From NCBI GenBank assembly GCA_028823995.1, contig JAPPFD010000009.1, forward strand, positions 20,361 through 84,360: a DNA stretch of 64,000 nucleotides. Direction: 5' to 3'. The translations under genes were made by a program, and so were the position numbers. Source of the DNA: a bacterium (GTDB lineage Bacteria; Actinomycetota; Acidimicrobiia; Spongiisociales; ZC4RG35). This document shows, one piece after another, positions 1 through 64,000 of the stretch. Under the pieces are notes generated by a model. The model was given only the letters and a program-made list of their open reading frames with translations. It made no database searches and was not told the origin of the DNA. The number at the start of each line of letters is the position of its first letter. Position 1 is the first letter of the stretch.

Positions 1-350
1 ACCCGCATGGGGGTGGACAGCACCGCGTCGTAGGTGCGGTTGTAGTGAAGCTTGAAGAAGATCGGGAAGGTGGACTCGATGATGGCCCCGTTCATGGCGG
101 AGGCCGCCAGCAGCCCGGGCGCCACGAAGGCGGCGTAGGTGAGGGGGACCCCGCCCTGGGTGGTGACCTCCCCCACGAACTCGCCCAGGCCCACGCCAAC
201 TCCCAGGAGGTAGAAGACCGGTTCGCAGAATCCGGCGATGATCACCAGCCAGATGCGCTTGTAGACCAGCAGGTTCCGCTGGATGAGCCGGCCCGCTCCC
301 CGGGTGGGGCGGGACTGGGGCGGGATCCATCTGGTGAGGAGGAGACTCAC
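1..350 (-). CDS. ABC-2 type transporter permease (second permease, 5' part only; gene runs off window start)
   Basis: Minus-strand translation of 1-346 reads ...RLIQRNLLVYKRIWLVIIAGFCEPVFYLLGVGVGLGEF..., typical of ABC-2/NodJ-like permeases. An in-frame GTG at 348-350 overlaps the stop of the upstream permease (GTGA). It is not in the ORF track because it has no stop inside the window. Confidence 0.6.
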   Translation of the reverse strand, partial: MSLLLTRWIPPQSRPTRGAGRLIQRNLLVYKRIWLVIIAGFCEPVFYLLGVGVGLGEFVGEVTTQGGVPLTYAAFVAPGLLAASAMNGAIIESTFPIFFKLHYNRTYDAVLSTPMR

Positions 351-1123
351 AGGTTGAGCGTCTTTCTGAGCTGGCGGATGGCGGCCCACCAACCCACGAC
401 GGTGACCGCCAGGAGGTAGCCGACCTCCACCCAGAGCGACAGGGTGAGAGGCGTTCCCAGGGTGATCGACCGGCACAGGTCGACGCCGTGCCACACGGGG
501 CTCACCAGCGCCAGGGGCTCGAGGAAGTCGGGGAGGCGATCGATGGGGAAGAAGGCGCCCGAGAAGAGGAACAGCGGGATGAGGCTGAACCGGAACAGGG
601 CGATCATGGTGGAGTCCTCCTTGAACCAGGCGGCCAGGAAGGCCATGGGGGAGGCGAACGCCATCCCGCACAGCACCGCGGCGGGGACCGCGGTCAGGCC
701 CCTGCCCAGGGGGGCGGCGCCGAAGGCCCAGATCACCACTGCGAAGGCGGTCGAGACGAACACCAGCCTGATGAACACCCAGATCATCAGCCCGTTCAGG
801 ATGTCGTCGGGGGTGACGGGGGTGGATATTTGCGCCCAGAAGTGCTTGCGCCACTTGATGCCGGTCCGCACCGGCCAGGAGGAGTCGGTGATGGCGGTCT
901 GCATGGCGGAGGCGGCCATCAGGCCCGGAGCGAGGAAGGCCAGGTAGCCCGCGCCTCCCAGCGCCTGGTCGGCGGTCCGGTCGATCAGGGTGCCGAGCCC
1001 CACTCCCATGGCCAGGAGAAACAGGATGGGACGCAGCCACGTGGTTATGACGGTGCCCCGCCAGGTGCGTTTGTAGTAGCGCCACTCCGACTCGACGATC
1101 AAAAACGCCCGGGGAGTGGTCAT
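347..1123 (-). CDS. ABC-2 type transporter permease (likely start ATG 1121-1123; the ORF-track N-terminal extension is spurious)
   Basis: The MTTPRAFLIVESEWRYYKRTW... start gives a 259-aa multi-TM protein. Its ATG overlaps the stop of the ATPase gene (ATGA at 1120-1123). Before it, the ORF track shows a low-complexity Pro/Gly/Arg extension. Confidence 0.8.
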   Translation of the reverse strand: MTTPRAFLIVESEWRYYKRTWRGTVITTWLRPILFLLAMGVGLGTLIDRTADQALGGAGYLAFLAPGLMAASAMQTAITDSSWPVRTGIKWRKHFWAQISTPVTPDDILNGLMIWVFIRLVFVSTAFAVVIWAFGAAPLGRGLTAVPAAVLCGMAFASPMAFLAAWFKEDSTMIALFRFSLIPLFLFSGAFFPIDRLPDFLEPLALVSPVWHGVDLCRSITLGTPLTLSLWVEVGYLLAVTVVGWWAAIRQLRKTLNL

Positions 1124-2046
1124 TCGATGAGTTGGCGGCCGGTGAGCCGCAGGAATACGTCCTCGAGGGTGGAGCGGCGGATCAGGGTGGAGATGGGGTG
1201 GATGTCCCGGCGGGCCAGGTAGGCGGCGACCTCGTCGGCGTTGTGGGTGTAGATCATCACCCTGTCGGGGAGTTCCTCGGTGCGTTCGGCGACCTCCTCG
1301 ATGACGGGCATTGCCTGGAGGTGCTGGTCGGCGTCGAAGCGCATCTCCAGCACGTCCCGGGTGGAGTAGCGCTCGAGGAGTTCCCGGGGTGATCCCTCGG
1401 CGACTATCCGGCCCTTGTCCATCACCACCAGCCGGTCGCAGAGTTGTTCGGCCTCGTCCATGTAGTGGGTGGTGATGATCAGGGTCACCCCCTCCCGCTT
1501 GAGCTGGTAGAGACGATCCCACACCACGTGCCGAGCCTGGGGGTCAAGGCCGGTGGTGGGTTCGTCGAGGATCACCAAATCGGGCTCGTTTATCAGGCCG
1601 CGGGCGATGATCAGCCGCCGCTTCATGCCCCCCGACAGGAGATCCACCCGGTCGTCACGGCGCTCCGAAAGCTGCACGAATTCCAGCAATTCGTCGATCC
1701 GGAGGTCGATCTCGGCCTTTTTCATGTGGAAGTAGCGTCCGTGGGTGAGGAGGTTCTCGTACACCGAGAGTTCCCGGTCCAGGTTGTCCTCCTGGGGGAC
1801 GACGCCCAGCCGTCCCCGGATCTTGATCCCCTCGGTGCGGGGGTCCATCCCCAGCACCGACAGGCGCCCGGAGGTGGCGGGGGAGACGGCCCCGATCATC
1901 CGCATGGTGGAACTCTTGCCAGCCCCGTTGGGTCCGAGGAAGCCGAAGGCCTCGCCGGGATAGATGTCGAAGTCGATGTCGTCGACCGCGGTGAAGTCTC
2001 CGAACTTCTTGCTCAACCCCCGTCCGACCACCAGCGACTCGACCAT
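1120..2046 (-). CDS. ABC transporter ATP-binding protein (DrrA/NodI-like)
   Basis: Walker A GPNGAGKSST, signature LSGGMKRRL and Walker B LILDEPTTGLD are present. It is the first gene of a minus-strand ATPase-permease-permease operon. Confidence 0.9.
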   Translation of the reverse strand: MVESLVVGRGLSKKFGDFTAVDDIDFDIYPGEAFGFLGPNGAGKSSTMRMIGAVSPATSGRLSVLGMDPRTEGIKIRGRLGVVPQEDNLDRELSVYENLLTHGRYFHMKKAEIDLRIDELLEFVQLSERRDDRVDLLSGGMKRRLIIARGLINEPDLVILDEPTTGLDPQARHVVWDRLYQLKREGVTLIITTHYMDEAEQLCDRLVVMDKGRIVAEGSPRELLERYSTRDVLEMRFDADQHLQAMPVIEEVAERTEELPDRVMIYTHNADEVAAYLARRDIHPISTLIRRSTLEDVFLRLTGRQLIE

Positions 2047-2142
2047 TGGGAATAGGCTACCCGGCAGCCGGGCCGGACCTTGACCGCTGCCCTATTAAGC
2101 CGGGGGGATGTCACGGAAGGGAATCGGTAGGATGTTGCGACT

Positions 2143-2634
2143 ATGAGCAGACCGTTGACATGGGGAGGCATTGAACTTCCGATTCGGCCGGATACTGTCA
2201 TCCCCGTATCGGGTGGGCCCACGTACCCGCGTCCGCTTCGGGCCTGTGACCTGCCTGCCATCATGGGAGTGGAGGACTGGTTCGACGCCTATAGGTTTGC
2301 ACTGATCCAGTTCGTGGCCGACTGGAACCACTCCGATGACCCGGTTTCTATGGTCTCCGGCCCTCCGGTCTATCAGGGGACGGACTGGCGCCTCCTGCCC
2401 ACCGTGGCGTCTGTGGTTCATGCGCTGGTGGACAGAGATGGCCTGTCCGTACCTGACTGGGTGTGGGAACACCAGGCGCGCCAGGACTGGGTTGTGTTCT
2501 GTGATCCGCCTGGTTCCTCCTTTTGGAAGCGGGATCTGGAGCACGCCCCTGCTACTTGCGTTCACCATCGTGTGTACTTCCACTCGCGAATGCTGGACAA
2601 GGGCACTCTGGATTGGTGGCTCTCCTGGGACTAG
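2143..2634 (+). CDS. hypothetical protein
   Basis: 163-aa ORF with an ATG start, in a lower-GC stretch. I recognise no motifs. It overlaps the next ORF in another frame, so its boundaries or authenticity are uncertain. Confidence 0.3.
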   Translation: MSRPLTWGGIELPIRPDTVIPVSGGPTYPRPLRACDLPAIMGVEDWFDAYRFALIQFVADWNHSDDPVSMVSGPPVYQGTDWRLLPTVASVVHALVDRDGLSVPDWVWEHQARQDWVVFCDPPGSSFWKRDLEHAPATCVHHRVYFHSRMLDKGTLDWWLSWD

Positions 2635-3212
2635 ACCGCCGCGAGCTGATTCGCTTCATACGTGAGGTTGATGAGGAGCTGGCCACGATCACCTCCCGGC
2701 ACCATGACATGGTTATCGGCGGAGGCGCAGCAATCGCTTTGTTATGGAACGAGCGGCGACTCACCAACGACATAGACGTGGTGTCTGAGGGGATGACACC
2801 AGAGCTGCGGAAAGCGATCGGACGGGTGGCGGCAGCTAACTCCCAACAACTGAAGCCAGGCTGGTTCAACGACGCCGCCAAAGTGGCCGCGCCCCAAATG
2901 GGGATAGCGAATCCCATCCTGGTGTTCGACGGTTTGAGGCTTCACTTGTACGTGGCCCCGGCCAAATACCTTTTGCTAATGAAACTATTCGCGGCTCGGG
3001 CAGGCGATACCCAGGACATACTTACCCTGATCAGGGAAGAGGGCATCGAGTCCCCGGATGAACTTTACGACCTCGTAGCGGAGGGGTATGGGCGACAACT
3101 CCTCCGCCCCCAGATCGCATACCGCATCGAAGAAGTGTGGGACATGCACACCCGTAGCCAAGAGCGGGACGATCCGGAAGAACAGGGCACATCTGGTCGT
3201 TTGGACTCCTGA
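2523..3212 (+). CDS. nucleotidyltransferase-fold protein (Pol-beta superfamily, MNT/AbiEii-like); start uncertain (probably ~2620-2640)
   Basis: The motif ...ELIRFIREVDEELATITSRHHDMVIGGGAAIALLWNERRLTNDIDVVSEG matches the G[GS]-x9-13-DxD signature of minimal nucleotidyltransferases. The first ~35 aa of the listed ORF overlap the upstream ORF. Confidence 0.5.
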   Translation: MEAGSGARPCYLRSPSCVLPLANAGQGHSGLVALLGLDRRELIRFIREVDEELATITSRHHDMVIGGGAAIALLWNERRLTNDIDVVSEGMTPELRKAIGRVAAANSQQLKPGWFNDAAKVAAPQMGIANPILVFDGLRLHLYVAPAKYLLLMKLFAARAGDTQDILTLIREEGIESPDELYDLVAEGYGRQLLRPQIAYRIEEVWDMHTRSQERDDPEEQGTSGRLDS

Positions 3213-3338
3213 CGCGCCTGAACCAGTCTCGGACCTAGTTTCTTGCTATCTGTGGGAGGGGGCATTTTCTCTAACTTCACCCATCAGGGCTGTGATTGTC
3301 ATCCCTGGTGTCTGTCCGGCCCCTGTGGGAGTCGTTGC

Positions 3339-4259
3339 TTAGGCGCCCAGGGCCTCGATTCCATCCTCCGACGTGTCCACGAAGGAGACCGGAGCCGGTT
3401 CGGCTGTGAGGCGGCGGCGCATCACGGCGACCGCCTCGGGGTTGTTGTCCACCATGATGAAGCGGCGGCCGAGCTTCGAGGCGACCGCCCCGGTGGTGCC
3501 GCTTCCCGCGAAGAAGTCCAGCACCCAGTCGCCCTCCCGGCTCGAGGCCTGCACGATGCGCCGGAGCACTCCCTCCGGCTTCTGGGTGGGGTAGCCGGTC
3601 TTCTCGCCGCCGGTGGGCGACACGATGGTGTGCCACCACACGTCGGTGGGGAGTTTCCCCCGTTCGGCCTTCTCGGCGGTCACCAGCCCCGGCGCCATGT
3701 AGGGCTCCCGGTCGACGGCCTCATTGTCGAAGTGGTAGCGGCGGGGGTCCTTGACGTAGACCAGGATGTTGTCGTGCTTGGTGGGCCATCGGCGCCGGGC
3801 CCGGGCGCCGTAGTCATAGGCCCAGATGATCTCGTTCAGGAAGCAGTCGCGGCCGAACATCGAGTCCAGGAGCACCTTGGCGTAGTGGACCTCCCGGTAG
3901 TCGAGGTGCAAATAGAGGGTGCCGTGGGCGGCCAGGAGCCGCCGGGCCTCGGCCAGGCGAGGCTCGAGAAACGCCCAGTAGTCGTCGAAGGAGTCTTCGT
4001 ACGCGGAAGTGCGGCCCGCCACCGTCCGGTATGACGCTCCCTTGAAGCCTCGCCGGTCCCCGTCGGGGTCGGCGGTGGTGCGCAGCGTCCGCCGTGTCTG
4101 GCGCCGGCCGGTGTTGAACGGGGGGTCGATGTACACCAGGGCCATGGTCTCATCGGGCAGCGCTCGGAGCACCGGGAGGTTGTCACCCGACACCACCAGG
4201 TTCGGGCCGTGCAGACGGCCGTTGTGACATTCGAGCCCCCAGAGGCCCAGATCGGGCAT
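3339..4259 (-). CDS. site-specific DNA methyltransferase, N6-adenine or N4-cytosine, beta class (true start ATG 4257-4259)
   Basis: Motif IV LVYIDPPFNTG lies N-terminal to motif I VLDFFAGSGTTG (PF01555-like order). The Gly/Pro/Arg-rich 54-aa extension in the ORF track is spurious. The start overlaps the MOSC gene stop by 1 nt (TGATG). Confidence 0.8.
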   Translation of the reverse strand: MPDLGLWGLECHNGRLHGPNLVVSGDNLPVLRALPDETMALVYIDPPFNTGRRQTRRTLRTTADPDGDRRGFKGASYRTVAGRTSAYEDSFDDYWAFLEPRLAEARRLLAAHGTLYLHLDYREVHYAKVLLDSMFGRDCFLNEIIWAYDYGARARRRWPTKHDNILVYVKDPRRYHFDNEAVDREPYMAPGLVTAEKAERGKLPTDVWWHTIVSPTGGEKTGYPTQKPEGVLRRIVQASSREGDWVLDFFAGSGTTGAVASKLGRRFIMVDNNPEAVAVMRRRLTAEPAPVSFVDTSEDGIEALGA

Positions 4260-4705
4260 CACATGTCGCCCGGAGAGGGCTCGATCCGGACCGGGTCTCC
4301 CACCCGGATGAGGCCGCCCTTCACCACCTGGGCTGCGATGCCGGACCGGCCCTCGAGGGCTTCGCGCGCCCGGGGGCCGACGGTCTCGTTCATCCGCTCG
4401 CACGGCGGGCAGTCCCGCCACACCGACAGGACGGCCTCGCCGAGATGGATCAGGGTGCCGGTGGTGCGGGGGAGGCGATCAGCGTCCACGGTGATGTTGC
4501 GGCGGGTTGCGCCCGCCGGTATGGGGTATCCCAACCGGCCGGCGGCCTCGTCCAGCTCGCCCTCGGCGACCATCGTCACGTTGCGGATGGTGCCCAGGTA
4601 GCGGTCGCCTTCCAGGCCCGCTCCCTCCACCGCCAACACCTCGTTGACCTCGATCGGGTCGGCCTTGTGGAGCGGCGCCAGGTGGAGGTGGGTCACCGAG
4701 GCCAT
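4259..4705 (-). CDS. MOSC domain-containing protein (YiiM-like)
   Basis: GDRY...RRNITVD...CPPCERM...GGL..VGDPV pattern. It begins 4 nt after the nrdJ stop and overlaps the methyltransferase start. Confidence 0.75.
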   Translation of the reverse strand: MASVTHLHLAPLHKADPIEVNEVLAVEGAGLEGDRYLGTIRNVTMVAEGELDEAAGRLGYPIPAGATRRNITVDADRLPRTTGTLIHLGEAVLSVWRDCPPCERMNETVGPRAREALEGRSGIAAQVVKGGLIRVGDPVRIEPSPGDM

Positions 4706-4709
4706 CGGC

Positions 4710-7700
4710 CTAGCTGCAGCCGAGCGAGGCCCCGCAGTTGAGGCAGCGGTAGCAACTCCCGTTGCGGACCGTCATGTGCCCGCACTCGTCGCACATGGGA
4801 GCGTCTCCCATCATCTTGCTCAGGAGGATCTGCGTCGAGGAGGGCATCAAGGCGGTCCCGCCTGCCTCGGCCTGGGGAAAGAGTTGAGAGATCAGGTCGT
4901 CGGTCGCCGGCGAGTCGGCGAACTCGGCGGCTTCCTTCACCGCTTCCAGGTTGTCCTCCTCCTGGGCGGCGGCCAGTGCCAACTGCTGTCCCCGGTCCGA
5001 GACCGTGGGGTGAGGCTCCTCGGGGAGTTCGCTCTGCTCCGGCGTCCTGACCTGGCCCAGGTCTTCCCGTTCCAGGTACTCGATGGCCAGGGCCCGGAAG
5101 ATGTAGTCGACCATGGAAGAGGCCATCTTGATGTTGGGATGGTTCTGCACCAGCCCCCGGGGCTCGAAGGTCTGGTACATGAAGGTGTCCACGAACTCCT
5201 GGAGCGGCACCCCGTACTGGAGGCCCTTGGAGACCGCGATGGCGAAACAGGAGAGGATGCCCCGCAGGGTGGCTCCCTCCTTGGCCAGGTCGATGAACAA
5301 CTCTCCGAGCGTGCCGTCGTTGTACTCGCCGGTGCGGATATAGAGCTTGTGGCCGCCCACCCGGGCCTCCCGGGTCCAGCCTTTCCGGCGGGACGACAGG
5401 AGGAATCGGGGAGGCTTCATGCCCTGGGAGTAGGCCTGGGTGGGGGAGGTCCCCTCCGGGAGGGGCCCGTAGGCCAGGCGCTGTTCGATGCCGAGCGCCT
5501 CGTCGAGTTCCGGCTCGTCCTCACCGGAGGAGTCGTCGCCCGCCGAGGAGAGAGGCTGGGAGGCCTTGGAGCCGTCGCGGTAGAGGGCCATCGACTTGAG
5601 ACCCAGCTTCCAGGACAGGTCGTAGGCGTCCTTGATGTCGTCGGGGCTCACGTCGCTGGGCATGTTGATGGTCTTCGAGATGGCGCCGGAGATGAACGGC
5701 TGGGTGGCGGCCATCATCCGTATGTGCCCGTTGTGGTGGATGAACCGCCGTCCATGGCGACCGTTGCGGTTGGCGGTGTCGAACACCGGAAGGTGCTCTT
5801 CCTTCAGGTGGGGAGCGCCCTCGATCGCCTGGCGGCCGCAGATGTGGTCGCCTGCGGCGTCTATCTGGTCGGAGGTGAAGCCCAGGAATGAGAGGAGGTC
5901 GAAGTCGAGCCGCTGGGACTGGGAGGGTTCAACTCCCAGACGCCGCAGGGTCGGCTCGCCGACCGCCAACACGTTGAAGGCGTGCCGCAGTTCGAACATC
6001 CCCGGCAGGGACTCCTCGATCCGGTCGAGGTCCTCGTCGGTGAAGCCGTGCGCCCGGAGGCTCCTCCGGTTGATGTGGGGAGACCCCTCCAGGGAGGAGG
6101 TGCCCACCACGTAGTCGATGATCTCCCGCTTCTCCTCAGGCGTGTAGCCCAGGGTGTCGAGAGCCGGACCCACCGACTGGTTGACGATCTTGAAGTACCC
6201 GCCTCCCGCCAGTTTCTTGAACTTGACCAGGGCGAAGTCGGGCTCCACGCCGGTGGTGTCGCAATCCATTTGGAGGCCGATCGTTCCGGTCGGCGCAATA
6301 CAACTTATCTGTGCGTTTCGGAAGCCGTGGCGGGCTCCCAGTTCCAGGGCCTCGTCCCAGACCTCGCGGGCGGCCTGGGAAAGGTCCAAGGGGCAGAGCC
6401 GACTGCTGATGCCCATCACCGCCTGGGAGACGCCCTCGTACTCGGAGGCCGGTGCGTCGTAGGCGGCGCGCCGGTGGTTACGGATGACCCGCAGCATGGG
6501 CCGGCGGTTTTCCTCGAAGCGCCGGAAGGGACCGATGACCGAGGCCATCTCCGCGGAGGTGGTGTAGGCCTGGCCGCTGAGGATGGAGGTGAGCGCCCCG
6601 GCTATGGCGCGTCCCCGGCCGGAGTCGTAGGGGATGCCCATCCGCATCAGGAGCGACCCGAGGTTGGCGTACCCCAGCCCCAGGGTGCGATAGTCATAGG
6701 AGCCCTGGGCGATGGCTCTGGAGGGGAAGTGGGCCATGGCCACCGAGATCTCCAGGACCATGGTCCACAGACGGATGGCGTGCAGGTAGCTGTCGATGTC
6801 GAACACGCCTGTGCGGTCGTTGTAGAAGGCAACCAGGTTCACAGAGGCCAGGTTGCAGGCGGTGTTGTCCAGGAACATGTACTCCGAGCAGGGGTTGGAG
6901 CCGCGGATCCGGCCCCCGGCGGGGGAGGTGTGCCACTCGTTGATGGTGGTGTCGAACTGCACTCCCGGGTCGGCGCAGGCCCACGCCGCCTCGGCGATCT
7001 GGTCCCACAGGTGCTCAGCGGAGACGGTCTTCATCACCCGCCCGGTGGTCCGCTCGGTCAACTCCCAGTCGTCGCGGTTCTCCACCGCCCTGACGAAGTC
7101 GTCGGTGACCCGGACGGAGTTGTTGGAGTTCTGCCCGGAGATGGTGGCGTACGCCTCACCGTTGAAGTCGGCGGGGAAGCCTCCCTTCTCGATCAGGAGG
7201 CGGGCCTTGTCCTCCTCCACCTTCTTCCAGTTGATGAACTCCTCCACGTCGGGATGATCGATGTCGAGGATCACCATCTTGGCCGCCCGGCGGGTGGTCC
7301 CCCCCGACTTGATGGCGCCTGCCGCCCGGTCGCCGATCTTGAGGAAGGACATAACTCCGGACGAACTGCCGCCGCCCGAGAGCTTCTCGCCCTCGGCCCG
7401 GATTTCGGAGAAGTTGGAGCCGGCGCCCGAGCCGAACTTGAAGATACGCGCCTCGCGGAGCCACAGGTCCATGATCCCCCCCGGGTTGACCAGGTCGTCC
7501 TCGACCTTGAGAATGAAGCAGGCATGCGGTGCGGGGCGGGAGTAGGAATCGGGGGAGACGGCCAACTCCCCGGTGTCGGGGTCGACGTACCAGAAGCCCT
7601 GTGCGGGGCCGGTCAGCCCGTAGCCCCAGTTGAGGCCGGTGTTGAACCACTGCGGAGAGTTGGGCGAGCCCATCTGGTGACAGAGCATGTACTTCATCTC

Positions 7701-8105
7701 GTCCTCGAACGCCTGGGCGTCCTCGGGTGAGTCGAAGTAGCCATGCGTCTCGCCCCACCACCGCCAGGTGCCCGCCAGCCGGTCGAAGACCTGGCGGCCG
7801 GAGAGCTCCGTACCCAGCCGGGGTTGGCGGTTCTCGTCCAGGAGAGGCCCGTTCTCGTCGGAGAGCGGCACCCCGGCCTTGCGGAAGTACTTGGACACCA
7901 GGATGTCGGCGGCCACCTGCGACCAGTGGGCCGGCACTTCGGCGTCCCTCATCTCGAACACCACCGACCCGTCCGGGTTCATTATCCGAGAATCCCTCTT
8001 CTCCCAGGTCAGGGTCTCATATGGGTCCTCCCCCAGACGGGTGAATCGTCTGTCTACCTTGAGTCCCTTGGTCACTTGCCTGCCTCCTCTTGGTCCTTGG
8101 ATCAC
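4710..8105 (-). CDS. nrdJ: adenosylcobalamin-dependent ribonucleoside-diphosphate reductase (class II RNR)
   Basis: 1131 aa. The active-site region is GSNPCSEYMFLDNTACNLASVNL, and the sequence resembles actinobacterial NrdJ throughout. The C-terminus has a Cys4 zinc ribbon (CDECGH...CYRCLNCG). The start is GTG at 8103-8105, so the true start could be slightly internal. Confidence 0.9.
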   Translation of the reverse strand: MIQGPRGGRQVTKGLKVDRRFTRLGEDPYETLTWEKRDSRIMNPDGSVVFEMRDAEVPAHWSQVAADILVSKYFRKAGVPLSDENGPLLDENRQPRLGTELSGRQVFDRLAGTWRWWGETHGYFDSPEDAQAFEDEMKYMLCHQMGSPNSPQWFNTGLNWGYGLTGPAQGFWYVDPDTGELAVSPDSYSRPAPHACFILKVEDDLVNPGGIMDLWLREARIFKFGSGAGSNFSEIRAEGEKLSGGGSSSGVMSFLKIGDRAAGAIKSGGTTRRAAKMVILDIDHPDVEEFINWKKVEEDKARLLIEKGGFPADFNGEAYATISGQNSNNSVRVTDDFVRAVENRDDWELTERTTGRVMKTVSAEHLWDQIAEAAWACADPGVQFDTTINEWHTSPAGGRIRGSNPCSEYMFLDNTACNLASVNLVAFYNDRTGVFDIDSYLHAIRLWTMVLEISVAMAHFPSRAIAQGSYDYRTLGLGYANLGSLLMRMGIPYDSGRGRAIAGALTSILSGQAYTTSAEMASVIGPFRRFEENRRPMLRVIRNHRRAAYDAPASEYEGVSQAVMGISSRLCPLDLSQAAREVWDEALELGARHGFRNAQISCIAPTGTIGLQMDCDTTGVEPDFALVKFKKLAGGGYFKIVNQSVGPALDTLGYTPEEKREIIDYVVGTSSLEGSPHINRRSLRAHGFTDEDLDRIEESLPGMFELRHAFNVLAVGEPTLRRLGVEPSQSQRLDFDLLSFLGFTSDQIDAAGDHICGRQAIEGAPHLKEEHLPVFDTANRNGRHGRRFIHHNGHIRMMAATQPFISGAISKTINMPSDVSPDDIKDAYDLSWKLGLKSMALYRDGSKASQPLSSAGDDSSGEDEPELDEALGIEQRLAYGPLPEGTSPTQAYSQGMKPPRFLLSSRRKGWTREARVGGHKLYIRTGEYNDGTLGELFIDLAKEGATLRGILSCFAIAVSKGLQYGVPLQEFVDTFMYQTFEPRGLVQNHPNIKMASSMVDYIFRALAIEYLEREDLGQVRTPEQSELPEEPHPTVSDRGQQLALAAAQEEDNLEAVKEAAEFADSPATDDLISQLFPQAEAGGTALMPSSTQILLSKMMGDAPMCDECGHMTVRNGSCYRCLNCGASLGCS

Positions 8106-8119
8106 TCTTGCCTAGCCCG

Positions 8120-8134
8120 CCGGGGGATCCCCGG
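8120..8134. other. GC hairpin (CCGGGG-gat-CCCCGG) in the nrdJ 5' region
   Basis: 6-bp GC stem with a 3-nt loop, read directly from the sequence. Confidence 0.4.
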
Positions 8135-8153
8135 TTCGCCCTCCATCAGGGAA

Positions 8154-8170
8154 TTACAATAATGTAACAC
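8154..8170. promoter_or_regulatory. AT-rich imperfect palindrome TTACAATAATGTAACAC upstream of nrdJ (candidate operator, NrdR-box-like)
   Basis: Imperfect dyad TTACAAT/AATGTAA in the only AT-rich stretch of the nrdJ 5' intergenic region. It matches the published NrdR-box consensus only loosely. Confidence 0.25.
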
Positions 8171-8512
8171 TCCCACTGGTACCGGCCAAGCCTTTTCCCA
8201 TGGGATCTGGAGCCAAAAGAACGCCCAGGTCAGACGGAGTTCCGGTGGAAGCCAGCCATGTTCCGGCAACACTCGGCTTTCAAGCAGTGTCTCTGTCCTA
8301 TTCAATGTCCTAGCTGGTATTTGTGTCTAAAGGGTTGGTCAAAAGGCAGAGGAAACTTCTGGTGGAATAATTTTCCGAAAAATTTGAGCCAATTTTTTCC
8401 GCGACTTCTAGGCATTTTTGCCAATCTTCGTTTTGACCCTCGCCGAGCATCCGTGAGTCGCAATGACCTCCGGAGATTCGGGTTCCGGGCGGGGAGGTAA
8501 ACTAAAGACCTG

Positions 8513-11434
8513 ATGTTCTTTCCGGTAGGCACCAGCCGCCAACAGCAACCGCCCCGCCGCCGCCGCATGGTCTGGGTATTCACGGGGATCGCCCTCCTCT
8601 ACGGTTTGTTCACCGCCCTGTCCCGGGTCTGGACCGATTACCTGTGGTTCTCCTCTGTGGACCAGACGGGGGTCTGGTGGGTCCGGTGGGTGTGGCTGGC
8701 CGCGCTGGGCCTGTTGGGCGCGATCGTCGTCTTCGTGGTGATCTGGGGGAACATGAGGCTCGCCCGTTACCTGTCGGTGCGTTACGCATCGTTCAGCACC
8801 GTCCCCGAGGACCCGGCCGTGGCGCAGATACGCCAGGCCGTGGGAGCCAGGGTGGGGCTCCTGGAGTGGGCGGCGGCCCTCGGCTCGGCTGTGGTGCTGG
8901 GACTGGGAGTCTCCGCCTGGCGGGACCAGGCGCTGCTCTTTTTGAATTCCGAGCCGTTCGGAGTCACCGATCCCCAGTTCGGTCTGGACCTGGCCTTCTA
9001 CATGTTCCGGCTCCCACTCTGGTCGACGCTGGTGAGTTGGCTGACCGGGGTGGCGATCGCCGCGCTGATCACCGTGGCGCTGAGTTACTTCGCGCTGGGG
9101 GCGGTGAAGTTCCCGGCGCGCCGCCTGCCGAGGTTCGACACCCAGGCCAAGGCGCACCTCTCGGCGCTGGCGGCCGTAATCGCCATCCTTCGGGCGTTCT
9201 CCTACCGGATCGACACCTACCAGTTGATGTACTCGAACAACAACGTGTTCGGCGCCGGATACGCCGACATCAACGCCCGGTTGCCCGCCCTCAACCTGCT
9301 GATCGCCGTGTCGGTCTTCTCCGCCATCCTGTTCGTCATCAACATCTGGCGTCGCGGCTGGGTGCTGGTGGCGGTTTCGGTGGCCGCCTGGGTCTTCGTC
9401 TCCCTGGCGGCCGGCGTTGCCTACCCGGCCATCGTCCAGCGCTTCCAGGTCCAGCCCAACGAACTGGTGCGGGAGGGACCCTACATAGAGCGCAACATCG
9501 CCGCAACCCGCGCGGCCTATGGCCTTGACTCGGTGGACGTGCGGCCTTTCGGAGCCTCTTTCGACCTCACTGCCGCCGACATTGCCCGCAACGCGCCCAC
9601 CGTCGACAACATCCGCCTCTGGGACCCCGACGTCCTCAACCGCACCTACCAGCAACTCCAGGAGATCCGCACCTACTACCGGGTGGACCACGTGGACACC
9701 GACCGGTACCCGATCGGCGGCACGGACACCCAGGTGATGCTGGCGCTTCGCGAGCTGGACGAACCCAACATCCCCGCCCAGGATTGGCAGAACCAAAGGC
9801 TGGTCTACACCCACGGGTTCGGGTCGGTGCTCAGCCCTGCCAACGTGGTGGCGGTTGACGGCCAGCCCGACTTTCTGCTGCGGGACATACCGCCGCAGAC
9901 CACCGAGCCCATCCTGGAGTTGACCGAGCCCCGCATCTATTTCGGGGAGACCTACGAGCGGGATCGTCCGGTGATCGTGCGGTCGGGCGCCCAACCCCAG
10001 GAGATTGACTTCCCCGCCACCGAGGAGGGAGGCGGAGCGGCGGACAACCGCTACAACGACTACGAGGGAGAGGCGGGAGTGGAGATCTCGGGGATACTCC
10101 ACCGCTTGGCCTTCGCCCTCCGCTACGGGGACCTGAACATCCTGATCTCCAGCCAGATCAACCCCGACAGCCGGGTGCTGATGCAGCGCAACATCCAGAG
10201 CCGGGTGGAGGCGGTCGCGCCCTTCCTGGTGGCCGACGCCGATCCCTACCCGGTGGTGCTGGATGGACGGATCATCTGGGTGGTCGACATGTACGCCATA
10301 AGCGAGAACTACCCCTACTCCCAGCCGATCGGGGTGGGGCTGAGAGGCTTCGACACCGCCCGTGTATCCAGCTTCTCCCAACTCCCCATCTCGGGGTTCA
10401 ACTACATAAGGAACTCGGTGAAAGCCACGGTCGACGCCTTCGACGGCACCATCAGTCTGTACGTGGTGGACGAGTCCGACCCGCTGGTGGCCGCCTGGCA
10501 GAGGGTCTACCCGGACCTGTTCACGGATGCGAGCGAGATACCTGAGGGACTCCGGGAGCACTTCCGCTATCCCCAGGACCTGTTCAAGATCCAGAGCGAG
10601 TTGTACCTCGACTACCACATGGTGGACGTGACGCAGTTCTTCCAGCGCAACGACGCCTGGTCGATTCCATCCGATCCCTCCACCATCCGGCGCATCGAGT
10701 TGCTGCGGGGCGACTTGATCGGCGGTCCGGACGGATCCATCGTCCAGTACCTGCGGGAAATGCTCCCCTACTACCTGTTGATGACCCTTCCCGGCGAGGA
10801 AGACACCTCCTACGTGCTGCTCCAGCCCTACAACCCCCTGGAGAAGCCCAACATGTCGGCGTTCCTGATAGCCGACTCCACGCCCGACCGCTACGGACGG
10901 CTCATCGACTACCGGATGCCCGCGGGCTCGCTGGTGGAGGGCACCGGGCAGGTGGGCAACCGGATCGACCAGGACGATGAGATCTCCCAGCAGTTCACTC
11001 TCTGGCGGGGCCAGGGCTCCTCGGTGGTGCTGGGCGACATGCTGGTGGTGCCGATCGGCGAGTCGGTCCTGTACGTGCAGCCCGTGTACCTGGAGGCCGA
11101 GCAGGGAGGACTTCCCGAGTTCCGCCGGGTGGTGGTCGTGCACGGCGACGACATCGAATGGGACGACACCCTTGACGGCGCGCTGGCCAAGATCTTCGGC
11201 TCGGCCGACCTGGCGGCTCCCGCCCCCGACGACGATGTGGATGACCCCGGGGCCGCCCCCGACCCCGACGAGCCTGCGCCGTTGCCGAGGACGGTGAGGG
11301 ACTTGCTGTCGGATGCCTCCGACGCTTTCGACCGGGCGAACGAGGCGCTCCGGTCGGGGGACCTCGCCGAGTACCAGAGGCTCATCGAAGAGGCCGCCCG
11401 ACTGGTGGAGAGGGCCCTGCGCACCACCGGCTGA
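8513..11434 (+). CDS. UPF0182 family membrane protein
   Basis: 973 aa. The N-terminus has several TM helices (WVFTGIALLYGLFTAL..., WVWLAALGLLGAIVVFVVIW...). The large extracytoplasmic domain has the YxRNIxATRxAYGLD-like motif typical of actinobacterial UPF0182 proteins. The acidic Pro/Asp C-terminus is followed by a helical tail. Confidence 0.85.
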   Translation: MFFPVGTSRQQQPPRRRRMVWVFTGIALLYGLFTALSRVWTDYLWFSSVDQTGVWWVRWVWLAALGLLGAIVVFVVIWGNMRLARYLSVRYASFSTVPEDPAVAQIRQAVGARVGLLEWAAALGSAVVLGLGVSAWRDQALLFLNSEPFGVTDPQFGLDLAFYMFRLPLWSTLVSWLTGVAIAALITVALSYFALGAVKFPARRLPRFDTQAKAHLSALAAVIAILRAFSYRIDTYQLMYSNNNVFGAGYADINARLPALNLLIAVSVFSAILFVINIWRRGWVLVAVSVAAWVFVSLAAGVAYPAIVQRFQVQPNELVREGPYIERNIAATRAAYGLDSVDVRPFGASFDLTAADIARNAPTVDNIRLWDPDVLNRTYQQLQEIRTYYRVDHVDTDRYPIGGTDTQVMLALRELDEPNIPAQDWQNQRLVYTHGFGSVLSPANVVAVDGQPDFLLRDIPPQTTEPILELTEPRIYFGETYERDRPVIVRSGAQPQEIDFPATEEGGGAADNRYNDYEGEAGVEISGILHRLAFALRYGDLNILISSQINPDSRVLMQRNIQSRVEAVAPFLVADADPYPVVLDGRIIWVVDMYAISENYPYSQPIGVGLRGFDTARVSSFSQLPISGFNYIRNSVKATVDAFDGTISLYVVDESDPLVAAWQRVYPDLFTDASEIPEGLREHFRYPQDLFKIQSELYLDYHMVDVTQFFQRNDAWSIPSDPSTIRRIELLRGDLIGGPDGSIVQYLREMLPYYLLMTLPGEEDTSYVLLQPYNPLEKPNMSAFLIADSTPDRYGRLIDYRMPAGSLVEGTGQVGNRIDQDDEISQQFTLWRGQGSSVVLGDMLVVPIGESVLYVQPVYLEAEQGGLPEFRRVVVVHGDDIEWDDTLDGALAKIFGSADLAAPAPDDDVDDPGAAPDPDEPAPLPRTVRDLLSDASDAFDRANEALRSGDLAEYQRLIEEAARLVERALRTTG

Positions 11435-11489
11435 GCTCCGATTCGGGGTTGCGAACCTCCGAGCCGGCCTCTATCATCGGCCCACACAC

Positions 11490-11566
<77 letters not shown>

Positions 11567-11591
11567 CGGCCTCTGGTTCAGTTGTGTCATT

Positions 11592-11617
11592 TGACTGGGC
11601 CAGTCAGGCTGTTTTTC
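11592..11617 (+). terminator. intrinsic terminator after tRNA-fMet
   Basis: Stem TGACTG/CAGTCA with loop GGC, followed by GCTGTTTTT. Confidence 0.5.
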
Positions 11618-11830
11618 GTCTCTTATTGCCTGTGTTGGGGGGTTTCTGCTGCCTGCCGGGGTGTTTGTGGAGGTCTGGGAGTGCGCCTAGAGGTCGGGGG
11701 TACCGGTCCGGGTTTTCCCGGGCGCGCGAAAGTCGACAGTAGGGGGGGTTAATGTCGGCGCTGCGGGTGCGGCGATGTGTCTAGGGCTCGGCAGATGTTT
11801 GGCCTAGAGGAATGAGCCTAAAAGGAAGAC

Positions 11831-11858
11831 ACCTCCCCCGGGCGCAGCGGGTCCGGGG
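11831..11858 (-). terminator. possible intrinsic terminator after typA
   Basis: On the minus strand, a CCCCGG/CCGGGG stem with an 11-nt loop sits just 3' of the typA stop, followed by a CTTCCTTTT tract. Confidence 0.35.
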
Positions 11859-11862
11859 TGAC

Positions 11863-13806
11863 TTATCCCTCGCGCCGGTTGTGCTGAAGGCGTTTCCTGT
11901 TGCGGGCGCGGGTTCCGGCGTCGAGAGTTGCTTTCCGGAGGCGAATGGCATGCGGGGTGACCTCAACGCACTCGTCATCTGAGATGAATTCGAGAGCCTG
12001 CTCAAGGGACAAGATGCGGGGCGGGGTCAGACGAACCGTGTTGTCGGAGCCGCCGGCGCGGACGTTGGTCAGCTTCTTCTCCCGGCAGATGTTGACGTCC
12101 ATGTCCTCGGGACGCGGGTTTTCGCCGATGACCATGCCTTCATATACCTCATCGCCCGGGGCGACAAACAACGAGGCCCGGTCCTGTAAGGCGGCTATGG
12201 CGTAACCGGTGACAACACCTTGGCGGTCGGCGACAATCGAACCTGAATGCCGGGTCCGAAGCTCGCCCAACCACGGGGTGTGGCCCTCGAACACGTTGGC
12301 CACGAGGCCGGTTCCTTGAGTCTCGGTGAGGAATGCGGTACGGAAGCCGATCAGGCCCCGGGCCGCCACCACGTAGTCCAACCGGACCCAACCGGCGCCG
12401 TGGTTCGACATGTTCACCAGGTTGGCTTTACGCTCACCCAGGAGTTGGATTACCGCGCCGACGAAGTTCTCGGGGATGTCAACGGTGAGGCGCTCGGTTG
12501 GCTCGTGGAGTCTTCCGTCGATGACGCGGGTCACAACATTGGGCTTGCCAACGGTCGTCTCGAATCCCTCGCGACGCATCATTTCCACCAACACTGCAAG
12601 CTGCAGCTCGCCTCGCCCCTGAATTTGCCAGGTGTCGGGACGGTCGGTGTCAAATACCCGGATCGACACGTTGCCCACCAGTTCGGCATCCAGGCGACTC
12701 TTGATGAGGCGGGCGGTGACCTTATCGCCGGCGAGTCCCACCATGGGAGACGTGTTGGTTCCGATCGTGATCGAGAGGCTTGGTTCATCCACCCGGATAA
12801 TCGGAAGGGGAATGGGGTTGACGAGATCGGCGATCGTCTCGCCGATGGTGATGTCGGGGATGCCGGAAATGGCGATAATCTCGCCGGCGCCGGCTTCGTC
12901 GGCGTCTACCCGGTCGAGACTCTCGGTGACATAGAGATCGGTGACCCTGGCCGTCGTCATAGTTCCGTCAGTACGGCACCAGGCCACGTTCTGGCCCCTC
13001 TTCATGGTTCCGTGCATGACGCGACACATCGCGATGCGGCCGACGTATGGGCTGGAATCAAGGTTGGTGACCCAGGCTTGGAGGGGATGCTCGGGGTCAT
13101 GCCGGGGCGTGTTGACGGTCTCGATCAGTGTTTCGAACATGGGGCGGAGGTCGGTGCCCGCCTGGAGGGGATCGAGTGTTGCAGTACCTCGACGAGCGTT
13201 TGTGTAAACGATTGGGAAGTTGATCTGATCCTCGGTTGCGTCGAGGTCCAAGAACAGTTCGTACACTTCGTCCACGACTTCGGAGATGCGGGCGTCAGGG
13301 CGATCGATCTTGTTGATCACCAACACCACAGGTAACTTGAGCGCCAGAGCCTTACGGAGGACGAAGCGGGTCTGTGGCAGCGGTCCCTCGCTCGAGTCAA
13401 CCAGGAGGAGGACACCGTCGACCATCGTCAAGGCTCGCTCGACCTCGCCGCCGAAGTCGGAATGGCCCGGCGTATCGACAATGTTGATCTTGATCTCTTC
13501 GCCGCTGTCGCGCACATAGCGAACCGCGGTGTTCTTGGCGAGGATCGTGATGCCCTTTTCCCTCTCCAGGTCCATCGAATCCATGACCCGCTCGGCCACC
13601 GTTTCATTGGATCGAAAGGCGCCGGACTCCCATAGCATGGCGTCGACGAGGGTGGTTTTGCCGTGGTCGACATGAGCGATGATCGCTACATTGCGCAAGT
13701 CTGAGCGCGCTACCAGATGTGGGGATGGAGACACTTTGAGCCTTGTGGGGAGAGGGTGCCGCCCGAGGGATGGTTTGGGAAGCCTATGTCCGCAGACGCG
13801 GGACAA
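11863..13806 (-). CDS. typA: translational GTPase TypA/BipA
   Basis: The sequence [18 protein letters not shown]...[17 protein letters not shown]... is colinear with BipA throughout. The first ~30 aa of the ORF are probably upstream of the real start, which lies near 13700-13735. Confidence 0.9.
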
Positions 13807-13934
13807 CGTTTCTTGGAATCGGGTGGTCCAAACTAGCTTACCGGATGCGGAGAGCCCAGTGGAAACCGGATCCCCTGCAGCGGCGGGGAGAACCCATCCT
13901 TACGTCGGCACTCGCCACCCCCCCTTCAGGATCG

Positions 13935-14105
13935 CTACTCGGAGTCGCCGACCCGTGACTTGAGCGCCTCGAGAATTTCCTCGGTGTTATAGAAAAAGAC
14001 CGTCCGGCCGGCAGCGTAATCACCTGTTGGATCGTGGATAACTCCCATATAGGCGTCCAGTTCGGCCAGGGTGATTGCCTCAGGGTCAGTTGTGGAACCT
14101 GACAT
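13935..14105 (-). CDS. small hypothetical protein (56 aa)
   Basis: The ATG at 14103-14105 is preceded by a strong SD (GGAGAGGAGG, ~5 nt spacing). The product is MSGSTTDPEAITLAELDAYMGVIHDPTGDYAAGRTVFFYNTEEILEALKSRVGDSE. The longer start in the ORF track is unlikely. Confidence 0.45.
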   Translation of the reverse strand: MSGSTTDPEAITLAELDAYMGVIHDPTGDYAAGRTVFFYNTEEILEALKSRVGDSE

Positions 14106-14182
14106 GGCAGCCTCCTCTCCATGCGCTCTCGGTGGCCGTGGGACCACCAACCGGGCCTTGACGCTCCGGTACGCTTGCAGCC

Positions 14183-14728
14183 ATGACCGACGGGCCGATG
14201 GCTAACAGCTACTGGGTTGTCCCGGGCCGTTTCGCGGCAGGCGAGTATCCGGGCCACCCGAACCCTCGGATCGCCGCCGCCAGGTTGAGAACTCTGCTCG
14301 GAGCGGGCATAGATCACTTCATCGACCTGACCACGGAGAGGGACTGGCTGGAGCCCTACGCGGAGATGGCGGTGCGGGAAGGCCGGCGGCTCGGCAGGAG
14401 GGTGGTCCATGAGCGGCATCCCATAGTCGACATGAGGGTGCCCCGCAGTCCGCGGGTGGCGGCGGGCGTCCTCGACGCAGTGGACGCGGCGTTGGATGAC
14501 GGCAGGAGTGTCTACCTGCACTGCTGGGGCGGCGTGGGTAGGACCGGCACGATGGTCGGATGCTGGCTGGTCCGCCACGGCAAGACCGGAGATGAGGCCC
14601 TGGCACAGGTGGCGGAGTGGTGGCGGGGAGTAGACAAGGCGTACCGCCTCCCCAACTCGCCCCAGACCCCCGAGCAGTGCGCGTACGTCCGCAACTGGAC
14701 CGAACCGGCCGGATTTCACCGGGAATGA
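14183..14728 (+). CDS. dual-specificity / protein-tyrosine phosphatase family protein
   Basis: CX5R P-loop VYLHCWGGVGRTGTMVGCWLV. The stop overlaps the next gene start (ATGA at 14725-14728). Confidence 0.75.
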   Translation: MTDGPMANSYWVVPGRFAAGEYPGHPNPRIAAARLRTLLGAGIDHFIDLTTERDWLEPYAEMAVREGRRLGRRVVHERHPIVDMRVPRSPRVAAGVLDAVDAALDDGRSVYLHCWGGVGRTGTMVGCWLVRHGKTGDEALAQVAEWWRGVDKAYRLPNSPQTPEQCAYVRNWTEPAGFHRE

Positions 14729-16215
14729 GGGAGCCGGGAAGGAAGCGTCGGCACGACCTCGACGCGCTGAGGGGGTTCGCCATGTTGCTGGGGGTGGGGC
14801 TGCACGCTGCGTTGGCCTTCTTCCCGGCGCCGTGGTGGGTGCAGGACCGGACCTCGAGCTTCGACGGCCCCTACGACGAGTTCCTGTGGGCGGTGCACGG
14901 GTTCCGCATGCCGGTGTTCTTCCTGATGAGCGGGTTCTTCACCGCCCTGCTGTGGCGGCGGCGCGGGCTGCGGTCGCTCCTCGGCCACCGACTGCGGCGG
15001 GTGGCCCTGCCGCTCCTGATCGGCCTGGTGACCCTGGTGCCGGCGGTGGACTGGGTGGGTGAGAGGGCCGTGGTCGCCCAGGCGGAGCCGCTGGTGGAGT
15101 CCGGGGACATCATCGGGTTGGTGTTCGTCGGAGACATTGAAGGGGTGGAGGGGTTGCTGGACCGGGGCGTGGACATCGAGACGCGGACCGAGCCCGGCGG
15201 GTGGACCTCCCTCCATGCCGCCGCGTTCACCGGCAACGCCGAGATGGTGGAGTTGCTCATATCCAGGGGGGCGAAGCCGGCGGTCACCGCCGACGCCTCC
15301 GATGGGGAGACGCCCCTGGGACTTGCCTTCCACTTCGGCCACGAGGAGGCCACCGATCTGCTGGTTGCCCACGAGGGGAGGGATCCCCTTCCCGAGTCGA
15401 TGGAGTGGTCGGACATCCCCGGCTGGGCGGAGGGCGCGGAGGACCCCGAGGAGGACCGGCTGACCCAGATCGAGCACCTCCATCACCTCTGGTTCCTGTG
15501 GTTCCTCCTGTGGCTGGTGGCGGGATTCGCGGTGGTGGCGGCGATCGCCGATCGGCGGGAACCCGGCCGGGGGGTGTGGCCGGGGAGGGTCATGTGGCTG
15601 ATGATCCCATTGACCCTCATCCCGCAGTTGGAGATGGGCGGCGGAGGGTCCTATCCCATCTTCGGGTCGGACACCTCCGACGCGCTCCTGCCCCTTCCCC
15701 ACGTGCTGGCCTACTACGCCACGTTTTTCACGTTCGGAGCGCTGATGTACGGCCGCCGGAACCGGAAGGGAAACCTCCTGGTCGAAACCATCGGCAGGCC
15801 CTGGTGGCTGGTTCTCTCCGTCTCGTTCCTGGTTGTGCTGCCCTTCGGGCTGCATTTCACCTTCGTGGAGTTCCAGTGGCAGGTGGCGTCCGTCTTGCAG
15901 GTGCTCTACGCCTGGGGCATGTGCTTCGGCCTGATGGGGCTGTTCCGGGTGTTGCTGCCCCGGGAACGCCGGGGGATCCGGTATTTGTCCGACTCCGCCT
16001 ATTGGGTCTACCTGGTGCATCTCCCCCTGGTTGTGGCCGCCCAGATGTTGGTCTTCGATTGGGACCTCTTCGCCGGAGTCAAGTTCCTCCTGATCTGTGG
16101 GGTGGTGACGGCCGTCTCTCTCCTCTCCTATCAGGCGTTCGTCCGCTACACGCCGATAGGAGCCATGCTGAACGGAAAGAAGGTCCGTACCGCCCGGTCC
16201 GGAGCCTCTGGCTAG
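14725..16215 (+). CDS. acyltransferase family 3 (OpgC/OafA-like) membrane protein with inserted ankyrin repeats
   Basis: The N-terminus LDALRGFAMLLGVGLHAALAF... and multiple TM helices fit acyltransferase_3. An insert of ~130 aa contains two or three ANK repeats (GWTSLHAAAFTGNAEMVELLISRGAKP; DGETPLGLAFHFGHEEATDLLVAHEG). Confidence 0.75.
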   Translation: MREPGRKRRHDLDALRGFAMLLGVGLHAALAFFPAPWWVQDRTSSFDGPYDEFLWAVHGFRMPVFFLMSGFFTALLWRRRGLRSLLGHRLRRVALPLLIGLVTLVPAVDWVGERAVVAQAEPLVESGDIIGLVFVGDIEGVEGLLDRGVDIETRTEPGGWTSLHAAAFTGNAEMVELLISRGAKPAVTADASDGETPLGLAFHFGHEEATDLLVAHEGRDPLPESMEWSDIPGWAEGAEDPEEDRLTQIEHLHHLWFLWFLLWLVAGFAVVAAIADRREPGRGVWPGRVMWLMIPLTLIPQLEMGGGGSYPIFGSDTSDALLPLPHVLAYYATFFTFGALMYGRRNRKGNLLVETIGRPWWLVLSVSFLVVLPFGLHFTFVEFQWQVASVLQVLYAWGMCFGLMGLFRVLLPRERRGIRYLSDSAYWVYLVHLPLVVAAQMLVFDWDLFAGVKFLLICGVVTAVSLLSYQAFVRYTPIGAMLNGKKVRTARSGASG

Positions 16216-16327
16216 AAGAAAGCCCTGAGGGGCGACGCAGACGAAAAATACATGCCGTTGGTAGGTTGGATTTACTCCGGGACGGTTGGTTTTTTCTCCT
16301 GGTTGAGGATGATGAGAGATGATTTCG

Positions 16328-16419
16328 TCCAAATGATGTAGGATCAATCTTCCGAATAATGTAGGATAGAACCTCCAAATAATGTAGGATAAGCTTTCCG
16401 AATAATGTAGGATAGATCT
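16328..16419. repeat. four tandem 23-bp AT-rich direct repeats (TCCRAATRATGTAGGATNNNNNN)
   Basis: The units are tccaaatgatgtaggatcaatct, tccgaataatgtaggatagaacc, tccaaataatgtaggataagctt and tccgaataatgtaggatagatct. They occupy -124 to -33 relative to the ATG of the DUF4143 ATPase gene. GC is ~35% against a ~68% background. Confidence 0.9.
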
Positions 16420-16451
16420 CGTCTCCTATTGGGGAACCAGTTCCTTAAGCC

Positions 16452-17738
16452 ATGTATCCGACAAGTTCTTCACCTCTGCCGACTTATCGTGATCGGGTCG
16501 TCGACCATGAAATACCGGCTGTCCTAAAAGCGGCGCGGGCCGTCCTCATCGAAGGTCCCAAGGCATGCGGCAAAACCTGGACCGGACAGCGTTTCGCTCG
16601 AAGCGAGGTGTTCTTGGAGGAACGTCCCGACCTCTGGGGGATAGCGACCCAGGCCACGGGGTTGTTGCTCGACGGCGCAACTCCCCGTCTCCTCGACGAG
16701 TGGCAAAGGGTTCCCGATCTCTGGCACCTGGTGCGGGCCGCATGCGATCGACGGGGACTGCCGGGGCAGTTCATTCTCACCGGTTCCGCGGTCCCCACCG
16801 ATGAATTGACCCGACACTCCGGAGCGGGACGTATCAGCCGTGTTCGGATGCGTCCGATGTCGCTCTACGAAATGGGGCTTTCCGCCGGAGAGGTGTCCGT
16901 GGGCGAGATGCTTGAGGGCTTCGAGACCTGGGAGTGCCCTGTGGTTGAGGCGTCTTTGGACGTGCCGGAGTTGGTGGCCGCCGCCTGCCGGGGCGGCTGG
17001 CCTCAATTTATCGATTTTCCCCTGGAGGACGCCATGAGGCAAGTCCGCAGCTATGTAGACAACATATGCCGCGTGGATGTGTCAGTTGTGGACGGTGTCC
17101 GGAGGAGTCCCGAAAGGGTGATGCGTCTGATGCAGTCGTTGGCGCGCAACGTCGCCAATCATGTCGGATTCGACAAGCTCGCCCAGGAGACCGAGGGGCA
17201 AACTCCGCTCAACCGTGGCACGGTCAGGACCTACATGGAGACATTGAGTCGACTGTTCGTGGTGGAGGATCTGCCCGCCTGGAATGTCCATCTTCGGTCG
17301 AGAGGACGTCTACTCAAGGCGCCGAAACGTCATTTCGTGGATCCCTCCCTGGCTCCGGCTGCATTGGGAGTGGGCCCTCGAAGATACTTAGAGGACCTGA
17401 ATGCCTTCGGGTTCCTTCTCGAGTCGATGGCGGTGCGCGACTTGCGCGTCTACGCCCAGGCTCACGACGCCTCGGTCTATTACTACCGGGACTACGGCGG
17501 CTTGGAGGTAGACGCGGTGATCGAGGCTCGGGACGGGCGCTGGATCGCGGCCGAGGTCAAACTGGGCGGGTCCGAGGCCATCGACCAGGGGGCGGCGGCC
17601 TTGCTGAAGTTGCGGGATCGGGTTACCGAACGACGGGCTGCCCGTCTTGCCCGGTTGCTGGTCATAACCGGAGGCCGGTACAGCTACGTCCGTCCTGACG
17701 GGGTGGCGGTGGTTCCACTGGCGGTGCTGGGCCCGTAA
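16452..17738 (+). CDS. AAA-family ATPase with DUF4143 C-terminal domain (COG1373-like)
   Basis: Walker A LIEGPKACGKTW with the layout typical of the 'ATP-binding protein' AAA_14/DUF4143 family. Confidence 0.8.
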   Translation: MYPTSSSPLPTYRDRVVDHEIPAVLKAARAVLIEGPKACGKTWTGQRFARSEVFLEERPDLWGIATQATGLLLDGATPRLLDEWQRVPDLWHLVRAACDRRGLPGQFILTGSAVPTDELTRHSGAGRISRVRMRPMSLYEMGLSAGEVSVGEMLEGFETWECPVVEASLDVPELVAAACRGGWPQFIDFPLEDAMRQVRSYVDNICRVDVSVVDGVRRSPERVMRLMQSLARNVANHVGFDKLAQETEGQTPLNRGTVRTYMETLSRLFVVEDLPAWNVHLRSRGRLLKAPKRHFVDPSLAPAALGVGPRRYLEDLNAFGFLLESMAVRDLRVYAQAHDASVYYYRDYGGLEVDAVIEARDGRWIAAEVKLGGSEAIDQGAAALLKLRDRVTERRAARLARLLVITGGRYSYVRPDGVAVVPLAVLGP

Positions 17739-17756
17739 CCGGCTCCGCCGGTCAGA

Positions 17757-18164
17757 TCACCAGACCGGTTCTATGTCCAGGTCGGCCAGGAGGCCCCGCA
17801 CCCGGTGTTCGAGGTCGTCGCGGATGGGACGGATCTCCCCCAGTGTCCGACCGGCAGGGTCGTCCACCTCCCAGTCGAGATAGCGCTTGGCGGGATAGAC
17901 GGGGCAGGCGTCGCCGCACCCCATGGTCACCACCACGTCGGCGGCCCGGACGATCTCGTCCGACCACGGCCGGGGCATTTCTCCCCTGATGTCGATGCCC
18001 TTCTCCAGCATGGCCTGGGCGGCGGCGGGGTTGATTTCCTGGGCGGGCTCCGACCCGCCGCTGAACACCTCGACCCTTCCTCCGGCCAGCAACCGCATGA
18101 ACCCGGCCGCCATCTGTGACCTTCCGGCGTTGTGCAGACAAAGGAATAGGACGGTGGGGTTCAA
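17757..18164 (-). CDS. arsC: arsenate reductase / LMW protein-tyrosine phosphatase family (thioredoxin-coupled ArsC type)
   Basis: The P-loop CLHNAGRS (Cys10) plus TMGCGDACP (Cys82/Cys89) form the catalytic triad of Bacillus-type ArsC. There is no arsR, arsB or acr3 neighbour. Confidence 0.75.
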   Translation of the reverse strand: MNPTVLFLCLHNAGRSQMAAGFMRLLAGGRVEVFSGGSEPAQEINPAAAQAMLEKGIDIRGEMPRPWSDEIVRAADVVVTMGCGDACPVYPAKRYLDWEVDDPAGRTLGEIRPIRDDLEHRVRGLLADLDIEPVW

Positions 18165-18260
18165 CGGAGTGTGGGAAGGAATCGCGGCCCCATGGTATCA
18201 CTTTTGGTGCCAGACGCCTCTCCAATATGATTCGAAAACAGGAGGAATGAAAAGTAGCGG

Positions 18261-19151
18261 ATGCTTGAACTGAGCCGACTCTCCAAGCGTTACGGGGAGG
18301 TTCAGGCCCTGGACGAGTGCAGCTTCCGGGTGGAGCGGGGACGGATGCTCGGCTTTCTCGGACCCAACGGGGCGGGAAAGACCACCGCCATGCGCTCGGT
18401 CTTCAATCTGGTGAGCCTCGATGAGGGGACGGTCACCTGGAGGGGCAGACCCGTGGGGCAGGCGGAGCGCATGCGGTTCGGATACATGCCCGAGCAGCGG
18501 GGCCTCTATCCGAAGATGAGAATCGGGAAGCAGCTCGTCTACCTGGGCCGGATTCACGGGATGACCACCGCCGACGCCACCGCGGCGGCCGAACGGTGGC
18601 TCGAGGAGTTGGGGCTGGGCGACCGGACCGGCGATCCCCTCGAGAAGCTGTCGCACGGGAACCAGCAGCGGGTCCAGTTGGCGGCCGCGCTGATCCATGA
18701 CCCGGAACTGCTGGTGCTGGACGAGCCGTTCAGCGGACTGGACCCCTTCGGGGTGGAGACCATGTCGGAGATCCTCCGTTCCCGGGCCGCTGAGGGGGCG
18801 GCGGTGGTGTTCTCCAGCCACCAGTTGGACATGGTGGAGGACCTGTGCCAGGACGTGGCCATCATCCACCAGGGCAGGGTGGTGATGGGGGGAGAGGTCC
18901 GCCAACTCAAGATGGACTCCCCCTACTGGGTCATCGAGGTGGAGATGCGCGGCGGGGACACCGAGCGTCTGAGCCGGCTCGAATCAGTGGTCTCGGTGGA
19001 CTTCGACGGCTACCGGCACCGGATAGTGGCGAGAAAGGGAGGGGATTTGAGCGATCTCGTCTCCCGGCTCGACCTGGGCGGCGACGTCCGTCACTTCACC
19101 TTCTCGGCGCCCTCTCTGTCGGAACTCTTCAAAGAGGCGGTGGCGGGATGA
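18261..19151 (+). CDS. ABC transporter ATP-binding protein (ABC-2 subfamily)
   Basis: GPNGAGKTT, LSHGNQQRV and LLVLDEPFSGLD motifs. The stop overlaps the permease start (ATGA at 19148-19151). Confidence 0.9.
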   Translation: MLELSRLSKRYGEVQALDECSFRVERGRMLGFLGPNGAGKTTAMRSVFNLVSLDEGTVTWRGRPVGQAERMRFGYMPEQRGLYPKMRIGKQLVYLGRIHGMTTADATAAAERWLEELGLGDRTGDPLEKLSHGNQQRVQLAAALIHDPELLVLDEPFSGLDPFGVETMSEILRSRAAEGAAVVFSSHQLDMVEDLCQDVAIIHQGRVVMGGEVRQLKMDSPYWVIEVEMRGGDTERLSRLESVVSVDFDGYRHRIVARKGGDLSDLVSRLDLGGDVRHFTFSAPSLSELFKEAVAG

Positions 19152-20344
19152 CCTCCTGGCAGGCGATCCGGCTGGTGATGGGACGCGAGATCAGGGAGCG
19201 GTCCCGGTCGGGGGCCTTCATCGTCTCGGTGGCGATCACGCTGCTGTTGGTGGCGGCGGTCCTGTTCCTTCCGCTGATCTTCGCCGATGACGATGTGCGC
19301 TACGAGGTGGGGGTGGTGGGCGACGGCAGCCAGGTGGTGATCGACGCCGCTGTGGCGCTGGCCAATCCCCCGGGCAGGGAGGTGAGGACCACCATCGAGG
19401 TGGTCGCCTTCGCCACCCGGGAAGCGGCCGAGGCAGCCGCCGACGCCGAGGAAGTGGACGGGGTGTTGATGGACGGCAGGGAGATAGTGGTCCGGGGTGC
19501 CGGAGGCGAAGCGGGCGGCGCCCTCGAGTCCCTCCTCCAGCGGGGCGCCCGCTCGGTGCAGATCGAGAGCCTGGTCGCCTCCGGAGCCGGGGAGGTGGTG
19601 GACATTCTCACCTCCCAGCCACTCGAGGTGAGGTCCTTGTCGGGCGCGGATGCAGAGGAGAACAGCGAGCGCTCGGTGATCGCCTTCGGGGGGCTGATGC
19701 TGCTCTACATGGCCGTGCTCCTCTACGGGTCGTTGATCCTGAGCGGCGTCACCGAAGAGAAGACCAACCGGGTGGTGGAGGTGCTGCTGGCCGCCTTCGA
19801 GCCCTGGCAACTGCTGGCGGGAAAGATCCTGGGAATCGGGCTCCTGGGACTTTGCCAGTTCGTGGGGACGGTGGTGATCGCTCTGGTGGGAATCAACCTG
19901 ACCGGTGTCATCGACCTGCCGGAGTTCCCGGTCGACAGCATCCTGGTGCTGGTGCTGTGGTTCATCCTGGGATACTCCCTGTTCGCGGTGATGTTCGGCG
20001 CAGCAGGGGCTCTGGTCTCCCGAGCGGAGGACGCACAGACCGTGGTGGCGCCGATCTCCCTGGTGGCGGTCGCAGGGTTCTTCATCGCCATCCAGGCAGT
20101 GAGCAATCCCACCAGCACCCTATCGGTGGTGACCACCTTCATCCCGCCCACCGCCCCCTTCGTGGCGCCGGTGCGTTTCGCCTTCCAGGCGATCCCGCTC
20201 TGGCAGATGGCGGTGTCCGTGGCGCTGATGATCCTCACCGTTGTGTTGATGACCCGCCTGGCCGGCCGGGTGTACCTGGGCGGCCTGCTGCGCTTCGGAA
20301 GCAGGGTGGGGATCAGGGAGGCATTCCGCACGGCCGAACTCTGA
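19148..20344 (+). CDS. ABC-2 family transporter permease (NatB-like)
   Basis: An N-terminal TM helix is followed by a periplasmic domain and a C-terminal 5-6 TM bundle. It is translationally coupled to the ATPase. The ORF-track start at 18845 is an upstream extension. Confidence 0.75.
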   Translation: MTSWQAIRLVMGREIRERSRSGAFIVSVAITLLLVAAVLFLPLIFADDDVRYEVGVVGDGSQVVIDAAVALANPPGREVRTTIEVVAFATREAAEAAADAEEVDGVLMDGREIVVRGAGGEAGGALESLLQRGARSVQIESLVASGAGEVVDILTSQPLEVRSLSGADAEENSERSVIAFGGLMLLYMAVLLYGSLILSGVTEEKTNRVVEVLLAAFEPWQLLAGKILGIGLLGLCQFVGTVVIALVGINLTGVIDLPEFPVDSILVLVLWFILGYSLFAVMFGAAGALVSRAEDAQTVVAPISLVAVAGFFIAIQAVSNPTSTLSVVTTFIPPTAPFVAPVRFAFQAIPLWQMAVSVALMILTVVLMTRLAGRVYLGGLLRFGSRVGIREAFRTAEL

Positions 20345-20529
20345 CCTCCCTTCCAGCGGGAGGATGAGGTCCGACGGACAGGCTTTTTAGCTGTGCCCCT
20401 CCCTGTCGTGGAGCCAAGCAGAGTGCTACTACTAACCCAAATACGGCCGACCGGGACGATGAATAACGATTGGGTAGCCACCGCGCACTGTCACAACCCC
20501 GTGTTACCTTGTGGATTGATGGAAGTCGT

Positions 20530-21759
20530 ATGACCACCTATTCGCCTGCCTCTTCGCTTGGGTGGCTCGACTTCGACGCCGCCGCCACAGAGCGAGTCGC
20601 CACGCTGTTGCGCTCACTCCAAGAGCCCACCACGCTGGATGTCCTAGGTCTGGGATCGGTGCGCGACGCTTTCTCCGGAATGCTGCACCCCGGCACTTCG
20701 TACATCCAGACAAAGCTGCGGTATTTCATGTTCCTGCCATGGACATTTCAGCGCATTGAACAGGACCAGGTTGCACCCGGAGATTTCTTCCAGCGCCTTC
20801 GCCACGATGAGGCCCTGCTCATCGACTGTCTGCGCCATCTGGGACCCGGTAATCGAGTGATCGGCTTCCAGGCCGGTAGAAACTTGAAGCGTATGCCCAG
20901 TTCCATCTACTGGGGAGGACTCGGGGACTGGGGACTGCGACGACTGCCCCTGAGCCTGGGCGAGTACGCACAGCGGGCAGCCGCCCTGGGCCGGTACCGG
21001 GCGGCGCGCGATGACGACGGCATCGTTACGGACCCAAGCAGTTCGATGTGGGCCCCGCTGCCGCCTGCTCCCGAGGGATTCCTGGAGGCCGACATCACCT
21101 TCAAGTTGAGGAGCGTGGAGGCCGCCACCATAGTCGAGAACATTCGGCATCGGCAGGGGGACACCCTTCTGGCCTGGTTGTTGACCCAGCCACACCTCGC
21201 CGCCGGCTGCGACTTTCCATGGGAGGTGTCCAGCCACGGCATGCGCGCGGAACTAACCGATGTGGTTCGCCACGCCCGGTGCTTCTCCGAGTTGACCGCC
21301 GGTCCGCAGTACGCCTACAACGTCCTGGTGGCGCGCCGGGCTCGACAGGAGCTCGGTTGGGACACCGCCAGGCTGTTGGAGGGCCAACTCGGTCGCCTGC
21401 AGCGCTGGGTCGAGATGGTCCAGAGTCGCCACGGGGAACTTTTATCCTGGGTCGACGACCTGCCAGCATTCTGGAAGCTTCTTGATAGGTACCGCATCCG
21501 GCGGAGTACCCGTGACTTTATTGCCGGGATCGTCCGTACGGCCGTTGACAATCCTGAGGGGTTCGAGCAAGATTCGACGGTTCATGAGCAGATCCGCCTT
21601 CGGGAGATCCGGTTGAAGGGGAAGCGGGCCCGTCTGGCTTACCGCGCCGCACTGGAGAACTGGAACCAAACTGCGGCCGGCGGCCAGCTCGGGTACCGGT
21701 GGTCCATCGCTAAGAACTACATTGGCGAGATCGCCGACGCGTTGGCGGGTGGCCGCTGA
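20530..21759 (+). CDS. hypothetical protein, first gene of the PLD/SNF2 operon (409 aa)
   Basis: The ATG at 20530 has GGAAG 5 nt upstream. I recognise no catalytic motif (FMFLPWTFQRIE, IYWGGLGDWGLRRL). Its stop overlaps the start of the PLD gene (TGATG at 21757-21761). Confidence 0.5.
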   Translation: MTTYSPASSLGWLDFDAAATERVATLLRSLQEPTTLDVLGLGSVRDAFSGMLHPGTSYIQTKLRYFMFLPWTFQRIEQDQVAPGDFFQRLRHDEALLIDCLRHLGPGNRVIGFQAGRNLKRMPSSIYWGGLGDWGLRRLPLSLGEYAQRAAALGRYRAARDDDGIVTDPSSSMWAPLPPAPEGFLEADITFKLRSVEAATIVENIRHRQGDTLLAWLLTQPHLAAGCDFPWEVSSHGMRAELTDVVRHARCFSELTAGPQYAYNVLVARRARQELGWDTARLLEGQLGRLQRWVEMVQSRHGELLSWVDDLPAFWKLLDRYRIRRSTRDFIAGIVRTAVDNPEGFEQDSTVHEQIRLREIRLKGKRARLAYRAALENWNQTAAGGQLGYRWSIAKNYIGEIADALAGGR

Positions 21760-23642
21760 TGCTACTGCCGACCAACCGGCTGACGCTGATCGATGCGATG
21801 CGCCCCCCGGCCGGATTCGGGTTGGAGTCCGCCATGGCGGTGACGTTCACCCTTAACTTGAGCGCACTTCTAGCGGCGCCCGCCGCCTTCGCCCTTGCCG
21901 GCCTGCGGGATACCACTGGTGATGCCAGTGGGTCTACGCCAGTGGAGCTGGTTCACGCACTTCGTGCTCATGCTCACAAACTCACCGTCTTCAGCGAGGC
22001 CGGCGGGATCAGTTTGCCGCCGCCCAGCAGGGCATTCGCCTTTCTGGAGCGGGCGGTGGTCCCGGTCAGGGCCCCCGGAGGAGGGATCGTGCATCCCAAA
22101 GTCTGGGTGCTGCGCTACCAGCCATCTGATGATTCAAGGGGCGGCGACCCGGCTGCGCAGTGCCTTCGCGTGCTTATCGCCAGTCGCAATCTGACCTTCG
22201 ACGAGAGTTGGGACACTCTGTTAAGACTTGATCAGACGCCAGACACTCGCGGCGCGAGGCTGGACGGGGTGGGGAGACTGTTCAGGGGTCTGCTCGACGC
22301 TGCCGTTGGGAGAGTAGAAACAGAGCACGCAGACCGGGTGCGCTTGCTGTCCGAAGCTCTCCAGGACGCACGGTTCGAGTTACCAGCGGGCGTTGATGAC
22401 CTGGCGATCCATCTGTTTGGCCTCGGAGAGGCGTCCCCGCCATTCCCAAGGGATCCCGAGCGCGCGCTGATCATTTCACCCTTTCTGACCGACGACTTCT
22501 TCGGAGGGGTGTATCCCGGGCGGGTGGACACGCTGGTCAGCCGGCAGGAGGCACTCGACGGGCTGCAGGAGGGCACTCTCGGCTCCATCCAGAACAAGTA
22601 CGTCTTCGACGACGGCAGCCCTTTCGAACACGCGGAACCAGTCGGCGGACGCACCCAGGAGGACAATGGCGAACACCCCGGCGCCGCCGCACCACCGGCG
22701 CCGTCACCCGCCGACCCCGGCCGGCCCCTGGTCGGAGTCCACGCCAAGGTCTTCGCCTTCGAGACGGGAGATCGGATCAGACTGTTCGTCGGGTCGGCCA
22801 ACGCCACCGGCCCTGCTTTCGGCGGCAACGTCGAGATACTGGCCGAACTCGGAGGGTCGGTCTCCGATTTGGGGATCGATCGACTCTGTGGCGGCGATGG
22901 GGAGGATCATGGGTTGCTCAGCCTGTTCCGCGACTACCACCGGGTCGTGGTGGAAGACGGCAATGGGAACGGCGTCTCCATCCTTGACCGGACGCGTCGT
23001 CGTATTGCTCGCCTTCCTATGGTGGGAGTAGTGGAGGGCACCGGTGAAGGAGACAACGAGTGGGCCGTGACCTACCGCTCGGATGAGTCCGTGCCTGCCG
23101 TGGAGGGGGTCGAGATTCACTGCTGGCCGCTGACCACTCCCGGCAATCGGCGGCAGGTCGGGACGGCCGGGCCCTTCGAGGCGCGTTTTGAGACAACCCT
23201 GGAGGCTCTCAGCAGTTTTCTGGCATTCGAACTGACCCATGAGAGCGGTGAGCAGACGGGATTCGTGGTCCCCGTGCCGCTGGACGGAGTGCCCGAGCAC
23301 CGGATCCGACGCTTGGTTGGAGTGCTGATCGGCAATGCCGAGCGGTTCCTGCGTTATCTGGTGGCGCTCCTGTACGACGACTCCGATCAACTCGACCTCC
23401 AAGAAGTCTCCAGGACTCTTGACCGATCGGTATCCGATGGGACTGGCTCGATCAGCTTTGCAGTGCTGGAACGGTTGCTGCGAACCATGAGGAGCGATCC
23501 GAGGAGACTTGAGGGACTGCACCCACTGATCGCCGATCTTCGGGCTGACGATGCATTGCCGCCGGGCTTTGCCGAACTCTGGGACGCCATCTACGACGTG
23601 GCTATTAAATGTACTTGTCAAAAGGGCGCCAACCTGCCATGA
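21759..23642 (+). CDS. phospholipase D-superfamily (two-HKD) nuclease-like protein
   Basis: A degenerate first HKD motif, HPKVWVLRY...VLIASRNLT, is followed by a canonical second motif, GVHAKVFAFETGDRIRLFVGSANATGPAF (HxK-x4-D-x6-GSxN). This resembles Nuc/NgoFVII/DrmC-type PLD nucleases. The stop overlaps the helicase start (ATGA at 23639-23642). Confidence 0.7.
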   Translation: MLLPTNRLTLIDAMRPPAGFGLESAMAVTFTLNLSALLAAPAAFALAGLRDTTGDASGSTPVELVHALRAHAHKLTVFSEAGGISLPPPSRAFAFLERAVVPVRAPGGGIVHPKVWVLRYQPSDDSRGGDPAAQCLRVLIASRNLTFDESWDTLLRLDQTPDTRGARLDGVGRLFRGLLDAAVGRVETEHADRVRLLSEALQDARFELPAGVDDLAIHLFGLGEASPPFPRDPERALIISPFLTDDFFGGVYPGRVDTLVSRQEALDGLQEGTLGSIQNKYVFDDGSPFEHAEPVGGRTQEDNGEHPGAAAPPAPSPADPGRPLVGVHAKVFAFETGDRIRLFVGSANATGPAFGGNVEILAELGGSVSDLGIDRLCGGDGEDHGLLSLFRDYHRVVVEDGNGNGVSILDRTRRRIARLPMVGVVEGTGEGDNEWAVTYRSDESVPAVEGVEIHCWPLTTPGNRRQVGTAGPFEARFETTLEALSSFLAFELTHESGEQTGFVVPVPLDGVPEHRIRRLVGVLIGNAERFLRYLVALLYDDSDQLDLQEVSRTLDRSVSDGTGSISFAVLERLLRTMRSDPRRLEGLHPLIADLRADDALPPGFAELWDAIYDVAIKCTCQKGANLP

Positions 23643-26600
23643 CCGAGCAACGCATCGATGTGGCCGCGGCGTTGGCGGACCTGAAGGACTTTCAGCGGCG
23701 TACGGCTGAATGGGCGTTCGAGCGCATGTTCGCGGATCACGATCCTGCACTCCGGTTTCTGGTGGCCGACGAAGTTGGCCTCGGCAAGACCCATGTCGCC
23801 AAGGGGGTGATAGCGCAGGTCATCGACTACCTTGGGCGAACGGGTGATAGGCGCCATGATGTCGTCTATGTGTGCTCGAACGCTGCCATCCTTCGCCAAA
23901 ACCTCAGAAAGCTCACGCCCGAAGGTATAGAGCCGACAATCGTGGAGGTCGACCGGCTCACGATGCTCCCTCAAGTCGAGCTAAAGGAGGAACACGAAGG
24001 AAGACCAGGCATCAACCTATTGGGGATATCGCCGGGCACATCGCTGCGGTTCGGCCGCAACACAGGCACATTCCCGGAACGGGCCCTTGCCTATACGTTC
24101 CTTCGATCCCACTGGGGCTGGAGTGCTATGAAGAAGCGCCGAGCCCGCTGGATTTTCTGGTTAGGCATCACAGCAGGTGATCTTGACGCGCGGCTCAGGG
24201 CATGCGAACGCTGGTATCGCCCACGCATCACGGGAGCGTTGCCCGAGTTCGCCAAACGGCTCGAGGAGTTGGACACCGAGCGACGGACAAACGGACAGCA
24301 ACCAATTCGGGCATTATTTGAGGAAATTGTCGACGGACTCAGGTACAAACGTTCTTTCCCCCGCCGGATTCGGACACTGCAAGGAGAATTGATAGCGGAA
24401 CTACGCCGTGTGATGGCCATCGTCGGTATTGATGCGCTTCGCCCTGACCTCATTGTGCTGGACGAGTTTCAGCGATTCAAAGATTTGCTCCATTCTCATC
24501 CCGACAACCTGGCCGCAGAACTTGCCAAAAGGCTGTTCGAATACGAGGACCCAGAGAGCGGCCGACCAACCCGCACTCTGTTGCTCTCCGCCACCCCCTA
24601 CCGCATGTACACCACCGCCGACGACGCCGACGACGATCATTACACGGACTTCCTGGATACGTGCCGGTTTCTCTACGGGGATTCCGGGCGTGTCGAGGGA
24701 CTACGGCGCCGGTTTGCTGATCTCCGCCGGACGCTCACCACCTTGGGGGCGTTCGAAGACACCGAGATGGCGTTGAACACTGCGGCGGACATCTGCGGGA
24801 AGATCGGTTCGGAGTTGCGGCAGGTAATGGCCCGGACTGAACGGCTGGCCGCCACTCCCGACCGAGACGGGATGCTCGGGGACCACGTAGTACCGGCGTC
24901 GGTGGGGCCCGACGACCTACGATCGTATCTCCGGTTCGGCGAGATCTCCCGGGTCGTGGGGTATCCCGATCCCACCGAGTACTGGAAATCGGCGCCGTAC
25001 CTGATCAACTTCATGGAACGTTACAAGCTCAAACAAGCCGTGGAGCAGGCCGCCGAGGCGGGCCGGTTCCTCGACAGCGGCCTGCTCGAGCAGGGTCCGG
25101 GACTGTTGAGTTGGGAGGAGGTGGAGCGTTACCGGGCCATCGACCCTCAGAACGGGCGGCTACGGTGGCTGCTGGAAGACCTGCAGGGCTCCCGGGCCTT
25201 CGAGATTCTGTGGGTGCCGCCGTCAATCCGCTACTACAACACGGGATCGGTCTATGAATCCGAAGAGACCCACAGGTTTACCAAGCGATTGATCTTCTCG
25301 GGTTGGGTGATTGTCCCGAAAGTGGTGTCGTCGCTGGTCAGCTTCGAGGCCGAGCGCCGGGCTTATCGGGACCGCCACCACAAATACACGGCCCAGTACC
25401 GACGGCGCGGGGGCGGGCGGCTGACATTCCGCACCACCGAGCGGACCGCCGGTGATCGCCGCTCCGGGGAAGCCACCGGCGACCGGCGCGCCGCCTCGAT
25501 GACCACCCTGTTGCTCTGCTGGCCGAGCATCACCCTCGCTCAACTGGGGGATCCCCTGCATTTGGATACCGCAACGCGGGACCGCCCCGATGTGATCGCC
25601 TCCATCACTAAGTGGGTTGAGGCCGCCTTCGCACCATTGGCGGGCTCTGCGCCCTCCGAAGGTGCGGTTGACCAACGGTGGTACTGGGCCGCCCCGATGC
25701 TGCTCGACTACCGGGACTACCCAGAGGTCGTTCGTCAGCTGCTGTCCGATCAGTCGGCGTGGCTCGGGGAGGGAGGACGGCCCGACCAGAACTTCCGAGC
25801 GCACCTCGCCGAAGCCTGGACATTGCTCGACCACGGTGTCGAAGCCCTAGGTCGGCCTCCTGAGGACCTCTATATGGTGCTAGCCGAACTGGCGCTAGGA
25901 GGGCCGGCCCAGTGCGCGCTCCGGGCAATCCGCCGAGTGGTGGGCCTGCCGCACGATCACCGGGCGATGACGGCCAGCGCGGCCCTGATCAGCGAGGCCT
26001 TCCGGAGTTTCTTCAACGCCCCGGAGGTCACGGCCATAGTCGCCGGTGACCAAACGGAGCACACGGAGTCCGAGCAAGCGGCTCCGGTTGTCGGCCGATA
26101 CTGGCGCGACGTGGCGGCTCACTGTGTAGATGGCAATCTGCAGGCAGTACTCGATGAGCACGCTCATGTTCTCCGAGATTGGCTGGGATATGTCAGACTG
26201 GGCGACTCTGCACAACGGGCCGAGGCCGCCGAAGACATCGCCGGAAGGATCGGCGGGTCCCTGCGACTTCGAACCTCGGCCCTGCGGGTGGACATTCCTC
26301 GTCGGACCGACGATGGCCAGGCGGAGGTTCTCTCTGTGAGCCGCATGCGCACCCGCTTCGCGGTGACCTTCGGCGACCAGGCGCTCGACGAGGGCGGCCA
26401 GGCGCGGGTGGGCGCCGTGTCGGTCGCCTTCAATTCGCCGTTCTGGCCGTTCGTGTTGGCTTCTACCTCGGTTGGGCAGGAAGGACTGGACTTTCACCTG
26501 TGGTGCCATGCCGTGGTGCATTGGAACCTTCCGACCAGTCCGGTGGATCTCGAACAGCGCGAGGGTCGGGTCCATCGCTACAAATGCCATGCGGTTCGTC

Positions 26601-26965
26601 GGAACATCGCCGAAACGTTCGGGCCTGAAGTCCTGAGGGCGGGAGAGCCCGAAGGTGATCTCTGGCAGGCCCTCTTCGACCGAGCGGCATCCGAGGGAGG
26701 ATCCGACGACGGGGAGATGGCGCCCTATTGGGTGTTTCACCAAGGCCAAGCAAAGATCGACCGTTTGGTACCCATGCTGCCCTTCAGCCGCGAGTCGGCG
26801 AGACTTCCACGACTGCGGAAGTCCCTCGCCATCTACCGCCTCGCCTTCGGCCAGCCCCGCCAGGAGGAACTGGTCGAACTGTTGAGCGATCGCATCAGTT
26901 CCGACGACCTGCGCGGTCGGCTCTCGGAACTGCGGATCGACCTGGCGCCTCCACCCGTAAACTAA
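23639..26965 (+). CDS. SNF2-like superfamily-2 helicase/ATPase (1108 aa)
   Basis: Motif I is LVADEVGLGKTHVAKG and motif II is LIVLDEFQRFKDL. The helicase C lobe has STSVGQEGLDFH (motif V) and LEQREGRVHRYK (motif VI). The I-II spacing of ~225 aa is unusually long, and a further ~550-aa insertion precedes the C lobe. Confidence 0.8.
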   Translation: MTEQRIDVAAALADLKDFQRRTAEWAFERMFADHDPALRFLVADEVGLGKTHVAKGVIAQVIDYLGRTGDRRHDVVYVCSNAAILRQNLRKLTPEGIEPTIVEVDRLTMLPQVELKEEHEGRPGINLLGISPGTSLRFGRNTGTFPERALAYTFLRSHWGWSAMKKRRARWIFWLGITAGDLDARLRACERWYRPRITGALPEFAKRLEELDTERRTNGQQPIRALFEEIVDGLRYKRSFPRRIRTLQGELIAELRRVMAIVGIDALRPDLIVLDEFQRFKDLLHSHPDNLAAELAKRLFEYEDPESGRPTRTLLLSATPYRMYTTADDADDDHYTDFLDTCRFLYGDSGRVEGLRRRFADLRRTLTTLGAFEDTEMALNTAADICGKIGSELRQVMARTERLAATPDRDGMLGDHVVPASVGPDDLRSYLRFGEISRVVGYPDPTEYWKSAPYLINFMERYKLKQAVEQAAEAGRFLDSGLLEQGPGLLSWEEVERYRAIDPQNGRLRWLLEDLQGSRAFEILWVPPSIRYYNTGSVYESEETHRFTKRLIFSGWVIVPKVVSSLVSFEAERRAYRDRHHKYTAQYRRRGGGRLTFRTTERTAGDRRSGEATGDRRAASMTTLLLCWPSITLAQLGDPLHLDTATRDRPDVIASITKWVEAAFAPLAGSAPSEGAVDQRWYWAAPMLLDYRDYPEVVRQLLSDQSAWLGEGGRPDQNFRAHLAEAWTLLDHGVEALGRPPEDLYMVLAELALGGPAQCALRAIRRVVGLPHDHRAMTASAALISEAFRSFFNAPEVTAIVAGDQTEHTESEQAAPVVGRYWRDVAAHCVDGNLQAVLDEHAHVLRDWLGYVRLGDSAQRAEAAEDIAGRIGGSLRLRTSALRVDIPRRTDDGQAEVLSVSRMRTRFAVTFGDQALDEGGQARVGAVSVAFNSPFWPFVLASTSVGQEGLDFHLWCHAVVHWNLPTSPVDLEQREGRVHRYKCHAVRRNIAETFGPEVLRAGEPEGDLWQALFDRAASEGGSDDGEMAPYWVFHQGQAKIDRLVPMLPFSRESARLPRLRKSLAIYRLAFGQPRQEELVELLSDRISSDDLRGRLSELRIDLAPPPVN

Positions 26966-26979
26966 GACCGGCCAGGATC

Positions 26980-28125
26980 ATGCCGTTTTCTGAAGAGCAC
27001 CAGATGTTTCGCCGAGTGGTGCGTAGGTTCGTGGAGGAGGAGATCAATCCCCGGGTGGACGGGTGGGAGGAGGCAGGTGAGATGCCGCTGCATGAGGTGT
27101 TCTCCCAGATGGCCGACCTGGGTTTTCTGGGACTGGAGCACGACCCCGCCTACGGAGGGCAGGGCGCCGACCATCTGTTCACTGTGGTCTTGGCGGAGGA
27201 ACTGGGACGGGCCGATCACGGGGCGATCGGGATGGCGGTGGGAGTGCAGACGGACATGGCCACCCCCTCTTTGCACCGGCACGGCTCGGAGGAACTGAAG
27301 CGGCGTTACCTGGCGCCGGCGCTCCGGGGGGAGATGGTGACCTCCATCGCGGTCACCGAGCCCGACGCCGGATCGGACGTGGCCGCCATCAAGACCCGGG
27401 CGGTCCGGGACGGGGATCGCTGGATCATCAACGGATCGAAGATGTACATCACCAACGGTCTGCAGGCCGACTGGCTGTGCCTCCTGGCCAGGACGTCGGA
27501 CGAGGGCGGGCATGCGGGGATGAGCCAGATCCTGGTACCCACCGACGTGGCGGGCTTCGAGGTCTCCCGAAAGCTTGACAAGCTGGGGATGCGAGCCTCG
27601 GACACGGGTCTTCTGACCTTCTCCGACATGGCGGTCCCGGTCTCCAACACCATCGGTGAGGCGGGGATGGGTTTCCAGCAGCAGATGTCGCAGTTCGTGG
27701 TGGAGCGGATGTGGGCGGCCTACTCGGCGGTGGGGGCCTGTGAGAGGGCGCTGGAACGGACCGCCCGGTACCTCCGGGAACGAAGGGTGTTCGGAAAACC
27801 GCTGCTGGGCCATCAGTACGTCAGTTTCCGGCTGGCGGAGCTCGCCGCCGAACTGGACCTGTTGCGCCGCTACAACTACGCGACAGCCGAGGCACACATG
27901 CGGGGAGAAGACCCCACCAGGTTCGCCACGATCGCCAAGCTCAAGTCGGGGAGGCTCATGCGGGAGACCGCCGATCAGGTGCTCCAGTTCCACGGGGGGA
28001 TCGGGTACATGGAGGAGACCTGGACCGCACGGTTCTTCCGCGACAGCCGGCTGGCCTCGATCGGCGGCGGTTCCGACGAGACCATGCTGGAGGTGCTGTC
28101 CCGCATCGACGGCTTCCAGGCGTAG
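26980..28125 (+). CDS. acyl-CoA dehydrogenase
   Basis: MPFSEEHQMFRRVVRRFVEEEINPRVDGWEE... and the whole sequence follow the ACAD fold. The catalytic region includes GGIGYMEE. Confidence 0.9.
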   Translation: MPFSEEHQMFRRVVRRFVEEEINPRVDGWEEAGEMPLHEVFSQMADLGFLGLEHDPAYGGQGADHLFTVVLAEELGRADHGAIGMAVGVQTDMATPSLHRHGSEELKRRYLAPALRGEMVTSIAVTEPDAGSDVAAIKTRAVRDGDRWIINGSKMYITNGLQADWLCLLARTSDEGGHAGMSQILVPTDVAGFEVSRKLDKLGMRASDTGLLTFSDMAVPVSNTIGEAGMGFQQQMSQFVVERMWAAYSAVGACERALERTARYLRERRVFGKPLLGHQYVSFRLAELAAELDLLRRYNYATAEAHMRGEDPTRFATIAKLKSGRLMRETADQVLQFHGGIGYMEETWTARFFRDSRLASIGGGSDETMLEVLSRIDGFQA

Positions 28126-28178
28126 GAGAGACTTCCCCTGTATGTTTCGGGAGTGACATTCCCCTGATTCCAAGGAGG

Positions 28179-28634
28179 TTGCGAGTGGGAGCGATAACCG
28201 GCCACCATCACACGGGGATACAGGTCACCGACCTGGAGAGGTCTCTGCGGTTCTACCGGGACCTGTTAGGGCTGGAAGTGGTCCATGTGTGGAACCGCCA
28301 GGCGCCTTACATCGAGGAGTTGTTGGGGTATCCAGGCGTGGACATGCACGGGGTGGTGATGCGGATGCCCGACTCCGACAGTGTCCTCGAGATTCTGGAG
28401 TATCGCAACGTGGAGCGCAAGGCCATCGACCCGGGCACCGCCAATCCCGGCACGGCCCATGTCGCCTTCCGGGTGGATGACTGCGATGCGCTGTACGAGG
28501 AACTAACCCGAAAAGGGGTCAAGTCGGTCTCGCAGCCGGTCACGCCCACTATCGGTCCCAACAAGGGCGGCAGGACCGTGCTGATGCTCGACCCCGACGG
28601 CTTTCGGATCGAACTCCTCCAACCACCGCGATGA
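28179..28634 (+). CDS. VOC family protein (glyoxalase/bleomycin-resistance/dioxygenase fold)
   Basis: HHTGIQVTDLERSLRFYRDLLGLEV...AHVAFRVDD pattern. Confidence 0.7.
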   Translation: MRVGAITGHHHTGIQVTDLERSLRFYRDLLGLEVVHVWNRQAPYIEELLGYPGVDMHGVVMRMPDSDSVLEILEYRNVERKAIDPGTANPGTAHVAFRVDDCDALYEELTRKGVKSVSQPVTPTIGPNKGGRTVLMLDPDGFRIELLQPPR

Positions 28635-28921
28635 CCGGTAGCAAGACCCTGCTCACAGAGGAGGAGATCGGTGAACTCTTGGCCACTCATCCGGAGTGGA
28701 GACTCGAGGGGGACGCGCTAAGGCGGTCCTACAGGTTCTCCAACTTCCGGGCCGCCTTCGCCTTCATGACCCACGTGGCGTTGATTTCCGAGCGCCTCTT
28801 CCATCATCCAGAGTTGTCCAACGTATACAACCAGGTGGAGTTGGCCATCTGGAGTCATGACGTCGGTGGCCTGACCGCCAGGGACCGTCGATTCGTCGAG
28901 TTGGTGGACGCGATCGGCTGA
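28631..28921 (+). CDS. 4a-hydroxytetrahydrobiopterin dehydratase (pterin-4-alpha-carbinolamine dehydratase)
   Basis: 96 aa with RFSNFRAAFAFMTHVALISERLFHHPELSNVYNQVELAIWSHDVGGLTARD. Its start overlaps the previous stop (ATGA). Confidence 0.8.
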   Translation: MTGSKTLLTEEEIGELLATHPEWRLEGDALRRSYRFSNFRAAFAFMTHVALISERLFHHPELSNVYNQVELAIWSHDVGGLTARDRRFVELVDAIG

Positions 28922-28997
28922 CATTTGGTTCGGGATTCCGGAAGGAAGTCCCACAGAGTGGTACTCTTTCGGTGCTAGACGGGCCGAGGGGATTGCG

Positions 28998-30749
28998 ATG
29001 AATTACGACCTTCAGACTCTCCGCGGAGATGTTCTCGGTGGGATCACCGCGGCAGTTGTCCTGTTGCCGATGGCCCTCGCCTACGGGGTGGTGTCGGGCC
29101 TGGGGGTGATCGCCGGCCTGTACGGCGCGGTGGCGGTGGGGCTGTTCGCGTCCCTCTTCTGGGGCACCAAGGCGCTGATCTCGGGTCCCACCGGCCCTAT
29201 GGCGGTGGCCATGGCGGTGGTGGTGGGGAGCTATGCGGAGAACATCATCGAGGCGTTCACGATCGTGATCATGGCCGGCGTCATCCAAATCCTCCTGGGC
29301 CTGATCAAGATGGGTCGCTACGTCGCCTATACGCCGTACTCGGTGATCTCGGGGTTCACGTCCGGTGTGGGCGTGATCATCGTCCTGCTCCAAGTGCTGC
29401 CCTTCCTGGGCGCCTCATCGCCCGGCGGGGGGACCTGGGGGGCGATCCGCGCCGTGCCCGACGCCGTGGCGTCGGTCAACTACCACGCACTGGCGATTGC
29501 CCTGGTGACCCTGGTGGTGACGGTGGTCTGGCCGACGAAACTGGCCAGGGCCCTGCCGCCCACCCTGGCCGCTCTGGTAGTCGGCACCCTCATGGGAGTG
29601 CTGTGGTTGAAGGAAGCGCCGCTCATCGGGACGGTCCCCACCGGCTTCCCGGACGTGATCGACACTCACTCCGTCCTCCAGCATGCGATCGGTTCCTTCC
29701 AGCCGGCCCTGGTGCTTGCCCTGCTGGCTTCGATCAACACCCTCCTCATGTCCCTGATCGCCGACTCTTTGACCCGGGGCACCCACAACCCCAACCGGGA
29801 GTTGATGGGCCAGGGGGTGGGGAACATCTTCTCGGGGCTCTTCGGCGGTATGCCGGGAGCGGGGAACATCCCCGCCACCGTGGTGAACGCCCGGATCGGC
29901 GGGAGGACGCCGGTGTCGGGCGTGCTCTGCGCGCTGGTCCTCATGTCCCTCGTCCTGGGACTGGGGGAGTACGTGGGAGAGATCCCCCACGCGGTGCTGG
30001 CCGGCATCCTGATGAAGGTGGGCTGGGACATCATCGACTGGAGATTCATAACCCGGATCCACCGGGTGCAGCGGGAGCACCTGGTGGTGATGGTCATCAC
30101 CCTGGGGCTCACCGTGTTCGCCGACCTGCTGAGCGCCATCATGCTGGGCCTGATCGTGGCGGCGTTGGTGAGCGCCCGCCAGTTCGAGTACCTGGAGTTG
30201 GACAGCGTGATCTCCGCGCCGCTGCTCGACATCAGCTTCCTGGCCGACGAGGAGGAAGAAGAGGACGGTGAACCGGACCTCGACAGCATGCTGGCCCTGC
30301 TGGGAGGTGACGACGAAGATGACGAGGATGGCGACGGCGAACCTGACGCCCTGGACAGCATGCTGGCCCTGCTCGGCGATGACGACGATGACGAGGACGA
30401 GTTCGACCCCTTCTCCGCCCGGTGCGGCCTGGTGTCTTTCCGGGGAAGCTTCACTGTGGCGTCATCCAACCGGATGTTCAGCACCATCAGCGTGGACATC
30501 CGGGACCACGAGGTGGTGATCCTCGACTTCTCCCAGACCGACTACATGGACGACAGCGCCGCGTTCGTGGTGGAGAGGTTGGTGGATGTCGCCATCGAGG
30601 AAGACACCGAGTGCATAGTGATGGGCCTGGGAGGCGCGGTCGGCGCCAGCCTCCAGAAGCTCCAAATACTGCGGAGCGTCCCCAAGGACCGTTATGTCGA
30701 GGACATGGACGAGGCCAAAGTAATCGCCAAGCAGATACTGGGGATTTGA
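28998..30749 (+). CDS. SulP family inorganic anion transporter with C-terminal STAS domain
   Basis: N-terminal SulP TM core (LRGDVLGGITAAVVLLPMALAYG...) with a C-terminal STAS domain. An acidic linker carrying a tandem duplication lies between them. Confidence 0.85.
   Translation: MNYDLQTLRGDVLGGITAAVVLLPMALAYGVVSGLGVIAGLYGAVAVGLFASLFWGTKALISGPTGPMAVAMAVVVGSYAENIIEAFTIVIMAGVIQILLGLIKMGRYVAYTPYSVISGFTSGVGVIIVLLQVLPFLGASSPGGGTWGAIRAVPDAVASVNYHALAIALVTLVVTVVWPTKLARALPPTLAALVVGTLMGVLWLKEAPLIGTVPTGFPDVIDTHSVLQHAIGSFQPALVLALLASINTLLMSLIADSLTRGTHNPNRELMGQGVGNIFSGLFGGMPGAGNIPATVVNARIGGRTPVSGVLCALVLMSLVLGLGEYVGEIPHAVLAGILMKVGWDIIDWRFITRIHRVQREHLVVMVITLGLTVFADLLSAIMLGLIVAALVSARQFEYLELDSVISAPLLDISFLADEEEEEDGEPDLDSMLALLGGDDEDDEDGDGEPDALDSMLALLGDDDDDEDEFDPFSARCGLVSFRGSFTVASSNRMFSTISVDIRDHEVVILDFSQTDYMDDSAAFVVERLVDVAIEEDTECIVMGLGGAVGASLQKLQILRSVPKDRYVEDMDEAKVIAKQILGI
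30267..30401 (+). repeat. in-frame tandem duplication (~69 bp x2) encoding acidic GEPD(L/A)LDSMLALLG-DDEDDED linker repeats inside the SulP gene
   Basis: Two near-identical units, ggtgaaccggacctcgacagcatgctggccctgctgg... and ggcgaacctgacgccctggacagcatgctggccctgctcg..., are read directly from the sequence. Confidence 0.7.
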
Positions 30750-30843
30750 TCGCCGGGGACCGAGCGCCGCCGTGAGGGGTGTCTGGCAAAAGGCTTCGAA
30801 ACGGTCTTTATGAAACGATCGAGCGTGCGCGGGGTTCGGAGGC

Positions 30844-31797
30844 CTATTCGGAGACGCCGGAGGGCGGTAGCGCGTAGCGGACTCCGGTGAGTTCTTGGGA
30901 GATTCGCCAGAGCTGGCGGGAGTTCTCGGAGTTGTGGGAGGCGGCATTGGAAGAGACCACCACGGGGTGTCCCTTCAGGCCTCCCAGCCCGCGCGGTCCG
31001 TAGTACTGGCCGCCCTCGGCTTGGGGATCGACCGCGGCTCGCAAGGTGGGGAGGGCGCCCATCGCCGCGCTCTGGATGAACACCGACATCAGTGGTTCCT
31101 GTATCCGCGAATACCAGTGGGTTCCGAGATGGCCGCCGATGTTGGTGGAGGAGAACCCCGGATGGGCGGCGAGAGCGGAAACCTGTGCGCCGGCGGACCG
31201 GAGGCGCCTCTCAAGTTCGTAGGTGAATAACAGGTTGGCCAGCTTGGAACGCCAGTAGGGCCGGAACGGCGTGTACCCGCCGTTCTCGAAGAGCAGGTTC
31301 TCGAAGTCCAGTGTGGCGCCGCGGTGACCGACGCTGCTGACCGTCACCACCCTGGCTCCGGGGGTGGCCAGCAGCAGTTCCAGCAACCTCCCGGTCAGGG
31401 CGAAATGGCCCAGGTGATTGATGCCCATCTGGCTCTCGAATCCGTCCTCGGTAAGCGAGTGGGGAACGGCCATGACGCCCGCGTTGTTGATCAGCATGTC
31501 TAGGCGCGCGTGGCCGTTTGCGAAGTCCAGGGCGAAACCCTGGATGGACGAGAGACTCCCCAGGTCGAGCTTCATCAACTCCACCGAGGAGTCCGGCATC
31601 TCGGCTCGCAGTTCCCCGACCGCCTGCTGGCCGCGTTCCGTGGACCTGCAGGCCAGGATGGTGTGGGCGCCCCGGCGGGCCAGTTCCCTGGCGGTCTCCA
31701 ACCCGATGCCGCTGTTGGCGCCGGTGACCACCGCCACCTTGCCGGCCAGGTCAGGAATCTGTTCGGAGGTCCACTTGGGTTTCCGGGCCATTCCCAT
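30844..31797 (-). CDS. short-chain dehydrogenase/reductase (SDR) family oxidoreductase
   Basis: KVAVVTGANSGIGLETARELARRGA...NNAG...YWRSK motifs. Confidence 0.85.
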   Translation of the reverse strand: MGMARKPKWTSEQIPDLAGKVAVVTGANSGIGLETARELARRGAHTILACRSTERGQQAVGELRAEMPDSSVELMKLDLGSLSSIQGFALDFANGHARLDMLINNAGVMAVPHSLTEDGFESQMGINHLGHFALTGRLLELLLATPGARVVTVSSVGHRGATLDFENLLFENGGYTPFRPYWRSKLANLLFTYELERRLRSAGAQVSALAAHPGFSSTNIGGHLGTHWYSRIQEPLMSVFIQSAAMGALPTLRAAVDPQAEGGQYYGPRGLGGLKGHPVVVSSNAASHNSENSRQLWRISQELTGVRYALPPSGVSE

Positions 31798-31945
31798 CGC
31801 CCTCAGGTTCTCTTCATCATTGGATTCCAGGTCCTCGGAAGCGTCTCGCCGACAGCCTGTGGCTTTCTAAGAAACGTTTACACAGTAACCGTTGCTTAGA
31901 ACAGAGTCTGGCAACCCCTGAGGTTGACGGCTCTCTTGGTGACGC

Positions 31946-32761
31946 TCATTCACCGTCCCGAGCCGGTTGCTCTTCTGAATCGGCGCAAAGATCGATCCAC
32001 AGTTGAGCGTCGGGGATCTCGGTTGCGATGGTGGCCGGCCAGGAGGGATCGTAGGAGCGGGCGGAGGCGATTCTCTCGGCGGCGCGACGTTTCTCCGCAC
32101 CGAGACAAACCATCACTGCCGTTCTGCTCAACTCGGCGATGGTGCTTATCCCCACCGTTACTCCGTGATTTGGCACTTCGTCGAGCGAGTCGAAGTCTGG
32201 AAACGTCCTGAGGTTGTCGGTGCGGGTCGGGGTGGAGAGTTCCACAATCCGGGTGGTCGAGTCCCGGGGACTGCCGGAAGGGTTGAATCCTATGTGGCCG
32301 TCGGAGGCCCCGCTGGCCAGGAGGAACAGGTCGAATCCCCCGGCGTCGGCGATGCGGCGGTCGTAGGCGGGTGGATCGGACGGGTCCGGCATCCAGATGC
32401 GGTCCCGGTTCGGTGCGCCCGGCAAATGGGCCAGGGGTTTTCCGATCTCCTCCGTGGCGAAGCGCCGGCAGGAGTAGTGAGCGTTGATCGGAACGTGGAC
32501 GTATCCGTTGCTGCTCAGGATTACGTAGTTGTCCATCATCACCACCACCAACGGTGACAGGTCAACCGACTGTTGGGCCGCCACTGCGGGGAGGGCTCGG
32601 TAGGTGGAGAGGGGGCTTCGGCCGCCCGGACAACCCAGCAGGTACTTCCTCCCCTGGTGGCCGGCCCGGCGGACGCCGTCCACGATCCTTTGGGCCAGCG
32701 CCAGGCCCAATGCGTCCTCGTCTTCGAAGATTCGTGGGGTGATGGGTGGAGGTGACTTCAA
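31946..32761 (-). CDS. glucosamine-6-phosphate deaminase / 6-phosphogluconolactonase family protein (start tentative: TTG 32759-32761)
   Basis: The core ...ALGLALAQRIVDGV...YLLGCPGGRSPLSTYRAL...LFLLASGASDGHIGFN... matches the NagB/Pgl fold. The ORF-track N-terminal 110 aa are low-complexity and spurious. Confidence 0.55.
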   Translation of the reverse strand: MKSPPPITPRIFEDEDALGLALAQRIVDGVRRAGHQGRKYLLGCPGGRSPLSTYRALPAVAAQQSVDLSPLVVVMMDNYVILSSNGYVHVPINAHYSCRRFATEEIGKPLAHLPGAPNRDRIWMPDPSDPPAYDRRIADAGGFDLFLLASGASDGHIGFNPSGSPRDSTTRIVELSTPTRTDNLRTFPDFDSLDEVPNHGVTVGISTIAELSRTAVMVCLGAEKRRAAERIASARSYDPSWPATIATEIPDAQLWIDLCADSEEQPARDGE

Positions 32762-33669
32762 GGTTTTCCGGACGATCCGTCTTCCAACTGGCGCAGCCAC
32801 TGCAGATTCCTGGCCTGCACCCCGGCGGCGGAGCGGAGTTCGGCCTCCGAGGAGATCGGCGCCCGGTCCTGTTCGACCACCGCCCAACCCCGGTACCCGG
32901 ATTGTGACAGGTGGGCCAGGAACTCGCGCAACGGGAGATCCCCCTCCCCGAGCGGGACCGAGACATCCGCCCACCAGACGTCGAAGTCGTCCCGCCCCCG
33001 GGCCTTTGCCTCCTCCAGGACCGAGAGGCGCACGTCTTTGAGATGGATGTGGTTGATCCGCTCCCGCCAGGCCGCCAGGCACTCCAGGATGTCCCCGCCA
33101 CCGAGGGCGATGTGGCCGGTGTCGAAGGTGAGATCGATGTCGGTGAGTTCCAGGAGCCTCTCGACTTCGGAGGGGCTCTCCACATAGGTGCTGATGTGGG
33201 GATGGAAAGACGGGACCAATCCCCGGCGGCGGATCTCGGCGGCCATCCGGTTGGCAGTGGCGCAGAGTTCACGGAAGGCGTCGGGGGAGAGCGCATGGGT
33301 GGGATCGTCGCCCCGGGCGGGGTTGCGGAGCAGGATGTCGCTGCCCTCGTCGGCGAGGATCGCCAGACGGGGGCCGACTCCGGTTTCCTGCAACTCGCAC
33401 AGTGCTTCCTCCATGTGGGCTTCGTCGCGGGCCAACAGGGCCGGATCGGCGAAGTGCAGAGGGATGTAGATTCCCACCGGGACCAGGCCGCGCCGCTGGA
33501 ATAGCCGGGCTGCAGAGCCGGGAGAACCGGCGTACCCGGCGGGTGGGAACTCCGCTCCGTCGTATCCGGAGGAGGCCATGGCGGCCACCAGGTGTTCGGG
33601 CGACCGCCCGTCGGTGGCCTCCGGCGGTCCGTAGACGCCGAAGCTCACCGGTGCGGCGCCGACCTTCAT
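32758..33669 (-). CDS. sugar phosphate isomerase/epimerase (xylose-isomerase-like TIM barrel)
   Basis: The true start MKVGAAPVSFGVYG... is an ATG at 33667-33669 that overlaps the upstream stop (ATGA). The remaining ORF-track N-terminus is spurious. Confidence 0.7.
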   Translation of the reverse strand: MKVGAAPVSFGVYGPPEATDGRSPEHLVAAMASSGYDGAEFPPAGYAGSPGSAARLFQRRGLVPVGIYIPLHFADPALLARDEAHMEEALCELQETGVGPRLAILADEGSDILLRNPARGDDPTHALSPDAFRELCATANRMAAEIRRRGLVPSFHPHISTYVESPSEVERLLELTDIDLTFDTGHIALGGGDILECLAAWRERINHIHLKDVRLSVLEEAKARGRDDFDVWWADVSVPLGEGDLPLREFLAHLSQSGYRGWAVVEQDRAPISSEAELRSAAGVQARNLQWLRQLEDGSSGKP

Positions 33670-34793
33670 CGACGCAGTGCAGCCTCGCCGCCGACGGCCA
33701 GCCCGTCTCTGCTGGCCAACGCGGCCACCATGTCCTGGAGGAATGCCGTGTCCTGTGCGGCGCCCGCCCCGTCGGAGATGGGCCGGCCGCTGGTGATCGC
33801 CCGGTGGAACGCCTTCAGTTCCCTGGTGAAGGGCGATTCGGTCCCGGCGGGATGACGGACCGCGCCGTCTCCGCCCTTGATGACCAAGGAGGCTGCCCGA
33901 TCGAGATAGGGGTTGGAAAAGCGGAATTCCAGCGATCCCCGGGTTCCGTGCGCCTCGAAGACCTCCCGGTAGGCGGGCGACGCGGGGAGCCAGAGCCATG
34001 TCATCTCCACGCCGGTATGACCGGGGAACTCGGCCCGGGCCGTGAGGCTGGGGGGATCGGCGGGGGCCCCGGACGGCAGGGGAGGCCACAGGTCGGCGGC
34101 CGTCAAGCGGGGGAGCCCTCCCATCACGCCCCGTATGAAGGACACGGTGTGGATGAACGAAGCGGCCAGCACGTTTCGGTACAGCCGACCCCACTCGGCG
34201 GGAAGGTCTCCCAGTGCCTGGCGGGTGCGGCGCTCCTCGAACGCCGCCGCCTCGGCCATCGCCCGGTGATCGATGTCGTCGAAGTGCAGTGTGTCGGCCG
34301 GGCCCAGGCAGGTCGAGTGTTCGGGATGGTAGACGGTGTGGCGGACCAGGCGGAGGTCCCCGATGGCGTCGAGGCCCTCCCGCAACTCCGGGAGCAACTC
34401 TTCGTGAAGCTTCATGTAGCCGACCTGGAGCGCCAGACCCTTGTCGGCGGCCAGGGCATGGAGGCGCAGGGCGCCTTCCACCGTCAAACAGAGGGGCTTC
34501 TCGGCAAAGACGTGTTTCCCGGCTTTGAGAGCGCCTTCGCTGATCTGCTCATGAGCTCCGGAGGTGAGGATCAGCACCGCCTCTACCTCGGGATGGGCGC
34601 AGACCTCCCGCCAGTCCGTGGTGGCGAGCACGTCTCCGGGCAGCCCTTCGGCGATCCGGTGGGTGAGCAGAGGCGATATGTCCGCCACGGCCGCCACCCG
34701 GAACAGACTCTCCATCCGGGCCAGGTTCGGGAGGTGCTGGATCTGGGCGATGCTTCCCAGCCCTATCACCCCCACCGCGATCGGTCGGTTCAC
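33666..34793 (-). CDS. Gfo/Idh/MocA family NAD(P)-dependent oxidoreductase
   Basis: N-terminal Rossmann motif IAVGVIGLGSIAQIQHLP plus EKPL. Confidence 0.85.
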   Translation of the reverse strand: MNRPIAVGVIGLGSIAQIQHLPNLARMESLFRVAAVADISPLLTHRIAEGLPGDVLATTDWREVCAHPEVEAVLILTSGAHEQISEGALKAGKHVFAEKPLCLTVEGALRLHALAADKGLALQVGYMKLHEELLPELREGLDAIGDLRLVRHTVYHPEHSTCLGPADTLHFDDIDHRAMAEAAAFEERRTRQALGDLPAEWGRLYRNVLAASFIHTVSFIRGVMGGLPRLTAADLWPPLPSGAPADPPSLTARAEFPGHTGVEMTWLWLPASPAYREVFEAHGTRGSLEFRFSNPYLDRAASLVIKGGDGAVRHPAGTESPFTRELKAFHRAITSGRPISDGAGAAQDTAFLQDMVAALASRDGLAVGGEAALRR

Positions 34794-34839
34794 TTCATGC
34801 TCCTTCCGGGCGGCGACCCATCATCCCCGACATGACTCC

Positions 34840-36798
<1,959 letters not shown>

Positions 36799-36852
36799 AG
36801 GGCCTAGAGGGTATCGCCGCGGGGCGGGTGGCCCGGTGGGGCCGGGACCGGA

Positions 36853-37701
36853 TCAGGCGGACAACTCCGCCTCCACGCCCAGCCGACCGTGCTCCGAGTA
36901 CGCGCCCATGGTCCATCGGCGGGTCCCGGCCTCCTCGTCGGGCCCCCCGCGCAGGCGCAGGGCGTCGCCGCAGAAGAACGGCGAGCGCGCCCGGAAGGAA
37001 AAGCGCGCCGGTCCGGCCACGCCGTTGCGCCGGCCCAGGTCCGCTAGGAGCATGGCGGTGAGCGGGCCTTGCACCACCAGGCCCGGGTATCCCTCCACAC
37101 CGGTGGCGTAGGAGTGGTCGTAGTGAATGCGGTGGGAGTTGTTGGTGAGGGCCGAGAACCGGAACAGGAGAACCGGGTCGGTGGTGACGTCCTGGCTCCA
37201 CGGCCTGCGGGGCGGCCCGGGGCCCGAGGCCGGTTCCCGGGGAACCGAGGGCGGGGAGTCGGTGTAGATCAGGTTCTGGGACTCGGTGAGCGCCGGTCCC
37301 CCCTCTCCCCAGATCCGGTATTCCACCGTCACCACCACCAGGGCGCCGCTGCGCCCGTCCTTGTGGGTCACGCTCTTCACGGTCGCCTGTTGCCGGGCCT
37401 CTTCTCCCACCAGCAGCGGACGGTGGAAGACGGTGGTCCCGCCGGCGAACATCCTCCTTCGCTGCGGAACGGGGGGGAGGAAACCTCCCCGGCGGGGATG
37501 GCCGTCATCGCCGGTCTCGGACCGCCGGGCCGACGGGAGGAAGTAGAGCCAGTGCCACATGGGAGGAAGGGGGTCTCCCTCCTCTGCGGCCGGACCATCC
37601 AGATCGAAGAGCGCGGAAAACGCCGCGACCGGCCAGGGGTCGAGACGCTGATGGCGGATCTCGGAGTTTCCTATCCAATCGGTCAGGTTCGAAGAGTTCA
37701 T
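36853..37701 (-). CDS. MaoC-like / FAS1-like dehydratase (hotdog fold) protein
   Basis: The true start MNSSNLTDWIGNSEI... is an ATG at 37699-37701 that overlaps the upstream stop (ATGA). The C-terminal region carries the hotdog-fold signature. Confidence 0.6.
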   Translation of the reverse strand: MNSSNLTDWIGNSEIRHQRLDPWPVAAFSALFDLDGPAAEEGDPLPPMWHWLYFLPSARRSETGDDGHPRRGGFLPPVPQRRRMFAGGTTVFHRPLLVGEEARQQATVKSVTHKDGRSGALVVVTVEYRIWGEGGPALTESQNLIYTDSPPSVPREPASGPGPPRRPWSQDVTTDPVLLFRFSALTNNSHRIHYDHSYATGVEGYPGLVVQGPLTAMLLADLGRRNGVAGPARFSFRARSPFFCGDALRLRGGPDEEAGTRRWTMGAYSEHGRLGVEAELSA

Positions 37702-38513
37702 AAGGCGGTCTGGGATCGGCGGGCCTGAAGTTGCAGTCGCACAAAGGGTACGACGTAGACGCCGTCGCCGGCCCGGGTGAGGTCCGCCACCTTCTCCGAC
37801 ACTTCGGCTACCAGGTCCTCGAAAACCGGAGGGGGCAGGCGGGTTCGGTACCCGGTCAGGGTCTGGGTGCGCAGCCAGCCGGTCAGACCGGTGCGGGAAA
37901 AGGGGCGAGGCTGGGTCTCGGTCCGCAGGTCCTCGGCGCCGCCGAAGGGCGAGTCGGCCACCATCTCCCGGTAGCGGCGGAGGGACGGCCACGGGTGATG
38001 GGGCAGGCGGCCTTGCAGGTATTGGCGGTAAGGCGCCCGGTCGGCGACCGAGAAGATGATCCTCCGGATCTCTTCGATGTTGGTCTCTCCGGCAAAGCTG
38101 GCCACCAGCCTGCCGCCGGGGATCAGGGCGTGGAAGATCCTCTCCAGCACCAGGGGGTGTTCGGGGATGGGAATCCAGTGCAGGCAGGCGATCGAGACCA
38201 CCGCCGCGAAGCGCCTCTCCCAGCCCAGATCCTGGACCCGGCGCACCTCGAAGCGGAGCCGGGGGCCCTCATGGCGCCGGGCCTGTTCGATCTGGCTCGG
38301 CGAGGCGTCGATCCCGATCACCTCGGTTCGGGGGTAGTGGTCCGCCAAGGCCGCGGTCAGATCGCCGGCGCCGCACCCCACGTCCAGGAGGAAGTCTCCG
38401 GCGCCCAGGCCGAAGTCCCACACCGCCGGCGGGTCGAAGGCCCGATGGTGGGCGGTGTTCTCCCGGTACTCCGAACCGCTCCAGGCATCGGGCGCCCCTG
38501 CCACCGGGTTCAT
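37698..38513 (-). CDS. class I SAM-dependent methyltransferase (Tam/trans-aconitate methyltransferase-like)
   Basis: Motif I LLDVGCGAGDL, with ALIPGGRLV downstream. The true start is MNPVAGAP...; the ORF-track N-terminus is spurious. Confidence 0.75.
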   Translation of the reverse strand: MNPVAGAPDAWSGSEYRENTAHHRAFDPPAVWDFGLGAGDFLLDVGCGAGDLTAALADHYPRTEVIGIDASPSQIEQARRHEGPRLRFEVRRVQDLGWERRFAAVVSIACLHWIPIPEHPLVLERIFHALIPGGRLVASFAGETNIEEIRRIIFSVADRAPYRQYLQGRLPHHPWPSLRRYREMVADSPFGGAEDLRTETQPRPFSRTGLTGWLRTQTLTGYRTRLPPPVFEDLVAEVSEKVADLTRAGDGVYVVPFVRLQLQARRSQTAL

Positions 38514-38673
38514 GTGCAGGACAGGCTCATCCGAGCCGTGGCGGTCTGAGCGGAAGGACCGATCCTGAACGGAGACATGTCGAAAGAGCCAAATAGCATC
38601 CGGCCGGCGGTCGTCATTGTCGAATAACATACATGGCCCGTTCCCGGCCGGCCGTGGCGAAGGCCGGAGGGGA

Positions 38674-39732
38674 TCAGGGTGTCCAGGAACGGGCGCGCCG
38701 GAGGAAGACGTCGGGGTCGGCCACCCACTCGGCGTATCCGATCGTCCGGTGATCGGTGAGGTAGTCGAGTTTCTGATCCAGGCAAGCAATCAGAGCCGGT
38801 TCGGTGGCGGGAAGGGTCCACCCACCCAGTTCCACCTCCGGATCGAGAGCGGTCACCGCGAAGGCCCCACCGTCCCCGTTGGCGCGGGCCGCCTCGAGGT
38901 TCCCGATCTCACCGCGGGCCACCGCGTCTATCGACCCGTCGGCCAGGGCGTCGAGGAGTTCCGTCTCTCCGGTGTCCTCCCCCAGGTAGACCACCACCGG
39001 CATCTCGGAAGAGGGAGGATCGAGCCGCCGCCGACTCTCCAATCGGGAAGACGATCCGGCGGCGGTGATGACATATCGGTCCGACCCGTCCGCCACCAGG
39101 GGGCCGGCGTCGGTGGCGATCCGGGTTCCTTCGGCCAGCGTCCCGCGGGGATCGGCCAAGCCGGTGAGTTGCAGCAGCCGGGCCTCCCCGGTGGTGGCCG
39201 CCAGAACCCCCACGCGGACTTCTTCGGTCAGGTCGGCGTGGGTGGCGTAAAGGGAGGCTTCTGCCGCCCGGACCAGGAGCGACTGGCGAAAGCCGATGTG
39301 GCCCGAGGTGAAGACCACTACCTCGTCGCCGGCGGCGTCACGGGTGCGGGATTCGAGAATGGTGATTCCGCCACCGGCTACGTCGAAGTCGTCTCCGGCG
39401 GGCAGGAGCCAGATGTCCGGCCAGTCCGCCACGGGGATGCGGTCGAAAACCAGCCCGGCGCCGTCCATTTCTTCCAAGGCGGTGAGTAGGTCGGCCTCGT
39501 ATCCCACGTGGTCGGCGAACCCGGCCGAGTCGGGATCGGGATCGGCGCTGGCGCTGACCGGTTCGAAGAATGCGTAGAAGGCGAAGCGGAGTGTCCGCCC
39601 CTCGGCGCAGGCGCCCGAAACGGCCTCTGGCTGGTCCGGGGAGGTCTGTCCGCAGGCCGCCAGGATGGTCAAGACCACTGCAGCAAGCGAGACAAGCAAC
39701 CGGCCTGATAAGGAATGAGTGGTCATTCTCAA
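38674..39732 (-). CDS. secreted lipoprotein, probable solute-binding protein
   Basis: Signal peptide with lipobox (LLVSLAAVVLTILAACGQ). The family is unclear. Confidence 0.45.
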   Translation of the reverse strand: MRMTTHSLSGRLLVSLAAVVLTILAACGQTSPDQPEAVSGACAEGRTLRFAFYAFFEPVSASADPDPDSAGFADHVGYEADLLTALEEMDGAGLVFDRIPVADWPDIWLLPAGDDFDVAGGGITILESRTRDAAGDEVVVFTSGHIGFRQSLLVRAAEASLYATHADLTEEVRVGVLAATTGEARLLQLTGLADPRGTLAEGTRIATDAGPLVADGSDRYVITAAGSSSRLESRRRLDPPSSEMPVVVYLGEDTGETELLDALADGSIDAVARGEIGNLEAARANGDGGAFAVTALDPEVELGGWTLPATEPALIACLDQKLDYLTDHRTIGYAEWVADPDVFLRRARSWTP

Positions 39733-39824
39733 GGCGGCATGTTATCGGTGGATAATGGCGCCCACCTGCGGATTCGGATGGGTGGGGTAACATCCTTGCC
39801 AGCCGATCCGACGCATCTTCTCCC

Positions 39825-41456
39825 ATGATCGAACACCAGCCAGAGACAACTTCCGGTATACCCCTCAAGCTTCTGTACGGCCCCGATGACGTCCCCAGAG
39901 ACATCCGGGAAGCCCTTGGCGCCCCTCCCGGGCGGGCGCCTTATCTCCGAGGCGCGTATCCCCGTATGTACCGGGACCGGCCATGGAGGATCTTCCAGCT
40001 CTCGGGGTACGGGAACCCCGAGGACATGAACGAGCGCCTCAAGTTCCTCCTGTTCGAGGCGGGGGAGACGGGGATCATCATCAAGCACGACCGGATGACC
40101 GACGATCATCTCTACGACGTCGATCACCCCGAGATCGTGGAGCGCCGGGAGGACGTGGGCCTGACCGGCACGGTCACGGTGGGCTTGAGGGACTACGAGA
40201 CCATCCTCTCCGACCTGCCCCTCGACTCCATCTACGCCAAGCCGGGAGGAGGGGTGCCCCAGTCGGCGGTGTACACCCTTCCCTCCTACTGGTCGGTTGC
40301 CACCCGCCGGGGGATACCGCTCGAGAAGCTGGCCGGGACCGGCCAGAGCGACTTCTTCCTGACCTACCTGGGGTGTCCCACCAAGGAGCAGATCCCGCCA
40401 GAGGCCGCGATCCGGTTCAATCTCGATCTGATCGAGTGGTGCTCCGAGCGCATGCCCCGCTGGGTCCCGGTCTCCATCGCCGGCTACAACGCAGCCGACA
40501 GCGGGCTGTCGGCCCACCAGGAGCTGGGAGCCGTGATGGCCAACGCCGTCCAGTACCTGGACATGATCGCCGCCCGGGGGAAGGTGGACGTGGAGCGGTT
40601 GGCCCACCGGATCGGAGGGGTGAACTTCCGGGTCTCCATGGAGGTCTTCGAGGACGCCGCCAAGCTGCGGGCGGCCCGCAAGATGTGGTCGGACCTGCTG
40701 GGGCAGCGTTACGGGATCACCGACGAGAAGGCCCGGCAGATGAGAATCCACGTGGTGACCGCCGGGAGCGCCATGACCTACCAGGAGCCGTTCAACAACA
40801 TCGTGCGGGGCACCCTTATGGCGCTGTTCTCGGTGCTGGGAGGCACCCAGTCACTGGGGGTGTCCGGCTACGACGAGGCGATGTCCATCCCGTCCGATCA
40901 CGCCCATCTGATGTCCATCCGCATCCAGCAGATCCTCCAGAACGAGATAAACCTGCGGGAGATCGCCGACCCGCTGGGCGGGAGCTACTACGTCGAGTCT
41001 CTCACGGGAGAACTGGAACAGCGGGGCTGGGAGTTCTTCGACCGGATCCAGGACCGCGGGGGCTTTCTGGCCGTGCTGGACGACGGGTTCCTCCTGGAGT
41101 GCGCCGAGGAGAACAACCAGAGGATCGCAGTGGGGATGGAGTCGGGAGAGCGGGCGATCGTGGGGGTCAACACCCACACCATCGACGATCCCATCATGGA
41201 GGTCGAGGCCTTCGAGGGGAGATCGGGCGCCGAGACCTGGGAGATGGCGATGGAGCGTCTCTCCGACCTGCGGCGCACCCGCCACGGCCGGGGTGCGGTG
41301 GAGGCCCTGCGGAACCTGGAGGAGGTGTGCCGGAACGACTCGGTCAACGCCATCCCCGCCTTCATGGAGGCGGTGAGCGCCGACGCGTCCATCGGGGAGA
41401 TCGGGAGCGTGCTGCGGGAGACCTTCGGTGACTGGCAGGTCCCGATCAGTGTCTGA
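39825..41456 (+). CDS. methylmalonyl-CoA mutase family protein, catalytic (substrate-binding) subunit
   Basis: 543 aa, colinear with the MCM/ICM N-terminal TIM-barrel domain (YLRGAYPRMYRDRPWRIFQLSGYG..., GIIIKHD..., GGTQSLGVSGYDEA...). Confidence 0.85.
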   Translation: MIEHQPETTSGIPLKLLYGPDDVPRDIREALGAPPGRAPYLRGAYPRMYRDRPWRIFQLSGYGNPEDMNERLKFLLFEAGETGIIIKHDRMTDDHLYDVDHPEIVERREDVGLTGTVTVGLRDYETILSDLPLDSIYAKPGGGVPQSAVYTLPSYWSVATRRGIPLEKLAGTGQSDFFLTYLGCPTKEQIPPEAAIRFNLDLIEWCSERMPRWVPVSIAGYNAADSGLSAHQELGAVMANAVQYLDMIAARGKVDVERLAHRIGGVNFRVSMEVFEDAAKLRAARKMWSDLLGQRYGITDEKARQMRIHVVTAGSAMTYQEPFNNIVRGTLMALFSVLGGTQSLGVSGYDEAMSIPSDHAHLMSIRIQQILQNEINLREIADPLGGSYYVESLTGELEQRGWEFFDRIQDRGGFLAVLDDGFLLECAEENNQRIAVGMESGERAIVGVNTHTIDDPIMEVEAFEGRSGAETWEMAMERLSDLRRTRHGRGAVEALRNLEEVCRNDSVNAIPAFMEAVSADASIGEIGSVLRETFGDWQVPISV

Positions 41457-41874
41457 GTTCGGACCGAGCCCTCTTCCCCCGGCCAGGGTGCTGGTGGCCA
41501 AGAGCAGCCTGGACGGCCACTGGCGGGGAGTGGCGGTGGTGGCCCGGGCACTCCGGGAGGCGGGGTTCGAGGTGATCCTGGGAGGGATGCTCCGTCCCAG
41601 CGAGATGGCGAGCGTGGCCGCCGCCGAGGACGTGGACCTGGTGGGCATCAATGTCGGCGGCCGGGTGGAGGTGGTGGAGAGGGCGCTGGACGAGATGGAG
41701 GCGGCGGGACTGGGCGACGTCCCGGTGTTCGTGGGGGGGACCGTCCCTCCCCAAGCCGTTCCCCGGTTGACCGAGCGGGGAGTGGGGGTGTTCCCTCCGG
41801 GAAGTTCGCTCGCGGCGATCGTGGAGGAGGCCCGCCGGCTCACCGGCCGAGATTCCCCCGCACAGAGGCTTTAG
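41428..41874 (+). CDS. cobalamin B12-binding domain protein (mutase small subunit); may start at GTG 41449
   Basis: RVLVAKSSLDGHWRGVAVVARALREAGFEVILGG is a DxHxxG B12-binding motif. It lies immediately after the mutase large subunit. Confidence 0.8.
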   Translation: MTGRSRSVSEFGPSPLPPARVLVAKSSLDGHWRGVAVVARALREAGFEVILGGMLRPSEMASVAAAEDVDLVGINVGGRVEVVERALDEMEAAGLGDVPVFVGGTVPPQAVPRLTERGVGVFPPGSSLAAIVEEARRLTGRDSPAQRL

Positions 41875-41936
41875 GGGCGCTCCGCACTGGTAACTTTAAG
41901 CCCGTATTCTCGACTAGCACAGAGGAGATGCCCCCA

Positions 41937-43670
41937 ATGGTGATGACCCCCAGCGAGGCTTTGGTAGAGACTCTCCGGGTGGAGGGAGTGACCGAGATCC
42001 CCGGGATCGTCGGATCGGCCTTCATGGACGCCCTCGACCTTTTCCCCGCCGCCGGCATTCGGTTCGTCCCGGTCCGGCACGAACAGAACGCCGCCCACAT
42101 GGCCGACACCTACGCCCGGACGACCGGCCGTCCCTCGGTTTGCACCGCCCAGAACGGGCCTGGGATCACCAACATGGTCACCGGCATCGCCGCCGCCTAT
42201 CACGCCCACTCCCCGGTGGTGATCCTCACCCCGTCGGCGACCTCGGGCTCGGTGGGACTGGACGGGTTCCAGGAAGTGGAACAGCTCTCCATCTTTCGCT
42301 CCATCACCAAGTTCCAACTGCAGGTCCCCCGCCCCGATCGCATGGCCGAGTCGGTCCGGACCGCCTTCCGGATGGCCATGGCCCACCTCGGCCCCGTGCA
42401 GGTGGACATCCCCCGCGACTTCTTCTACGGCGAATCCCACGAGGACATCCTCGAACCCAGCCAGTACCGCTCCGAAGAGCGGGGTGCGGGCGATCCCGCC
42501 CGGTTGGACCGGGCCGCCGCCATCCTGTCGGAAGCCCGCAACCCGGTGATCGTGGCCGGCTACGGAGCGGTGCTGTCCGGCGCCTACGAAGAGACTGCCC
42601 GGTTGGCCGAGCAACTCGGCGCCCCGGTGGCCACTTCCTACCTGCACAACGACGCCTTCCCCTACACCCACCCCCTCTCGGTGGGTCCCCTGGGGTACAT
42701 GGGATCGAAGGCGGCCATGGAGCTTCTGTCCGAGGCCGATGTGGTGCTGATGCTGGGCTGTCGGATCAACGTGTTCGGCACGGTCCCCCAGTACGGCCTC
42801 GACTTCTACCCCCATTCGGCCAAGGTGGTGCAGATCGACATAGACCCCGAACAGCTTGGCCGTTCCAAGCCCATCGAGTTGGGGATCATCGGCGACGCCC
42901 GCTTGGCCGCCGAGGCGATCTCGGCCCGGTTGGCCGCAGCCGGCGAACGCCCGGTGAACGGGGCGCGGCTTGACCACATCGCCGACACCAAGGCCCGCTG
43001 GGAGAGGGAACTGTCGGCCCGCTCGGCTTCCGACGCCGCTCCCATCAGTCCCCGTCGGGCCCTGAGTGAGTTGGCTGCGGCCCTCACCGACGACACCTTC
43101 GTCACCACCGACATCGGCAACATCTGTTCGGTCTCCAACGGCTACCTCCGTTTCACCAAGCCCCGCCGTTTCATGGCCGCCATGGGCTTCGGGAACTGCG
43201 GGTTCGCCTATCCGGGGGCGCTGGGCGCCAAGTTGGCCTCGCCGGGGTCGCCGGCGGTGGCGATCATCGGCGACGGCGCGTGGGGGATGAGCCTCGCCGA
43301 GGTGATGACCGCGGTGGAGGAGGACCTGCCGGTGACCGCGGTGGTCTTCAACAACCAGCAGTGGGGAGCGGAGAAGCGCAACCAGATCGACTTCTACGAC
43401 GACCGCTACGTGGGCACCAACATCGGACACGACCTGGGAGGGTTCAATTTCGCAGAGATTGCGACAGCCATGGGCGGACGGGGGATCAGGGTGACCGATC
43501 CCGCCGATCTGAAGGACGCCTTCGGGGAGTCGATCGACCCCGAGGTGGCCACCGTCGTGGAGGTGATGGTCGACCCCGAGGAGTTGGCGGAGCCCTTCCG
43601 CCGGGACGCCCTTCAGCAGCCCGTCCGGCACCTGGACCGCTATCGGCACCTAGCCGCCGACACAACCTAG
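41937..43670 (+). CDS. thiamine-pyrophosphate-dependent enzyme, acetolactate synthase / sulfoacetaldehyde acetyltransferase (Xsc)-like family
   Basis: The ATG at 41937 has AGAGGAG 9 nt upstream. The N-terminus MVMTPSEALVETLRVEGVTEIPGIVGSAFMDALDLF...QNGPGITNMVTGIAAAYHAHSPVVILTPS has the Xsc/ALS pattern, with the TPP-binding GDG...NN region downstream. Confidence 0.8.
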   Translation: MVMTPSEALVETLRVEGVTEIPGIVGSAFMDALDLFPAAGIRFVPVRHEQNAAHMADTYARTTGRPSVCTAQNGPGITNMVTGIAAAYHAHSPVVILTPSATSGSVGLDGFQEVEQLSIFRSITKFQLQVPRPDRMAESVRTAFRMAMAHLGPVQVDIPRDFFYGESHEDILEPSQYRSEERGAGDPARLDRAAAILSEARNPVIVAGYGAVLSGAYEETARLAEQLGAPVATSYLHNDAFPYTHPLSVGPLGYMGSKAAMELLSEADVVLMLGCRINVFGTVPQYGLDFYPHSAKVVQIDIDPEQLGRSKPIELGIIGDARLAAEAISARLAAAGERPVNGARLDHIADTKARWERELSARSASDAAPISPRRALSELAAALTDDTFVTTDIGNICSVSNGYLRFTKPRRFMAAMGFGNCGFAYPGALGAKLASPGSPAVAIIGDGAWGMSLAEVMTAVEEDLPVTAVVFNNQQWGAEKRNQIDFYDDRYVGTNIGHDLGGFNFAEIATAMGGRGIRVTDPADLKDAFGESIDPEVATVVEVMVDPEELAEPFRRDALQQPVRHLDRYRHLAADTT

Positions 43671-43689
43671 CAACGAGGAGAAGTCTTTC

Positions 43690-45030
43690 ATGACCACCAC
43701 TCTCACCACCGACACGCTGGCGCACACTGTTCTGCACTTCACTCCAGGGCAACTGTTGCGCAGCGGAGCGGCGCCGATCTTCGTACGCGGGGAGGGCATC
43801 CACATCTGGGACCAGGAAGGGAACTCCTACATCGACGGGCTGGCCGGATTGTTCTCGGTCCAGATCGGCCACGGCCGGGCGGACATCGCCGCCGCAGCCG
43901 GCGAGCAGATGAAGACCCTCGCCTACATGCCGTCGTGGTCGGCGACCACCCCGGCCACCATCGAGGCCTCCAACCTGATCGCCTCCCTGGCTCCGGGGGA
44001 CCTGGATGTGGTGTTCCTGGTCTCCTCGGGTTCGGAGGCGGTGGAGTCGGCCATCAAGTTCTCCCGCCAGTATCACTCGGCTCGCGGCGAACCGCAGCGG
44101 GTGAAGGTGATCAGCCGCAATCTGGCTTATCACGGGACCACTCTGGGGGCTCTGTCCGCCACCGGCCTGACCGGCATCCGGGAGGCCTACGGGCCGTTGC
44201 TCTACGGGTTCCGAAAGGTCCCTAACACCCTGGGGTTCGACGACGGGGTGGAAGCGGCCGCCCGCGTGGAGGAGGCAATCGTCGAGGAGGGCCCCGAGTC
44301 GGTGGCCATGGTGTTGGCCGAGCCGGTCCAGAACGGCGGAGGCTCGATCGTACCCCCCGCCGGCTACTGGAAGGAACTGCGCCGCATTTGTGACAAATAC
44401 GGAGTGTTGCTCTGCGCCGACGAGGTCATCAACGGGTTCGGACGGCTGGGAGAGTGGTTCGGCTCCGAGGTGATGGGAGTCGTCCCCGACCTCGTCACCT
44501 TCGCCAAGGGCGCCACCTCCTCCTACGCTCCGATCGGAGGGCTCCTGATCCGCCAACCCGTCTTCGACGAGTTGCTGGACTCCCACATCGGCATGTTCAA
44601 CCACGGGGCCACCTGGGGAGGCCATCCGGTGGTGGCCGCCACCTCGGTGGCCAATCTCACCGCTCTCCGCGATGAGGACGTGGTGGGCAACGTGCGCAGC
44701 CTGGCCGGACACTTCCGGGCCCAACTCGACCGGATGGCCGCCGGTCACCGGATTGTCAGCGAAGTGCGGGGCATGGGGTTCTTCTACGCGGTGGAACTGA
44801 CCGCCGACCGCGAGACCGGACGGCGCCTGACTCCCGAGCAGGAGGCCGTGCTACTGAAACAAACGCTCCCTCCCATCATGATGGAAGAGGGCCTCTACAC
44901 CCGCGCCGACGACCGGGGGGAGCCCAAGATCCTCCTGTGCCCGCCCCTGATCTCCACCCGCTCGGACATCGACGAGATGGTCTCGATGGTCGACCGGACC
45001 CTGGAGCGGGCCGGCGCCATGGAGTGGTGA
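43690..45030 (+). CDS. aspartate aminotransferase family protein (class III / omega-aminotransferase)
   Basis: GAGGAG RBS. The class III AT fold is present (GLAGLFSVQIGHG..., a PLP-lysine region). Confidence 0.85.
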   Translation: MTTTLTTDTLAHTVLHFTPGQLLRSGAAPIFVRGEGIHIWDQEGNSYIDGLAGLFSVQIGHGRADIAAAAGEQMKTLAYMPSWSATTPATIEASNLIASLAPGDLDVVFLVSSGSEAVESAIKFSRQYHSARGEPQRVKVISRNLAYHGTTLGALSATGLTGIREAYGPLLYGFRKVPNTLGFDDGVEAAARVEEAIVEEGPESVAMVLAEPVQNGGGSIVPPAGYWKELRRICDKYGVLLCADEVINGFGRLGEWFGSEVMGVVPDLVTFAKGATSSYAPIGGLLIRQPVFDELLDSHIGMFNHGATWGGHPVVAATSVANLTALRDEDVVGNVRSLAGHFRAQLDRMAAGHRIVSEVRGMGFFYAVELTADRETGRRLTPEQEAVLLKQTLPPIMMEEGLYTRADDRGEPKILLCPPLISTRSDIDEMVSMVDRTLERAGAMEW

Positions 45031-45089
45031 TCCCCGGATCCGACAATCGACACGCAAACGCAGGCCTTCAGCTATAGGGAGCCGTCCTC

Positions 45090-46640
45090 ATGAGCATCAG
45101 CAACATCGCCGGGGTCGTCCGGCACCACGCCGCCACCCAGCCTGACAAGACCGCGCTGGTCTACGGGACCGAAGAGGTCACTTTCGCAGAACTCGACGCG
45201 CGTTCGAGCCGGACCGCCAACGCCATGGCGGCCGCCGGGGTGGGACACGGGGACCATGTCGGGTTCCTGGACAAGAACTGCATGGAGTTCTTCGACTTCC
45301 TGTTCGGCGCGGCCAAGCTGGGGGCTGTGCATGCCGGCATCAACTGGCGGCTGGCGCCCCGGGAGATCACCGGCGTGGTGAACGACGCCGAGATCAAGCT
45401 GTTGATCGTGGGGGAGGAGTACGTGCCGATCCTGGACGAGATCGCCGGTGACCTGAACACGGTGGAGAAGATCCTGGTGGTGGGCGGCCACGAGAGCCAC
45501 CAGTCCTTCGAGGAGTGGCGCGACAGCCACCCCGACACCGATCCGGGAGGAGGAGCTCAAAGGAACGACACGGTCTTCTTGCTGTACTCCTCGGGCACCA
45601 CCGGATTCCCCAAGGGCGTGATGATCCCCAACGACGCCTTCATGGAACTGAAGAAGATGTGCTCGCCGATGTGGGGCTTCGACGGCGACTCGGTGAACCT
45701 GGTCAACCTCCCCATGTTCCACATCGGCGGGGTCGGTTGGTCCTGTCTGGGGTTGTACAACGGCAACACCTCGATCGTCGCCCGGGACAACATCCCGCAG
45801 TTGCTGGTGGACCTGACCGTTAACCACCGGGTCTCCAACGCCTTCCTGGTGCCGGTGCTGTTGCAGTTCATGCTGACCGTCCCGGGAGTGGAGGACGCGG
45901 ACTTCTCGGCGCTCCGCACCATCGTCTACGGTGGCTCTCCCATCTCCGAGGAGGTGCTCAACCAGTCCATCGAGGTGCTGGGCTGTGAGTTTGCGGGCGC
46001 CTACGGGCTGACCGAGTCCTGCAACGGGGTGACCACGCTGTTTCCCGACGAGCACGATCCCGGCGGGCCCTATGCCTACCGGATGCTGTCGGTGGGCCGT
46101 CCCCATCCCAACGTGGAACTGAAGATCGTCGACCCGGTCTCCACCGAGGAACTCGCCACCGACGACGTGGGCGAGATCTGGCTGCGTTCCCCCCAGTTGA
46201 TGAGCGGCTACTGGAAGAACCCCGAGGCCACCGCGGAGACGGTCAATGCCGAGGGTTGGATGCGCACCGGGGACGCCGGGTCGGTGGACGCCGACGGGTT
46301 CGTGTACATCCGGGACCGGATCAAGGACATGATCATCTCCGGCGGGGAGAACATCTACCCCGCCGAGGTGGAGAACGCCCTGATGGAGCATCCCGGAGTG
46401 GCCGACGTGGCCGTGATCGGCGTGCCCAGCGCCAAGTGGGGCGAGACGCCCCGGGCGGTGATCGTGGCCGCCGGCGACGAGGCGCCCACCGAAGCCGAGA
46501 TCATCGAGTTCTGCCGGAGCCGCATCGCCCACTACAAGTGCCCCACCTCGGTGGGGACCATCGACGCCATTCCCCGCAACCCGTCCGGAAAGATCCTGAA
46601 AGGGGATCTGAGGGACATGTACCTGGCTTCACAGGGTTAG
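45090..46640 (+). CDS. AMP-dependent acyl-CoA synthetase/ligase
   Basis: LYSSGTTGFPKGVMIPN, ...GYGLTE... and the C-terminal PSGKILK motif. Confidence 0.85.
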   Translation: MSISNIAGVVRHHAATQPDKTALVYGTEEVTFAELDARSSRTANAMAAAGVGHGDHVGFLDKNCMEFFDFLFGAAKLGAVHAGINWRLAPREITGVVNDAEIKLLIVGEEYVPILDEIAGDLNTVEKILVVGGHESHQSFEEWRDSHPDTDPGGGAQRNDTVFLLYSSGTTGFPKGVMIPNDAFMELKKMCSPMWGFDGDSVNLVNLPMFHIGGVGWSCLGLYNGNTSIVARDNIPQLLVDLTVNHRVSNAFLVPVLLQFMLTVPGVEDADFSALRTIVYGGSPISEEVLNQSIEVLGCEFAGAYGLTESCNGVTTLFPDEHDPGGPYAYRMLSVGRPHPNVELKIVDPVSTEELATDDVGEIWLRSPQLMSGYWKNPEATAETVNAEGWMRTGDAGSVDADGFVYIRDRIKDMIISGGENIYPAEVENALMEHPGVADVAVIGVPSAKWGETPRAVIVAAGDEAPTEAEIIEFCRSRIAHYKCPTSVGTIDAIPRNPSGKILKGDLRDMYLASQG

Positions 46641-46652
46641 GGGGAGAGCGCC

Positions 46653-47570
46653 ATGCACATAGGGGCGGTATTCCCCCAGATCGAGATCGGCTCCGACCGG
46701 GCTGCGGTCCGCGCCTGGACAGAGACCGCCGAGGGGCTGGGCTTCGACTCAATCCTCGTCTACGAACACGTCCTGGGGGCGGACCCCTCCCGGCACGTCC
46801 TGACCGGCCCTTACACCCACGAGGACGGTTTTCACGAGCCGTTCGTCCTGTTCGGATACATGGCGGGGATCACCACGCGGATCGAGTTGTGGCTGGGGGT
46901 GCTGGTGCTGCCCCAGCGCCAGACCGCGCTGGTGGCCAAGCAGGCCGCCACCCTGGACCTCCTGTCGGGCGAGCGGTTCACCCTGGGGGTGGGGGTGGGC
47001 TGGAACCAGGTCGAGTTCCAGGCTCTCGGCCAGGACTTCCGAACCCGGGGTCGGCGCTTCGAGGAGCAGGTCCAGTTGCTCAACAAGCTCTGGGCCCAGG
47101 AACTGGTGGACTTCGACGGCGAGTTCGACACGGTGGAGGGAGCGGGGATCAACCATCTTCCCAACCGGCGCATCCCCCTCTGGATCGGCGGTTGGGCCGA
47201 CCCGGTGATGAAGCGGATCGGCTGGTGGGCAGACGGCTGGCTGGCCTCGGCCGGCTCCGTCAAGACCGCCCACCTTCCCGACCGGACCGGCAACACCGAA
47301 GGGCTTCGCAACCGGTTCAAGCTGGTGGAGGAAGCCGCCCGGGAGAAGGGCCGGGACCCCGCAGAGATCGGCTTGGGGATGCTGGTCGGCGAGGTGGGGT
47401 TCACCGGAAGGGTGGGATGGGATCCCGCCGAGTACGCCGAACGCACCAGGGTGTGGGGAACAGCCGGGGTCAGCCACGCCTTCCTGGGGACGATGGGATA
47501 CGACTTCACCGTCGATGAGCATCTCTCGGCCATGGAGGACTTCATGGCCGCCTACCGGAACGGCGGGTGA
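46653..47570 (+). CDS. LLM-class (luciferase-like) F420-dependent oxidoreductase
   Basis: MHIGAVFPQIEIGSD...GFDSILVYEHV...LGVGVGWNQVEF pattern. Confidence 0.8.
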   Translation: MHIGAVFPQIEIGSDRAAVRAWTETAEGLGFDSILVYEHVLGADPSRHVLTGPYTHEDGFHEPFVLFGYMAGITTRIELWLGVLVLPQRQTALVAKQAATLDLLSGERFTLGVGVGWNQVEFQALGQDFRTRGRRFEEQVQLLNKLWAQELVDFDGEFDTVEGAGINHLPNRRIPLWIGGWADPVMKRIGWWADGWLASAGSVKTAHLPDRTGNTEGLRNRFKLVEEAAREKGRDPAEIGLGMLVGEVGFTGRVGWDPAEYAERTRVWGTAGVSHAFLGTMGYDFTVDEHLSAMEDFMAAYRNGG

Positions 47571-47611
47571 TCCGGCTTGCCGGGAGCGGAGCCAGCTAGA
47601 TTGGGAACCCG

Positions 47612-48043
47612 ATGAAACAGACCCCGGTGCTGGAGGGCGCGTTCGTCTCCGACCCCGAGCCTGCCCTGGTGGGAAGCAAATGCCGCTCATGTGACACGGT
47701 GGCCTTCCCGGCCAGCTTCACCTGCCCGAATCCACGCTGCGCCCGAAAGGACGTGGTCTCAACCCCCCTTTCCCGGACCGGACGGCTGGCCTCCTGGACC
47801 ACCGTCCACTTCCCGCCCCCGCCGCCCTTCGTGGCGCCCGACCCGTTCGAGCCGATCACCGTCGTGGAGGTGGAGTTCGCCTCCGAGGGAATCCAGGTGG
47901 TGGGTCCCCTGGCCGGCGCCTCTGCCGAGGGGCTCCGGATGGGGATGGCGATGGAGACGGTCGTGGAGCCCTACTACTCCGACGACTCGGGAGAGGTGAT
48001 CGGATGGAAGTTCCGCCCCGCCGAGGGTGATGCCGGTGAGTGA
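47612..48043 (+). CDS. Zn-ribbon/OB-fold protein (DUF35 family)
   Basis: A CRSCDTVAFPASFTCPNPRC rubredoxin-like ribbon is followed by an OB fold. It is immediately upstream of a thiolase-like gene, as is typical for DUF35. Confidence 0.75.
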   Translation: MKQTPVLEGAFVSDPEPALVGSKCRSCDTVAFPASFTCPNPRCARKDVVSTPLSRTGRLASWTTVHFPPPPPFVAPDPFEPITVVEVEFASEGIQVVGPLAGASAEGLRMGMAMETVVEPYYSDDSGEVIGWKFRPAEGDAGE

Positions 48044-49232
48044 TGTGATAGTGGCCGGCGTGGGGCTCCACCCCTGGGGGAAGTTCCCCGAGAAGAGCTG
48101 GGTCGAGATGGGCGCCGAGGTGGCGATGGGGGCGGTGGCCGACGCCGGCATGGAGTGGACGGACGTGGAGGCGATGGTCTCGGGCGCCATGCAGTGGGGA
48201 GGGTCGACGGGCATGCGGTCGGGCAACACCATCGCCGCGGCGCTGGGGGAGACCGGGGTGCCCATCGCCAACATCAACAATGCCTGCGCCTCGGGGGGTT
48301 CCCTGATGAGGGCGGCGTACGCCATGATCACCTCGGGGATGCACGACTCGGTGCTGGTGATCGGGACGGACAAGTCTCCCAAGGGGTACTTTCCCAGCGT
48401 GCCGGTGCTGGCCGACGAGCCGCGCCCTCCGGTCGACATGGTGCGCTGGCAGGTGGGGGTCCCCAATCCGGCCTACTGGGCGCTCGAGATGCGAAAGCGC
48501 ATGGAGGCCTACGGGTCCACCGATGAGCACCTCGCCCAGGTGAAGGTGAAGAACTCACGCCACGGGTCGCTCAATCCCTACGCCCGCTACCGGAAGGCGT
48601 TCACGCTGGAGCAGGTGATGGCCTCACCCATGGTGTGCGATCCACTCCGCCTGCTGGAGATCTGCGCCACCTCCGACGGCGCCGCCGCGGTGGTGCTGGT
48701 CAGTGACAAGAAAGCCCGCCGGTTGGGAGTGAGCCCGCTGGTCAAGGTTGCGGCATGTTCCCTGGCCTCTGGCGAGTTCGGCGATCCAACCATCCGCATC
48801 CCGCTTCTGGCGGCCGCCTCCGACGGGGCCGCCACCGCGCCTTTACTCTCCGAGAGCCGCCTGGCCGCCCAGATGGCCTACGAGCAGGCCGGCCTGGGGC
48901 CCGAGGACATGGACTTCGTGGAGTTGCCCGACAACTCCTCATGGCACGAGTTGCAATACCTGGAGACCATGGGGTTCTGCGACCCGGGCGAGGCCGAGAA
49001 ACTCCTCGACGCGGGCGAGACCGCGCTGGGGGGACGGTTGCCGGTGTGCCCCAGCGGCGGGTTCTCGTCCTTCGGGGAGGCGACCATGGCCCAGGGCATC
49101 CTCCAGATCGTCGAGGTCACCTGGCAACTCCGCGGGACGGCAGGCGCCCGTCAGGTGGAGGGCGCCACCAAGGCCATCACCGAGGTATACGGCGCCCAGG
49201 CCAACAACTCCGCCTGCATCCTCACCACCTGA
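48027..49232 (+). CDS. thiolase-family protein (SCP-x / lipid-transfer-protein type)
   Basis: VIVAGVGLHPWGKFPE...NNACASGGSLMRAA thiolase motifs. It pairs with the DUF35 protein. Confidence 0.8.
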   Translation: MMPVSDVIVAGVGLHPWGKFPEKSWVEMGAEVAMGAVADAGMEWTDVEAMVSGAMQWGGSTGMRSGNTIAAALGETGVPIANINNACASGGSLMRAAYAMITSGMHDSVLVIGTDKSPKGYFPSVPVLADEPRPPVDMVRWQVGVPNPAYWALEMRKRMEAYGSTDEHLAQVKVKNSRHGSLNPYARYRKAFTLEQVMASPMVCDPLRLLEICATSDGAAAVVLVSDKKARRLGVSPLVKVAACSLASGEFGDPTIRIPLLAAASDGAATAPLLSESRLAAQMAYEQAGLGPEDMDFVELPDNSSWHELQYLETMGFCDPGEAEKLLDAGETALGGRLPVCPSGGFSSFGEATMAQGILQIVEVTWQLRGTAGARQVEGATKAITEVYGAQANNSACILTT

Positions 49233-49373
49233 GCGTGTGATCTGCCCTTTCTTAGTGATGAGCCGACGCCGGGCGTCGGAAGTCTCGGTCCGTTTCGATC
49301 AAAGCTCAGAATGAATGGGTGGTAGGCCGCCCTGTCTCGGTAGGTTCCGTGGTGGCCTTGCCCGGTTGCTCGA

Positions 49374-50171
49374 TCAGGAGTACATGCTTGGAGGGTAGGT
49401 GAAAGATGGCATGACCGGCGGGGGAGGAGGATCTTCTCGAGGAATGGTGTTTCTCACGTTGACCCGGAACCCGATGGACAGGCGCTCGGACAGCCAGTCG
49501 GCGTCCTCGATAGTAACCCTGATGCACCCGTAGGAAGCAGGGAAGGAGGGAACGCTGGTCGAGCCATGTATGGCGAACCCTCCCTTGAAATACCAGGGCC
49601 GGTACAAGGCGCCCAGGCCTGCGTACCGCCATCCGGGTATGTGCGCCTGGATGCGAAAACTCCCCTGAGGGGTGAACGCCCAGGCCCACCCGAACCCCGG
49701 AACGCTGCTGAAGTACCTCTTTCCGCTCCCGCTGGATATGGGCAGGGTGGCCACCACCCTGCCCTCTTCGACGAGGTGCAGCACCTGGCGCTTGAGATCC
49801 ACCTCCACCCTGTTGGGCTGATCCGCCGCGTCCGGAATCTGCGGTTCCCATGCCGATAGGACTTCCATGTCACCGGGCATCAAGGTGGGGACACGATCCA
49901 GATCGGCCGCCTTGTGAAAGGCCAGGATGGCATGGCGCATCTCCTCCCTCTGGAACCCGTCCACCGGTCCCCGGTAGAAGCCCTTGTCGGCCAGAAGGGC
50001 TTGGACCCGGACCAATTCGAGGTCAGCAAGGTACTCGTCGGGAACATTGTGAAGCGGGTCGGCCAGGGCCAAGCCGGACAATGGCGCCATGCAAACCATC
50101 ACGATTGCCGCCAGCGTTAGAGCCGATTTTCGTGAGAAACGATTGAGTTTTCGCGAGAAACAACCGAGCAT
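49374..50171 (-). CDS. L,D-transpeptidase with peptidoglycan-binding domain (secreted)
   Basis: A signal peptide is followed by a PG_binding_1 motif (VRVQALLADKGFYRGPVDG...) and a YkuD domain (HGS...SYGCIRV). Confidence 0.8.
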   Translation of the reverse strand: MLGCFSRKLNRFSRKSALTLAAIVMVCMAPLSGLALADPLHNVPDEYLADLELVRVQALLADKGFYRGPVDGFQREEMRHAILAFHKAADLDRVPTLMPGDMEVLSAWEPQIPDAADQPNRVEVDLKRQVLHLVEEGRVVATLPISSGSGKRYFSSVPGFGWAWAFTPQGSFRIQAHIPGWRYAGLGALYRPWYFKGGFAIHGSTSVPSFPASYGCIRVTIEDADWLSERLSIGFRVNVRNTIPREDPPPPPVMPSFTYPPSMYS

Positions 50172-50326
50172 TTTCTGGCAGTGTAAGGAAAAAGGTGTGA
50201 AAAACGGATGGATTTATGGGCCCGCAGGGGGTCCGAACATGAAAGTGCCCGGCCAATTGGCCGCTCGTCGGGTTGGGTCACTGGCAACCGGAGGTAGGGT
50301 GGGCAAGGTCATCTAGGCTTTGGCTC

Positions 50327-50632
50327 GTGGGTCGAATTGCCGTTGTTGCCAAGCTGGTGGCCGCCGAGGGAAGGCGGGAGGAACTGCAGGCTCGCCTCAC
50401 GGAGCACTTTGAACGGGTGCAGGATGAGGAGGGGACGCTGGTCTTCTCCTGGCAGGTCGACTTCCGCAATCCCGACGCCTTCTGGGCCTACGAGGTGTAC
50501 GCCAGCCGGGAGGCGCTGGCAACCCACGCCGAATGGGCTGCCGGAGCGGTGGAGGAGATGGCTGAACTCCTGGCCTCGCCACCGGAGGTCTCCTTCTGCA
50601 GGCCGCTGATGGCCAAGGGCCTGCCGGAGTAA
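50327..50632 (+). CDS. antibiotic-biosynthesis-monooxygenase (ABM) domain protein (start tentative: GTG 50327)
   Basis: ~100-aa ferredoxin-like domain (IAVVAKLVAAEGRREELQARLTEHF...WQVDFRNPDAFWAYEVYASREALATH). Confidence 0.55.
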   Translation: MGRIAVVAKLVAAEGRREELQARLTEHFERVQDEEGTLVFSWQVDFRNPDAFWAYEVYASREALATHAEWAAGAVEEMAELLASPPEVSFCRPLMAKGLPE

Positions 50633-50774
50633 AGAACTCGGCGAGGCAAGGGGAATGTCTCATTGGCGGGTTTTCACCCCCGCAGGAGCCGGTCCACTGA
50701 TTCAGGCTGCCTATAGGGATTGGCTGATCTTAGGAAAACACAGGTCCCTTCAAGCTGGGGGCTTCTAATCTGAA

Positions 50775-51530
50775 GTGTCACTTATGTCCGGCCGGACTAC
50801 TACTTTTGGATTCGGCGCCCTTTGCGACTGTGGCGTTCTGGCAAAAGGCAGATGCAGGGTGTGCAGTCTGGCTAAGTGCGCTACCTGCTTTGCCGCCAAC
50901 TGGACATGCCATGAATGTGTGCGGCGGGAGAAGCAGCAGGCCTTCTTGACAATGGAGAGGGAAGCCCTCGCCTTTCATCATCTGTGGAGGCAACACCGGG
51001 CCCAACGGGAGGCAATGGCGAAGAGGGCCATTGAGCTAGCCGCCAAACAACCGCCGAACGACAGGGTCTATCAAGGTCCCTCTTTCCGAAAATTCGCCTC
51101 CGCGGTACTGATTATGAGTCGCCATAACGGCCCGCAGGGGACTCACTACCTCCTTGATGCCCGCGCTGGCACTGGCTACGAAGCCACAGCATTCTCTCCA
51201 AGGGGTAGGAGGCGAAGAGGACCGATTGACTTTTACCGGGCCAAAGAGACCATAAACACCGAATCTCTTCTAACAGAGATGGCGCAATTCGAGTTGATAG
51301 CAAGATGTAGGGCCCCCGCGGGTCTTGAACGAAGAGTTGTGTTTGGGGGGTCAGACAGAACTCATTATGAGTTTTGGTATCTCGGGGGTAAGAGACACCG
51401 GGAGCCGGTTCCTCCCATACTCAGTTGGGACGTCGCACTTCATTGGACACACGACCCTCCTGGCAGACGGCCACCCTTTCGGAAAGAGTTTTGGAGATTC
51501 TGCGAAGTCGATGTTCCCCTTCACCGCTAG
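50775..51530 (+). CDS. hypothetical Cys-rich protein (N-terminal 8-Cys zinc-ribbon-like cluster)
   Basis: CDCGVLAKGRCRVCSLAKCATCFAANWTCHEC, with a basic C-terminus. It sits in a visibly lower-GC island between 50640 and 51640. The alternative start is ATG 50784. Confidence 0.45.
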   Translation: MSLMSGRTTTFGFGALCDCGVLAKGRCRVCSLAKCATCFAANWTCHECVRREKQQAFLTMEREALAFHHLWRQHRAQREAMAKRAIELAAKQPPNDRVYQGPSFRKFASAVLIMSRHNGPQGTHYLLDARAGTGYEATAFSPRGRRRRGPIDFYRAKETINTESLLTEMAQFELIARCRAPAGLERRVVFGGSDRTHYEFWYLGGKRHREPVPPILSWDVALHWTHDPPGRRPPFRKEFWRFCEVDVPLHR

Positions 51531-51602
51531 GGGCTGTGGTCTTCCCACCTGGGATTTGCCTATTCTCAAGTTGCCTTTCCAAGTCGGTTCCGTAGCAGGC
51601 AA

Positions 51603-51619
51603 TTGCCAACATTTGGCAA
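51603..51619. promoter_or_regulatory. perfect 7-3-7 inverted repeat TTGCCAA-CAT-TTGGCAA between convergent genes
   Basis: Read directly from the sequence. It lies in the 3' ends of the Cys-rich ORF (+) and the PPOX gene (-). Confidence 0.5.
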
Positions 51620-51636
51620 GTTGAATCAGTCACGGG

Positions 51637-52101
51637 TCAGGTGGCCGACCAGGCTCTGATCGTCTCGATCCGGACCTCTATGACCGGACCCGGTGGAGGC
51701 TGGGCGACATAGGTCTGGTACTTGCGGGTGAGGAGGGCGATTCCTTCCCGGAAGGCCGGGCCGGAGTCGATCACCCTCGCTGAGCCGTCGATCCTGATCC
51801 ACCACAGCCGGGTCCAGTCGTCGTCGTAGCGGTCCAGGAGCACCGAGACGCCGGGGTTGGCCTCGATGTTGCGGAGCCGCTTGAGCCGGCTGGTTGATTT
51901 GGGCTTTCGGTCCACGGCGGTGTAGAGGCGCCCGTTGCGGTAGACGAACACGATCGGGACCAGGTGGGGCCGGCCCGCGCGGTCGACGGTTCCCAGAATG
52001 GCCGACCGGGCCTCGGTCAGCCGTCGGGTGATCTCCTCGGGGTCGATCAGGCACCTCCTCGACTGGATCCTGGAAGATGTGTGGCTGGTGGACACTCCCA
52101 T
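51637..52101 (-). CDS. pyridoxamine 5'-phosphate oxidase family protein (PPOX-class F420-dependent enzyme-like)
   Basis: EEITRRLTEARSAILGTVDRAGRPHLVPIVFVY...GRLY, a split-barrel FMN/F420-binding pattern. Confidence 0.7.
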   Translation of the reverse strand: MGVSTSHTSSRIQSRRCLIDPEEITRRLTEARSAILGTVDRAGRPHLVPIVFVYRNGRLYTAVDRKPKSTSRLKRLRNIEANPGVSVLLDRYDDDWTRLWWIRIDGSARVIDSGPAFREGIALLTRKYQTYVAQPPPGPVIEVRIETIRAWSAT

Positions 52102-52214
52102 TTTGCCTCCCGCGGAAGGAGTAGAGGCCGGAATGGCCGGTCATCTTCATTCTCCCTCCATCGTCTATACAATCACCAGCGAGCACGCGGACGACGCAGG
52201 AAGGAGAGTTTGGA

Positions 52215-53336
52215 GTGGATTTCGCTTTGGCCCCGGCCGATGATCCCAGGCGGCTGCGGGTCCGTGACTGGCTTTCCGACCATCCCGATCCCAGCCCCGA
52301 ACAGTTGGCGAGGGCGGGTTATGTGAAGCCCCGATTCCCTGCGCCGTACGGGCAGGGCGCCGACGTCCTCGAGGAACTGATCATCGACGAGGAGTTGGCC
52401 GCGGCGGGCGTGAGCCGCCCCGAGAACGCCATCGCCCTGGGCTGGGCGGCGCCGACTCTTCTCAACTTCGGCGACGCCGCCCAGCAGGACCGGCACCTGT
52501 GGCCGATTCTCACCGGCGAGGAGCAGTGGTGCCAGCTGTTCTCCGAGCCCAACTCCGGCTCCGACCTGGCTTCGCTTCAGACCCGCGCCGTGCGGGACGG
52601 AGACGAATGGGTCGTCAACGGCCAGAAGATCTGGACCAGCGGCGCGGAGGTCTCCCGGTACGGGATGCTTCTGGCCCGGACCGATCCCGAGGCGCCCAAG
52701 CACCGGGGGATCACCTGGTTCATCTGCCCCATGGAACAACCCGGGATCGAGATCCGCCCGATAATCGAAATGACCGGGAACCGGCACTTCAACGAGGTGT
52801 TCTTAACCGACGTGCGGGTTCCCGCCGAGAACGTGGTGGGGGAACTCCACGCCGGATGGCGGGCGGCCCGCTACACCCTTGCCAACGAGCGGGTGGCGCT
52901 TTCGGGGGGAGGGGCGATCTGGGGGATGGGGCCCAGCGTCCACGATCTCTTGGAGCGGGCCAGCGCGGCAGGGATCGACCGAAAGGCCCACCGCCAGGAG
53001 CTTGCCCGGCTGTACACCGAGGACAAGATCATCCACCTCATCGGCCTGCGGATCCTCACCGACCTGGTGGCCGGGCGGGAGCCGGGGGCGATAGCCGAGG
53101 TCAAGAAGCTGATGGCGGATCGGGCCGGGCAGCGGATCATGAACCTCGCCAAGGACCTGGCGGGGGCCGACGGGATGCGTACCGACCGGGGTCCCTTCGG
53201 AGAGGAGACCGACGAGTGGAACTGGGGGTTCCTGTTCTCCCCGGCGCTCACCATCGGAGGGGGGACCTCCCAGATCCTTCTCAATGTGATAGCAGAGCGG
53301 ATGCTGGGGCTCCCGCGGGAGCCGCTTCTCAAGTAG
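52215..53336 (+). CDS. acyl-CoA dehydrogenase family protein
   Basis: The GTG start has AAGGAGAG 6 nt upstream. ACAD fold (FSEPNSGSDLASLQTRAVRDGDEWVVNGQKIWTSGA). Confidence 0.85.
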   Translation: MDFALAPADDPRRLRVRDWLSDHPDPSPEQLARAGYVKPRFPAPYGQGADVLEELIIDEELAAAGVSRPENAIALGWAAPTLLNFGDAAQQDRHLWPILTGEEQWCQLFSEPNSGSDLASLQTRAVRDGDEWVVNGQKIWTSGAEVSRYGMLLARTDPEAPKHRGITWFICPMEQPGIEIRPIIEMTGNRHFNEVFLTDVRVPAENVVGELHAGWRAARYTLANERVALSGGGAIWGMGPSVHDLLERASAAGIDRKAHRQELARLYTEDKIIHLIGLRILTDLVAGREPGAIAEVKKLMADRAGQRIMNLAKDLAGADGMRTDRGPFGEETDEWNWGFLFSPALTIGGGTSQILLNVIAERMLGLPREPLLK

Positions 53337-53370
53337 AAAGCCGAGCCGGGACGCCGTAGGGTTGGGGCCG

Positions 53371-54564
53371 ATGCGCATACTGGTCATCAACTGCGGCAGT
53401 TCGTCCATCAAGTACAAGCTGTACGGCGTGGAGGTGGGCGATGCCCTGGCAGGGGGGATCATTGAGGGGATCGGTACTCCGGGCGCCCGGCATCGTCACC
53501 GGGTGGGGGACTGGGAGGCCGCGGTGGAAGCTCCGGTGACTAATTACCGCTCCGGGGTGTCGCGCATAGTCGAGGCGTTGTCGGACTGGGGGCCGGTCCC
53601 CCCGGTGGGCGACTCACGGGAGATCGCGGGGGTGGGCCATCGGGTGGTGCACGGCGGGGAGCAATTCTCGGCGTCGGTGATCATCGACCCCGGGGTGATG
53701 GAGACGATCCAATCGCTTGACTCCCTGGCGCCCCTTCACAACCCCGCCAACCGGGCCGGCATCGAGGCGGCGGGGGATCTTCTGCCCGAGGCGGCCGGAG
53801 TGGCGGTGTTCGACACCGCCTTCTTCTCGACGCTACCCGAGCGCGCCTATCGCTACGCGGTCCCGGCGCATTGGTGGCGCGAACACGGAGTGAGGCGCTA
53901 CGGCTTCCACGGGATCAGCCACCGATATCTCGTGGAGCGCGCCTCCATTGTGCTGGGCAAACCCCGCCCCAACCTGGTGACGTTCCACCTGGGGGCGGGC
54001 GCCTCGGCCTGCGCGGTGCGGAAGGGCGAGGCCGTGGACACCTCGATGGGGATGACTCCCCTGGAGGGGCTGGTGATGGGCACCCGGAGCGGCGACCTGG
54101 ACCCGGCGGTGGTGTTTCACCTCATGGAGGCGGGCCTGTCGGCGTCCGAGATCCGTCGGGGCCTGGAGAGAGAGGGAGGCCTGCTGGGCCTGAGCGGGAT
54201 CTCGTCGGACTTCCGGAGGCTGGCCGAGGCGACCCGGGACGGGGACCGGTCCGCCGCCCTGGCGGTGGAGGTTTTCTGTCACCGCATCCGCCGCTACCTG
54301 GGGGCGTTCCTGGTGCAGGCTGCGCCGTGCGACGGAGTGGTCTTCTCCGGCGGGATCGGCGAGAACAACGCGGGGGTGCGGCGAAGGGTCCTTGAGGGGT
54401 TGGAGGGCCTGGGTCTTGCCTTCGATCCCTCCCGGAACGAGGGAGGAGGGGAAAGAAGGATCTCCACCGACGAGAGCCCGATCGCGGCATGGGTGATCCC
54501 CACCGACGAGGAATCCCTGATTGCCCGTGACACCGTGCGATTGGTGGTAGGCGGCCAGGCCTGA
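53371..54564 (+). CDS. ackA: acetate (propionate) kinase
   Basis: MRILVINCGSSSIKYKLY... with full-length colinearity to AckA. The ORF-track TTG at 53362 is probably upstream of the real ATG. Confidence 0.9.
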   Translation: MRILVINCGSSSIKYKLYGVEVGDALAGGIIEGIGTPGARHRHRVGDWEAAVEAPVTNYRSGVSRIVEALSDWGPVPPVGDSREIAGVGHRVVHGGEQFSASVIIDPGVMETIQSLDSLAPLHNPANRAGIEAAGDLLPEAAGVAVFDTAFFSTLPERAYRYAVPAHWWREHGVRRYGFHGISHRYLVERASIVLGKPRPNLVTFHLGAGASACAVRKGEAVDTSMGMTPLEGLVMGTRSGDLDPAVVFHLMEAGLSASEIRRGLEREGGLLGLSGISSDFRRLAEATRDGDRSAALAVEVFCHRIRRYLGAFLVQAAPCDGVVFSGGIGENNAGVRRRVLEGLEGLGLAFDPSRNEGGGERRISTDESPIAAWVIPTDEESLIARDTVRLVVGGQA

Positions 54565-54615
54565 AGAGGGCGTTCCAACCAGCACGCCAGGGCGGCGGCG
54601 GGTACATTTGGACGG

Positions 54616-55089
54616 ATGAAGCTCTACGTGAAAGCAGCGGTGTTCACCCTGGTCGTGCCGGGTGGGTTCGGGGTCCTCGTCCCCGCCCTGCTGGTGCGGG
54701 GTCGGGAACCGGCGGATGGGGCGCTGATGGTGCTGGCCGTCTGTTTGATGGCCATCGGGGCAGCCATGTACCTGCGTTGTGTTTGGGACTTCGTGGTGTT
54801 CGGGAAGGGGACACCCGCTCCCATCGACGAGCCGAAGCGACTGGTCGTTCGCGGTCTCTACCGGTATACCCGAAATCCCATGTACGTGGGGTTGATAACT
54901 CTGATCGCCGGGTGGGCCATACTCTTCGGATCGGTGGTCCTGGCGTGGTGCGGGGTCTTCCTGTTCATCTTCTTCTCCTTATTCGTGCGCATCTACGAAG
55001 AGCCGCACCTGTCCCGGAAGTTCGGCGCCGAGTACGACGCCTACAAGGCTCGGGTGGGCCGTTGGCTACCCCGGTTCTTCCACAGGTAG
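54616..55089 (+). CDS. membrane methyltransferase of the isoprenylcysteine carboxyl / phospholipid methyltransferase (ICMT/PEMT) family
   Basis: A 4-TM protein with RYTRNPMYVG and the C-terminal EEPHLSRKFGAEYDAYKARV motif. Confidence 0.7.
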   Translation: MKLYVKAAVFTLVVPGGFGVLVPALLVRGREPADGALMVLAVCLMAIGAAMYLRCVWDFVVFGKGTPAPIDEPKRLVVRGLYRYTRNPMYVGLITLIAGWAILFGSVVLAWCGVFLFIFFSLFVRIYEEPHLSRKFGAEYDAYKARVGRWLPRFFHR

Positions 55090-55263
55090 GATTTCGCGGG
55101 CATTCTCGCCTGGTGGTTGAGAAACGTCTATGATGTGTTGCCCAGGTAGGTACTCATGGGCAAACAGATGGACACACACTCAGGCATCCACTCCTGTCTT
55201 GGCAAGGGGATTCCGGTGGCGGGGCCGACCGTTAGATTGAATTACCCTCTCGTTGCTCCCTGA

Positions 55264-56313
55264 ATGATGTTGGCGAAACTCCGCGACCTGTACAGGGGAC
55301 TCCATAATGCGCACCGCGGGACGGACGTGGCCCGTCGGGTGCAACGCTTCGACGGTTGGATCGATAGAACGTCGGCCGTCGAGACCGACGGGAGGGGTTA
55401 CGACCACACCGAAACGGTCGAGGAGTACTACGACCTTTGCAATGAGTTCATGGTTTACGGTTGGGGTGAGTCCCTGCACTTCGCGCCGCTTTCGCCTCAG
55501 GAGACCCTGGGGGAGTCCCAGGTCCGGCATCAGCGACTGATGATCGCCAAACTGGATTTGCGCGAGGGCATGAACGTGGTCGACGTTGGTTGCGGAATCG
55601 GCGGCCCGATGCGCCGCGTGGTCCGTGAGGCCGGTGTCAGAGTGGTCGGGGTCAACCGCAGTGGCGTTCAGCTTGACAGGGCGAGGTCGTTGAACGCAGA
55701 GGCGGGACTCGATCACATGGTCGACTACCTGGAGTGCAGTTTCATGGACATGGGGGCTGTTCCGGACCACACTTTCGACCGGGGCTACGCCATCGAATCG
55801 ACGTGCCATGCGCCGGACAAAGTGGGAGCGTTCGCCGAGATCCACCGGGTGCTGAAGCCCGGAGCCCTGTTCTGGGGTCAGGAAATGTGCATGACGGACA
55901 GGTTCGATCCTGACAACAAGCGGCACCGGGCCATCAAGCAGGAATTGATGCGCGGCATCGCACTCTCGGAGATCGCCACAGTGGATCAGGTGAACCGGGA
56001 CCTTGTGGCGGCCGGATTCGAGGTCGTCGAAGGCATCGACCGGGCTGTCGAGGAGAACGGCCAGGCGGCAACACCGTGGTACCAGCCAATGGAAACCTCG
56101 CGCAGAACAGCGGGCAGCGGCCTGCGCCGGATTCCGCTTGGCCGCAGGGCGCTCATCAAGGTATTCAAGGCAGCAGAGGTGGTCAGGATTTTTCCCAGGG
56201 GTTCCGCGGAGGTCGTCAGGCTGCTGGATCGGACCGCAAAGGCCTACGTGGCGGGCGGGAAGACCGGGATTTTCACGCCGCTGTACTGCTTCCTGGCTCG
56301 CAAGCCTTCTTGA
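55264..56313 (+). CDS. sterol 24-C-methyltransferase (Erg6/SMT) homolog
   Basis: Erg6-type signatures are present: EEYYDLCNEFMVYGWGESLHFAP, DVGCGIGGP (SAM motif I), YAIESTCHAP, KPGALF, PWYQP and the Sterol_MT_C-like tail AGGKTGIFTPLYCFLARKP. The second one is YAIEATCHAP in yeast. Confidence 0.8.
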   Translation: MMLAKLRDLYRGLHNAHRGTDVARRVQRFDGWIDRTSAVETDGRGYDHTETVEEYYDLCNEFMVYGWGESLHFAPLSPQETLGESQVRHQRLMIAKLDLREGMNVVDVGCGIGGPMRRVVREAGVRVVGVNRSGVQLDRARSLNAEAGLDHMVDYLECSFMDMGAVPDHTFDRGYAIESTCHAPDKVGAFAEIHRVLKPGALFWGQEMCMTDRFDPDNKRHRAIKQELMRGIALSEIATVDQVNRDLVAAGFEVVEGIDRAVEENGQAATPWYQPMETSRRTAGSGLRRIPLGRRALIKVFKAAEVVRIFPRGSAEVVRLLDRTAKAYVAGGKTGIFTPLYCFLARKPS

Positions 56314-56424
56314 CCATCTCCTTTCCAAATAAGCGATCCCGAGGTCGGATAGACGGTCACCTTGCGCCTTAGCCAAAGGACTTGCTTGTCAACCGAGCTT
56401 GGATGGGCCGGTAATCTGGCCGGT

Positions 56425-57192
56425 ATGAGTTATTTCGCAGGCAAGGATTTCGTCGTGACCGGGGCAGGCCGAGGGATCGGTCTGGCCACGGCCGAGATGC
56501 TGGTGGCCGAGGGCGGGAGAGTCTGGTGTTTCGACCTGGCCGAAGAGCGCCTCCGGGAGGCTGTCGGAGGTATGGGAGGACCCGGAACCGCCATACCCGT
56601 GGTGGCTGACATCTCCGACGAGGGGTCGGTGGCCGAGGGCTACCGGCAGGTCTCGGAGGCAACCGGAGGAGTGCTGTCAGGCTTGGCTCACTGCGCGGCG
56701 ATCGGGCGGGCCTACCTGTTCGAGGAGATGACCTGGGAGGACTGGGAGGTGGAGTTGAAGGTGAACGTGTTCGGGACCTATCTGATGACCAAGCACGCCG
56801 CCCCCCTGATGCGCGCCGCCGGAGGGGGTCGGATCGTCAACATCGCCTCCAACGCGGCAAAGGTCCCCGGCCCCTACTCCGCCCCATACAACTCTTCCAA
56901 GGCGGCGGTGATCAGCCTGACCCGCTCCTCGGCCAAGGCGTTGGCGCCCGACATCGCGGTCAACTCCATCTGTCCTGGACACGTCGACACCCCGATGCGG
57001 AGCGGCTTCGGCGTGGAGGCGGGCCGGCTCGTGGAGGGGGTGGACCTCGACGCGGCGGCGGCGACCGCGCAACTGGGAAGGCCCGCCCGTCCCGAGGAGA
57101 TCGCATCGGCGGTTCTGTTCCTGCTCAGTCCGGCCGCGGTGTTCATCAACGGTGAGGACCTGAACGTCAACGGCGGGATAGTGATGTACTGA
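56425..57192 (+). CDS. SDR family oxidoreductase (FabG-like)
   Basis: The true start is MSYFAGKDFVVTGAGRGIGLA... (ATG 56425). SDR motifs NAA and YNSSK are present. Confidence 0.85.
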   Translation: MSYFAGKDFVVTGAGRGIGLATAEMLVAEGGRVWCFDLAEERLREAVGGMGGPGTAIPVVADISDEGSVAEGYRQVSEATGGVLSGLAHCAAIGRAYLFEEMTWEDWEVELKVNVFGTYLMTKHAAPLMRAAGGGRIVNIASNAAKVPGPYSAPYNSSKAAVISLTRSSAKALAPDIAVNSICPGHVDTPMRSGFGVEAGRLVEGVDLDAAAATAQLGRPARPEEIASAVLFLLSPAAVFINGEDLNVNGGIVMY

Positions 57193-57267
57193 ACCCGGCG
57201 CCCGGCGAGAGCCGGGCCGGACGCTCCGGGTAAGGTGATGGTTTGGACAAGACGAAGTGAGCAGTAA

Positions 57268-58230
57268 GTGACCGCGATCTCCCCCGCAACGCTCCTGGAA
57301 CTCTACGAGTCGATGGTGACCATGAAGCTCTGGGACCAGACCGCCCTGCGTCTGCTGCAGGAGGGGAGAGTCCTGGCCGGGTACCACTCCGGACGGGGAC
57401 AGGAGGCGATACCGGCGGGCGGCGTGGCGCCGTTGCGCCGCGACGACTATCTGATGTACGCCCACCGGGGGTTCGGGTACACCATCGCCAAGGGGATGTC
57501 TTTGGCCGCCATGTTCGGCGACCTGATGGCCAACACCGCCGGCGCCACCGGCGGGCTGGGAGCGGGGATTCCGCACTTCGCCGACCCCGAGCTGGGGATA
57601 CTCGGCCAGGGGGGCACGCTGGGAAGTTGCTTCGGCATCGCCACCGGGGCGGCGTTCAGCGCCAAGTACCGGGGGACCGACCAGGTCGTGGTGTGCTTCT
57701 TCGGGGACGGGACCGCCAACCGGGGTGCCTTTCACGAGTCGGTGAACGCCGCCGCGGCCTGGAAGCTACCGGTGGTGTGGATATGTGAGAACAACGGGTA
57801 CGCCGTGTCGGTGCCGGTTGCCGAATCCACCGCCGGCCGGATAGTGGACCGGGCGGCGGGTTACGGGATGCCGGGGGTCCGCATCGACGGCATGGACGTG
57901 ACCGAGGTGTACCGGGCCACCAGCGAGGCGGTGGACCGGGCCAGGGCCGGGGAGGGCCCGACACTGATAGAGGCCATGTGCCATCGCTTCCGGGGACACT
58001 ACGAGGGAGACCCGCAGGTGTACCGGACCGAGGAGGAGACCGAGCGCCTGCTGGCCCTGGACCCCATAACCAACCTGGAGGCCCGCCTGGTGGCGGACGG
58101 CATCGCCACCGATGAGCGCCTCGGGGAGCTGGAGGTCAGGGTCCAGGACACGATAGACCGAGCGGTGGAGGAAGCGTCGTCGGCGCCCATGCCCGGCCCC
58201 GAGCGCCTCTATGAAGGTCTGTACGTATGA
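57268..58230 (+). CDS. 2-oxoacid dehydrogenase E1 component, alpha subunit (TPP-dependent; pyruvate/acetoin/branched-chain type)
   Basis: GDG...N TPP motif (VVVCFFGDGTANRGAFHESVNAAAAWKLPVVWICENNGYA). GTG start. Confidence 0.9.
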   Translation: MTAISPATLLELYESMVTMKLWDQTALRLLQEGRVLAGYHSGRGQEAIPAGGVAPLRRDDYLMYAHRGFGYTIAKGMSLAAMFGDLMANTAGATGGLGAGIPHFADPELGILGQGGTLGSCFGIATGAAFSAKYRGTDQVVVCFFGDGTANRGAFHESVNAAAAWKLPVVWICENNGYAVSVPVAESTAGRIVDRAAGYGMPGVRIDGMDVTEVYRATSEAVDRARAGEGPTLIEAMCHRFRGHYEGDPQVYRTEEETERLLALDPITNLEARLVADGIATDERLGELEVRVQDTIDRAVEEASSAPMPGPERLYEGLYV

Positions 58231-59213
58231 GCCAGGCGACCGCCACCCGGACCCTCACCTTCTCCCAGGCCATCCGGGAGGCGCTGCGAGAGGAGATGGA
58301 GCGCGACGAGCGGGTGTTCGTCTGGGGGGAGGACGTGGCGGTCTACGGGGGTATCTACGGGGCGACCGCCGGGCTCTTGGAGCAGTTCGGCCCCGGGCGG
58401 GTGATCGACACTCCCATCTCGGAGACGATGATCGTAGGAGCGGCGGTGGGCGCCGCCATCACCGGGCTTCGGCCGGTGGCGGAGTTGCAGTCGAGCGGGT
58501 ACTTCGGAATCGCCATGGACGAGCTCTACCACAAGGCGGCGCGTTGGAGGTACATGCACGGGGGCGTCTTCACCGTCCCGCTGGTGATAAGACTCCCCGA
58601 GGGCGCCAAGGGAGCCGGTCCCGAGCACGATGTCAGCCCCGAGGCCCTATTCCTCTCCGCGTCGGGAGCGTATGTGGTCATCCCGTCGGACCCCGCCGAC
58701 GCCCTGGGGCTCATGAAGTCGGCGATCCGGGACGACAACCCGGTGCTGTTCTTCGAACATGCCGGCCTTTACGCCTACCGGGGGGAGGTCCCCGGCGGCG
58801 ACCACCTGGTGCCGCTGGGGGAGGCTGCGGTGAAGCGGGAGGGAAGCGATGTCACGGTGATCGCCTGGTCGCGCATGGTGGGCGAGTCCCTCCGGGCCGC
58901 CGAGCAGTTGGAGGGGGAGGGAATCGACGTGGAGGTGGTCGATCCCCGGGGGCTTCGTCCACTGGACCTCGATACGATCCTCGAGTCGGTGGCCAAGACC
59001 GGCCGGGTGGTTATCGCCCACGAGGCGCCCAAGACCGGCGGCGCCGGAGGAGAGGTGGCGGCGATCATCGCCGAGGAGGCGCTCGAGTACCTGGAGTCGC
59101 CGATCATCCGGGTGGCGTCCGCCGACGTCCCCATCCCCCAGAGCCGCTATCTCCAACAGTTCCTGATACCCACCGCCGCCTCGGTGACCGAAGCGGTGAG
59201 GAGGCTTGACTGA
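58227..59213 (+). CDS. 2-oxoacid dehydrogenase E1 component, beta subunit
   Basis: Transketolase-like pyrimidine-binding and C-terminal domains. It overlaps the alpha-subunit stop (ATGA). Confidence 0.9.
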   Translation: MSQATATRTLTFSQAIREALREEMERDERVFVWGEDVAVYGGIYGATAGLLEQFGPGRVIDTPISETMIVGAAVGAAITGLRPVAELQSSGYFGIAMDELYHKAARWRYMHGGVFTVPLVIRLPEGAKGAGPEHDVSPEALFLSASGAYVVIPSDPADALGLMKSAIRDDNPVLFFEHAGLYAYRGEVPGGDHLVPLGEAAVKREGSDVTVIAWSRMVGESLRAAEQLEGEGIDVEVVDPRGLRPLDLDTILESVAKTGRVVIAHEAPKTGGAGGEVAAIIAEEALEYLESPIIRVASADVPIPQSRYLQQFLIPTAASVTEAVRRLD

Positions 59214-59216
59214 CTC

Positions 59217-60383
59217 ATGCACATCCTGCGACTCCCCGCACTGGGGGAAACCATGGAGATGGGCACCATCATCGCCTGGTACAAGGCCGAGGGAGAGGAA
59301 GTGGCGGTCGGCGACGCCCTCTATGAGGTGGAGAACGAGAAGAGCGCCATCGTGGTGGAGGCGATGGGGGCGGGCACCCTGGCCAGGATCGTGGCTCCCG
59401 TCTCCACCGAGGTCCGGGTAGGCGCAGCGGTGGCGGTCATGGCGGAGGTGGGCAGCACGCCCACTCCGGCGCAGATCGCCGAACTCCTCTCTGGGGAGGC
59501 GGTCGCCGGCGCCCCGGCGGCGCCCGTCCCGGCGCCCGCTCCGAGGCCGGAGAGGAAGGACCCCGGGCCGAAAGAACGCATACGGGCCATGCCCAAAGCC
59601 CGGGCGCTGGCCAAGAGCCTCGGGGTTGACCTGGCCGGCGTGCAGGGCACGGGCCGGGCCGGGATCATCACCCCTGACGACGTGGAGGCGGCTGCCGCCG
59701 ATGAGGGTCCATCCGGTCCCCAGGTCCGGGAGCGGCGTCCCCTGCGCGGATATCCCCGGGCGATGGCGGCCGCCATGGCCCGCAACTGGACGGAGATCCC
59801 CCACTTCTCCCAGACGGTGTCCGTGTGGGCCGGGCCTCTCCTCATCCGCCTGGCGGCGCGCCGGTCGGAGGGAATGGAGGTCTCCCTCAACGATCTGATG
59901 GTCGCCGCGGTGGCCGAGGCCTGCCGCGAGGTCCCGGAGGTGAATGCCGCTCTGGACGGGAGGTCGGTGATCGTGTACGACGAAGTGAACCTGGCCGTGG
60001 GAGTCGACACGTCCCACGGATTGGCCGCACCGGTGGTGCACGGGGCCGACCGGATGGGTCTGGAGGAACTGGCCGGGGAGATACGCCGTCTCGCCGATGC
60101 CGCCCGCCGAAGAAAGCTCACCTTTGAGGACGTCGCGGGCGCCACCATCACCACGTCCAACCTGGGCCCGAGAGGAGTCGACTTCGGGACCCCGATCATC
60201 AGCCTGAACACGGCTGCCACCATCTACTTCGGAACTATTGAGGAACGGCCGATGGTGGTGGACGGCCAGGTTGTGGCCGGGCCGACCTTTTACGTGTCGG
60301 GAGCCTTCGATCACCGGGTGGTGGACGGGGCTACGGGAGCCCGCTTCCTCCGGGCGCTGGGGGCCGTCCTGGAATCGGAGTAG
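59217..60383 (+). CDS. dihydrolipoamide acyltransferase (E2 component)
   Basis: GAGGAGG RBS. An N-terminal lipoyl domain (VENEKSAIVVEAMGAG) is followed by an Ala/Pro linker, a PSBD and the catalytic domain (…DHRVVDGA). Confidence 0.9.
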   Translation: MHILRLPALGETMEMGTIIAWYKAEGEEVAVGDALYEVENEKSAIVVEAMGAGTLARIVAPVSTEVRVGAAVAVMAEVGSTPTPAQIAELLSGEAVAGAPAAPVPAPAPRPERKDPGPKERIRAMPKARALAKSLGVDLAGVQGTGRAGIITPDDVEAAAADEGPSGPQVRERRPLRGYPRAMAAAMARNWTEIPHFSQTVSVWAGPLLIRLAARRSEGMEVSLNDLMVAAVAEACREVPEVNAALDGRSVIVYDEVNLAVGVDTSHGLAAPVVHGADRMGLEELAGEIRRLADAARRRKLTFEDVAGATITTSNLGPRGVDFGTPIISLNTAATIYFGTIEERPMVVDGQVVAGPTFYVSGAFDHRVVDGATGARFLRALGAVLESE

Positions 60384-60396
60384 GTGAGCCTCTGAG

Positions 60397-62025
60397 ATGA
60401 CCTCCGACGGACCCGCTCGCCGCGGGGATGGTCTGGTCGAGAACCTGTTGCGACGGGCAGCCCTGGGAGACATGGTGCGGAGGCAGGCGGCTCGACAGGG
60501 GGACAAGCCGGCCATCATCGCCCGATCGGGGAGCGGGAGCCGGCGGGTGATCACCTACCGGGACCTGGACCGGCTCTCCAACCGGGTGGCTCACGGGCTG
60601 GCCCGCCTGGACGTGGGCCGGGGCGACCGGGTGGCGGTGATGAGCCACAACGCGCCGGAAGCGGTCGGCGTCTACTACGGCGTCCTGAAACAGGGCTCGG
60701 TGTTCACCTCCCTTAATCCCTCCTACACCCCGGCGGAAGTGGCGCTGCAGGTAGACCACTCCACTCCCCGGGTGGTGATCGCCGGGCCCGGAATGGCCGA
60801 GCGGGCCCGGGCCGGGGTGGCCGGAACCCGGGACAGGCCCCGCCTGGTGGTGATGGACGGGACCCCGGAACCGGGCGAGATCGGCTTCTCCGAGATGCTG
60901 GACGGAGCGTCCGGTGACATGCCCGAGGCGCTTGTGGACGAGAACGACCTGGCGATGGTGATGTACACCAGCGGCACCGAGAGCGTCCCCAAGGGGGTGA
61001 TGGTCACCCACCGGGCGATGATGATTTCCACCACCCCCTCCTGGTCGTACGAGAGGTACGTGGAGACAACGGATGTGTTCCTGCTGCTGGCGCCGGTGTA
61101 CACCATGGCCGGAACCGGAGCGGTGACCAACCTGATCTCGATGGGAGCGACGCTGGTGATGATTCCCCGCACCGAGCCGGGGGCGGTCCTGGAGGCCATC
61201 GAGGCCGAGGGGGTGACCAACACCTCGCAGACCCCCACCTTCTACCACCGCATGATCCGCCACCCCGACTTCGGGCGGCGGGACCTCTCCTCTCTTCGCC
61301 AGGCGCACGTGTACGGAGGCCCGATCCCCTTCGGGGTGGTGTCAGAACTGTCACGGCGCGCTCCCGGGGTGACCTGGGCCACCTACTGGGGCCAGTCCGA
61401 GCTCAGCCAACTGGGGGTGATCGGGTTCTTCAAAGACCCCTCGGATGTCCCGGAGGGGGACTCCCGCTGGATCGGCAGACCGACCCCCCACGTGGAGGTG
61501 AGGGTGGTGGACGAGGGGGGCGTCGATTGCGAGGTGGGCGAGTTGCTGTGCCGCTCTCCGGGCGTTATGGAGGGCTACTACCGGAACCCCCGGGCCACCG
61601 ACGCCGTGCTCCGGGACGGCTGGCTGCACACCGGCGACGTGGTCCGCCTCGACCCGGATGGCAACCTGTTCTTCCATGACCGGCTGAAGGACATGATCAA
61701 GACGGGAGGGATGAACGTCTCGTCGGCCGAGGTCGAGGAGACCATCCGCATGCACCCCGGGGTGATGGAGGCGGCCGTGGTGGGGATGCCTCACCCGGAG
61801 TGGACCGAGGCGGTGACCGCGGCGGTGGTGGCGGGACCGGATGCAAGCCCCTCCCAGGTGGAGCTGATCGAGTTCTGCCGGGCGCGCCTGGCCGGTTACA
61901 AGACGCCCAAGCGAGTAGAGTTTGTGTCTGATTTGCCGATCGACTCCCAGGGCAAGGTCCGCAAGCGCGAGCTGCGAGAGATGCTGGGGAATCCCGGCGT
62001 TCGCGCCCGCCAGGAGAGAACATGA
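60397..62025 (+). CDS. AMP-dependent acyl-CoA synthetase/ligase
   Basis: MYTSGTESVPKGVMVTH, ...YGQSE... and C-terminal GKVRKREL motifs. Confidence 0.85.
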   Translation: MTSDGPARRGDGLVENLLRRAALGDMVRRQAARQGDKPAIIARSGSGSRRVITYRDLDRLSNRVAHGLARLDVGRGDRVAVMSHNAPEAVGVYYGVLKQGSVFTSLNPSYTPAEVALQVDHSTPRVVIAGPGMAERARAGVAGTRDRPRLVVMDGTPEPGEIGFSEMLDGASGDMPEALVDENDLAMVMYTSGTESVPKGVMVTHRAMMISTTPSWSYERYVETTDVFLLLAPVYTMAGTGAVTNLISMGATLVMIPRTEPGAVLEAIEAEGVTNTSQTPTFYHRMIRHPDFGRRDLSSLRQAHVYGGPIPFGVVSELSRRAPGVTWATYWGQSELSQLGVIGFFKDPSDVPEGDSRWIGRPTPHVEVRVVDEGGVDCEVGELLCRSPGVMEGYYRNPRATDAVLRDGWLHTGDVVRLDPDGNLFFHDRLKDMIKTGGMNVSSAEVEETIRMHPGVMEAAVVGMPHPEWTEAVTAAVVAGPDASPSQVELIEFCRARLAGYKTPKRVEFVSDLPIDSQGKVRKRELREMLGNPGVRARQERT

Positions 62026-63047
62026 ACGACGCCAAGCCCCTGCTGGAGGCCGAAGACCTCCACAAGCACTTCGTCATGACCGGAGCGTTGGGGTTCGGCG
62101 GCCAGGGGGTGGTCAAGGCGGTGAACGGGATCGACCTCCGGCTGTGGCCCGGGGAGACGCTGGGTGTGGTGGGTGAGTCGGGCTGCGGCAAGACCACCCT
62201 GGCCCGCCTGTTGCTGCTCCTGGAGTCTCCCACCGCGGGACGGATTTTCTTCCAGGGCAACGAGGTGAGCATCGACTACTCGAGGGAGCAATTGGTCGAC
62301 TACCGCCGCAACGTGCAGGTGGTCTTTCAGGATCCCTTCTCCTCGCTCTCTCCCCGCATGAGGATCCGCGACATCATCGCCGAGCCGATCCGGTCGGCCG
62401 GCGAACAGAGCGCCGAGGAGGCCAATGACCGGGTGGGGGAGGTGATGAGCCAGGTGGGACTCGACTACGGGGCGCACGCCGATCTCTACCCCCACGAGTT
62501 CAGCGGCGGCCAGCGGCAGCGGATCGCCATCGCCCGGGCCCTGGCGCCCAACCCGAAGGTGGTGATCCTGGACGAGCCGGTCTCCGCCCTGGACGTCTCC
62601 ATCCGAGCCCAGGTGATGAACCTGCTGGCCGATCTCCAGGAGCGCTTCGACCTGGCCTACCTGCTCATCTCCCACGACCTGAGCGGGGTGGCTCACCTCT
62701 CCGACCGGGTGATGGTGATGTACGTGGGCAGGGTGATCGAGTTGGCCGGCGCCGAGTCGTTGTTCTCCACCCCCGCCCATCCGTACACCGAGGCACTCCT
62801 GTCGGCGGTCCCGCCGGCCCATCCCGACATAGAGAGCCAGGAGATCATTCTGGAGGGTGAGGTCCCGAGCCCGATCGACCCCCCGGGAGGGTGCACCTTC
62901 CACCCGCGCTGTCCTTATGTGATGGAGCAGTGCTCCGATGTGGCCCCCGAGCACGGCGAGTTGGAGCCGGGTCACGGGGTCTCATGCCATCTCTACCCGG
63001 GATCGGGCACCCGGTCGTGGCAACAGGTCGCCGTGGGGAGCCAATAG
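62022..63047 (+). CDS. ABC transporter ATP-binding protein, oligopeptide/dipeptide (OppF/DppF) type
   Basis: GESGCGKTT, FSGGQRQRIAIARAL and ILDEPVSALD motifs, plus an Opp-type C-terminal extension (HPYTEALLSAVP...CxFxxRCP). There is an ATGA overlap with the upstream ligase. No permease or binding-protein gene is adjacent. Confidence 0.85.
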   Translation: MNDAKPLLEAEDLHKHFVMTGALGFGGQGVVKAVNGIDLRLWPGETLGVVGESGCGKTTLARLLLLLESPTAGRIFFQGNEVSIDYSREQLVDYRRNVQVVFQDPFSSLSPRMRIRDIIAEPIRSAGEQSAEEANDRVGEVMSQVGLDYGAHADLYPHEFSGGQRQRIAIARALAPNPKVVILDEPVSALDVSIRAQVMNLLADLQERFDLAYLLISHDLSGVAHLSDRVMVMYVGRVIELAGAESLFSTPAHPYTEALLSAVPPAHPDIESQEIILEGEVPSPIDPPGGCTFHPRCPYVMEQCSDVAPEHGELEPGHGVSCHLYPGSGTRSWQQVAVGSQ

Positions 63048-63051
63048 GTCG

Positions 63052-64000
63052 ATGGAGTTCGGAATCAGTATCCCCAATTTCAGGGGAGCCGCCCATGTCG
63101 GGACCTTCCGCAGGGTGGCCGAAGCGGCCGAGGAGGCGGGATTGGACGACGTGTGGATCGGAGACCACATCGTGCTGGCCAGGAACATCACCTCCCCCCA
63201 TCCCTACAGCGGGAAGGAAGAGATCAACGGCCCCCGGCCGTGGAGCGAGGCGGGGATCGGGGACATGGACGCCGACGAACCGGTGTACGAACCGCTGACG
63301 CTGCTCGGTTTCCTGTCGGCGCTCACCCGGCGGATCCGGCTGGCCCTGGGGACATTGGTGGTCCCCTTGCGGCATCCGGTGGTGGCGGCCAAGATGCTCT
63401 CCACCCTGGACGTGCTGTGCGGCGGGCGGTTGATCCTGGGGGTGGGGGTGGGGTGGATTCCCGAGGAGTATGCGGCGGTGGACGCCTCCTGGGCGGACCG
63501 GGGCGCGGTCACCGACGAGTACCTGGATGTGATGACCCTGTTGTGGCGAGAGGATCATCCGGGATTCGAGGGGCGGTTCTACAGCCTCCCTCCCGACATC
63601 TGCTTTTTCCCGAAGCCCGTGCAGAGGACCATCCCCATCTGGGTGGGTGGAAACAGCCTGCCGGCCCGCCGGCGGGCCGCCCGGATAGGCACCGGGTGGC
63701 ACGGAGCGTTCGTTCTCCCCGACCGAATCCCGGAGATCCGGGAGGACATCGTGGAGAGGCTGGCGGGATACGGCCGGGATCCGGAAGGATTCGTGTACTC
63801 GAACCGGGTGAACCTGGAGGTGTCTGATCGCGCCGATCCGGACCACCCGTGCCGAGGGTCGGTGGAGCGGATCGTCGACTCGATGGAGAGATACGCCGAG
63901 GCGGGGACCACCCACCTCCAGATCGCCACCCCGCCCGGGCCGGAGACCGAGGACATCCTGGAGCAGTTGGAACTGTTCGTGACCGAGGTCCGCCCCAGGC
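63052..64000 (+). CDS. LLM-class flavin/F420-dependent oxidoreductase (3' end beyond window)
   Basis: MEFGISIPNFRGAAHVGTFRRVAEAAEEAGLDDVWIGDHIVLA...LGVGVGWIPEEY is open to the window end. It is absent from the ORF track because it has no stop inside the window. Confidence 0.75.
   Translation, partial: MEFGISIPNFRGAAHVGTFRRVAEAAEEAGLDDVWIGDHIVLARNITSPHPYSGKEEINGPRPWSEAGIGDMDADEPVYEPLTLLGFLSALTRRIRLALGTLVVPLRHPVVAAKMLSTLDVLCGGRLILGVGVGWIPEEYAAVDASWADRGAVTDEYLDVMTLLWREDHPGFEGRFYSLPPDICFFPKPVQRTIPIWVGGNSLPARRRAARIGTGWHGAFVLPDRIPEIREDIVERLAGYGRDPEGFVYSNRVNLEVSDRADPDHPCRGSVERIVDSMERYAEAGTTHLQIATPPGPETEDILEQLELFVTEVRPR

Follow-up and report, generated by a model that had tools for sequence, protein, structure and literature searches.

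Genes of the DUF4143 ATPase family are, as a rule that holds in both bacteria and archaea, preceded by a short tandem array of direct repeats with a period of 23 bp. The four 23-bp units found at positions 16328 to 16419 of the window—the whole stretch of 64,000 nucleotides (64 kb) analyzed here, with the array and the ATPase gene on its plus strand—are one instance of this rule, and that they form a real array, specific to the DUF4143 family, we regard as practically certain. The window agrees with the definition of the family array, that is, at least two direct repeats with a 23-bp period that end within ∼50 nt of the start codon. We propose that these units act as an iteron-like operator array to which the product of the adjacent gene binds. 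Binding of the ATPase to the array is likely, judging from the association of the two; the full autoregulatory explanation, in which the ATPase would sit cooperatively on its own operator array and repress its own gene, is moderately probable.

The original prediction had described four head-to-tail units at 16328 to 16419, ending 32 nt before the ATG, within an intergenic region of 16216 to 16451, and each of these coordinates is exact: the upstream open reading frame (ORF) ends at 16215, and the ATG of the ATPase gene lies at 16452. Scored against a position weight matrix (PWM) derived from orthologous units, unit 1 (TCCAAATGATGTAGGATCAATCT, 16328 to 16350), unit 2 (TCCGAATAATGTAGGATAGAACC, 16351 to 16373), unit 3 (TCCAAATAATGTAGGATAAGCTT, 16374 to 16396), and the gene-proximal unit 4 (TCCGAATAATGTAGGATAGATCT, 16397 to 16419) reach 26.9, 32.0, 29.3, and 34.5, respectively, with unit 4 being the array maximum and the best match to the clade consensus. 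Pairwise, the units are identical in 17 to 21 of 23 positions. Tandem repeat analysis with TRF returns a period of 23 (3.8 copies, score of 105) and a second period of 46 bp; since the latter has a 90% match, the units alternate in an A/B pattern, and the array has probably grown by doubling of a two-unit block. A possible degenerate extra unit (TTGAGGATGA, 16303 to 16312) is weak, out of the 23-bp register, and below the PWM threshold. On the other side, the 32 nt between array and ATG (16420 to 16451) are a probable short 5′ leader, with a ...TTGGGRA... stretch in common with the orthologs. The 14-mer core, with up to three mismatches, occurs five times in the 64-kb window compared to 0.34 expected occurrences, four of them being the array and the fifth a chance match with three mismatches. 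The low GC content that had been claimed is borne out for the array itself (34.8%), whereas the intergenic region has 44.1% GC rather than 35 to 40%, and the window 65.6% rather than ∼68%. The units are not a CRISPR array, since they abut without spacers and no cas families occur among the neighbors scanned.

Related units lie directly upstream of the ATPase gene, in numbers from two to nine, in all orthologous loci examined (L002 to L007 and L009 to L017), which encode proteins of 70 to 97% identity and several of which are syntenic. The 57 distinct units of these orthologs yield the consensus yCnrAAwwnTGTrGGATrrnT, where the cores TGTAGGAT, TGTGGGAT, TGCAGGAT, and TGTAGAAT are preceded by yCnrAAww and followed by rrAT. 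About 21 of the 23 positions are conserved, including some well outside the −10-like hexamer discussed below, and the cores are conserved across orthologs while the flanks diverge. Neighboring units are spaced by 23 bp in 35 out of 45 cases, by 28 bp in four, and by 22 bp in two; the last core begins 33 to 46 nt before the start codon in the orthologs and 46 nt before it in the window. The proximal unit has the top PWM score in most orthologs. These arrays turn over through block duplications, the block being 46 bp long in the window and 74 bp long in L004. When the PWM of the ortholog units was run over 280 kb, composed of the window and 14 orthologous loci (∼20 kb per genome), all 62 of 62 strong sites fell inside arrays and three weak matches fell outside. 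Within the 280 kb scanned, the unit sites are confined to the ATPase's own promoter, and the dispersed copies, plasmid origin, or integrative element that the original prediction had entertained were found neither there nor in the 64-kb window.

The period itself extends far beyond this clade. In 80 relatives with 40 to 97% identity, we determined the best ungapped self-match at lags of 8 to 60 within the 300 nt upstream of the DUF4143 gene. The best lag is 23 in 53 relatives and 46 in another eight, which together make 61/80 (76%), compared to 2% (8/400) in random segments of the same loci and 5.5% (13/237) in their lowest-GC windows. TRF independently finds period 23 in ∼32 loci, and 1.48 Mb of locus DNA contains 39 segments at lag 23 versus 6, 1, and 1 at lags 22, 25, and 26, respectively. 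Three of the extra lag-23 segments precede additional DUF4143 paralogs. Taxonomically, the 23-bp period is found in Actinomycetota, Bacteroidota, Bacillota, Spirochaetota, Synergistota, and the archaeal Thermoplasmatota, with arrays upstream of the gene in Methanoplasma, Cloacibacillus, and Lachnospiraceae relatives, in a Methanomethylophilaceae archaeon and a spirochaete, and on the Bacteroides uniformis plasmid pBUN1; it is present as well in 12 out of 15 relatives from IMG/VR (low-GC hosts). Most of the loci that fail by score still have, on visual inspection, a pair of units at a 23-bp distance, as in the mycobacterial CAnAAACTGTAG. The exceptions are a Thermus locus (L109), which has no array, an Agrobacterium (L107) and a Marinobacter locus (L108), where by eye there is a short core only, and the Nanopelagicales/Bifidobacterium clade, which features a 25-bp palindrome in place of direct repeats. 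The original prediction had named conservation upstream of orthologous ATPase genes among the points on which a regulatory reading depends, and the comparison shows the array to be conserved. Its suggestion that the repeats are iterons or operators to which an oligomeric protein binds gains support from the orthologous and family-wide arrays, from which such binding may be deduced.

Some of the lowest-GC control windows with a lag-23 signal lie upstream of further DUF4143 paralogs. In L035, repeats spaced by 23 bp occur at real IS ends. When metagenomes were scanned for a run of three TGTAGRAT-type cores spaced by 23 bp, at least 120 contigs matched; among the matches listed, one is a high-GC ortholog (L128), five are distant DUF4143 loci, and the others are low-GC contigs of no relation, whose 23-bp tandem arrays are generic and in most cases have no ORF beside them. 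A chance expectation of ∼1 match does not apply, since the copies of a tandem array do not arise independently, and the scan is therefore of little use for judging additional targets.

The gene that follows the array in the window (16452 to 17738, 428 amino acids) encodes an AAA_14/DUF4143 ATPase-nuclease, as recognized by Pfam (AAA_14, E value of 9.7e-12 and 45.5 bits with a cutoff of 27; DUF4143, E value of 1.4e-34 and 119.6 bits with a cutoff of 28.1) and by the PADLOC PDC-S01 model PDLC04790 (E value of 5.4e-67, residues 12 to 426 against model positions 11 to 417 out of 422); no NCBIfam model was found for the protein. DUF4143 has been classed as PD-(D/E)XK (PMC3424549). PDC-S01 is a defense candidate by “guilt by embedding,” with its validation pending as for the majority of such candidates, which await experimental validation; one survey ranks DUF4143/AAA_14 (PDC-S01) as the fourth most common candidate across prokaryotes, with ∼39,000 instances, and the family spreads horizontally (PMC12988326). 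The gene thus belongs to a candidate anti-phage family. An AF2 model based on 121 sequences, including archaeal and Firmicutes relatives (pLDDT of 91.7, pTM of 0.92), predicts an AAA+ core (residues 16 to 135, positions 16497 to 16856) with the Walker A motif GPKACGKT at residues 35 to 42, a helical lid, a winged-helix domain (residues 220 to 296, positions 17109 to 17339) formed by helices 220 to 232, 240 to 245, and 255 to 267 and a basic wing (HLRSRGRLLKAPKRH), and a C-terminal PD-(D/E)xK nuclease domain (residues 316 to 428, positions 17397 to 17735) with D354, E368, and K370. This model supersedes an earlier AF2 run with 42 close sequences, which had a pLDDT of 67.6 and meaningless Foldseek matches. 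Across the 121 sequences, the Walker A residues G35, C39, G40, K41, and T42, the nuclease residue D354, and the wing residue R282 are invariant, and E368 and K370 in the nuclease and K292 and R293 in the wing are conserved in at least 90%. Judged from the sequence, both the Walker A motif and the PD-(D/E)xK catalytic residues are intact.

The best structural match of the model in the PDB by Foldseek is the archaeal Walker ATPase PABY2304 (2qen, E value of 1.7e-6). DNA-bound Orc1/Cdc6 (2qby_B) follows with an E value of 2.1e-5, and ORC/Cdc6 chains in general are matched at E values of ∼2e-5 but with TM scores of only 0.21 to 0.25; further matches are RuvB and the STAND proteins RPP1, CED-4, and MalT (8bob_C), and the AAA+ core finds RuvB, ORC/Cdc6, and p97. 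The best matches have the ATPase-lid-winged-helix layout in common. Neither the protein alone nor a profile detected a relative of solved structure among PDB sequences, and the isolated winged-helix segment has DUF4143 as its sole match in Pfam. Given the predicted AAA+-lid-winged-helix fold, it is plausible that the protein combines a sequence-reading module with an oligomerizing ATPase. One Orc1/Cdc6 protomer contacts about two helical turns through its winged-helix and AAA+ domains, and by this analogy a footprint of 23 bp per protomer would be compatible with the Orc1/Cdc6 mode of DNA coverage. Our main argument for the ATPase as the binder is that its gene is the one constant partner of the array, since across clades no flanking gene of the DUF4143 ATPase is conserved. 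The original prediction had considered the ATPase as a possible binder, a reading that the array-gene association supports.

With just 32 nt between array and ATG, the promoter of the ATPase gene must overlap the array in the window. Unit 4 contains TAGGAT at 16408 to 16413, 39 nt before the ATG, which matches TAnnnT, the actinobacterial type of −10 hexamer, and is the only credible, if putative, −10 element in the window; a scan for the generic sigma-70 consensus upstream of the ATPase found no promoter. TAGGAT or TAGAAT is present in the last unit of all eight arrays compared (the window, L002 to L007, and L011), while the distal units of orthologs often have TGGGAT, CAGGAT, or CGGGAT at this place. 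In low-GC relatives with readable sigma-70 elements (L090, L091, L099, L106, and L232), the array abuts or overlaps the −35/−10 region: in L091, and similarly in L099, TTGCAA-N17-TATAAT comes right after the last unit, and in L090 and L232 it is the promoter spacer, directly ahead of TATAAT, that contains the last core. Behind the Bacteroides array comes TTTG...TAtaTTTG, and in the archaeal L086 a TATA-like TTTAAAG is part of the last unit, ∼25 nt before the start. Such arrangements agree with a role in controlling transcription of the ATPase gene itself. For the window's clade, repression is the simplest interpretation, and activation may apply where the array merely abuts the −35 element, a geometry that is also used by activators.

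In the mechanism that we propose, each 23-bp unit would accommodate a single protomer or dimer of the DUF4143 ATPase-nuclease, with the unit read by the winged-helix domain and possibly by a second contact from another domain. Adjacent protomers would be aligned every 23 bp, that is, every ∼2.2 helical turns, and would bind cooperatively and in register; the placement of the sites on one DNA face, as originally envisaged, is then approximate only. By covering the core promoter, with the last unit in this clade itself carrying the −10-like TAGGAT, array occupancy would set the transcription of the ATPase, most likely as negative autoregulation of a potentially toxic nuclease.

If the period is shared, the unit sequences are private to each lineage. 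Different clades use CTGTAGGCC, GAACGCGCT, ACATCAGACGAC, GCCACTTTAGTGGC, GTACGATCCC, ATTGCAAACGC, and GCCAAATTTCCAA, and the archaeal and spirochaetal units are GTCGAAAGTTTGCTAA and CACTTATACAAATTTGTCAAAGC, respectively. Even paralogs in one genome differ: the JAJDTF genome has three DUF4143 paralogs with three different motifs and one period, L041 has two paralogs 4 kb apart with different motifs, and the paralogs of JAJEBN, JAJDZE, L044, and L046 likewise have differing motifs at the same period. Motif sharing drops steadily with protein identity, a codivergence of motif and protein that is confounded by phylogeny, and CAnAAACTGT is still common to mycobacterial and acidimicrobial proteins at ∼50% identity. 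Candidate specificity-determining columns that track motif groups are scattered along the protein and do not clearly concentrate in the winged helix. A bolder reading takes the array beyond an operator, as a private docking strip on which the DUF4143/PDC-S01 ATPase-nuclease polymerizes and is parked inactive on self DNA, as a resting immune sensor. An ORC- or STAND-like oligomer would then sit in the fixed 23-bp register, with one protomer or dimer per unit and typically three units, and infection cues would release or remodel the assembly anchored in cis. Were this so, repeat and protein should coevolve like iteron-Rep pairs, and paralogs could coexist without cross talk. We consider this extension unlikely.

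The same private sequences bear on whether the units could be operators for a separate host transcription factor, such as the ArsR/MarR-LMWPc fusion encoded near some relatives. In favor of such a factor, a gene for an HTH_5/MarR-like-LMWPc protein is found two genes downstream of the ATPase in L004 and L005, and sequence-specific DNA binding by the ATPase is something that we infer. Yet the window has a perfect array without those genes, the neighbors are unrelated in other clades, and the same 23-bp architecture is found in archaea and six bacterial phyla, which have no such factor in common. Because one factor could hardly be common to archaea and six phyla, nor have different motifs in the paralogs of a single genome, we deem a separate host regulator improbable and retain the ATPase as the presumed binder.

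The locus itself is chromosomal and stable. An identical protein is encoded in the metagenome-assembled genome GCA_028819835.1, and the closest relatives are sponge-associated Acidimicrobiia. In the window, an acyltransferase-ankyrin gene lies upstream of the ATPase gene, and an ABC transporter lies downstream, followed by a complete ZacABC operon 2.7 kb downstream of the ATPase gene. Relatives with 84 to 86% identity have the order acyltransferase/PTP, ATPase, LMWPc phosphatase(s), and ABC transporter, and this retained gene order indicates a stable chromosomal position. The HTH_5/MarR-like-LMWPc gene seen two genes downstream of the ATPase in L004 and L005 is absent in the window. The original prediction had taken the AT-rich repeats as a signature of acquired DNA, a reading that finds no support at this locus: the gene is syntenic, its GC content (62.7%) is near that of the window, and the AT-richness is confined to the intergenic array. 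Transposon ends were likewise rejected, as the region beyond the gene does not contain the array in inverted orientation.

This context also weighs against the idea that the ATPase is an ORC-like replication initiator or loader, serving a cryptic integrated replicon with the array as its origin. The predicted fold has some resemblance to Orc1/Cdc6, the repeat period is typical of plasmid iterons, the AT-rich array adjoins the gene, and horizontal spread of the family has been reported (PMC12988326). Against it, the chromosomal position is conserved and syntenic, the arrays have mostly two to four units that lie on the promoter and end ∼30 nt from the start codon, and what the protein carries is an intact nuclease motif, not a helicase-loading partner. 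Within the 64-kb window, the sole DnaA box match is found at 50196; GC skew is positive over the whole window, with no switch in polarity; and all repeats are direct, with neither inverted boxes, a second inverted array, nor repeat copies flanking the gene. With DnaA boxes at the array, a skew switch, and inverted arrays all missing and the context syntenic, we reject a replication origin at this locus and give the initiator reading quite a small chance overall.

The original prediction had also offered a dedicated promoter, which is partly right in that the last unit carries the conserved TAGGAT/TAGAAT hexamer. Taken to its end, the array would consist of stacked promoter elements, with no binder of its own, in which duplicated −10-like (TAGGAT) or UP-like AT-rich modules raise transcription in a high-GC genome. 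The fit of TAGGAT and TAGAAT to the actinobacterial TAnnnT, the retention of the hexamer in the last unit, and the arithmetic of 23 = 6 + 17, which puts the hexamer of the previous unit at the −35 position, are all in line with this. However, the units of most other clades, such as GAACGCGCT, ACATCAGACGAC, and GCCAAATTTCCAA, keep the 23-bp period without a −10-like hexamer, the ∼21 conserved positions extend well outside the hexamer, and the generic promoter scan was negative; we find it quite improbable that promoter elements alone explain the array. An RNA-level element, either a structured leader or a CsrA-type sponge RNA that collects its protein through GGA motifs, has to its credit the AGGA in each unit and the position of the array directly before the start codon. 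It is nevertheless very improbable and was rejected on two results: the predicted fold of the array/leader region is less stable than that of shuffled sequences (z = +1.18), and this region has no match in Rfam even at an E value of 1. Further, the GGA is not conserved, with the proximal units of orthologs featuring TAGAAT, and a period that stays at 23 nt while the sequence varies freely is what one would expect from the geometry of the DNA helix, not from RNA. Finally, neutral slippage or microsatellite-like expansion without function, to which growth by block duplication (the 46-bp A/B block in the window, a 74-bp block in L004) and the many unrelated 23-bp tandem arrays in metagenomes might point, is effectively refuted by cores that are conserved across orthologs while flanks diverge, by the fixed position relative to the start codon, and by a lag-23 excess of 76% versus 2 to 5% in controls across two domains of life.

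The odd AT-rich repeat of the window thereby becomes a conserved, presumably regulatory part of a gene from a defense island. In the literature that we searched on DUF4143, COG1373, PDC-S01, and AAA_14, the upstream array is not described, and the family is treated only as an abundant, untested candidate. A cis-element that travels with its gene predicts a sequence-specific DNA binder, an oligomer with a footprint of 23 bp per unit, and a protein that controls its own dosage. As a genomic signature, lag-23 repeats that end ∼30 to 45 nt before the start can help to fix the start codons and promoters of tens of thousands of genes.

Compared to known systems, the array stands outside the iteron, origin recognition box (ORB), MalT/AfsR, and C-protein families, because we looked for their defining protein families and origin features and did not find them here, even though each system shares part of the architecture. 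Plasmid iterons, as in the iteron-Rep pairs of R6K π, pPS10 RepA, P1 RepA, and RK2 TrfA, are pair-specific direct repeats of ∼22 to 23 bp beside the rep gene, are read by the winged helices of Rep, and can overlap and autoregulate the rep promoter. Our array resembles them in its head-to-tail direct repeats, its period, and its place beside the gene of the presumed binder. Unlike in iteron systems, the window protein matches AAA_14 and DUF4143 only in Pfam and no Rep-family initiator, the locus is chromosomal and syntenic, and the window array has neither DnaA boxes nor a skew change. With Orc1/Cdc6 on its ORBs (2qby), the system has in common an AAA+-lid-winged-helix order, as predicted by the model, and a gene that sits beside the sites in an AT-rich spacer; ORBs, however, are usually inverted around an unwinding element, in contrast to the direct repeats on a promoter in the window, and the DUF4143 protein adds a C-terminal nuclease domain and has no detectable sequence similarity to Orc1/Cdc6. 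MalT on MalT boxes and AfsR/SARP on repeats that overlap the −35 element are STAND/AAA-type ATPase transcription factors that multimerize at promoters. The presumed NTP-dependent oligomer on repeats arranged in direct tandem beside or across the −35 element would be of the same kind, and MalT is among the fold matches; those factors, on the other hand, use LuxR- or OmpR-type domains and activate other operons, whereas here a nuclease is present and the sites are confined to the gene's own promoter in the 280 kb scanned. The likeness of GGATGA in some units to the MalT box core is taken to be coincidental, as the protein has no LuxR-type domain. Lastly, the operators of restriction-modification C proteins and the promoters of toxin-antitoxin systems are short palindromic sites for small HTH dimers, unlike the two to nine direct 23-bp units found here, for which the presumed binder is the 48-kDa effector itself. 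The logic that we propose is nonetheless similar to theirs, that is, a potentially toxic defense gene kept in check by its own product or a partner within a self-contained, horizontally mobile module.

The DUF4143 ATPase-nuclease gene (a PADLOC PDC-S01 candidate) is followed by three co-directional ORFs on the plus strand (window positions 20470-26965) that match the PADLOC models for ZacA (DUF6361; E value, 2e-98), ZacB (E value, 7e-133), and the helicase-like ZacC (E value, 0), and that together make up a complete candidate defence operon, ZacABC. With this complete operon starting 2.7 kb past the PDC-S01 ATPase gene, this stretch has the look of a small defence island. The segment directly 3' of the ATPase gene (17739-18260) holds a single ORF, of 157 amino acids, on the minus strand (17752-18225) and without a Pfam match, and gene calling on L001, an identical MAG contig, returned no gene at the equivalent position. 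At the matching position, the related loci L003 to L005 carry either a single LMWPc phosphatase gene or a pair, including one gene with an ArsR/MarR-type HTH fusion, and these genes have probably been deleted or have decayed in the window. A tRNA-Met (CAT) gene on the plus strand (11490-11566) is the sole RNA gene detected in the window; the array sits about 5 kb downstream of it, and no integration junction is evident near the ATPase.

In sponge-symbiont Acidimicrobiia, it is common for DUF4143 paralogs to be no more than a few kilobases apart, as in L008 (1-175 and 3001-4302), L041, and L044, and sometimes adjoin PIN-domain genes and ISL3 transposases, an arrangement that suggests that DUF4143 genes form local paralog clusters in these bacteria. 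One paralog on the minus strand of contig L046 (6723-7544) is truncated to 273 amino acids and lacks the AAA+ part, and despite this loss it retains its own three-unit 23-bp array upstream (7578-7638).

Further 23-bp arrays, with a unit (TGCAATnCATGCA...) similar to the L046 DUF4143 array, occur on contigs L019 (7670-7709) and L055 (14149-14214), where they adjoin ORFs without a Pfam match or no ORF at all; they may be orphaned or may lie upstream of undetected or decayed paralogs. Many unrelated low-GC metagenome contigs (L132, L122, L136, L156, L227, and at least about 110 others) carry long tandem 23-bp arrays of up to 37 or more units, with repeats containing TGTAGAAT or TGTAGGAT, and among the matches listed most of these contigs have neither a DUF4143 gene nor an adjacent ORF.

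DUF4143 genes of one Nanopelagicales/Bifidobacterium clade (L067, L069, L070, L072, and L075) have, in place of the direct repeats, a perfect palindrome of 25 bp, CTAGTTCCGATA-T-TATCGGAACTAG, between roughly -70 and -40 relative to the start codon, a different putative operator layout within the family. Beyond this family, an IS-like element on contig L035, whose transposase (4706-6013) has rve and Mu-transpos_C_2 domains, is bounded by terminal repeats (4572-4614 and 6810-6851), with two copies of CGATCAyTGAAAwTCCCCAC spaced 23 bp at one end and their reverse complement at the opposite end, and with a further site on contig L030 (91-131). These repeats are several terminal binding sites that keep the two-turn spacing of the DUF4143 arrays.

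Follow-up and report, generated by a model that had tools for sequence, protein, structure and literature searches.

The window, a 64,000-nucleotide stretch of DNA from an uncultured Acidimicrobiia bacterium that is probably a sponge symbiont, contains three adjacent, mutually overlapping genes on one strand, preceded by a short conserved element:

20489..20512, plus strand: short element CTGTCACAACCCCGTGTTACCTT, conserved ahead of the operon; putative promoter (-10-like TACCTT) or operator
20530-21759, plus strand: zacA (gene 1), 409 aa, with an ATG start within an ORF open from 20470; DUF6361 protein
21759-23642, plus strand: zacB (gene 2), 627 aa; single-chain two-HKD nuclease of the PLD superfamily
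23639-26965, plus strand: zacC (gene 3), 1108 aa; SF2 (Swi2/Snf2-like) ATPase/helicase

As an earlier note on this DNA had reported, zacA and zacB overlap as TGATG (21757-21761) and zacB and zacC as ATGA (23639-23642); both overlaps were read directly from the sequence and agree with the coordinates, and the motifs quoted there for genes 2 and 3 all occur in the translations. Public gene calls on the same DNA give identical lengths for the three genes, and profile E-values from 1e-98 to 0 indicate that they are not chance ORFs. Such tightly overlapping genes are probably translationally coupled and expressed from a single transcript.

Comparison with PADLOC profiles assigned each product over its full length to a component of one system. 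The zacA product matched ZacA (1.6e-98) and Pfam PF19888 (177 bits, cut-off 25), DUF6361 being the ZacA domain; the zacB product matched ZacB (7.1e-133); and the zacC product matched ZacC (E=0, 1022.9 bits), with residues 5-1104 aligned to profile positions 3-1016 of 1019. Relative to these profiles, ZacB and ZacC are longer here by ~40 and ~90 residues, respectively. The locus is thus very probably a complete, chromosomal Azaca (ZacABC) anti-phage operon. A nuclease-helicase defence module with a third subunit had been anticipated from the sequence, and it corresponds to ZacA, ZacB and ZacC; the proposal that the system was uncharacterised falls with this clean assignment to a named one, in which gene 1 is the DUF6361 protein. 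Azaca is attributed to Millman et al. 2022 by the papers that cite it, the word itself being absent from the text of the 2022 preprint, whose figures presumably carry the names. The locus shares with it the DUF6361 protein, the two-HKD PLD nuclease and the large SF2 helicase in the same order, all of the catalytic residues, and the lack of a methyltransferase. It differs in its host, the tested systems coming from Bacillus and Klebsiella, and in occupying a chromosomal site that is fixed within the lineage. It is a routine further instance of a known system, and its importance lies mostly in annotation: Azaca (zacABC) is the right label, replacing 'DUF6361 / phospholipase D family / helicase', for one more actinobacterial example of a system already reported to be enriched in Actinobacteria.

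ZacB carries two HKD halves, HPKVWVLRY (112-120) with IASRNLT (140-146) and HAKVFAFE (328-335) with VGSANAT (344-350), so that both HxK catalytic motifs expected of the Azaca PLD-family nuclease are intact. The catalytic residues are invariant across 73 homologues. The first half had been described as degenerate, which is not really the case, since H112, K114, S142 and N144 are themselves invariant in this set and only the Asp position is occupied by Arg. The structural model has a PLD fold, with Tdp1 and PLD4 among its top-ranking structural matches. Model confidence is only moderate (pLDDT 70): residues 405-505 are moderately modelled and gave no identified fold match, the C-terminal ~120 residues are poorly modelled, and the C-terminal 263 aa searched alone against Pfam at E up to 10 yielded no additional domains.

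ZacC displays the helicase motifs DEVGLGKT (44-51), LDEFQRFK (274-281), STSVGQEGLDFH (942-953) and QREGRVHR (973-980). Across 63 homologues there is hardly any variation in motifs I (43-51), II (DEFQ, 275-278), SAT (317-319), V and VI, and none in Walker A (GLGKT, 47-51) and DEFQ. We obtained the same spacing of ~225 aa between motifs I and II as had been noted before, and SAT lies ~620 aa from motif V; the 570-aa insert, searched alone against Pfam at E up to 10, contained no additional domains. The protein also matched Pfam Helicase_C (6.7e-6), and its best PDB profile match was the RapA C lobe (2.7e-5). ZacA is predicted with confidence to be all-helical; its model retrieved no solved structural relative, a modest hint that solving the structure of the complex would be worthwhile. 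Its halves, run separately against Pfam at E up to 10, showed no additional domains, and single-sequence searches of the PDB with the three proteins returned nothing useful.

Experimental work on homologues provides the functional frame. Phage defence has been demonstrated for Bacillus and Klebsiella Azaca systems, with protection against T4 exceeding 10^6-fold. The Bacillus complex degrades T4 dsDNA, which depends on the nuclease site of ZacB, on Walker A of ZacC and on the presence of all three Zac proteins (bioRxiv 10.1101/2025.07.10.664194). Cleavage is obtained only with the ZacABC complex, mutants of the nuclease site or of ZacC Walker A being dead, whereas mutation of conserved ZacA residues affects neither complex formation nor in-vitro cleavage. 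Activity is seen from 10 nM, at a degenerate A/NT site and all along the T4 genome. In vitro, and in the absence of phage proteins, BmAzaca clearly favoured T4 DNA within a panel that also contained DNAs of other phages and of hosts, and glucosyl-hmC has been suggested as its cue.

By analogy, the three products translated from one overlapping transcript would assemble into a complex at this locus as well. ZacC, the motor needed for cleavage, would bind DNA and use ATP, with Walker A K50 and DEFQ 275-278 as the residues involved, possibly translocating along or remodelling the DNA, and this action would license the ZacB nuclease. ZacB, the effector, may function as a single-chain pseudo-dimer whose two HxK halves, H112/K114 and H328/K330, contribute to a single active site, predicted to cut dsDNA without metal through a covalent phospho-histidine intermediate. 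ZacA would be the obligatory third subunit, with a presumably structural or regulatory role. Incoming phage DNA would thereby be degraded directly, the preferred target of the tested homologue apparently being hypermodified T-even DNA. Taken together, degradation of phage DNA and the preference for T-even DNA would make Azaca functionally similar to an ATP-dependent, type IV-like restriction machine without a cognate methyltransferase. For such modification-dependent action, hinted at by the preference for T4 that one preprint describes, we consider the case about evenly balanced.

The degenerate A/NT motif and the cleavage along the entire T4 genome could instead reflect abortive infection, in which a phage cue activates the complex to degrade DNA indiscriminately, including that of the host, so that the infected cell dies. 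Several other nuclease-NTPase systems use this mode, and the genes around the operon offer no evident means of self-protection; as stated in the earlier note, no methyltransferase is adjacent, the nearest lying 16 kb away (3339-4421). However, the preference of BmAzaca for T4 DNA without any phage protein agrees with the target DNA being recognised directly, and we consider abortive infection improbable. The function of ZacA, the sparing of self DNA and the DNA feature recognised are questions for the family rather than for this locus.

The previously described neighbours were confirmed, namely a DUF4143/AAA_14 ATPase, an LMWPc/ArsC-like protein and an ABC-2 exporter lying between metabolic genes, as were AT-rich repeats, which consist of 23-nt tandem units (16328-16416). 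The 80 related loci span Acidimicrobiia, Dehalococcoidia, Gammaproteobacteria, Bryobacterales, Flavobacteriales and Planctomycetota, and nearly all of them preserve the A-B-C gene order as far as their contigs permit. Seven related genomes carry Azaca at a common site. Four of these Acidimicrobiia (L001, L003, L005 and L008) keep the order DUF4143 ATPase, Azaca, acyl-CoA dehydrogenase; one (L002) lacks the DUF4143 match, and in two (L014 and L042) the neighbourhood is rearranged. This shared gene order indicates an old site, fixed in the lineage. The earlier reading of the surroundings as an accessory stretch has to be qualified accordingly, the operon not being a recent island insertion. No integrase was found among the neighbours of the operon and no tRNA adjacent to it (the only one being tRNA-Met at 11490-11566), nor did a search for island boundaries and flanking direct or inverted repeats reveal anything of note.

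Alternatively, the genes could form a housekeeping DNA-repair or transcription module, built from a RapA-like remodeller and a Tdp1/PLD4-like phosphodiesterase and retained because of its conserved chromosomal site. Besides the structural resemblance to these proteins and the retention of the site in the seven relatives (two of them rearranged), this explanation draws on the position of zacC, which ends 14 nt before the start of the metabolic gene for acyl-CoA dehydrogenase. The wider distribution argues against it: most of the 80 loci have wholly different flanks, and 51 plasmids, including 20 conjugative ones, carry homologues, which can stand beside integrases, as on a Cronobacter IncFIB plasmid where consecutive genes encode an integrase, a DUF6361 protein, a PLD protein and a helicase. 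Degraded copies also occur (L022 and L042). The operon is also foreign to its neighbours in composition, with GC3 of 0.72-0.76 against 0.85-0.89 for the flanking genes, and divergence is faster in the Zac proteins than in those of the flanks (60-84% identity across relatives, compared with mostly 78-98%), as expected of fast-evolving defence genes. With phage protection shown for homologues as well, a housekeeping module appears very unlikely. At other loci, Azaca neighbours include PDC-S01, AbiLi, SoFic, Fic, Schlafen-like and HNH/DUF222 genes.

Within the defence interpretation, mosaic patterns and these identity values raise a speculative and, in our view, improbable scenario for sponge-associated Acidimicrobiia. 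Azaca alleles may swap or diversify at one fixed chromosomal hotspot, the system may act together with the DUF4143 ATPase repeatedly found linked to it (PADLOC candidate PDC-S01), and ZacA might serve as the reader and so determine the DNA modification under attack; the clade could then recognise a phage DNA modification other than T-even glucosyl-hmC.

Other PLD-helicase systems resemble Azaca in part, and the earlier view that the trio is not DISARM, SauUSI or Mokosh agrees with both profile scores and gene architecture. Type IV enzymes of the SauUSI type (PDB 7CLG) are single polypeptides with one HKD per chain that dimerise and carry a C-terminal modification-reading domain, whereas Azaca comprises three proteins, with two HKD halves per chain and the extra DUF6361 subunit. 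At this locus nuclease and helicase are encoded by separate genes, PADLOC PLD_Helicase reached only E=0.037 over 17 residues, and NCBIfam phospholipD_antiphage scored 22.9 against a cut-off of 1100. Mokosh, which like Azaca is proven anti-phage, also pairs a PLD nuclease with a helicase; however, that helicase is SF1 and Upf1-like (COG1112) and presumably senses RNA, cleavage by the type II enzyme that was assayed is restricted to ssDNA, and there is no DUF6361 subunit. The helicase here is SF2/Snf2-like, with RapA as best PDB match, and the PADLOC matches included no Mokosh model. Models of DISARM, DpdE, BREX-helicase, PDC-M27 and PLD-helicase gave only 40-55 residue matches to the helicase C lobe or HKD motif, far below cut-offs. 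DISARM, too, is a defence system that uses both a PLD-family protein and a Snf2-like helicase; it requires DrmA, DrmB and a methyltransferase, its DrmC being dispensable. A reduced or divergent DISARM that retained DrmC and DrmD after losing DrmA, DrmB and the methylase is scarcely credible, since the weak ZacB-DrmC and ZacC-DrmD matches are confined to ~35-50 residues of the HKD motif and helicase C lobe (NCBIfam DrmC 20.4 against 133, DrmD 43.7 against 610), none of the three lost genes is adjacent, and the full-length Zac profiles score far better.

A scan of the Azaca locus for sigma-70 consensus promoters and terminators recognised neither. The upstream element CTGTCACAACCCCGTGTTACCTT aligns in L001, L002, L003 and L005 and is degenerate in L008. 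Its TGTCAC core occurs in 14 of 79 upstream regions (13 loci and the window), 28-58 nt before the ZacA start, or 75 nt in L013, and it also precedes ZacA in the non-syntenic loci L006, L007, L009 and L043.

Three overlapping genes on the forward strand form a further, routine instance of the known anti-phage defence system Azaca (ZacABC), which later papers credit to Millman et al. 2022. ORF listing and translation place them as follows:

20530-21759, + strand, zacA (gene 1), 409 aa, with its ATG inside an ORF open from 20470
21759-23642, + strand, zacB (gene 2), 627 aa
23639-26965, + strand, zacC (gene 3), 1108 aa

PADLOC-DB profiles matched all three products over their full length: ZacA at 1.6e-98 (residues 8-405 on profile positions 3-394 of 396), ZacB at 7.1e-133 (1-614 on 1-580 of 586) and ZacC at E=0 with 1022.9 bits (5-1104 on 3-1016 of 1019). 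Pfam returned DUF6361 for gene 1 (6.5e-52), PLDc_2 alone and below threshold for gene 2, and Helicase_C alone for gene 3. An earlier note had read the trio as an uncharacterised defence system, a reading to be given up if a profile search assigned the genes cleanly to a named system; the search does so, and novelty falls, while the call of a defence function was right. NCBIfam profiles for DISARM DrmC/DrmD, DpdE, RapA and 'phospholipD_antiphage' were rejected, scoring 20-52 bits against cut-offs of 133-1100 over short motif stretches only.

The overlapping same-strand arrangement and every motif quoted in that note, each at its stated position, were recovered from the ORFs, translations and junction reads. 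At the zacA/zacB junction (GCTGATGCT), TGA and ATG have one base in common (21757-21761), and the zacB/zacC junction (CCATGACC) is an ATGA overlap at 23639-23642; with overlaps this tight, the operon is probably translationally coupled. Public gene calls on identical DNA (GCA_028819835.1 JAPPKR010000154.1 and an ENA assembly) likewise give 409, 627 and 1108 aa. Just 14 nt separate the zacC stop codon (TAA, 26963-26965) from the start ATG (26980) of an acyl-CoA dehydrogenase gene; a consensus scan detected no terminator, and the dehydrogenase gene may receive read-through from the defence operon.

Upstream of zacA, a conserved motif, TGTCACAC(C)CCCG..T(G/A)TTA (20489-20512), recurs ~28-58 nt from the gene in relatives from other genomes (L001-L009, L014, L042 and L043 of the surveyed loci) and accompanies the cassette into non-syntenic loci; in a second subgroup it is replaced by TGTCG(C/T)(A/G)C..GGTGCTTGACT. 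This element may be a promoter or operator. The position of ZacA codon 1 is conserved and the codon itself varies: ATG in the window, CTG as projected in L001, L003 and L005-L009, and TTG in L010, L014, L015, L031 and L042. In L001 an in-frame TAG lies eight codons upstream with no canonical start codon in between, and ZacA there would therefore begin at CTG or be shorter.

ZacA relatives number in the thousands: searches yielded 401 matches with the window protein as query and 5252 with a distantly related clostridial one, and every match has PF19888. The predicted ZacA model is all-helical and confident (pLDDT 84.5, pTM 0.82). For ZacB, the AlphaFold model is moderate overall (pLDDT 70) and good across the PLD core, and a ZacB profile finds its top PDB sequence match in SauUSI, a type IV restriction enzyme, at the PLD motif (7clg, 4.9e-5). 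Alignment of 73 homologues showed H112, K114, S142 and N144, together with H328, K330, S346 and N348, to be invariant. The first HKD motif, previously described as degenerate, has only its Asp replaced and looks functional, since both active-site halves are invariant. No assignable relatives were found for the beta-rich region at ~405-505 or the poorly modelled helical tail of ZacB. In ZacC, motifs I, II (DEFQ), III (SAT), V and VI show little or no variation among 63 homologues, and RapA, a Swi2/Snf2 protein, is the closest relative in the PDB, with the match limited to the C lobe.

PLD nucleases employ metal-independent phospho-histidine chemistry, for which the ZacB residues are intact in this copy, and ZacB would cut dsDNA by this route. 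The Snf2-like character of ZacC suggests that it translocates or remodels DNA, presumably presenting it to ZacB. Experimental work on Bacillus (Bm) and Klebsiella (Kp) Azaca operons reported >10^6-fold shielding of E. coli from T4, selective for T-even phages (bioRxiv 10.1101/2025.07.10.664194). According to the same preprint, purified BmAzaca prefers T4 dsDNA, with glucosyl-hydroxymethylcytosine suggested as the cue, and cleaves from 10 nM at a degenerate A/NT site; only the three-protein ZacABC complex cleaves, its stoichiometry could not be determined by the authors, and nuclease-site and ZacC Walker A mutants, the latter demonstrating a need for the ATPase, are inactive. The overlapped operon of the window would encode a comparable complex, and the preference for T4 DNA hints at modification-dependent restriction of a type IV-like kind. 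Mutating conserved ZacA (DUF6361) residues affected neither complex formation nor cleavage (bioRxiv 10.1101/2025.07.10.664194); as the protein is needed but tolerates changes to these residues in vitro, it more probably serves as a scaffold or regulator than as a catalyst. Azaca has separately been reported as enriched in Actinobacteria, at a time when its mechanism was not known.

In character, the window is an actinobacterial stretch of chromosome, containing UPF0182, class II ribonucleotide reductase and TypA/BipA, with metabolic genes either side of Azaca; the nearest genome in the 80-locus scan is an Acidimicrobiia MAG. GC3 is 0.72-0.76 in the Zac genes versus 0.85-0.89 in the upstream ABC transporter genes and the downstream SulP gene. 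In the closest relatives, L001, L002, L003, L005 and L008 (rearranged in L014 and L042), Azaca occupies the same site between an ABC-2 permease and an acyl-CoA dehydrogenase. Compared with window 18261-30749, flanking proteins there are mostly 78-98% identical and Zac proteins 60-84%, in a mosaic (ZacC 84% in L001, 69% in L003). Such a pattern argues that the site is old in this lineage, its alleles evolving fast or being exchanged, rather than newly acquired by insertion; it suggests a fixed hotspot at which alleles are swapped or selection is diversifying. Neither flanking repeats nor an adjacent tRNA or integrase were found at the window copy.

Scanning one genome per species gave 80 loci, and by tblastn nearly all retained the ZacA-ZacB-ZacC order where the contig was long enough. 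Hosts comprised Acidimicrobiia (many of them labelled sponge symbionts), Dehalococcoidia, Gammaproteobacteria, Bryobacterales, Flavobacteriales, Planctomycetota and cultured actinomycetes. Plasmids carry ZacC homologues too (51 plasmids, of which 20 are conjugative); among them are Cronobacter IncFIB plasmids on which an integrase lies directly upstream of the DUF6361-PLD-helicase genes. The best plasmid match, on the haloarchaeal plasmid NZ_CP100458.1 of Halomarina sp. BND7 (34786-37986), covers 99% of the query at 38.8% identity, and Azaca thus crosses the boundary between bacteria and archaea. Flanks in non-syntenic loci are unrelated to those of the window; among the 124 nearest ORFs from 31 such loci, HNH endonuclease/DUF222 (REP13E12-like) proteins account for 10-11 and are the commonest immediate neighbours in other Acidimicrobiia loci (L006-L047), DUF4143/PDC-S01 ATPases for five and a transposase for one, while Fic/SoFic, AbiLi and Schlafen-like proteins also recur. 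Plasmid carriage, the integrase and these defence-type neighbours thus bear out the note's expectation of a mobile, defence-linked family. Some copies are rearranged or have decayed: in L042 (9428-9532, 13092-14486) a 35-aa piece of an acyl-CoA dehydrogenase directly precedes ZacA and the ZacC match is confined to residues 1-465, and in L022 (11218-13384) ZacB and ZacC survive as fragments only.

Further genes of note in the window are:

2523-3212, AbiEii-like nucleotidyltransferase ORF, a weak match (8.7e-5)
3339-4421, - strand, type II-like N6/N4 DNA methyltransferase (PADLOC MTase_II 5e-154; Pfam N6_N4_Mtase)
16452-17738, DUF4143/AAA_14 ATPase, matching the PADLOC candidate defence gene PDC-S01 over its full length (5.4e-67)

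No restriction partner for the methyltransferase, which adjoins the AbiEii-like ORF, was identified in the window. The DUF4143 ATPase has a GC3 of 0.72, like the Zac genes, and is preceded by four AT-rich 23-nt tandem units (TCCAAATAATGTAGGATA...) at 16328-16416; at least 11 non-syntenic loci have such an ATPase no more than 10 kb from Azaca. An Acyltransferase_3 membrane protein (14617-16215) carries ankyrin repeats inserted at residues ~172-256, an unusual fusion.

Follow-up and report, generated by a model that had tools for sequence, protein, structure and literature searches.

A divergent SMT/Erg6-family methyltransferase gene of a sponge-symbiont clade, carried as a solitary accessory gene in an Acidimicrobiia genome

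The window analysed here is a 64-kb stretch of DNA from an Acidimicrobiia genome. The three co-directional open reading frames that the initial annotation had placed side by side in it are all present on the forward strand, and comparison with a related genome (L144) delimits a segment around the middle one:

54616..55089, + strand: PEMT/ICMT-family small membrane methyltransferase, 157 aa, four hydrophobic segments (Pfam PEMT)
55074..56405, no strand: 1.33-kb segment whose sole gene is the SMT-like one, flanked by its own 5' and 3' spacers (blastn against L144)
55264..56313, + strand: SMT/Erg6-family methyltransferase-like gene, 349 aa (ORF and Pfam Sterol_MT_C)
56425..57192 (ORF from 56362), + strand: classical SDR, FabG/acetoin-reductase-like (Pfam adh_short_C2, 176 bits)

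The metabolic character of the surroundings was confirmed, with genes for an acyl-CoA dehydrogenase, acetate kinase, the 2-oxoacid dehydrogenase E1a, E1b and E2 and an acyl-CoA ligase. The SMT-like gene stands alone between the PEMT-family gene and the SDR of this conserved acyl-CoA/2-oxoacid backbone. The 157-aa protein upstream scores 61.6 with Pfam PEMT (cutoff 25) and 30.2 with ICMT (cutoff 24), and 45 with the NCBIfam isoprenylcysteine methyltransferase equivalog (cutoff 160), which places it in the family but assigns it no substrate; it has more than 7,000 homologues in many phyla. A truncated ERG24 sterol reductase was considered for this gene and rejected, as the ERG4_ERG24 match reaches 22.6 bits against a cutoff of 27 and the protein is no longer than 157 aa; the weak match presumably reflects similarity at the superfamily level. 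For the SDR, a start at ATG 56425 or GTG 56455 is more likely than one at TTG 56362, because homology to L144, which has no SMT gene, resumes at 56406. The SDR heads an SDR-E1a-E1b-E2 group and belongs with the downstream 2-oxoacid dehydrogenase genes. Both it and the PEMT-family gene are backbone genes that are not functionally tied to the SMT-like gene. A scan of 54.4-57.4 kb gave no promoter-like sites and three terminator-like matches, all inside the PEMT gene and within shuffle expectation.

The 349-aa protein matches Sterol_MT_C (PF08498) over residues 287-348 with 59.7 bits (cutoff 21.7) and also contains class I methyltransferase domains, including Methyltransf_11. The motifs YGWGESLHFAP, YAIESTCHAP and AGGKTGIFTP...ARKP, named by the initial annotation as diagnostic, were all found in it. 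Its assignment to the SMT/Erg6 family rather than to the CFA/mycolic-acid type holds as well: the class I fold and olefin methylation are common to both groups, but CMAS proteins have no Sterol_MT_C domain, and the scores against the NCBIfam equivalogs are far under the curated cutoffs (CfaB, 53.5 against 650; PRK11705, 48 against 400; mycolic_MTase, 45.7 against 390). Together, the cutoffs and the domain rule out a CFA or mycolic-acid methyltransferase. The Pfam CMAS match of 66 bits does not discriminate, because an active canonical SMT in locus L091 also matches CMAS, with 54.5 bits.

The almost residue-for-residue match to Erg6 given in the initial annotation was an overstatement. Over the full length the two proteins share 35% identity; in Region I, the window protein has Y81M and F89L (Erg6 numbering), and T78 is replaced by N. 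Brown and Welander (2025) list 25 residues that are kept in every experimentally functional SMT; the window protein has 23 of these, the exceptions being T78N and F89L. The aromatic Region I pattern (Y81-E-Y/F-G-W-G-x-x-F89-H-F) is broken by M81 and L89, while the Region II motif DxGxGxxGP is present as VVDVGCGIGGP and all five residues essential in yeast Erg6 (H90, D125, G129, P133 and E195) are in place. Canonical SMTs such as yeast Erg6, plant SMT1/2 and the A. aerophoba protein "1 of 2" resemble the window protein in their class I and Sterol_MT_C domains, in Region II, H90, E195, G217 and W286, and in the C-terminal GGK..FTP...ARKP. They differ from it by Y81M, F89L, T78N, Y223Q, W225M, A196S and I249, at 35-39% identity. 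The window protein has M81, L89, Q223, M225 and G-I-A at 248-250. That these substituted residues lie in the pocket is taken from published models and mutagenesis of other SMTs; an AlphaFold2 model built on a 44-sequence clade alignment (sequences above 70% identity) was too poor for mapping them because its pLDDT was 55.6 and its pTM 0.49.

The aromatic substitutions are fixed in a clade to which the window protein belongs. At 70% identity or more, a tight clade of more than 120 clusters and 468 genome loci surrounds it, with hosts that are exclusively sponge or coral symbionts, namely Chloroflexota (Dehalococcoidia/SAR202) and Acidimicrobiia. The genome matches come from sponge or coral MAGs, and all 59 metagenome matches come from Aplysina, Petrosia or Sarcotragus metagenomes. 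The same 349-aa protein, 100% identical, is encoded in GCA_028819835.1. The source organism is a sponge symbiont, a point that the initial annotation had missed, as it had the Region I substitutions and the published inactivity of close relatives on desmosterol and 24-methylenecholesterol. Its statement that bacterial SMT homologues are rare is out of date for the sponge habitat: more than 2,800 database proteins and the 468 genome loci match the window protein. The window also encodes an ankyrin-repeat protein, which was counted toward the symbiont habitat.

Within the clade, four aromatic positions that are otherwise conserved in the sterol pocket have changed (Y81M, F89L, Y223Q and W225M), and A196S, I245L, E246M and I249 are further fixed changes. 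Among 121 clade sequences, M81 occurs in 120 and L89 and I249 in all. The catalytic residues H90 and E195 and the SAM-binding Region II do not vary in this set, D125, G127, G129, G132 and P133 being invariant. Of 87 canonical representatives, by contrast, 98% have Y81 and 100% have F89, against 0% for the clade residues. As to position within the SMT family, the neighbour-joining trees, which carry no support values, and the motif table set the M81/L89/GIA branch apart from these 87 canonical representatives. Values of dN/dS between 0.13 and 0.24 indicate purifying selection on the SMT-like gene across the whole protein.

Members of this clade have been assayed. Brown et al. (2023) and Brown and Welander (2025) examined bacterial SMTs that included clade proteins 64-72% identical to the window protein, and these gave no product with desmosterol or 24-methylenecholesterol; clade assays to date are all negative. 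No functional SMT lacks any of the 25 residues, so L89-bearing proteins must belong to the inactive group. In the supplementary alignment, which is legible in the blocks flanking Region I and unreadable in the Region I block, A. aerophoba 10000835 "2 of 2", LXNJ01004423, Theonella "2 of 2" and Nitrospira "2 of 2" stand in or next to the no-activity group. In the same legible blocks, the signatures YDHTETV and PMRRV.RE.G.RV are common to these four tested relatives and the window protein. For two of the four, the activity status is read from an OCR-damaged table combined with an argument of logical consistency. The 2023 text counts one inactive symbiont SMT fewer than the reading used here.

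The exact tested contigs JGIcombinedJ30088_10000835 and LXNJ01004423 were not returned by the metagenome scan, and tested contigs were matched to loci by identical 17-residue tags in sibling assemblies and by gene order. L091/L092 and L118/L128 carry peptide tags identical to those of tested proteins. The published cluster is reproduced in L091, whose SMT-like protein, with S78, M81 and L89, shares 72% identity with the window protein. The second-copy homologues of Brown et al. belong to the same clade at 64-72% identity, their Region I (YYDLC[SN]EFMVYGWGESLHFAP) is identical to that of the window protein, and they agree with it in the PMRRVVREAGVRV signature, in G-I-A at 248-250 and in about 35% identity to Erg6. 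Unlike canonical SMTs, the tested clade relatives are inactive on delta-24(25) and delta-24(28) sterols.

The genes found next to clade members elsewhere differ from those in the window. Among 108 related loci that extend for 3 kb or more on each side of the SMT-like gene, a GPP34-P450 fusion lies near that gene in 75 (69%), a KshA-like Rieske oxygenase in 62, an RND transporter of the MMPL/SSD (sterol-sensing-domain) type in 58 and an FAD oxidoreductase in 42. Among solved structures, these partners come closest to CYP51, KshA and, for the transporter, Patched, HpnN and MmpL. The second-copy homologues adjoin the GPP34-P450 fusion, whereas the window copy stands by itself as an insertion within a metabolic backbone of an Acidimicrobiia genome. 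Some clade members sit within an OSC-CYP51-ERG24-sdmAB sterol cluster; the A. aerophoba second copy is in a full cluster of this kind together with an active SMT, and the window copy is not. A search of the 64 kb for a cyclase, squalene epoxidase, P450, Rieske oxygenase, ERG24 and SSD transporter found none of them, which bears out the earlier observation that neither a cyclase nor a squalene monooxygenase is encoded in the window.

Kelly et al. (2022) described ERG24-CYP51-LSS clusters with scattered SMT1/ERG6 genes in Ircinia MAGs, including Acidimicrobiia and Dehalococcoidia, which is the same habitat and the same host phyla as for the window gene. SMT homologues were enriched there, often scattered on the chromosome, and bore signs of horizontal transfer. 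Annotation in that study was by KEGG and did not separate the divergent clade, and the grouping of MMPL-SSD transporter, SMT-like gene, GPP34-P450 and KshA-like Rieske oxygenase seen here was not described.

How the gene came to lie in its present place is suggested by L144, where the order is ACAD-AckA-PEMT-SDR-E1a-E1b-E2-ACSL; an SMT gene is absent, and 72 bp separate PEMT from the SDR. Blastn homology to L144 stops at 55073 and restarts at 56406, and 50 bp stand in L144 in place of the segment. GC content is 0.55-0.63 within 55074-56405, compared with 0.67-0.69 in the flanks. By this sequence comparison, 55074-56405 is an accessory single-gene insertion or else marks a deletion in the relative L144. 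No direct or inverted repeat brackets the segment and no IS or att signature was found at it. The clade tree (neighbour-joining) mixes members from different phyla, and other sponge symbionts are the probable source of the gene, by horizontal transfer.

We favour, with moderate confidence, the reading that this is an intact and selected SMT-family gene of a distinct clade, acting on a different sterol-type substrate or position, and present here as a solitary accessory insertion of probable horizontal origin. The enzyme most likely methylates a sterol-type lipid other than desmosterol and 24-methylenecholesterol; the earlier proposal, a lipid of sterol type that this locus need not produce, was a reasonable guess. 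The enzyme would transfer a methyl group from SAM to a C=C double bond of a sterol-type polycyclic isoprenoid, with a substrate or position other than that of canonical C-24 methylation. In most other symbionts, the probable role of the GPP34-P450, the KshA-like Rieske oxygenase, the FAD oxidoreductase and the SSD RND transporter is to prepare or handle this substrate. The Acidimicrobiia copy would need partners encoded at other sites of the genome, or sterols from the host or community.

It is possible, though unlikely, that the enzyme methylates a non-sterol isoprenoid or another lipid, such as squalene or a hopanoid, for which the SMT-like triterpene methyltransferases of Botryococcus offer a precedent in non-sterol isoprenoid methylation. 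A remodelled pocket, tested relatives that do not accept standard sterols, the lack of sterol genes in the window and a partner transporter that is as HpnN/MmpL-like as it is Patched-like would all fit such a substrate. However, the Sterol_MT_C domain is kept, the best matches of the partners are the sterol and steroid enzymes CYP51 and KshA, and the clade adjoins OSC-CYP51-ERG24-sdmAB clusters.

A more definite assignment, which we regard as unlikely, is that of a neofunctionalised side-chain methyltransferase. It would carry out methylation at C-26/C-27 (on delta-25 sterols, e.g., codisterol), methylation at C-22/C-23 or cyclopropanation, on sterols that are processed by the GPP34-P450 and the KshA-like oxygenase and moved by the SSD transporter. 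Aplysterol or 26-methylstigmastane-type side chains are examples of products of the C-26/C-27 reaction.

Pseudoenzymes usually lose their cofactor motifs. Those of the SMT-like protein are intact, Region II, H90 and E195 are invariant in the 121 sequences and the whole protein is under purifying selection, which makes it improbable that the gene is a catalytically dead paralogue acting as a sterol-binding or regulatory protein, even if the exclusively negative clade assays would agree with that role.

Quite improbable is a canonical sterol C-24 methyltransferase with Erg6 function on delta-24 sterols such as desmosterol or zymosterol. The domain architecture and most conserved residues are those of an SMT, and clusters for de novo sterol synthesis contain some of the clade members. 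Yet those members are accompanied there by a separate, canonical and active SMT, relatives with 64-72% identity and the same Region I are inactive on desmosterol and 24-methylenecholesterol, and F89 and T78, which every functional SMT keeps, are replaced, as is Y81 by Met.

Finally, the initial annotation had proposed that the PEMT-like methyltransferase, the SMT and the SDR form a co-functional lipid side-chain tailoring module of methylation plus reduction, which we consider very improbable: the three genes are adjacent and co-directional here, as they are in four very close relatives, but among the 108 full-flank loci a PEMT gene lies beside the SMT-like gene in only 4 and an SDR in 3, all from the window's own near-identical lineage, PEMT homologues of other phyla have unrelated neighbours, the intergenic gaps are 174 bp (PEMT-SMT) and about 110 bp (SMT-SDR), and in the closest genome (L002) an 8.8-kb defence-like insert parts the SMT-like gene from the SDR, which are 9.9 kb apart there. 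Because L144 passes directly from PEMT to SDR without an SMT gene, insertion of a single gene is supported and a module is not.

The window gene is one more member of a very large, sponge-restricted and selectively maintained SMT branch, which can now be defined by sequence (M81, L89, Q223, M225 and G-I-A at 248-250). Its conserved partner set of GPP34-P450, KshA-like Rieske oxygenase, FAD oxidoreductase and SSD-RND transporter provides candidates for co-expression, and the analysis gives evidence that the SMT-like gene passes on its own from one symbiont phylum to another. With these three results, what had been an inactive SMT homologue becomes a testable hypothesis of a different sterol substrate. 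Clade genes should not be named sterol 24-C-methyltransferase, nor should they be counted as C-24 alkylation capacity in biomarker work. The steranes 24-isopropylcholestane and 26-methylstigmastane serve as evidence for the earliest animals, and bacterial synthesis of their precursors is debated (PMC10070321). If the gene does encode a neofunctionalised side-chain methyltransferase, bacterial symbionts, including this Acidimicrobiia lineage working on host or community sterols, would be a source of "unconventional" sponge sterols. Such sterols are used as Neoproterozoic animal biomarkers.

The sterol methyltransferase (SMT)-like gene of the window is a real, intact member of the SMT (Erg6) family, and its product is neither a canonical Erg6-type C-24 methyltransferase nor the core of a three-gene module. 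It adds one more member to a sponge-symbiont-specific SMT branch that had been sampled before (the clade below) and whose function is so far only predicted. The three co-directional ORFs of the initial annotation are all present as described.

SMT-like gene and adjacent genes in the window
54616-55089, +, PEMT/ICMT-family protein (PEMT), 157 aa; four hydrophobic segments; Pfam PEMT 61.6 bits, ICMT 30.2 bits
55264-56313, +, SMT-like protein, 349 aa; class I methyltransferase domains; Sterol_MT_C 59.7 bits vs cutoff 21.7
56362-57192, +, classical SDR; adh_short_C2 176 bits

The SMT motifs quoted in that annotation were found in the protein, and the lipid, acyl-CoA and ketoacid dehydrogenase setting was recovered as acyl-CoA dehydrogenase, acetate/propionate kinase, 2-oxoacid dehydrogenase E1-alpha/E1-beta/E2 and acyl-CoA ligase genes. 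The reported absence of a cyclase and squalene monooxygenase also held: a survey of the full 64 kb revealed no oxidosqualene/squalene cyclase, squalene epoxidase, P450, Rieske oxygenase, ERG24 or sterol-sensing transporter. Another class I methyltransferase (37698-38789, minus strand, 363 aa; Methyltransf_25 70 bits, CMAS weak at 29.5 bits) lacks Sterol_MT_C and is weakly similar to canonical SMT (26% over 106 aa).

The proposal that PEMT, SMT and SDR form a lipid side-chain tailoring module had to be abandoned. The PEMT gene accompanied the SMT-like gene in only four of 108 loci whose two flanks each span at least 3 kb, and the SDR gene did so in only three; all of these belong to the lineage of the window itself, in which synteny extends over the entire region (81-98% protein identity). 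In L002, the closest genome, the SMT-like gene and the SDR gene lie on either side of an 8.8-kb block; its genes at 11868-19587 encode a KAP-family NTPase, an SNF2-helicase/PLD-nuclease protein and a 992-aa protein without Pfam match, a content that looks like a defence island. In a related genome (L144/L145; PEMT 76% identical) the order is PNPOx-ACAD-AckA-PEMT-SDR-E1a-E1b-E2-ACSL, with a gap of 72 bp between PEMT and SDR and without an SMT gene, and this arrangement speaks decisively against the module. DNA homology with the L144 genome stops at 55073 and restarts at 56406, so the difference is a 1.33-kb segment holding the SMT-like gene only. The segment has a GC content of 0.55-0.63, versus 0.67-0.69 outside, and a search for repeats at its edges found none. 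Homologues of the PEMT-family protein number more than 7,000, spread over many phyla and with unrelated neighbours, and the SDR most plausibly belongs to the downstream 2-oxoacid dehydrogenase gene group. A Cys-rich ORF at 50775-51530 (251 aa, no Pfam match; low-GC stretch, 0.593 over 50-52 kb) marks a second variable spot of the backbone, since L144 carries an RCC1/WD40 gene there.

The suggested rarity of bacterial SMT homologs was not borne out for the sponge-symbiont habitat. At E≤1e-10 the window protein has more than 2,800 database matches, the best 120 all at least 71% identical, and species-representative genomes contain 468 matching loci. An identical protein is encoded in MAG assembly GCA_028819835.1. 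Nearly all of the best 80 of the 468 loci come from MAGs labelled Dehalococcoidia, Chloroflexota, SAR202 or Acidimicrobiia, the closest genome among them being the Acidimicrobiia chromosome OZ242375.1 (96% identity). Isolate names in these 80 presumably denote sponges (SB06xx, RHO, COS) and the coral Porites lutea (Plut). All 59 relatives in a 241-million-record metagenome collection came from sponge metagenomes, as assigned by accession prefixes labelled in the cited papers (LXNI, Sarcotragus; LXNJ, Petrosia; Ga0209xxx and JGIcombinedJ30088, Aplysina); MKWU contigs were assigned to Aplysina because they duplicate an A. aerophoba JGI contig (L091 and L092). A sponge-symbiont lifestyle also fits the window's Acyl_transf_3 membrane acyltransferase with inserted ankyrin repeats (14617-16215), a eukaryotic-like feature typical of such symbionts. 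The clade tree nests the window lineage among Dehalococcoidia and other Acidimicrobiia sequences, consistent with gene exchange between symbiont phyla. Two clade copies (L012, L013) lie about 110 kb apart on the Dehalococcoidia contig CBDEGP010000002.1. SMT1/ERG6 and ERG24-CYP51-LSS clusters were reported as enriched in sponge MAGs, including Acidimicrobiia and Dehalococcoidia, alongside horizontal transfer (Kelly et al., 2022; PMC9531527).

In Chloroflexota members the SMT-like gene has a conserved neighbourhood, on which de novo clustering of flanking ORFs, Pfam scans and independent precomputed annotations of JGI contigs agreed.

Neighbours of the SMT-like gene in Chloroflexota members
Directly upstream, same strand, gap often 7-26 bp: MMPL/RND transporter with Patched-type sterol-sensing domain (MMPL-SSD), 825 aa
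Convergent: GPP34-cytochrome P450 fusion, 675 aa
Conserved: Rieske/KshA_C oxygenase
Conserved: FAD amine-oxidase-like enzyme
In some neighbourhoods: LppX-type lipoprotein and MFS transporter

Across the 108 loci, the P450 was found in 75, the Rieske protein in 62, MMPL-SSD in 58, the FAD enzyme in 42, ERG24 in seven, canonical SMT in six and OSC in two. The nearest solved relatives are CYP51 for the P450, KshA for the Rieske protein and Patched-1, MmpL4/5 and HpnN for the transporter; the FAD enzyme most resembles LkcE. The whole cluster, of which we found no description in the searchable literature, occurs outside the window in sponge-symbiont Chloroflexota, for example at L082 (2103-10578), L041, L058, L043 and about 50 other loci; in other Dehalococcoidia genomes (L056 and L058) a second SMT-family gene lies two genes off within the cluster. 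These partner genes favour a sterol- or steroid-like substrate. Most likely, the window protein would use SAM to methylate a carbon of some sterol-type lipid, desmosterol and 24-methylenecholesterol excepted; a non-sterol isoprenoid as substrate seems unlikely. It is rather doubtful that the unconventional side-chain methylation still missing for sponge sterols, e.g., at C-26, comes from this branch.

Residues were numbered on the Erg6 sequence; all 25 listed positions as well as Y81, Y83 and D249 landed exactly where published numbering places them. Every SMT of proven function conserves these 25 residues, and positions 81 and 249 lie <5 Å from the docked sterol (Brown and Welander, bioRxiv 10.64898/2025.12.19.695621). 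Identity of the window protein to Erg6 is 35%, and 23 of the 25 are retained, among them the yeast-essential H90, D125, G129, P133 and E195; the exceptions are T78N and F89L, and in addition position 81 is Met instead of Tyr and position 249 is Ile. Alignment of 121 clade sequences (M81 in 120, L89 and I249 in all, S, G or N at 78) indicates that the substitutions at 81, 89 and 249 are fixed clade characters, not private ones. An exhaustive HMMER search supplied 87 canonical SMT representatives; relative to these, the clade is defined by Y81M, F89L, E108Q, A112I, I137V, D177S, A196S, Y223Q, W225M, I245L, E246M and L290M. Four conserved aromatics have thus become aliphatic or polar, and Region III and the surroundings of 249 are altered while the SAM site is not. 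In the neighbor-joining phylogeny, the clade and three deeper sisters that also have L89 (P0122, P0124, P0125) branch apart from all canonical sequences. Of the Erg6-type assignment, family membership therefore stands, by the Sterol_MT_C match and the 23 residues, and the canonical C-24 type does not, given T78N, F89L, Y81M and the separate branch. A dead paralogue is very improbable: SAM and catalytic motifs are invariant in the clade, and dN/dS is 0.13-0.24 against nine relatives of 70-96% identity, which rules out a decaying gene.

Metagenomic SMTs have been assayed with desmosterol and 24-methylenecholesterol (Brown et al., 2023, PMC10070321; 10.64898/2025.12.19.695621). Four assayed proteins share the signatures ...YDH[TA][EQ]TV..YYDL and GGPMRRV.RE.G.RV with the window protein, as read from those blocks of the 2025 supplementary alignment that are legible.

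Assayed proteins with window-type signatures
A. aerophoba JGIcombinedJ30088_10000835 '2 of 2'
Nitrospira MAG '2 of 2'
P. ficiformis LXNJ01004423
Theonella Chromatiales '2 of 2'

In these blocks, the active SMTs are all of another type at both stretches, and the four are placed at or inside the 'No activity' group, whose 11 rows agree with the text's '11 SMTs that did not methylate'. Where that label begins is ambiguous in the legible alignment; this is settled by L89, since all functional SMTs conserve the 25 residues, F89 among them, and proteins with L89 thus belong to the inactive ones. With L89 proteins among those inactive on both substrates in this partly legible source, canonical C-24 activity of the window protein is highly improbable. 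By the 2023 text, two symbiont SMTs were inactive, versus three in our reading of the legible alignment. That text implies four inactive metagenomic SMTs (two symbiont, two environmental), and the 2025 text gives 11, six of them new, leaving five from the 2023 set; one protein's status appears to have been revised or miscounted between the papers.

A 17-residue tag of the A. aerophoba protein is identical in loci L091 and L092, and the LXNJ01004423 tag in L118 and L128. The gene order of L091 is that of the published cluster (sdmA-like Rieske, ERG24, SMO-OSC fusion, canonical SMT, small ORF, SMT-like gene, GPP34-P450), in a gene-by-gene match that covers the genes named here. The canonical SMT of L091 has all 25 residues with F81, F83 and G249, exactly as published for the propylating enzyme, and its SMT-like paralogue, 72% identical to the window protein, has S78, M81, L89 and G-I-A (248-250).

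Elsewhere in the window, a ChsH2-type OB-fold/zinc-ribbon (DUF35) protein adjoins an SCP-x-type thiolase (47612-49232), with a luciferase-like monooxygenase and an acyl-CoA ligase upstream of both; this pairing is known in steroid side-chain degradation, yet is common elsewhere too. An overlapping co-directional trio at 20470-26965, comprising a DUF6361 protein (177 bits), a 627-aa protein without Pfam match and a 1118-aa protein with Helicase_C as its only match, may be a defence or DNA-processing system. At 2523-4421, an N6/N4 DNA methylase adjoins a DUF6036/AbiEii-like nucleotidyltransferase.
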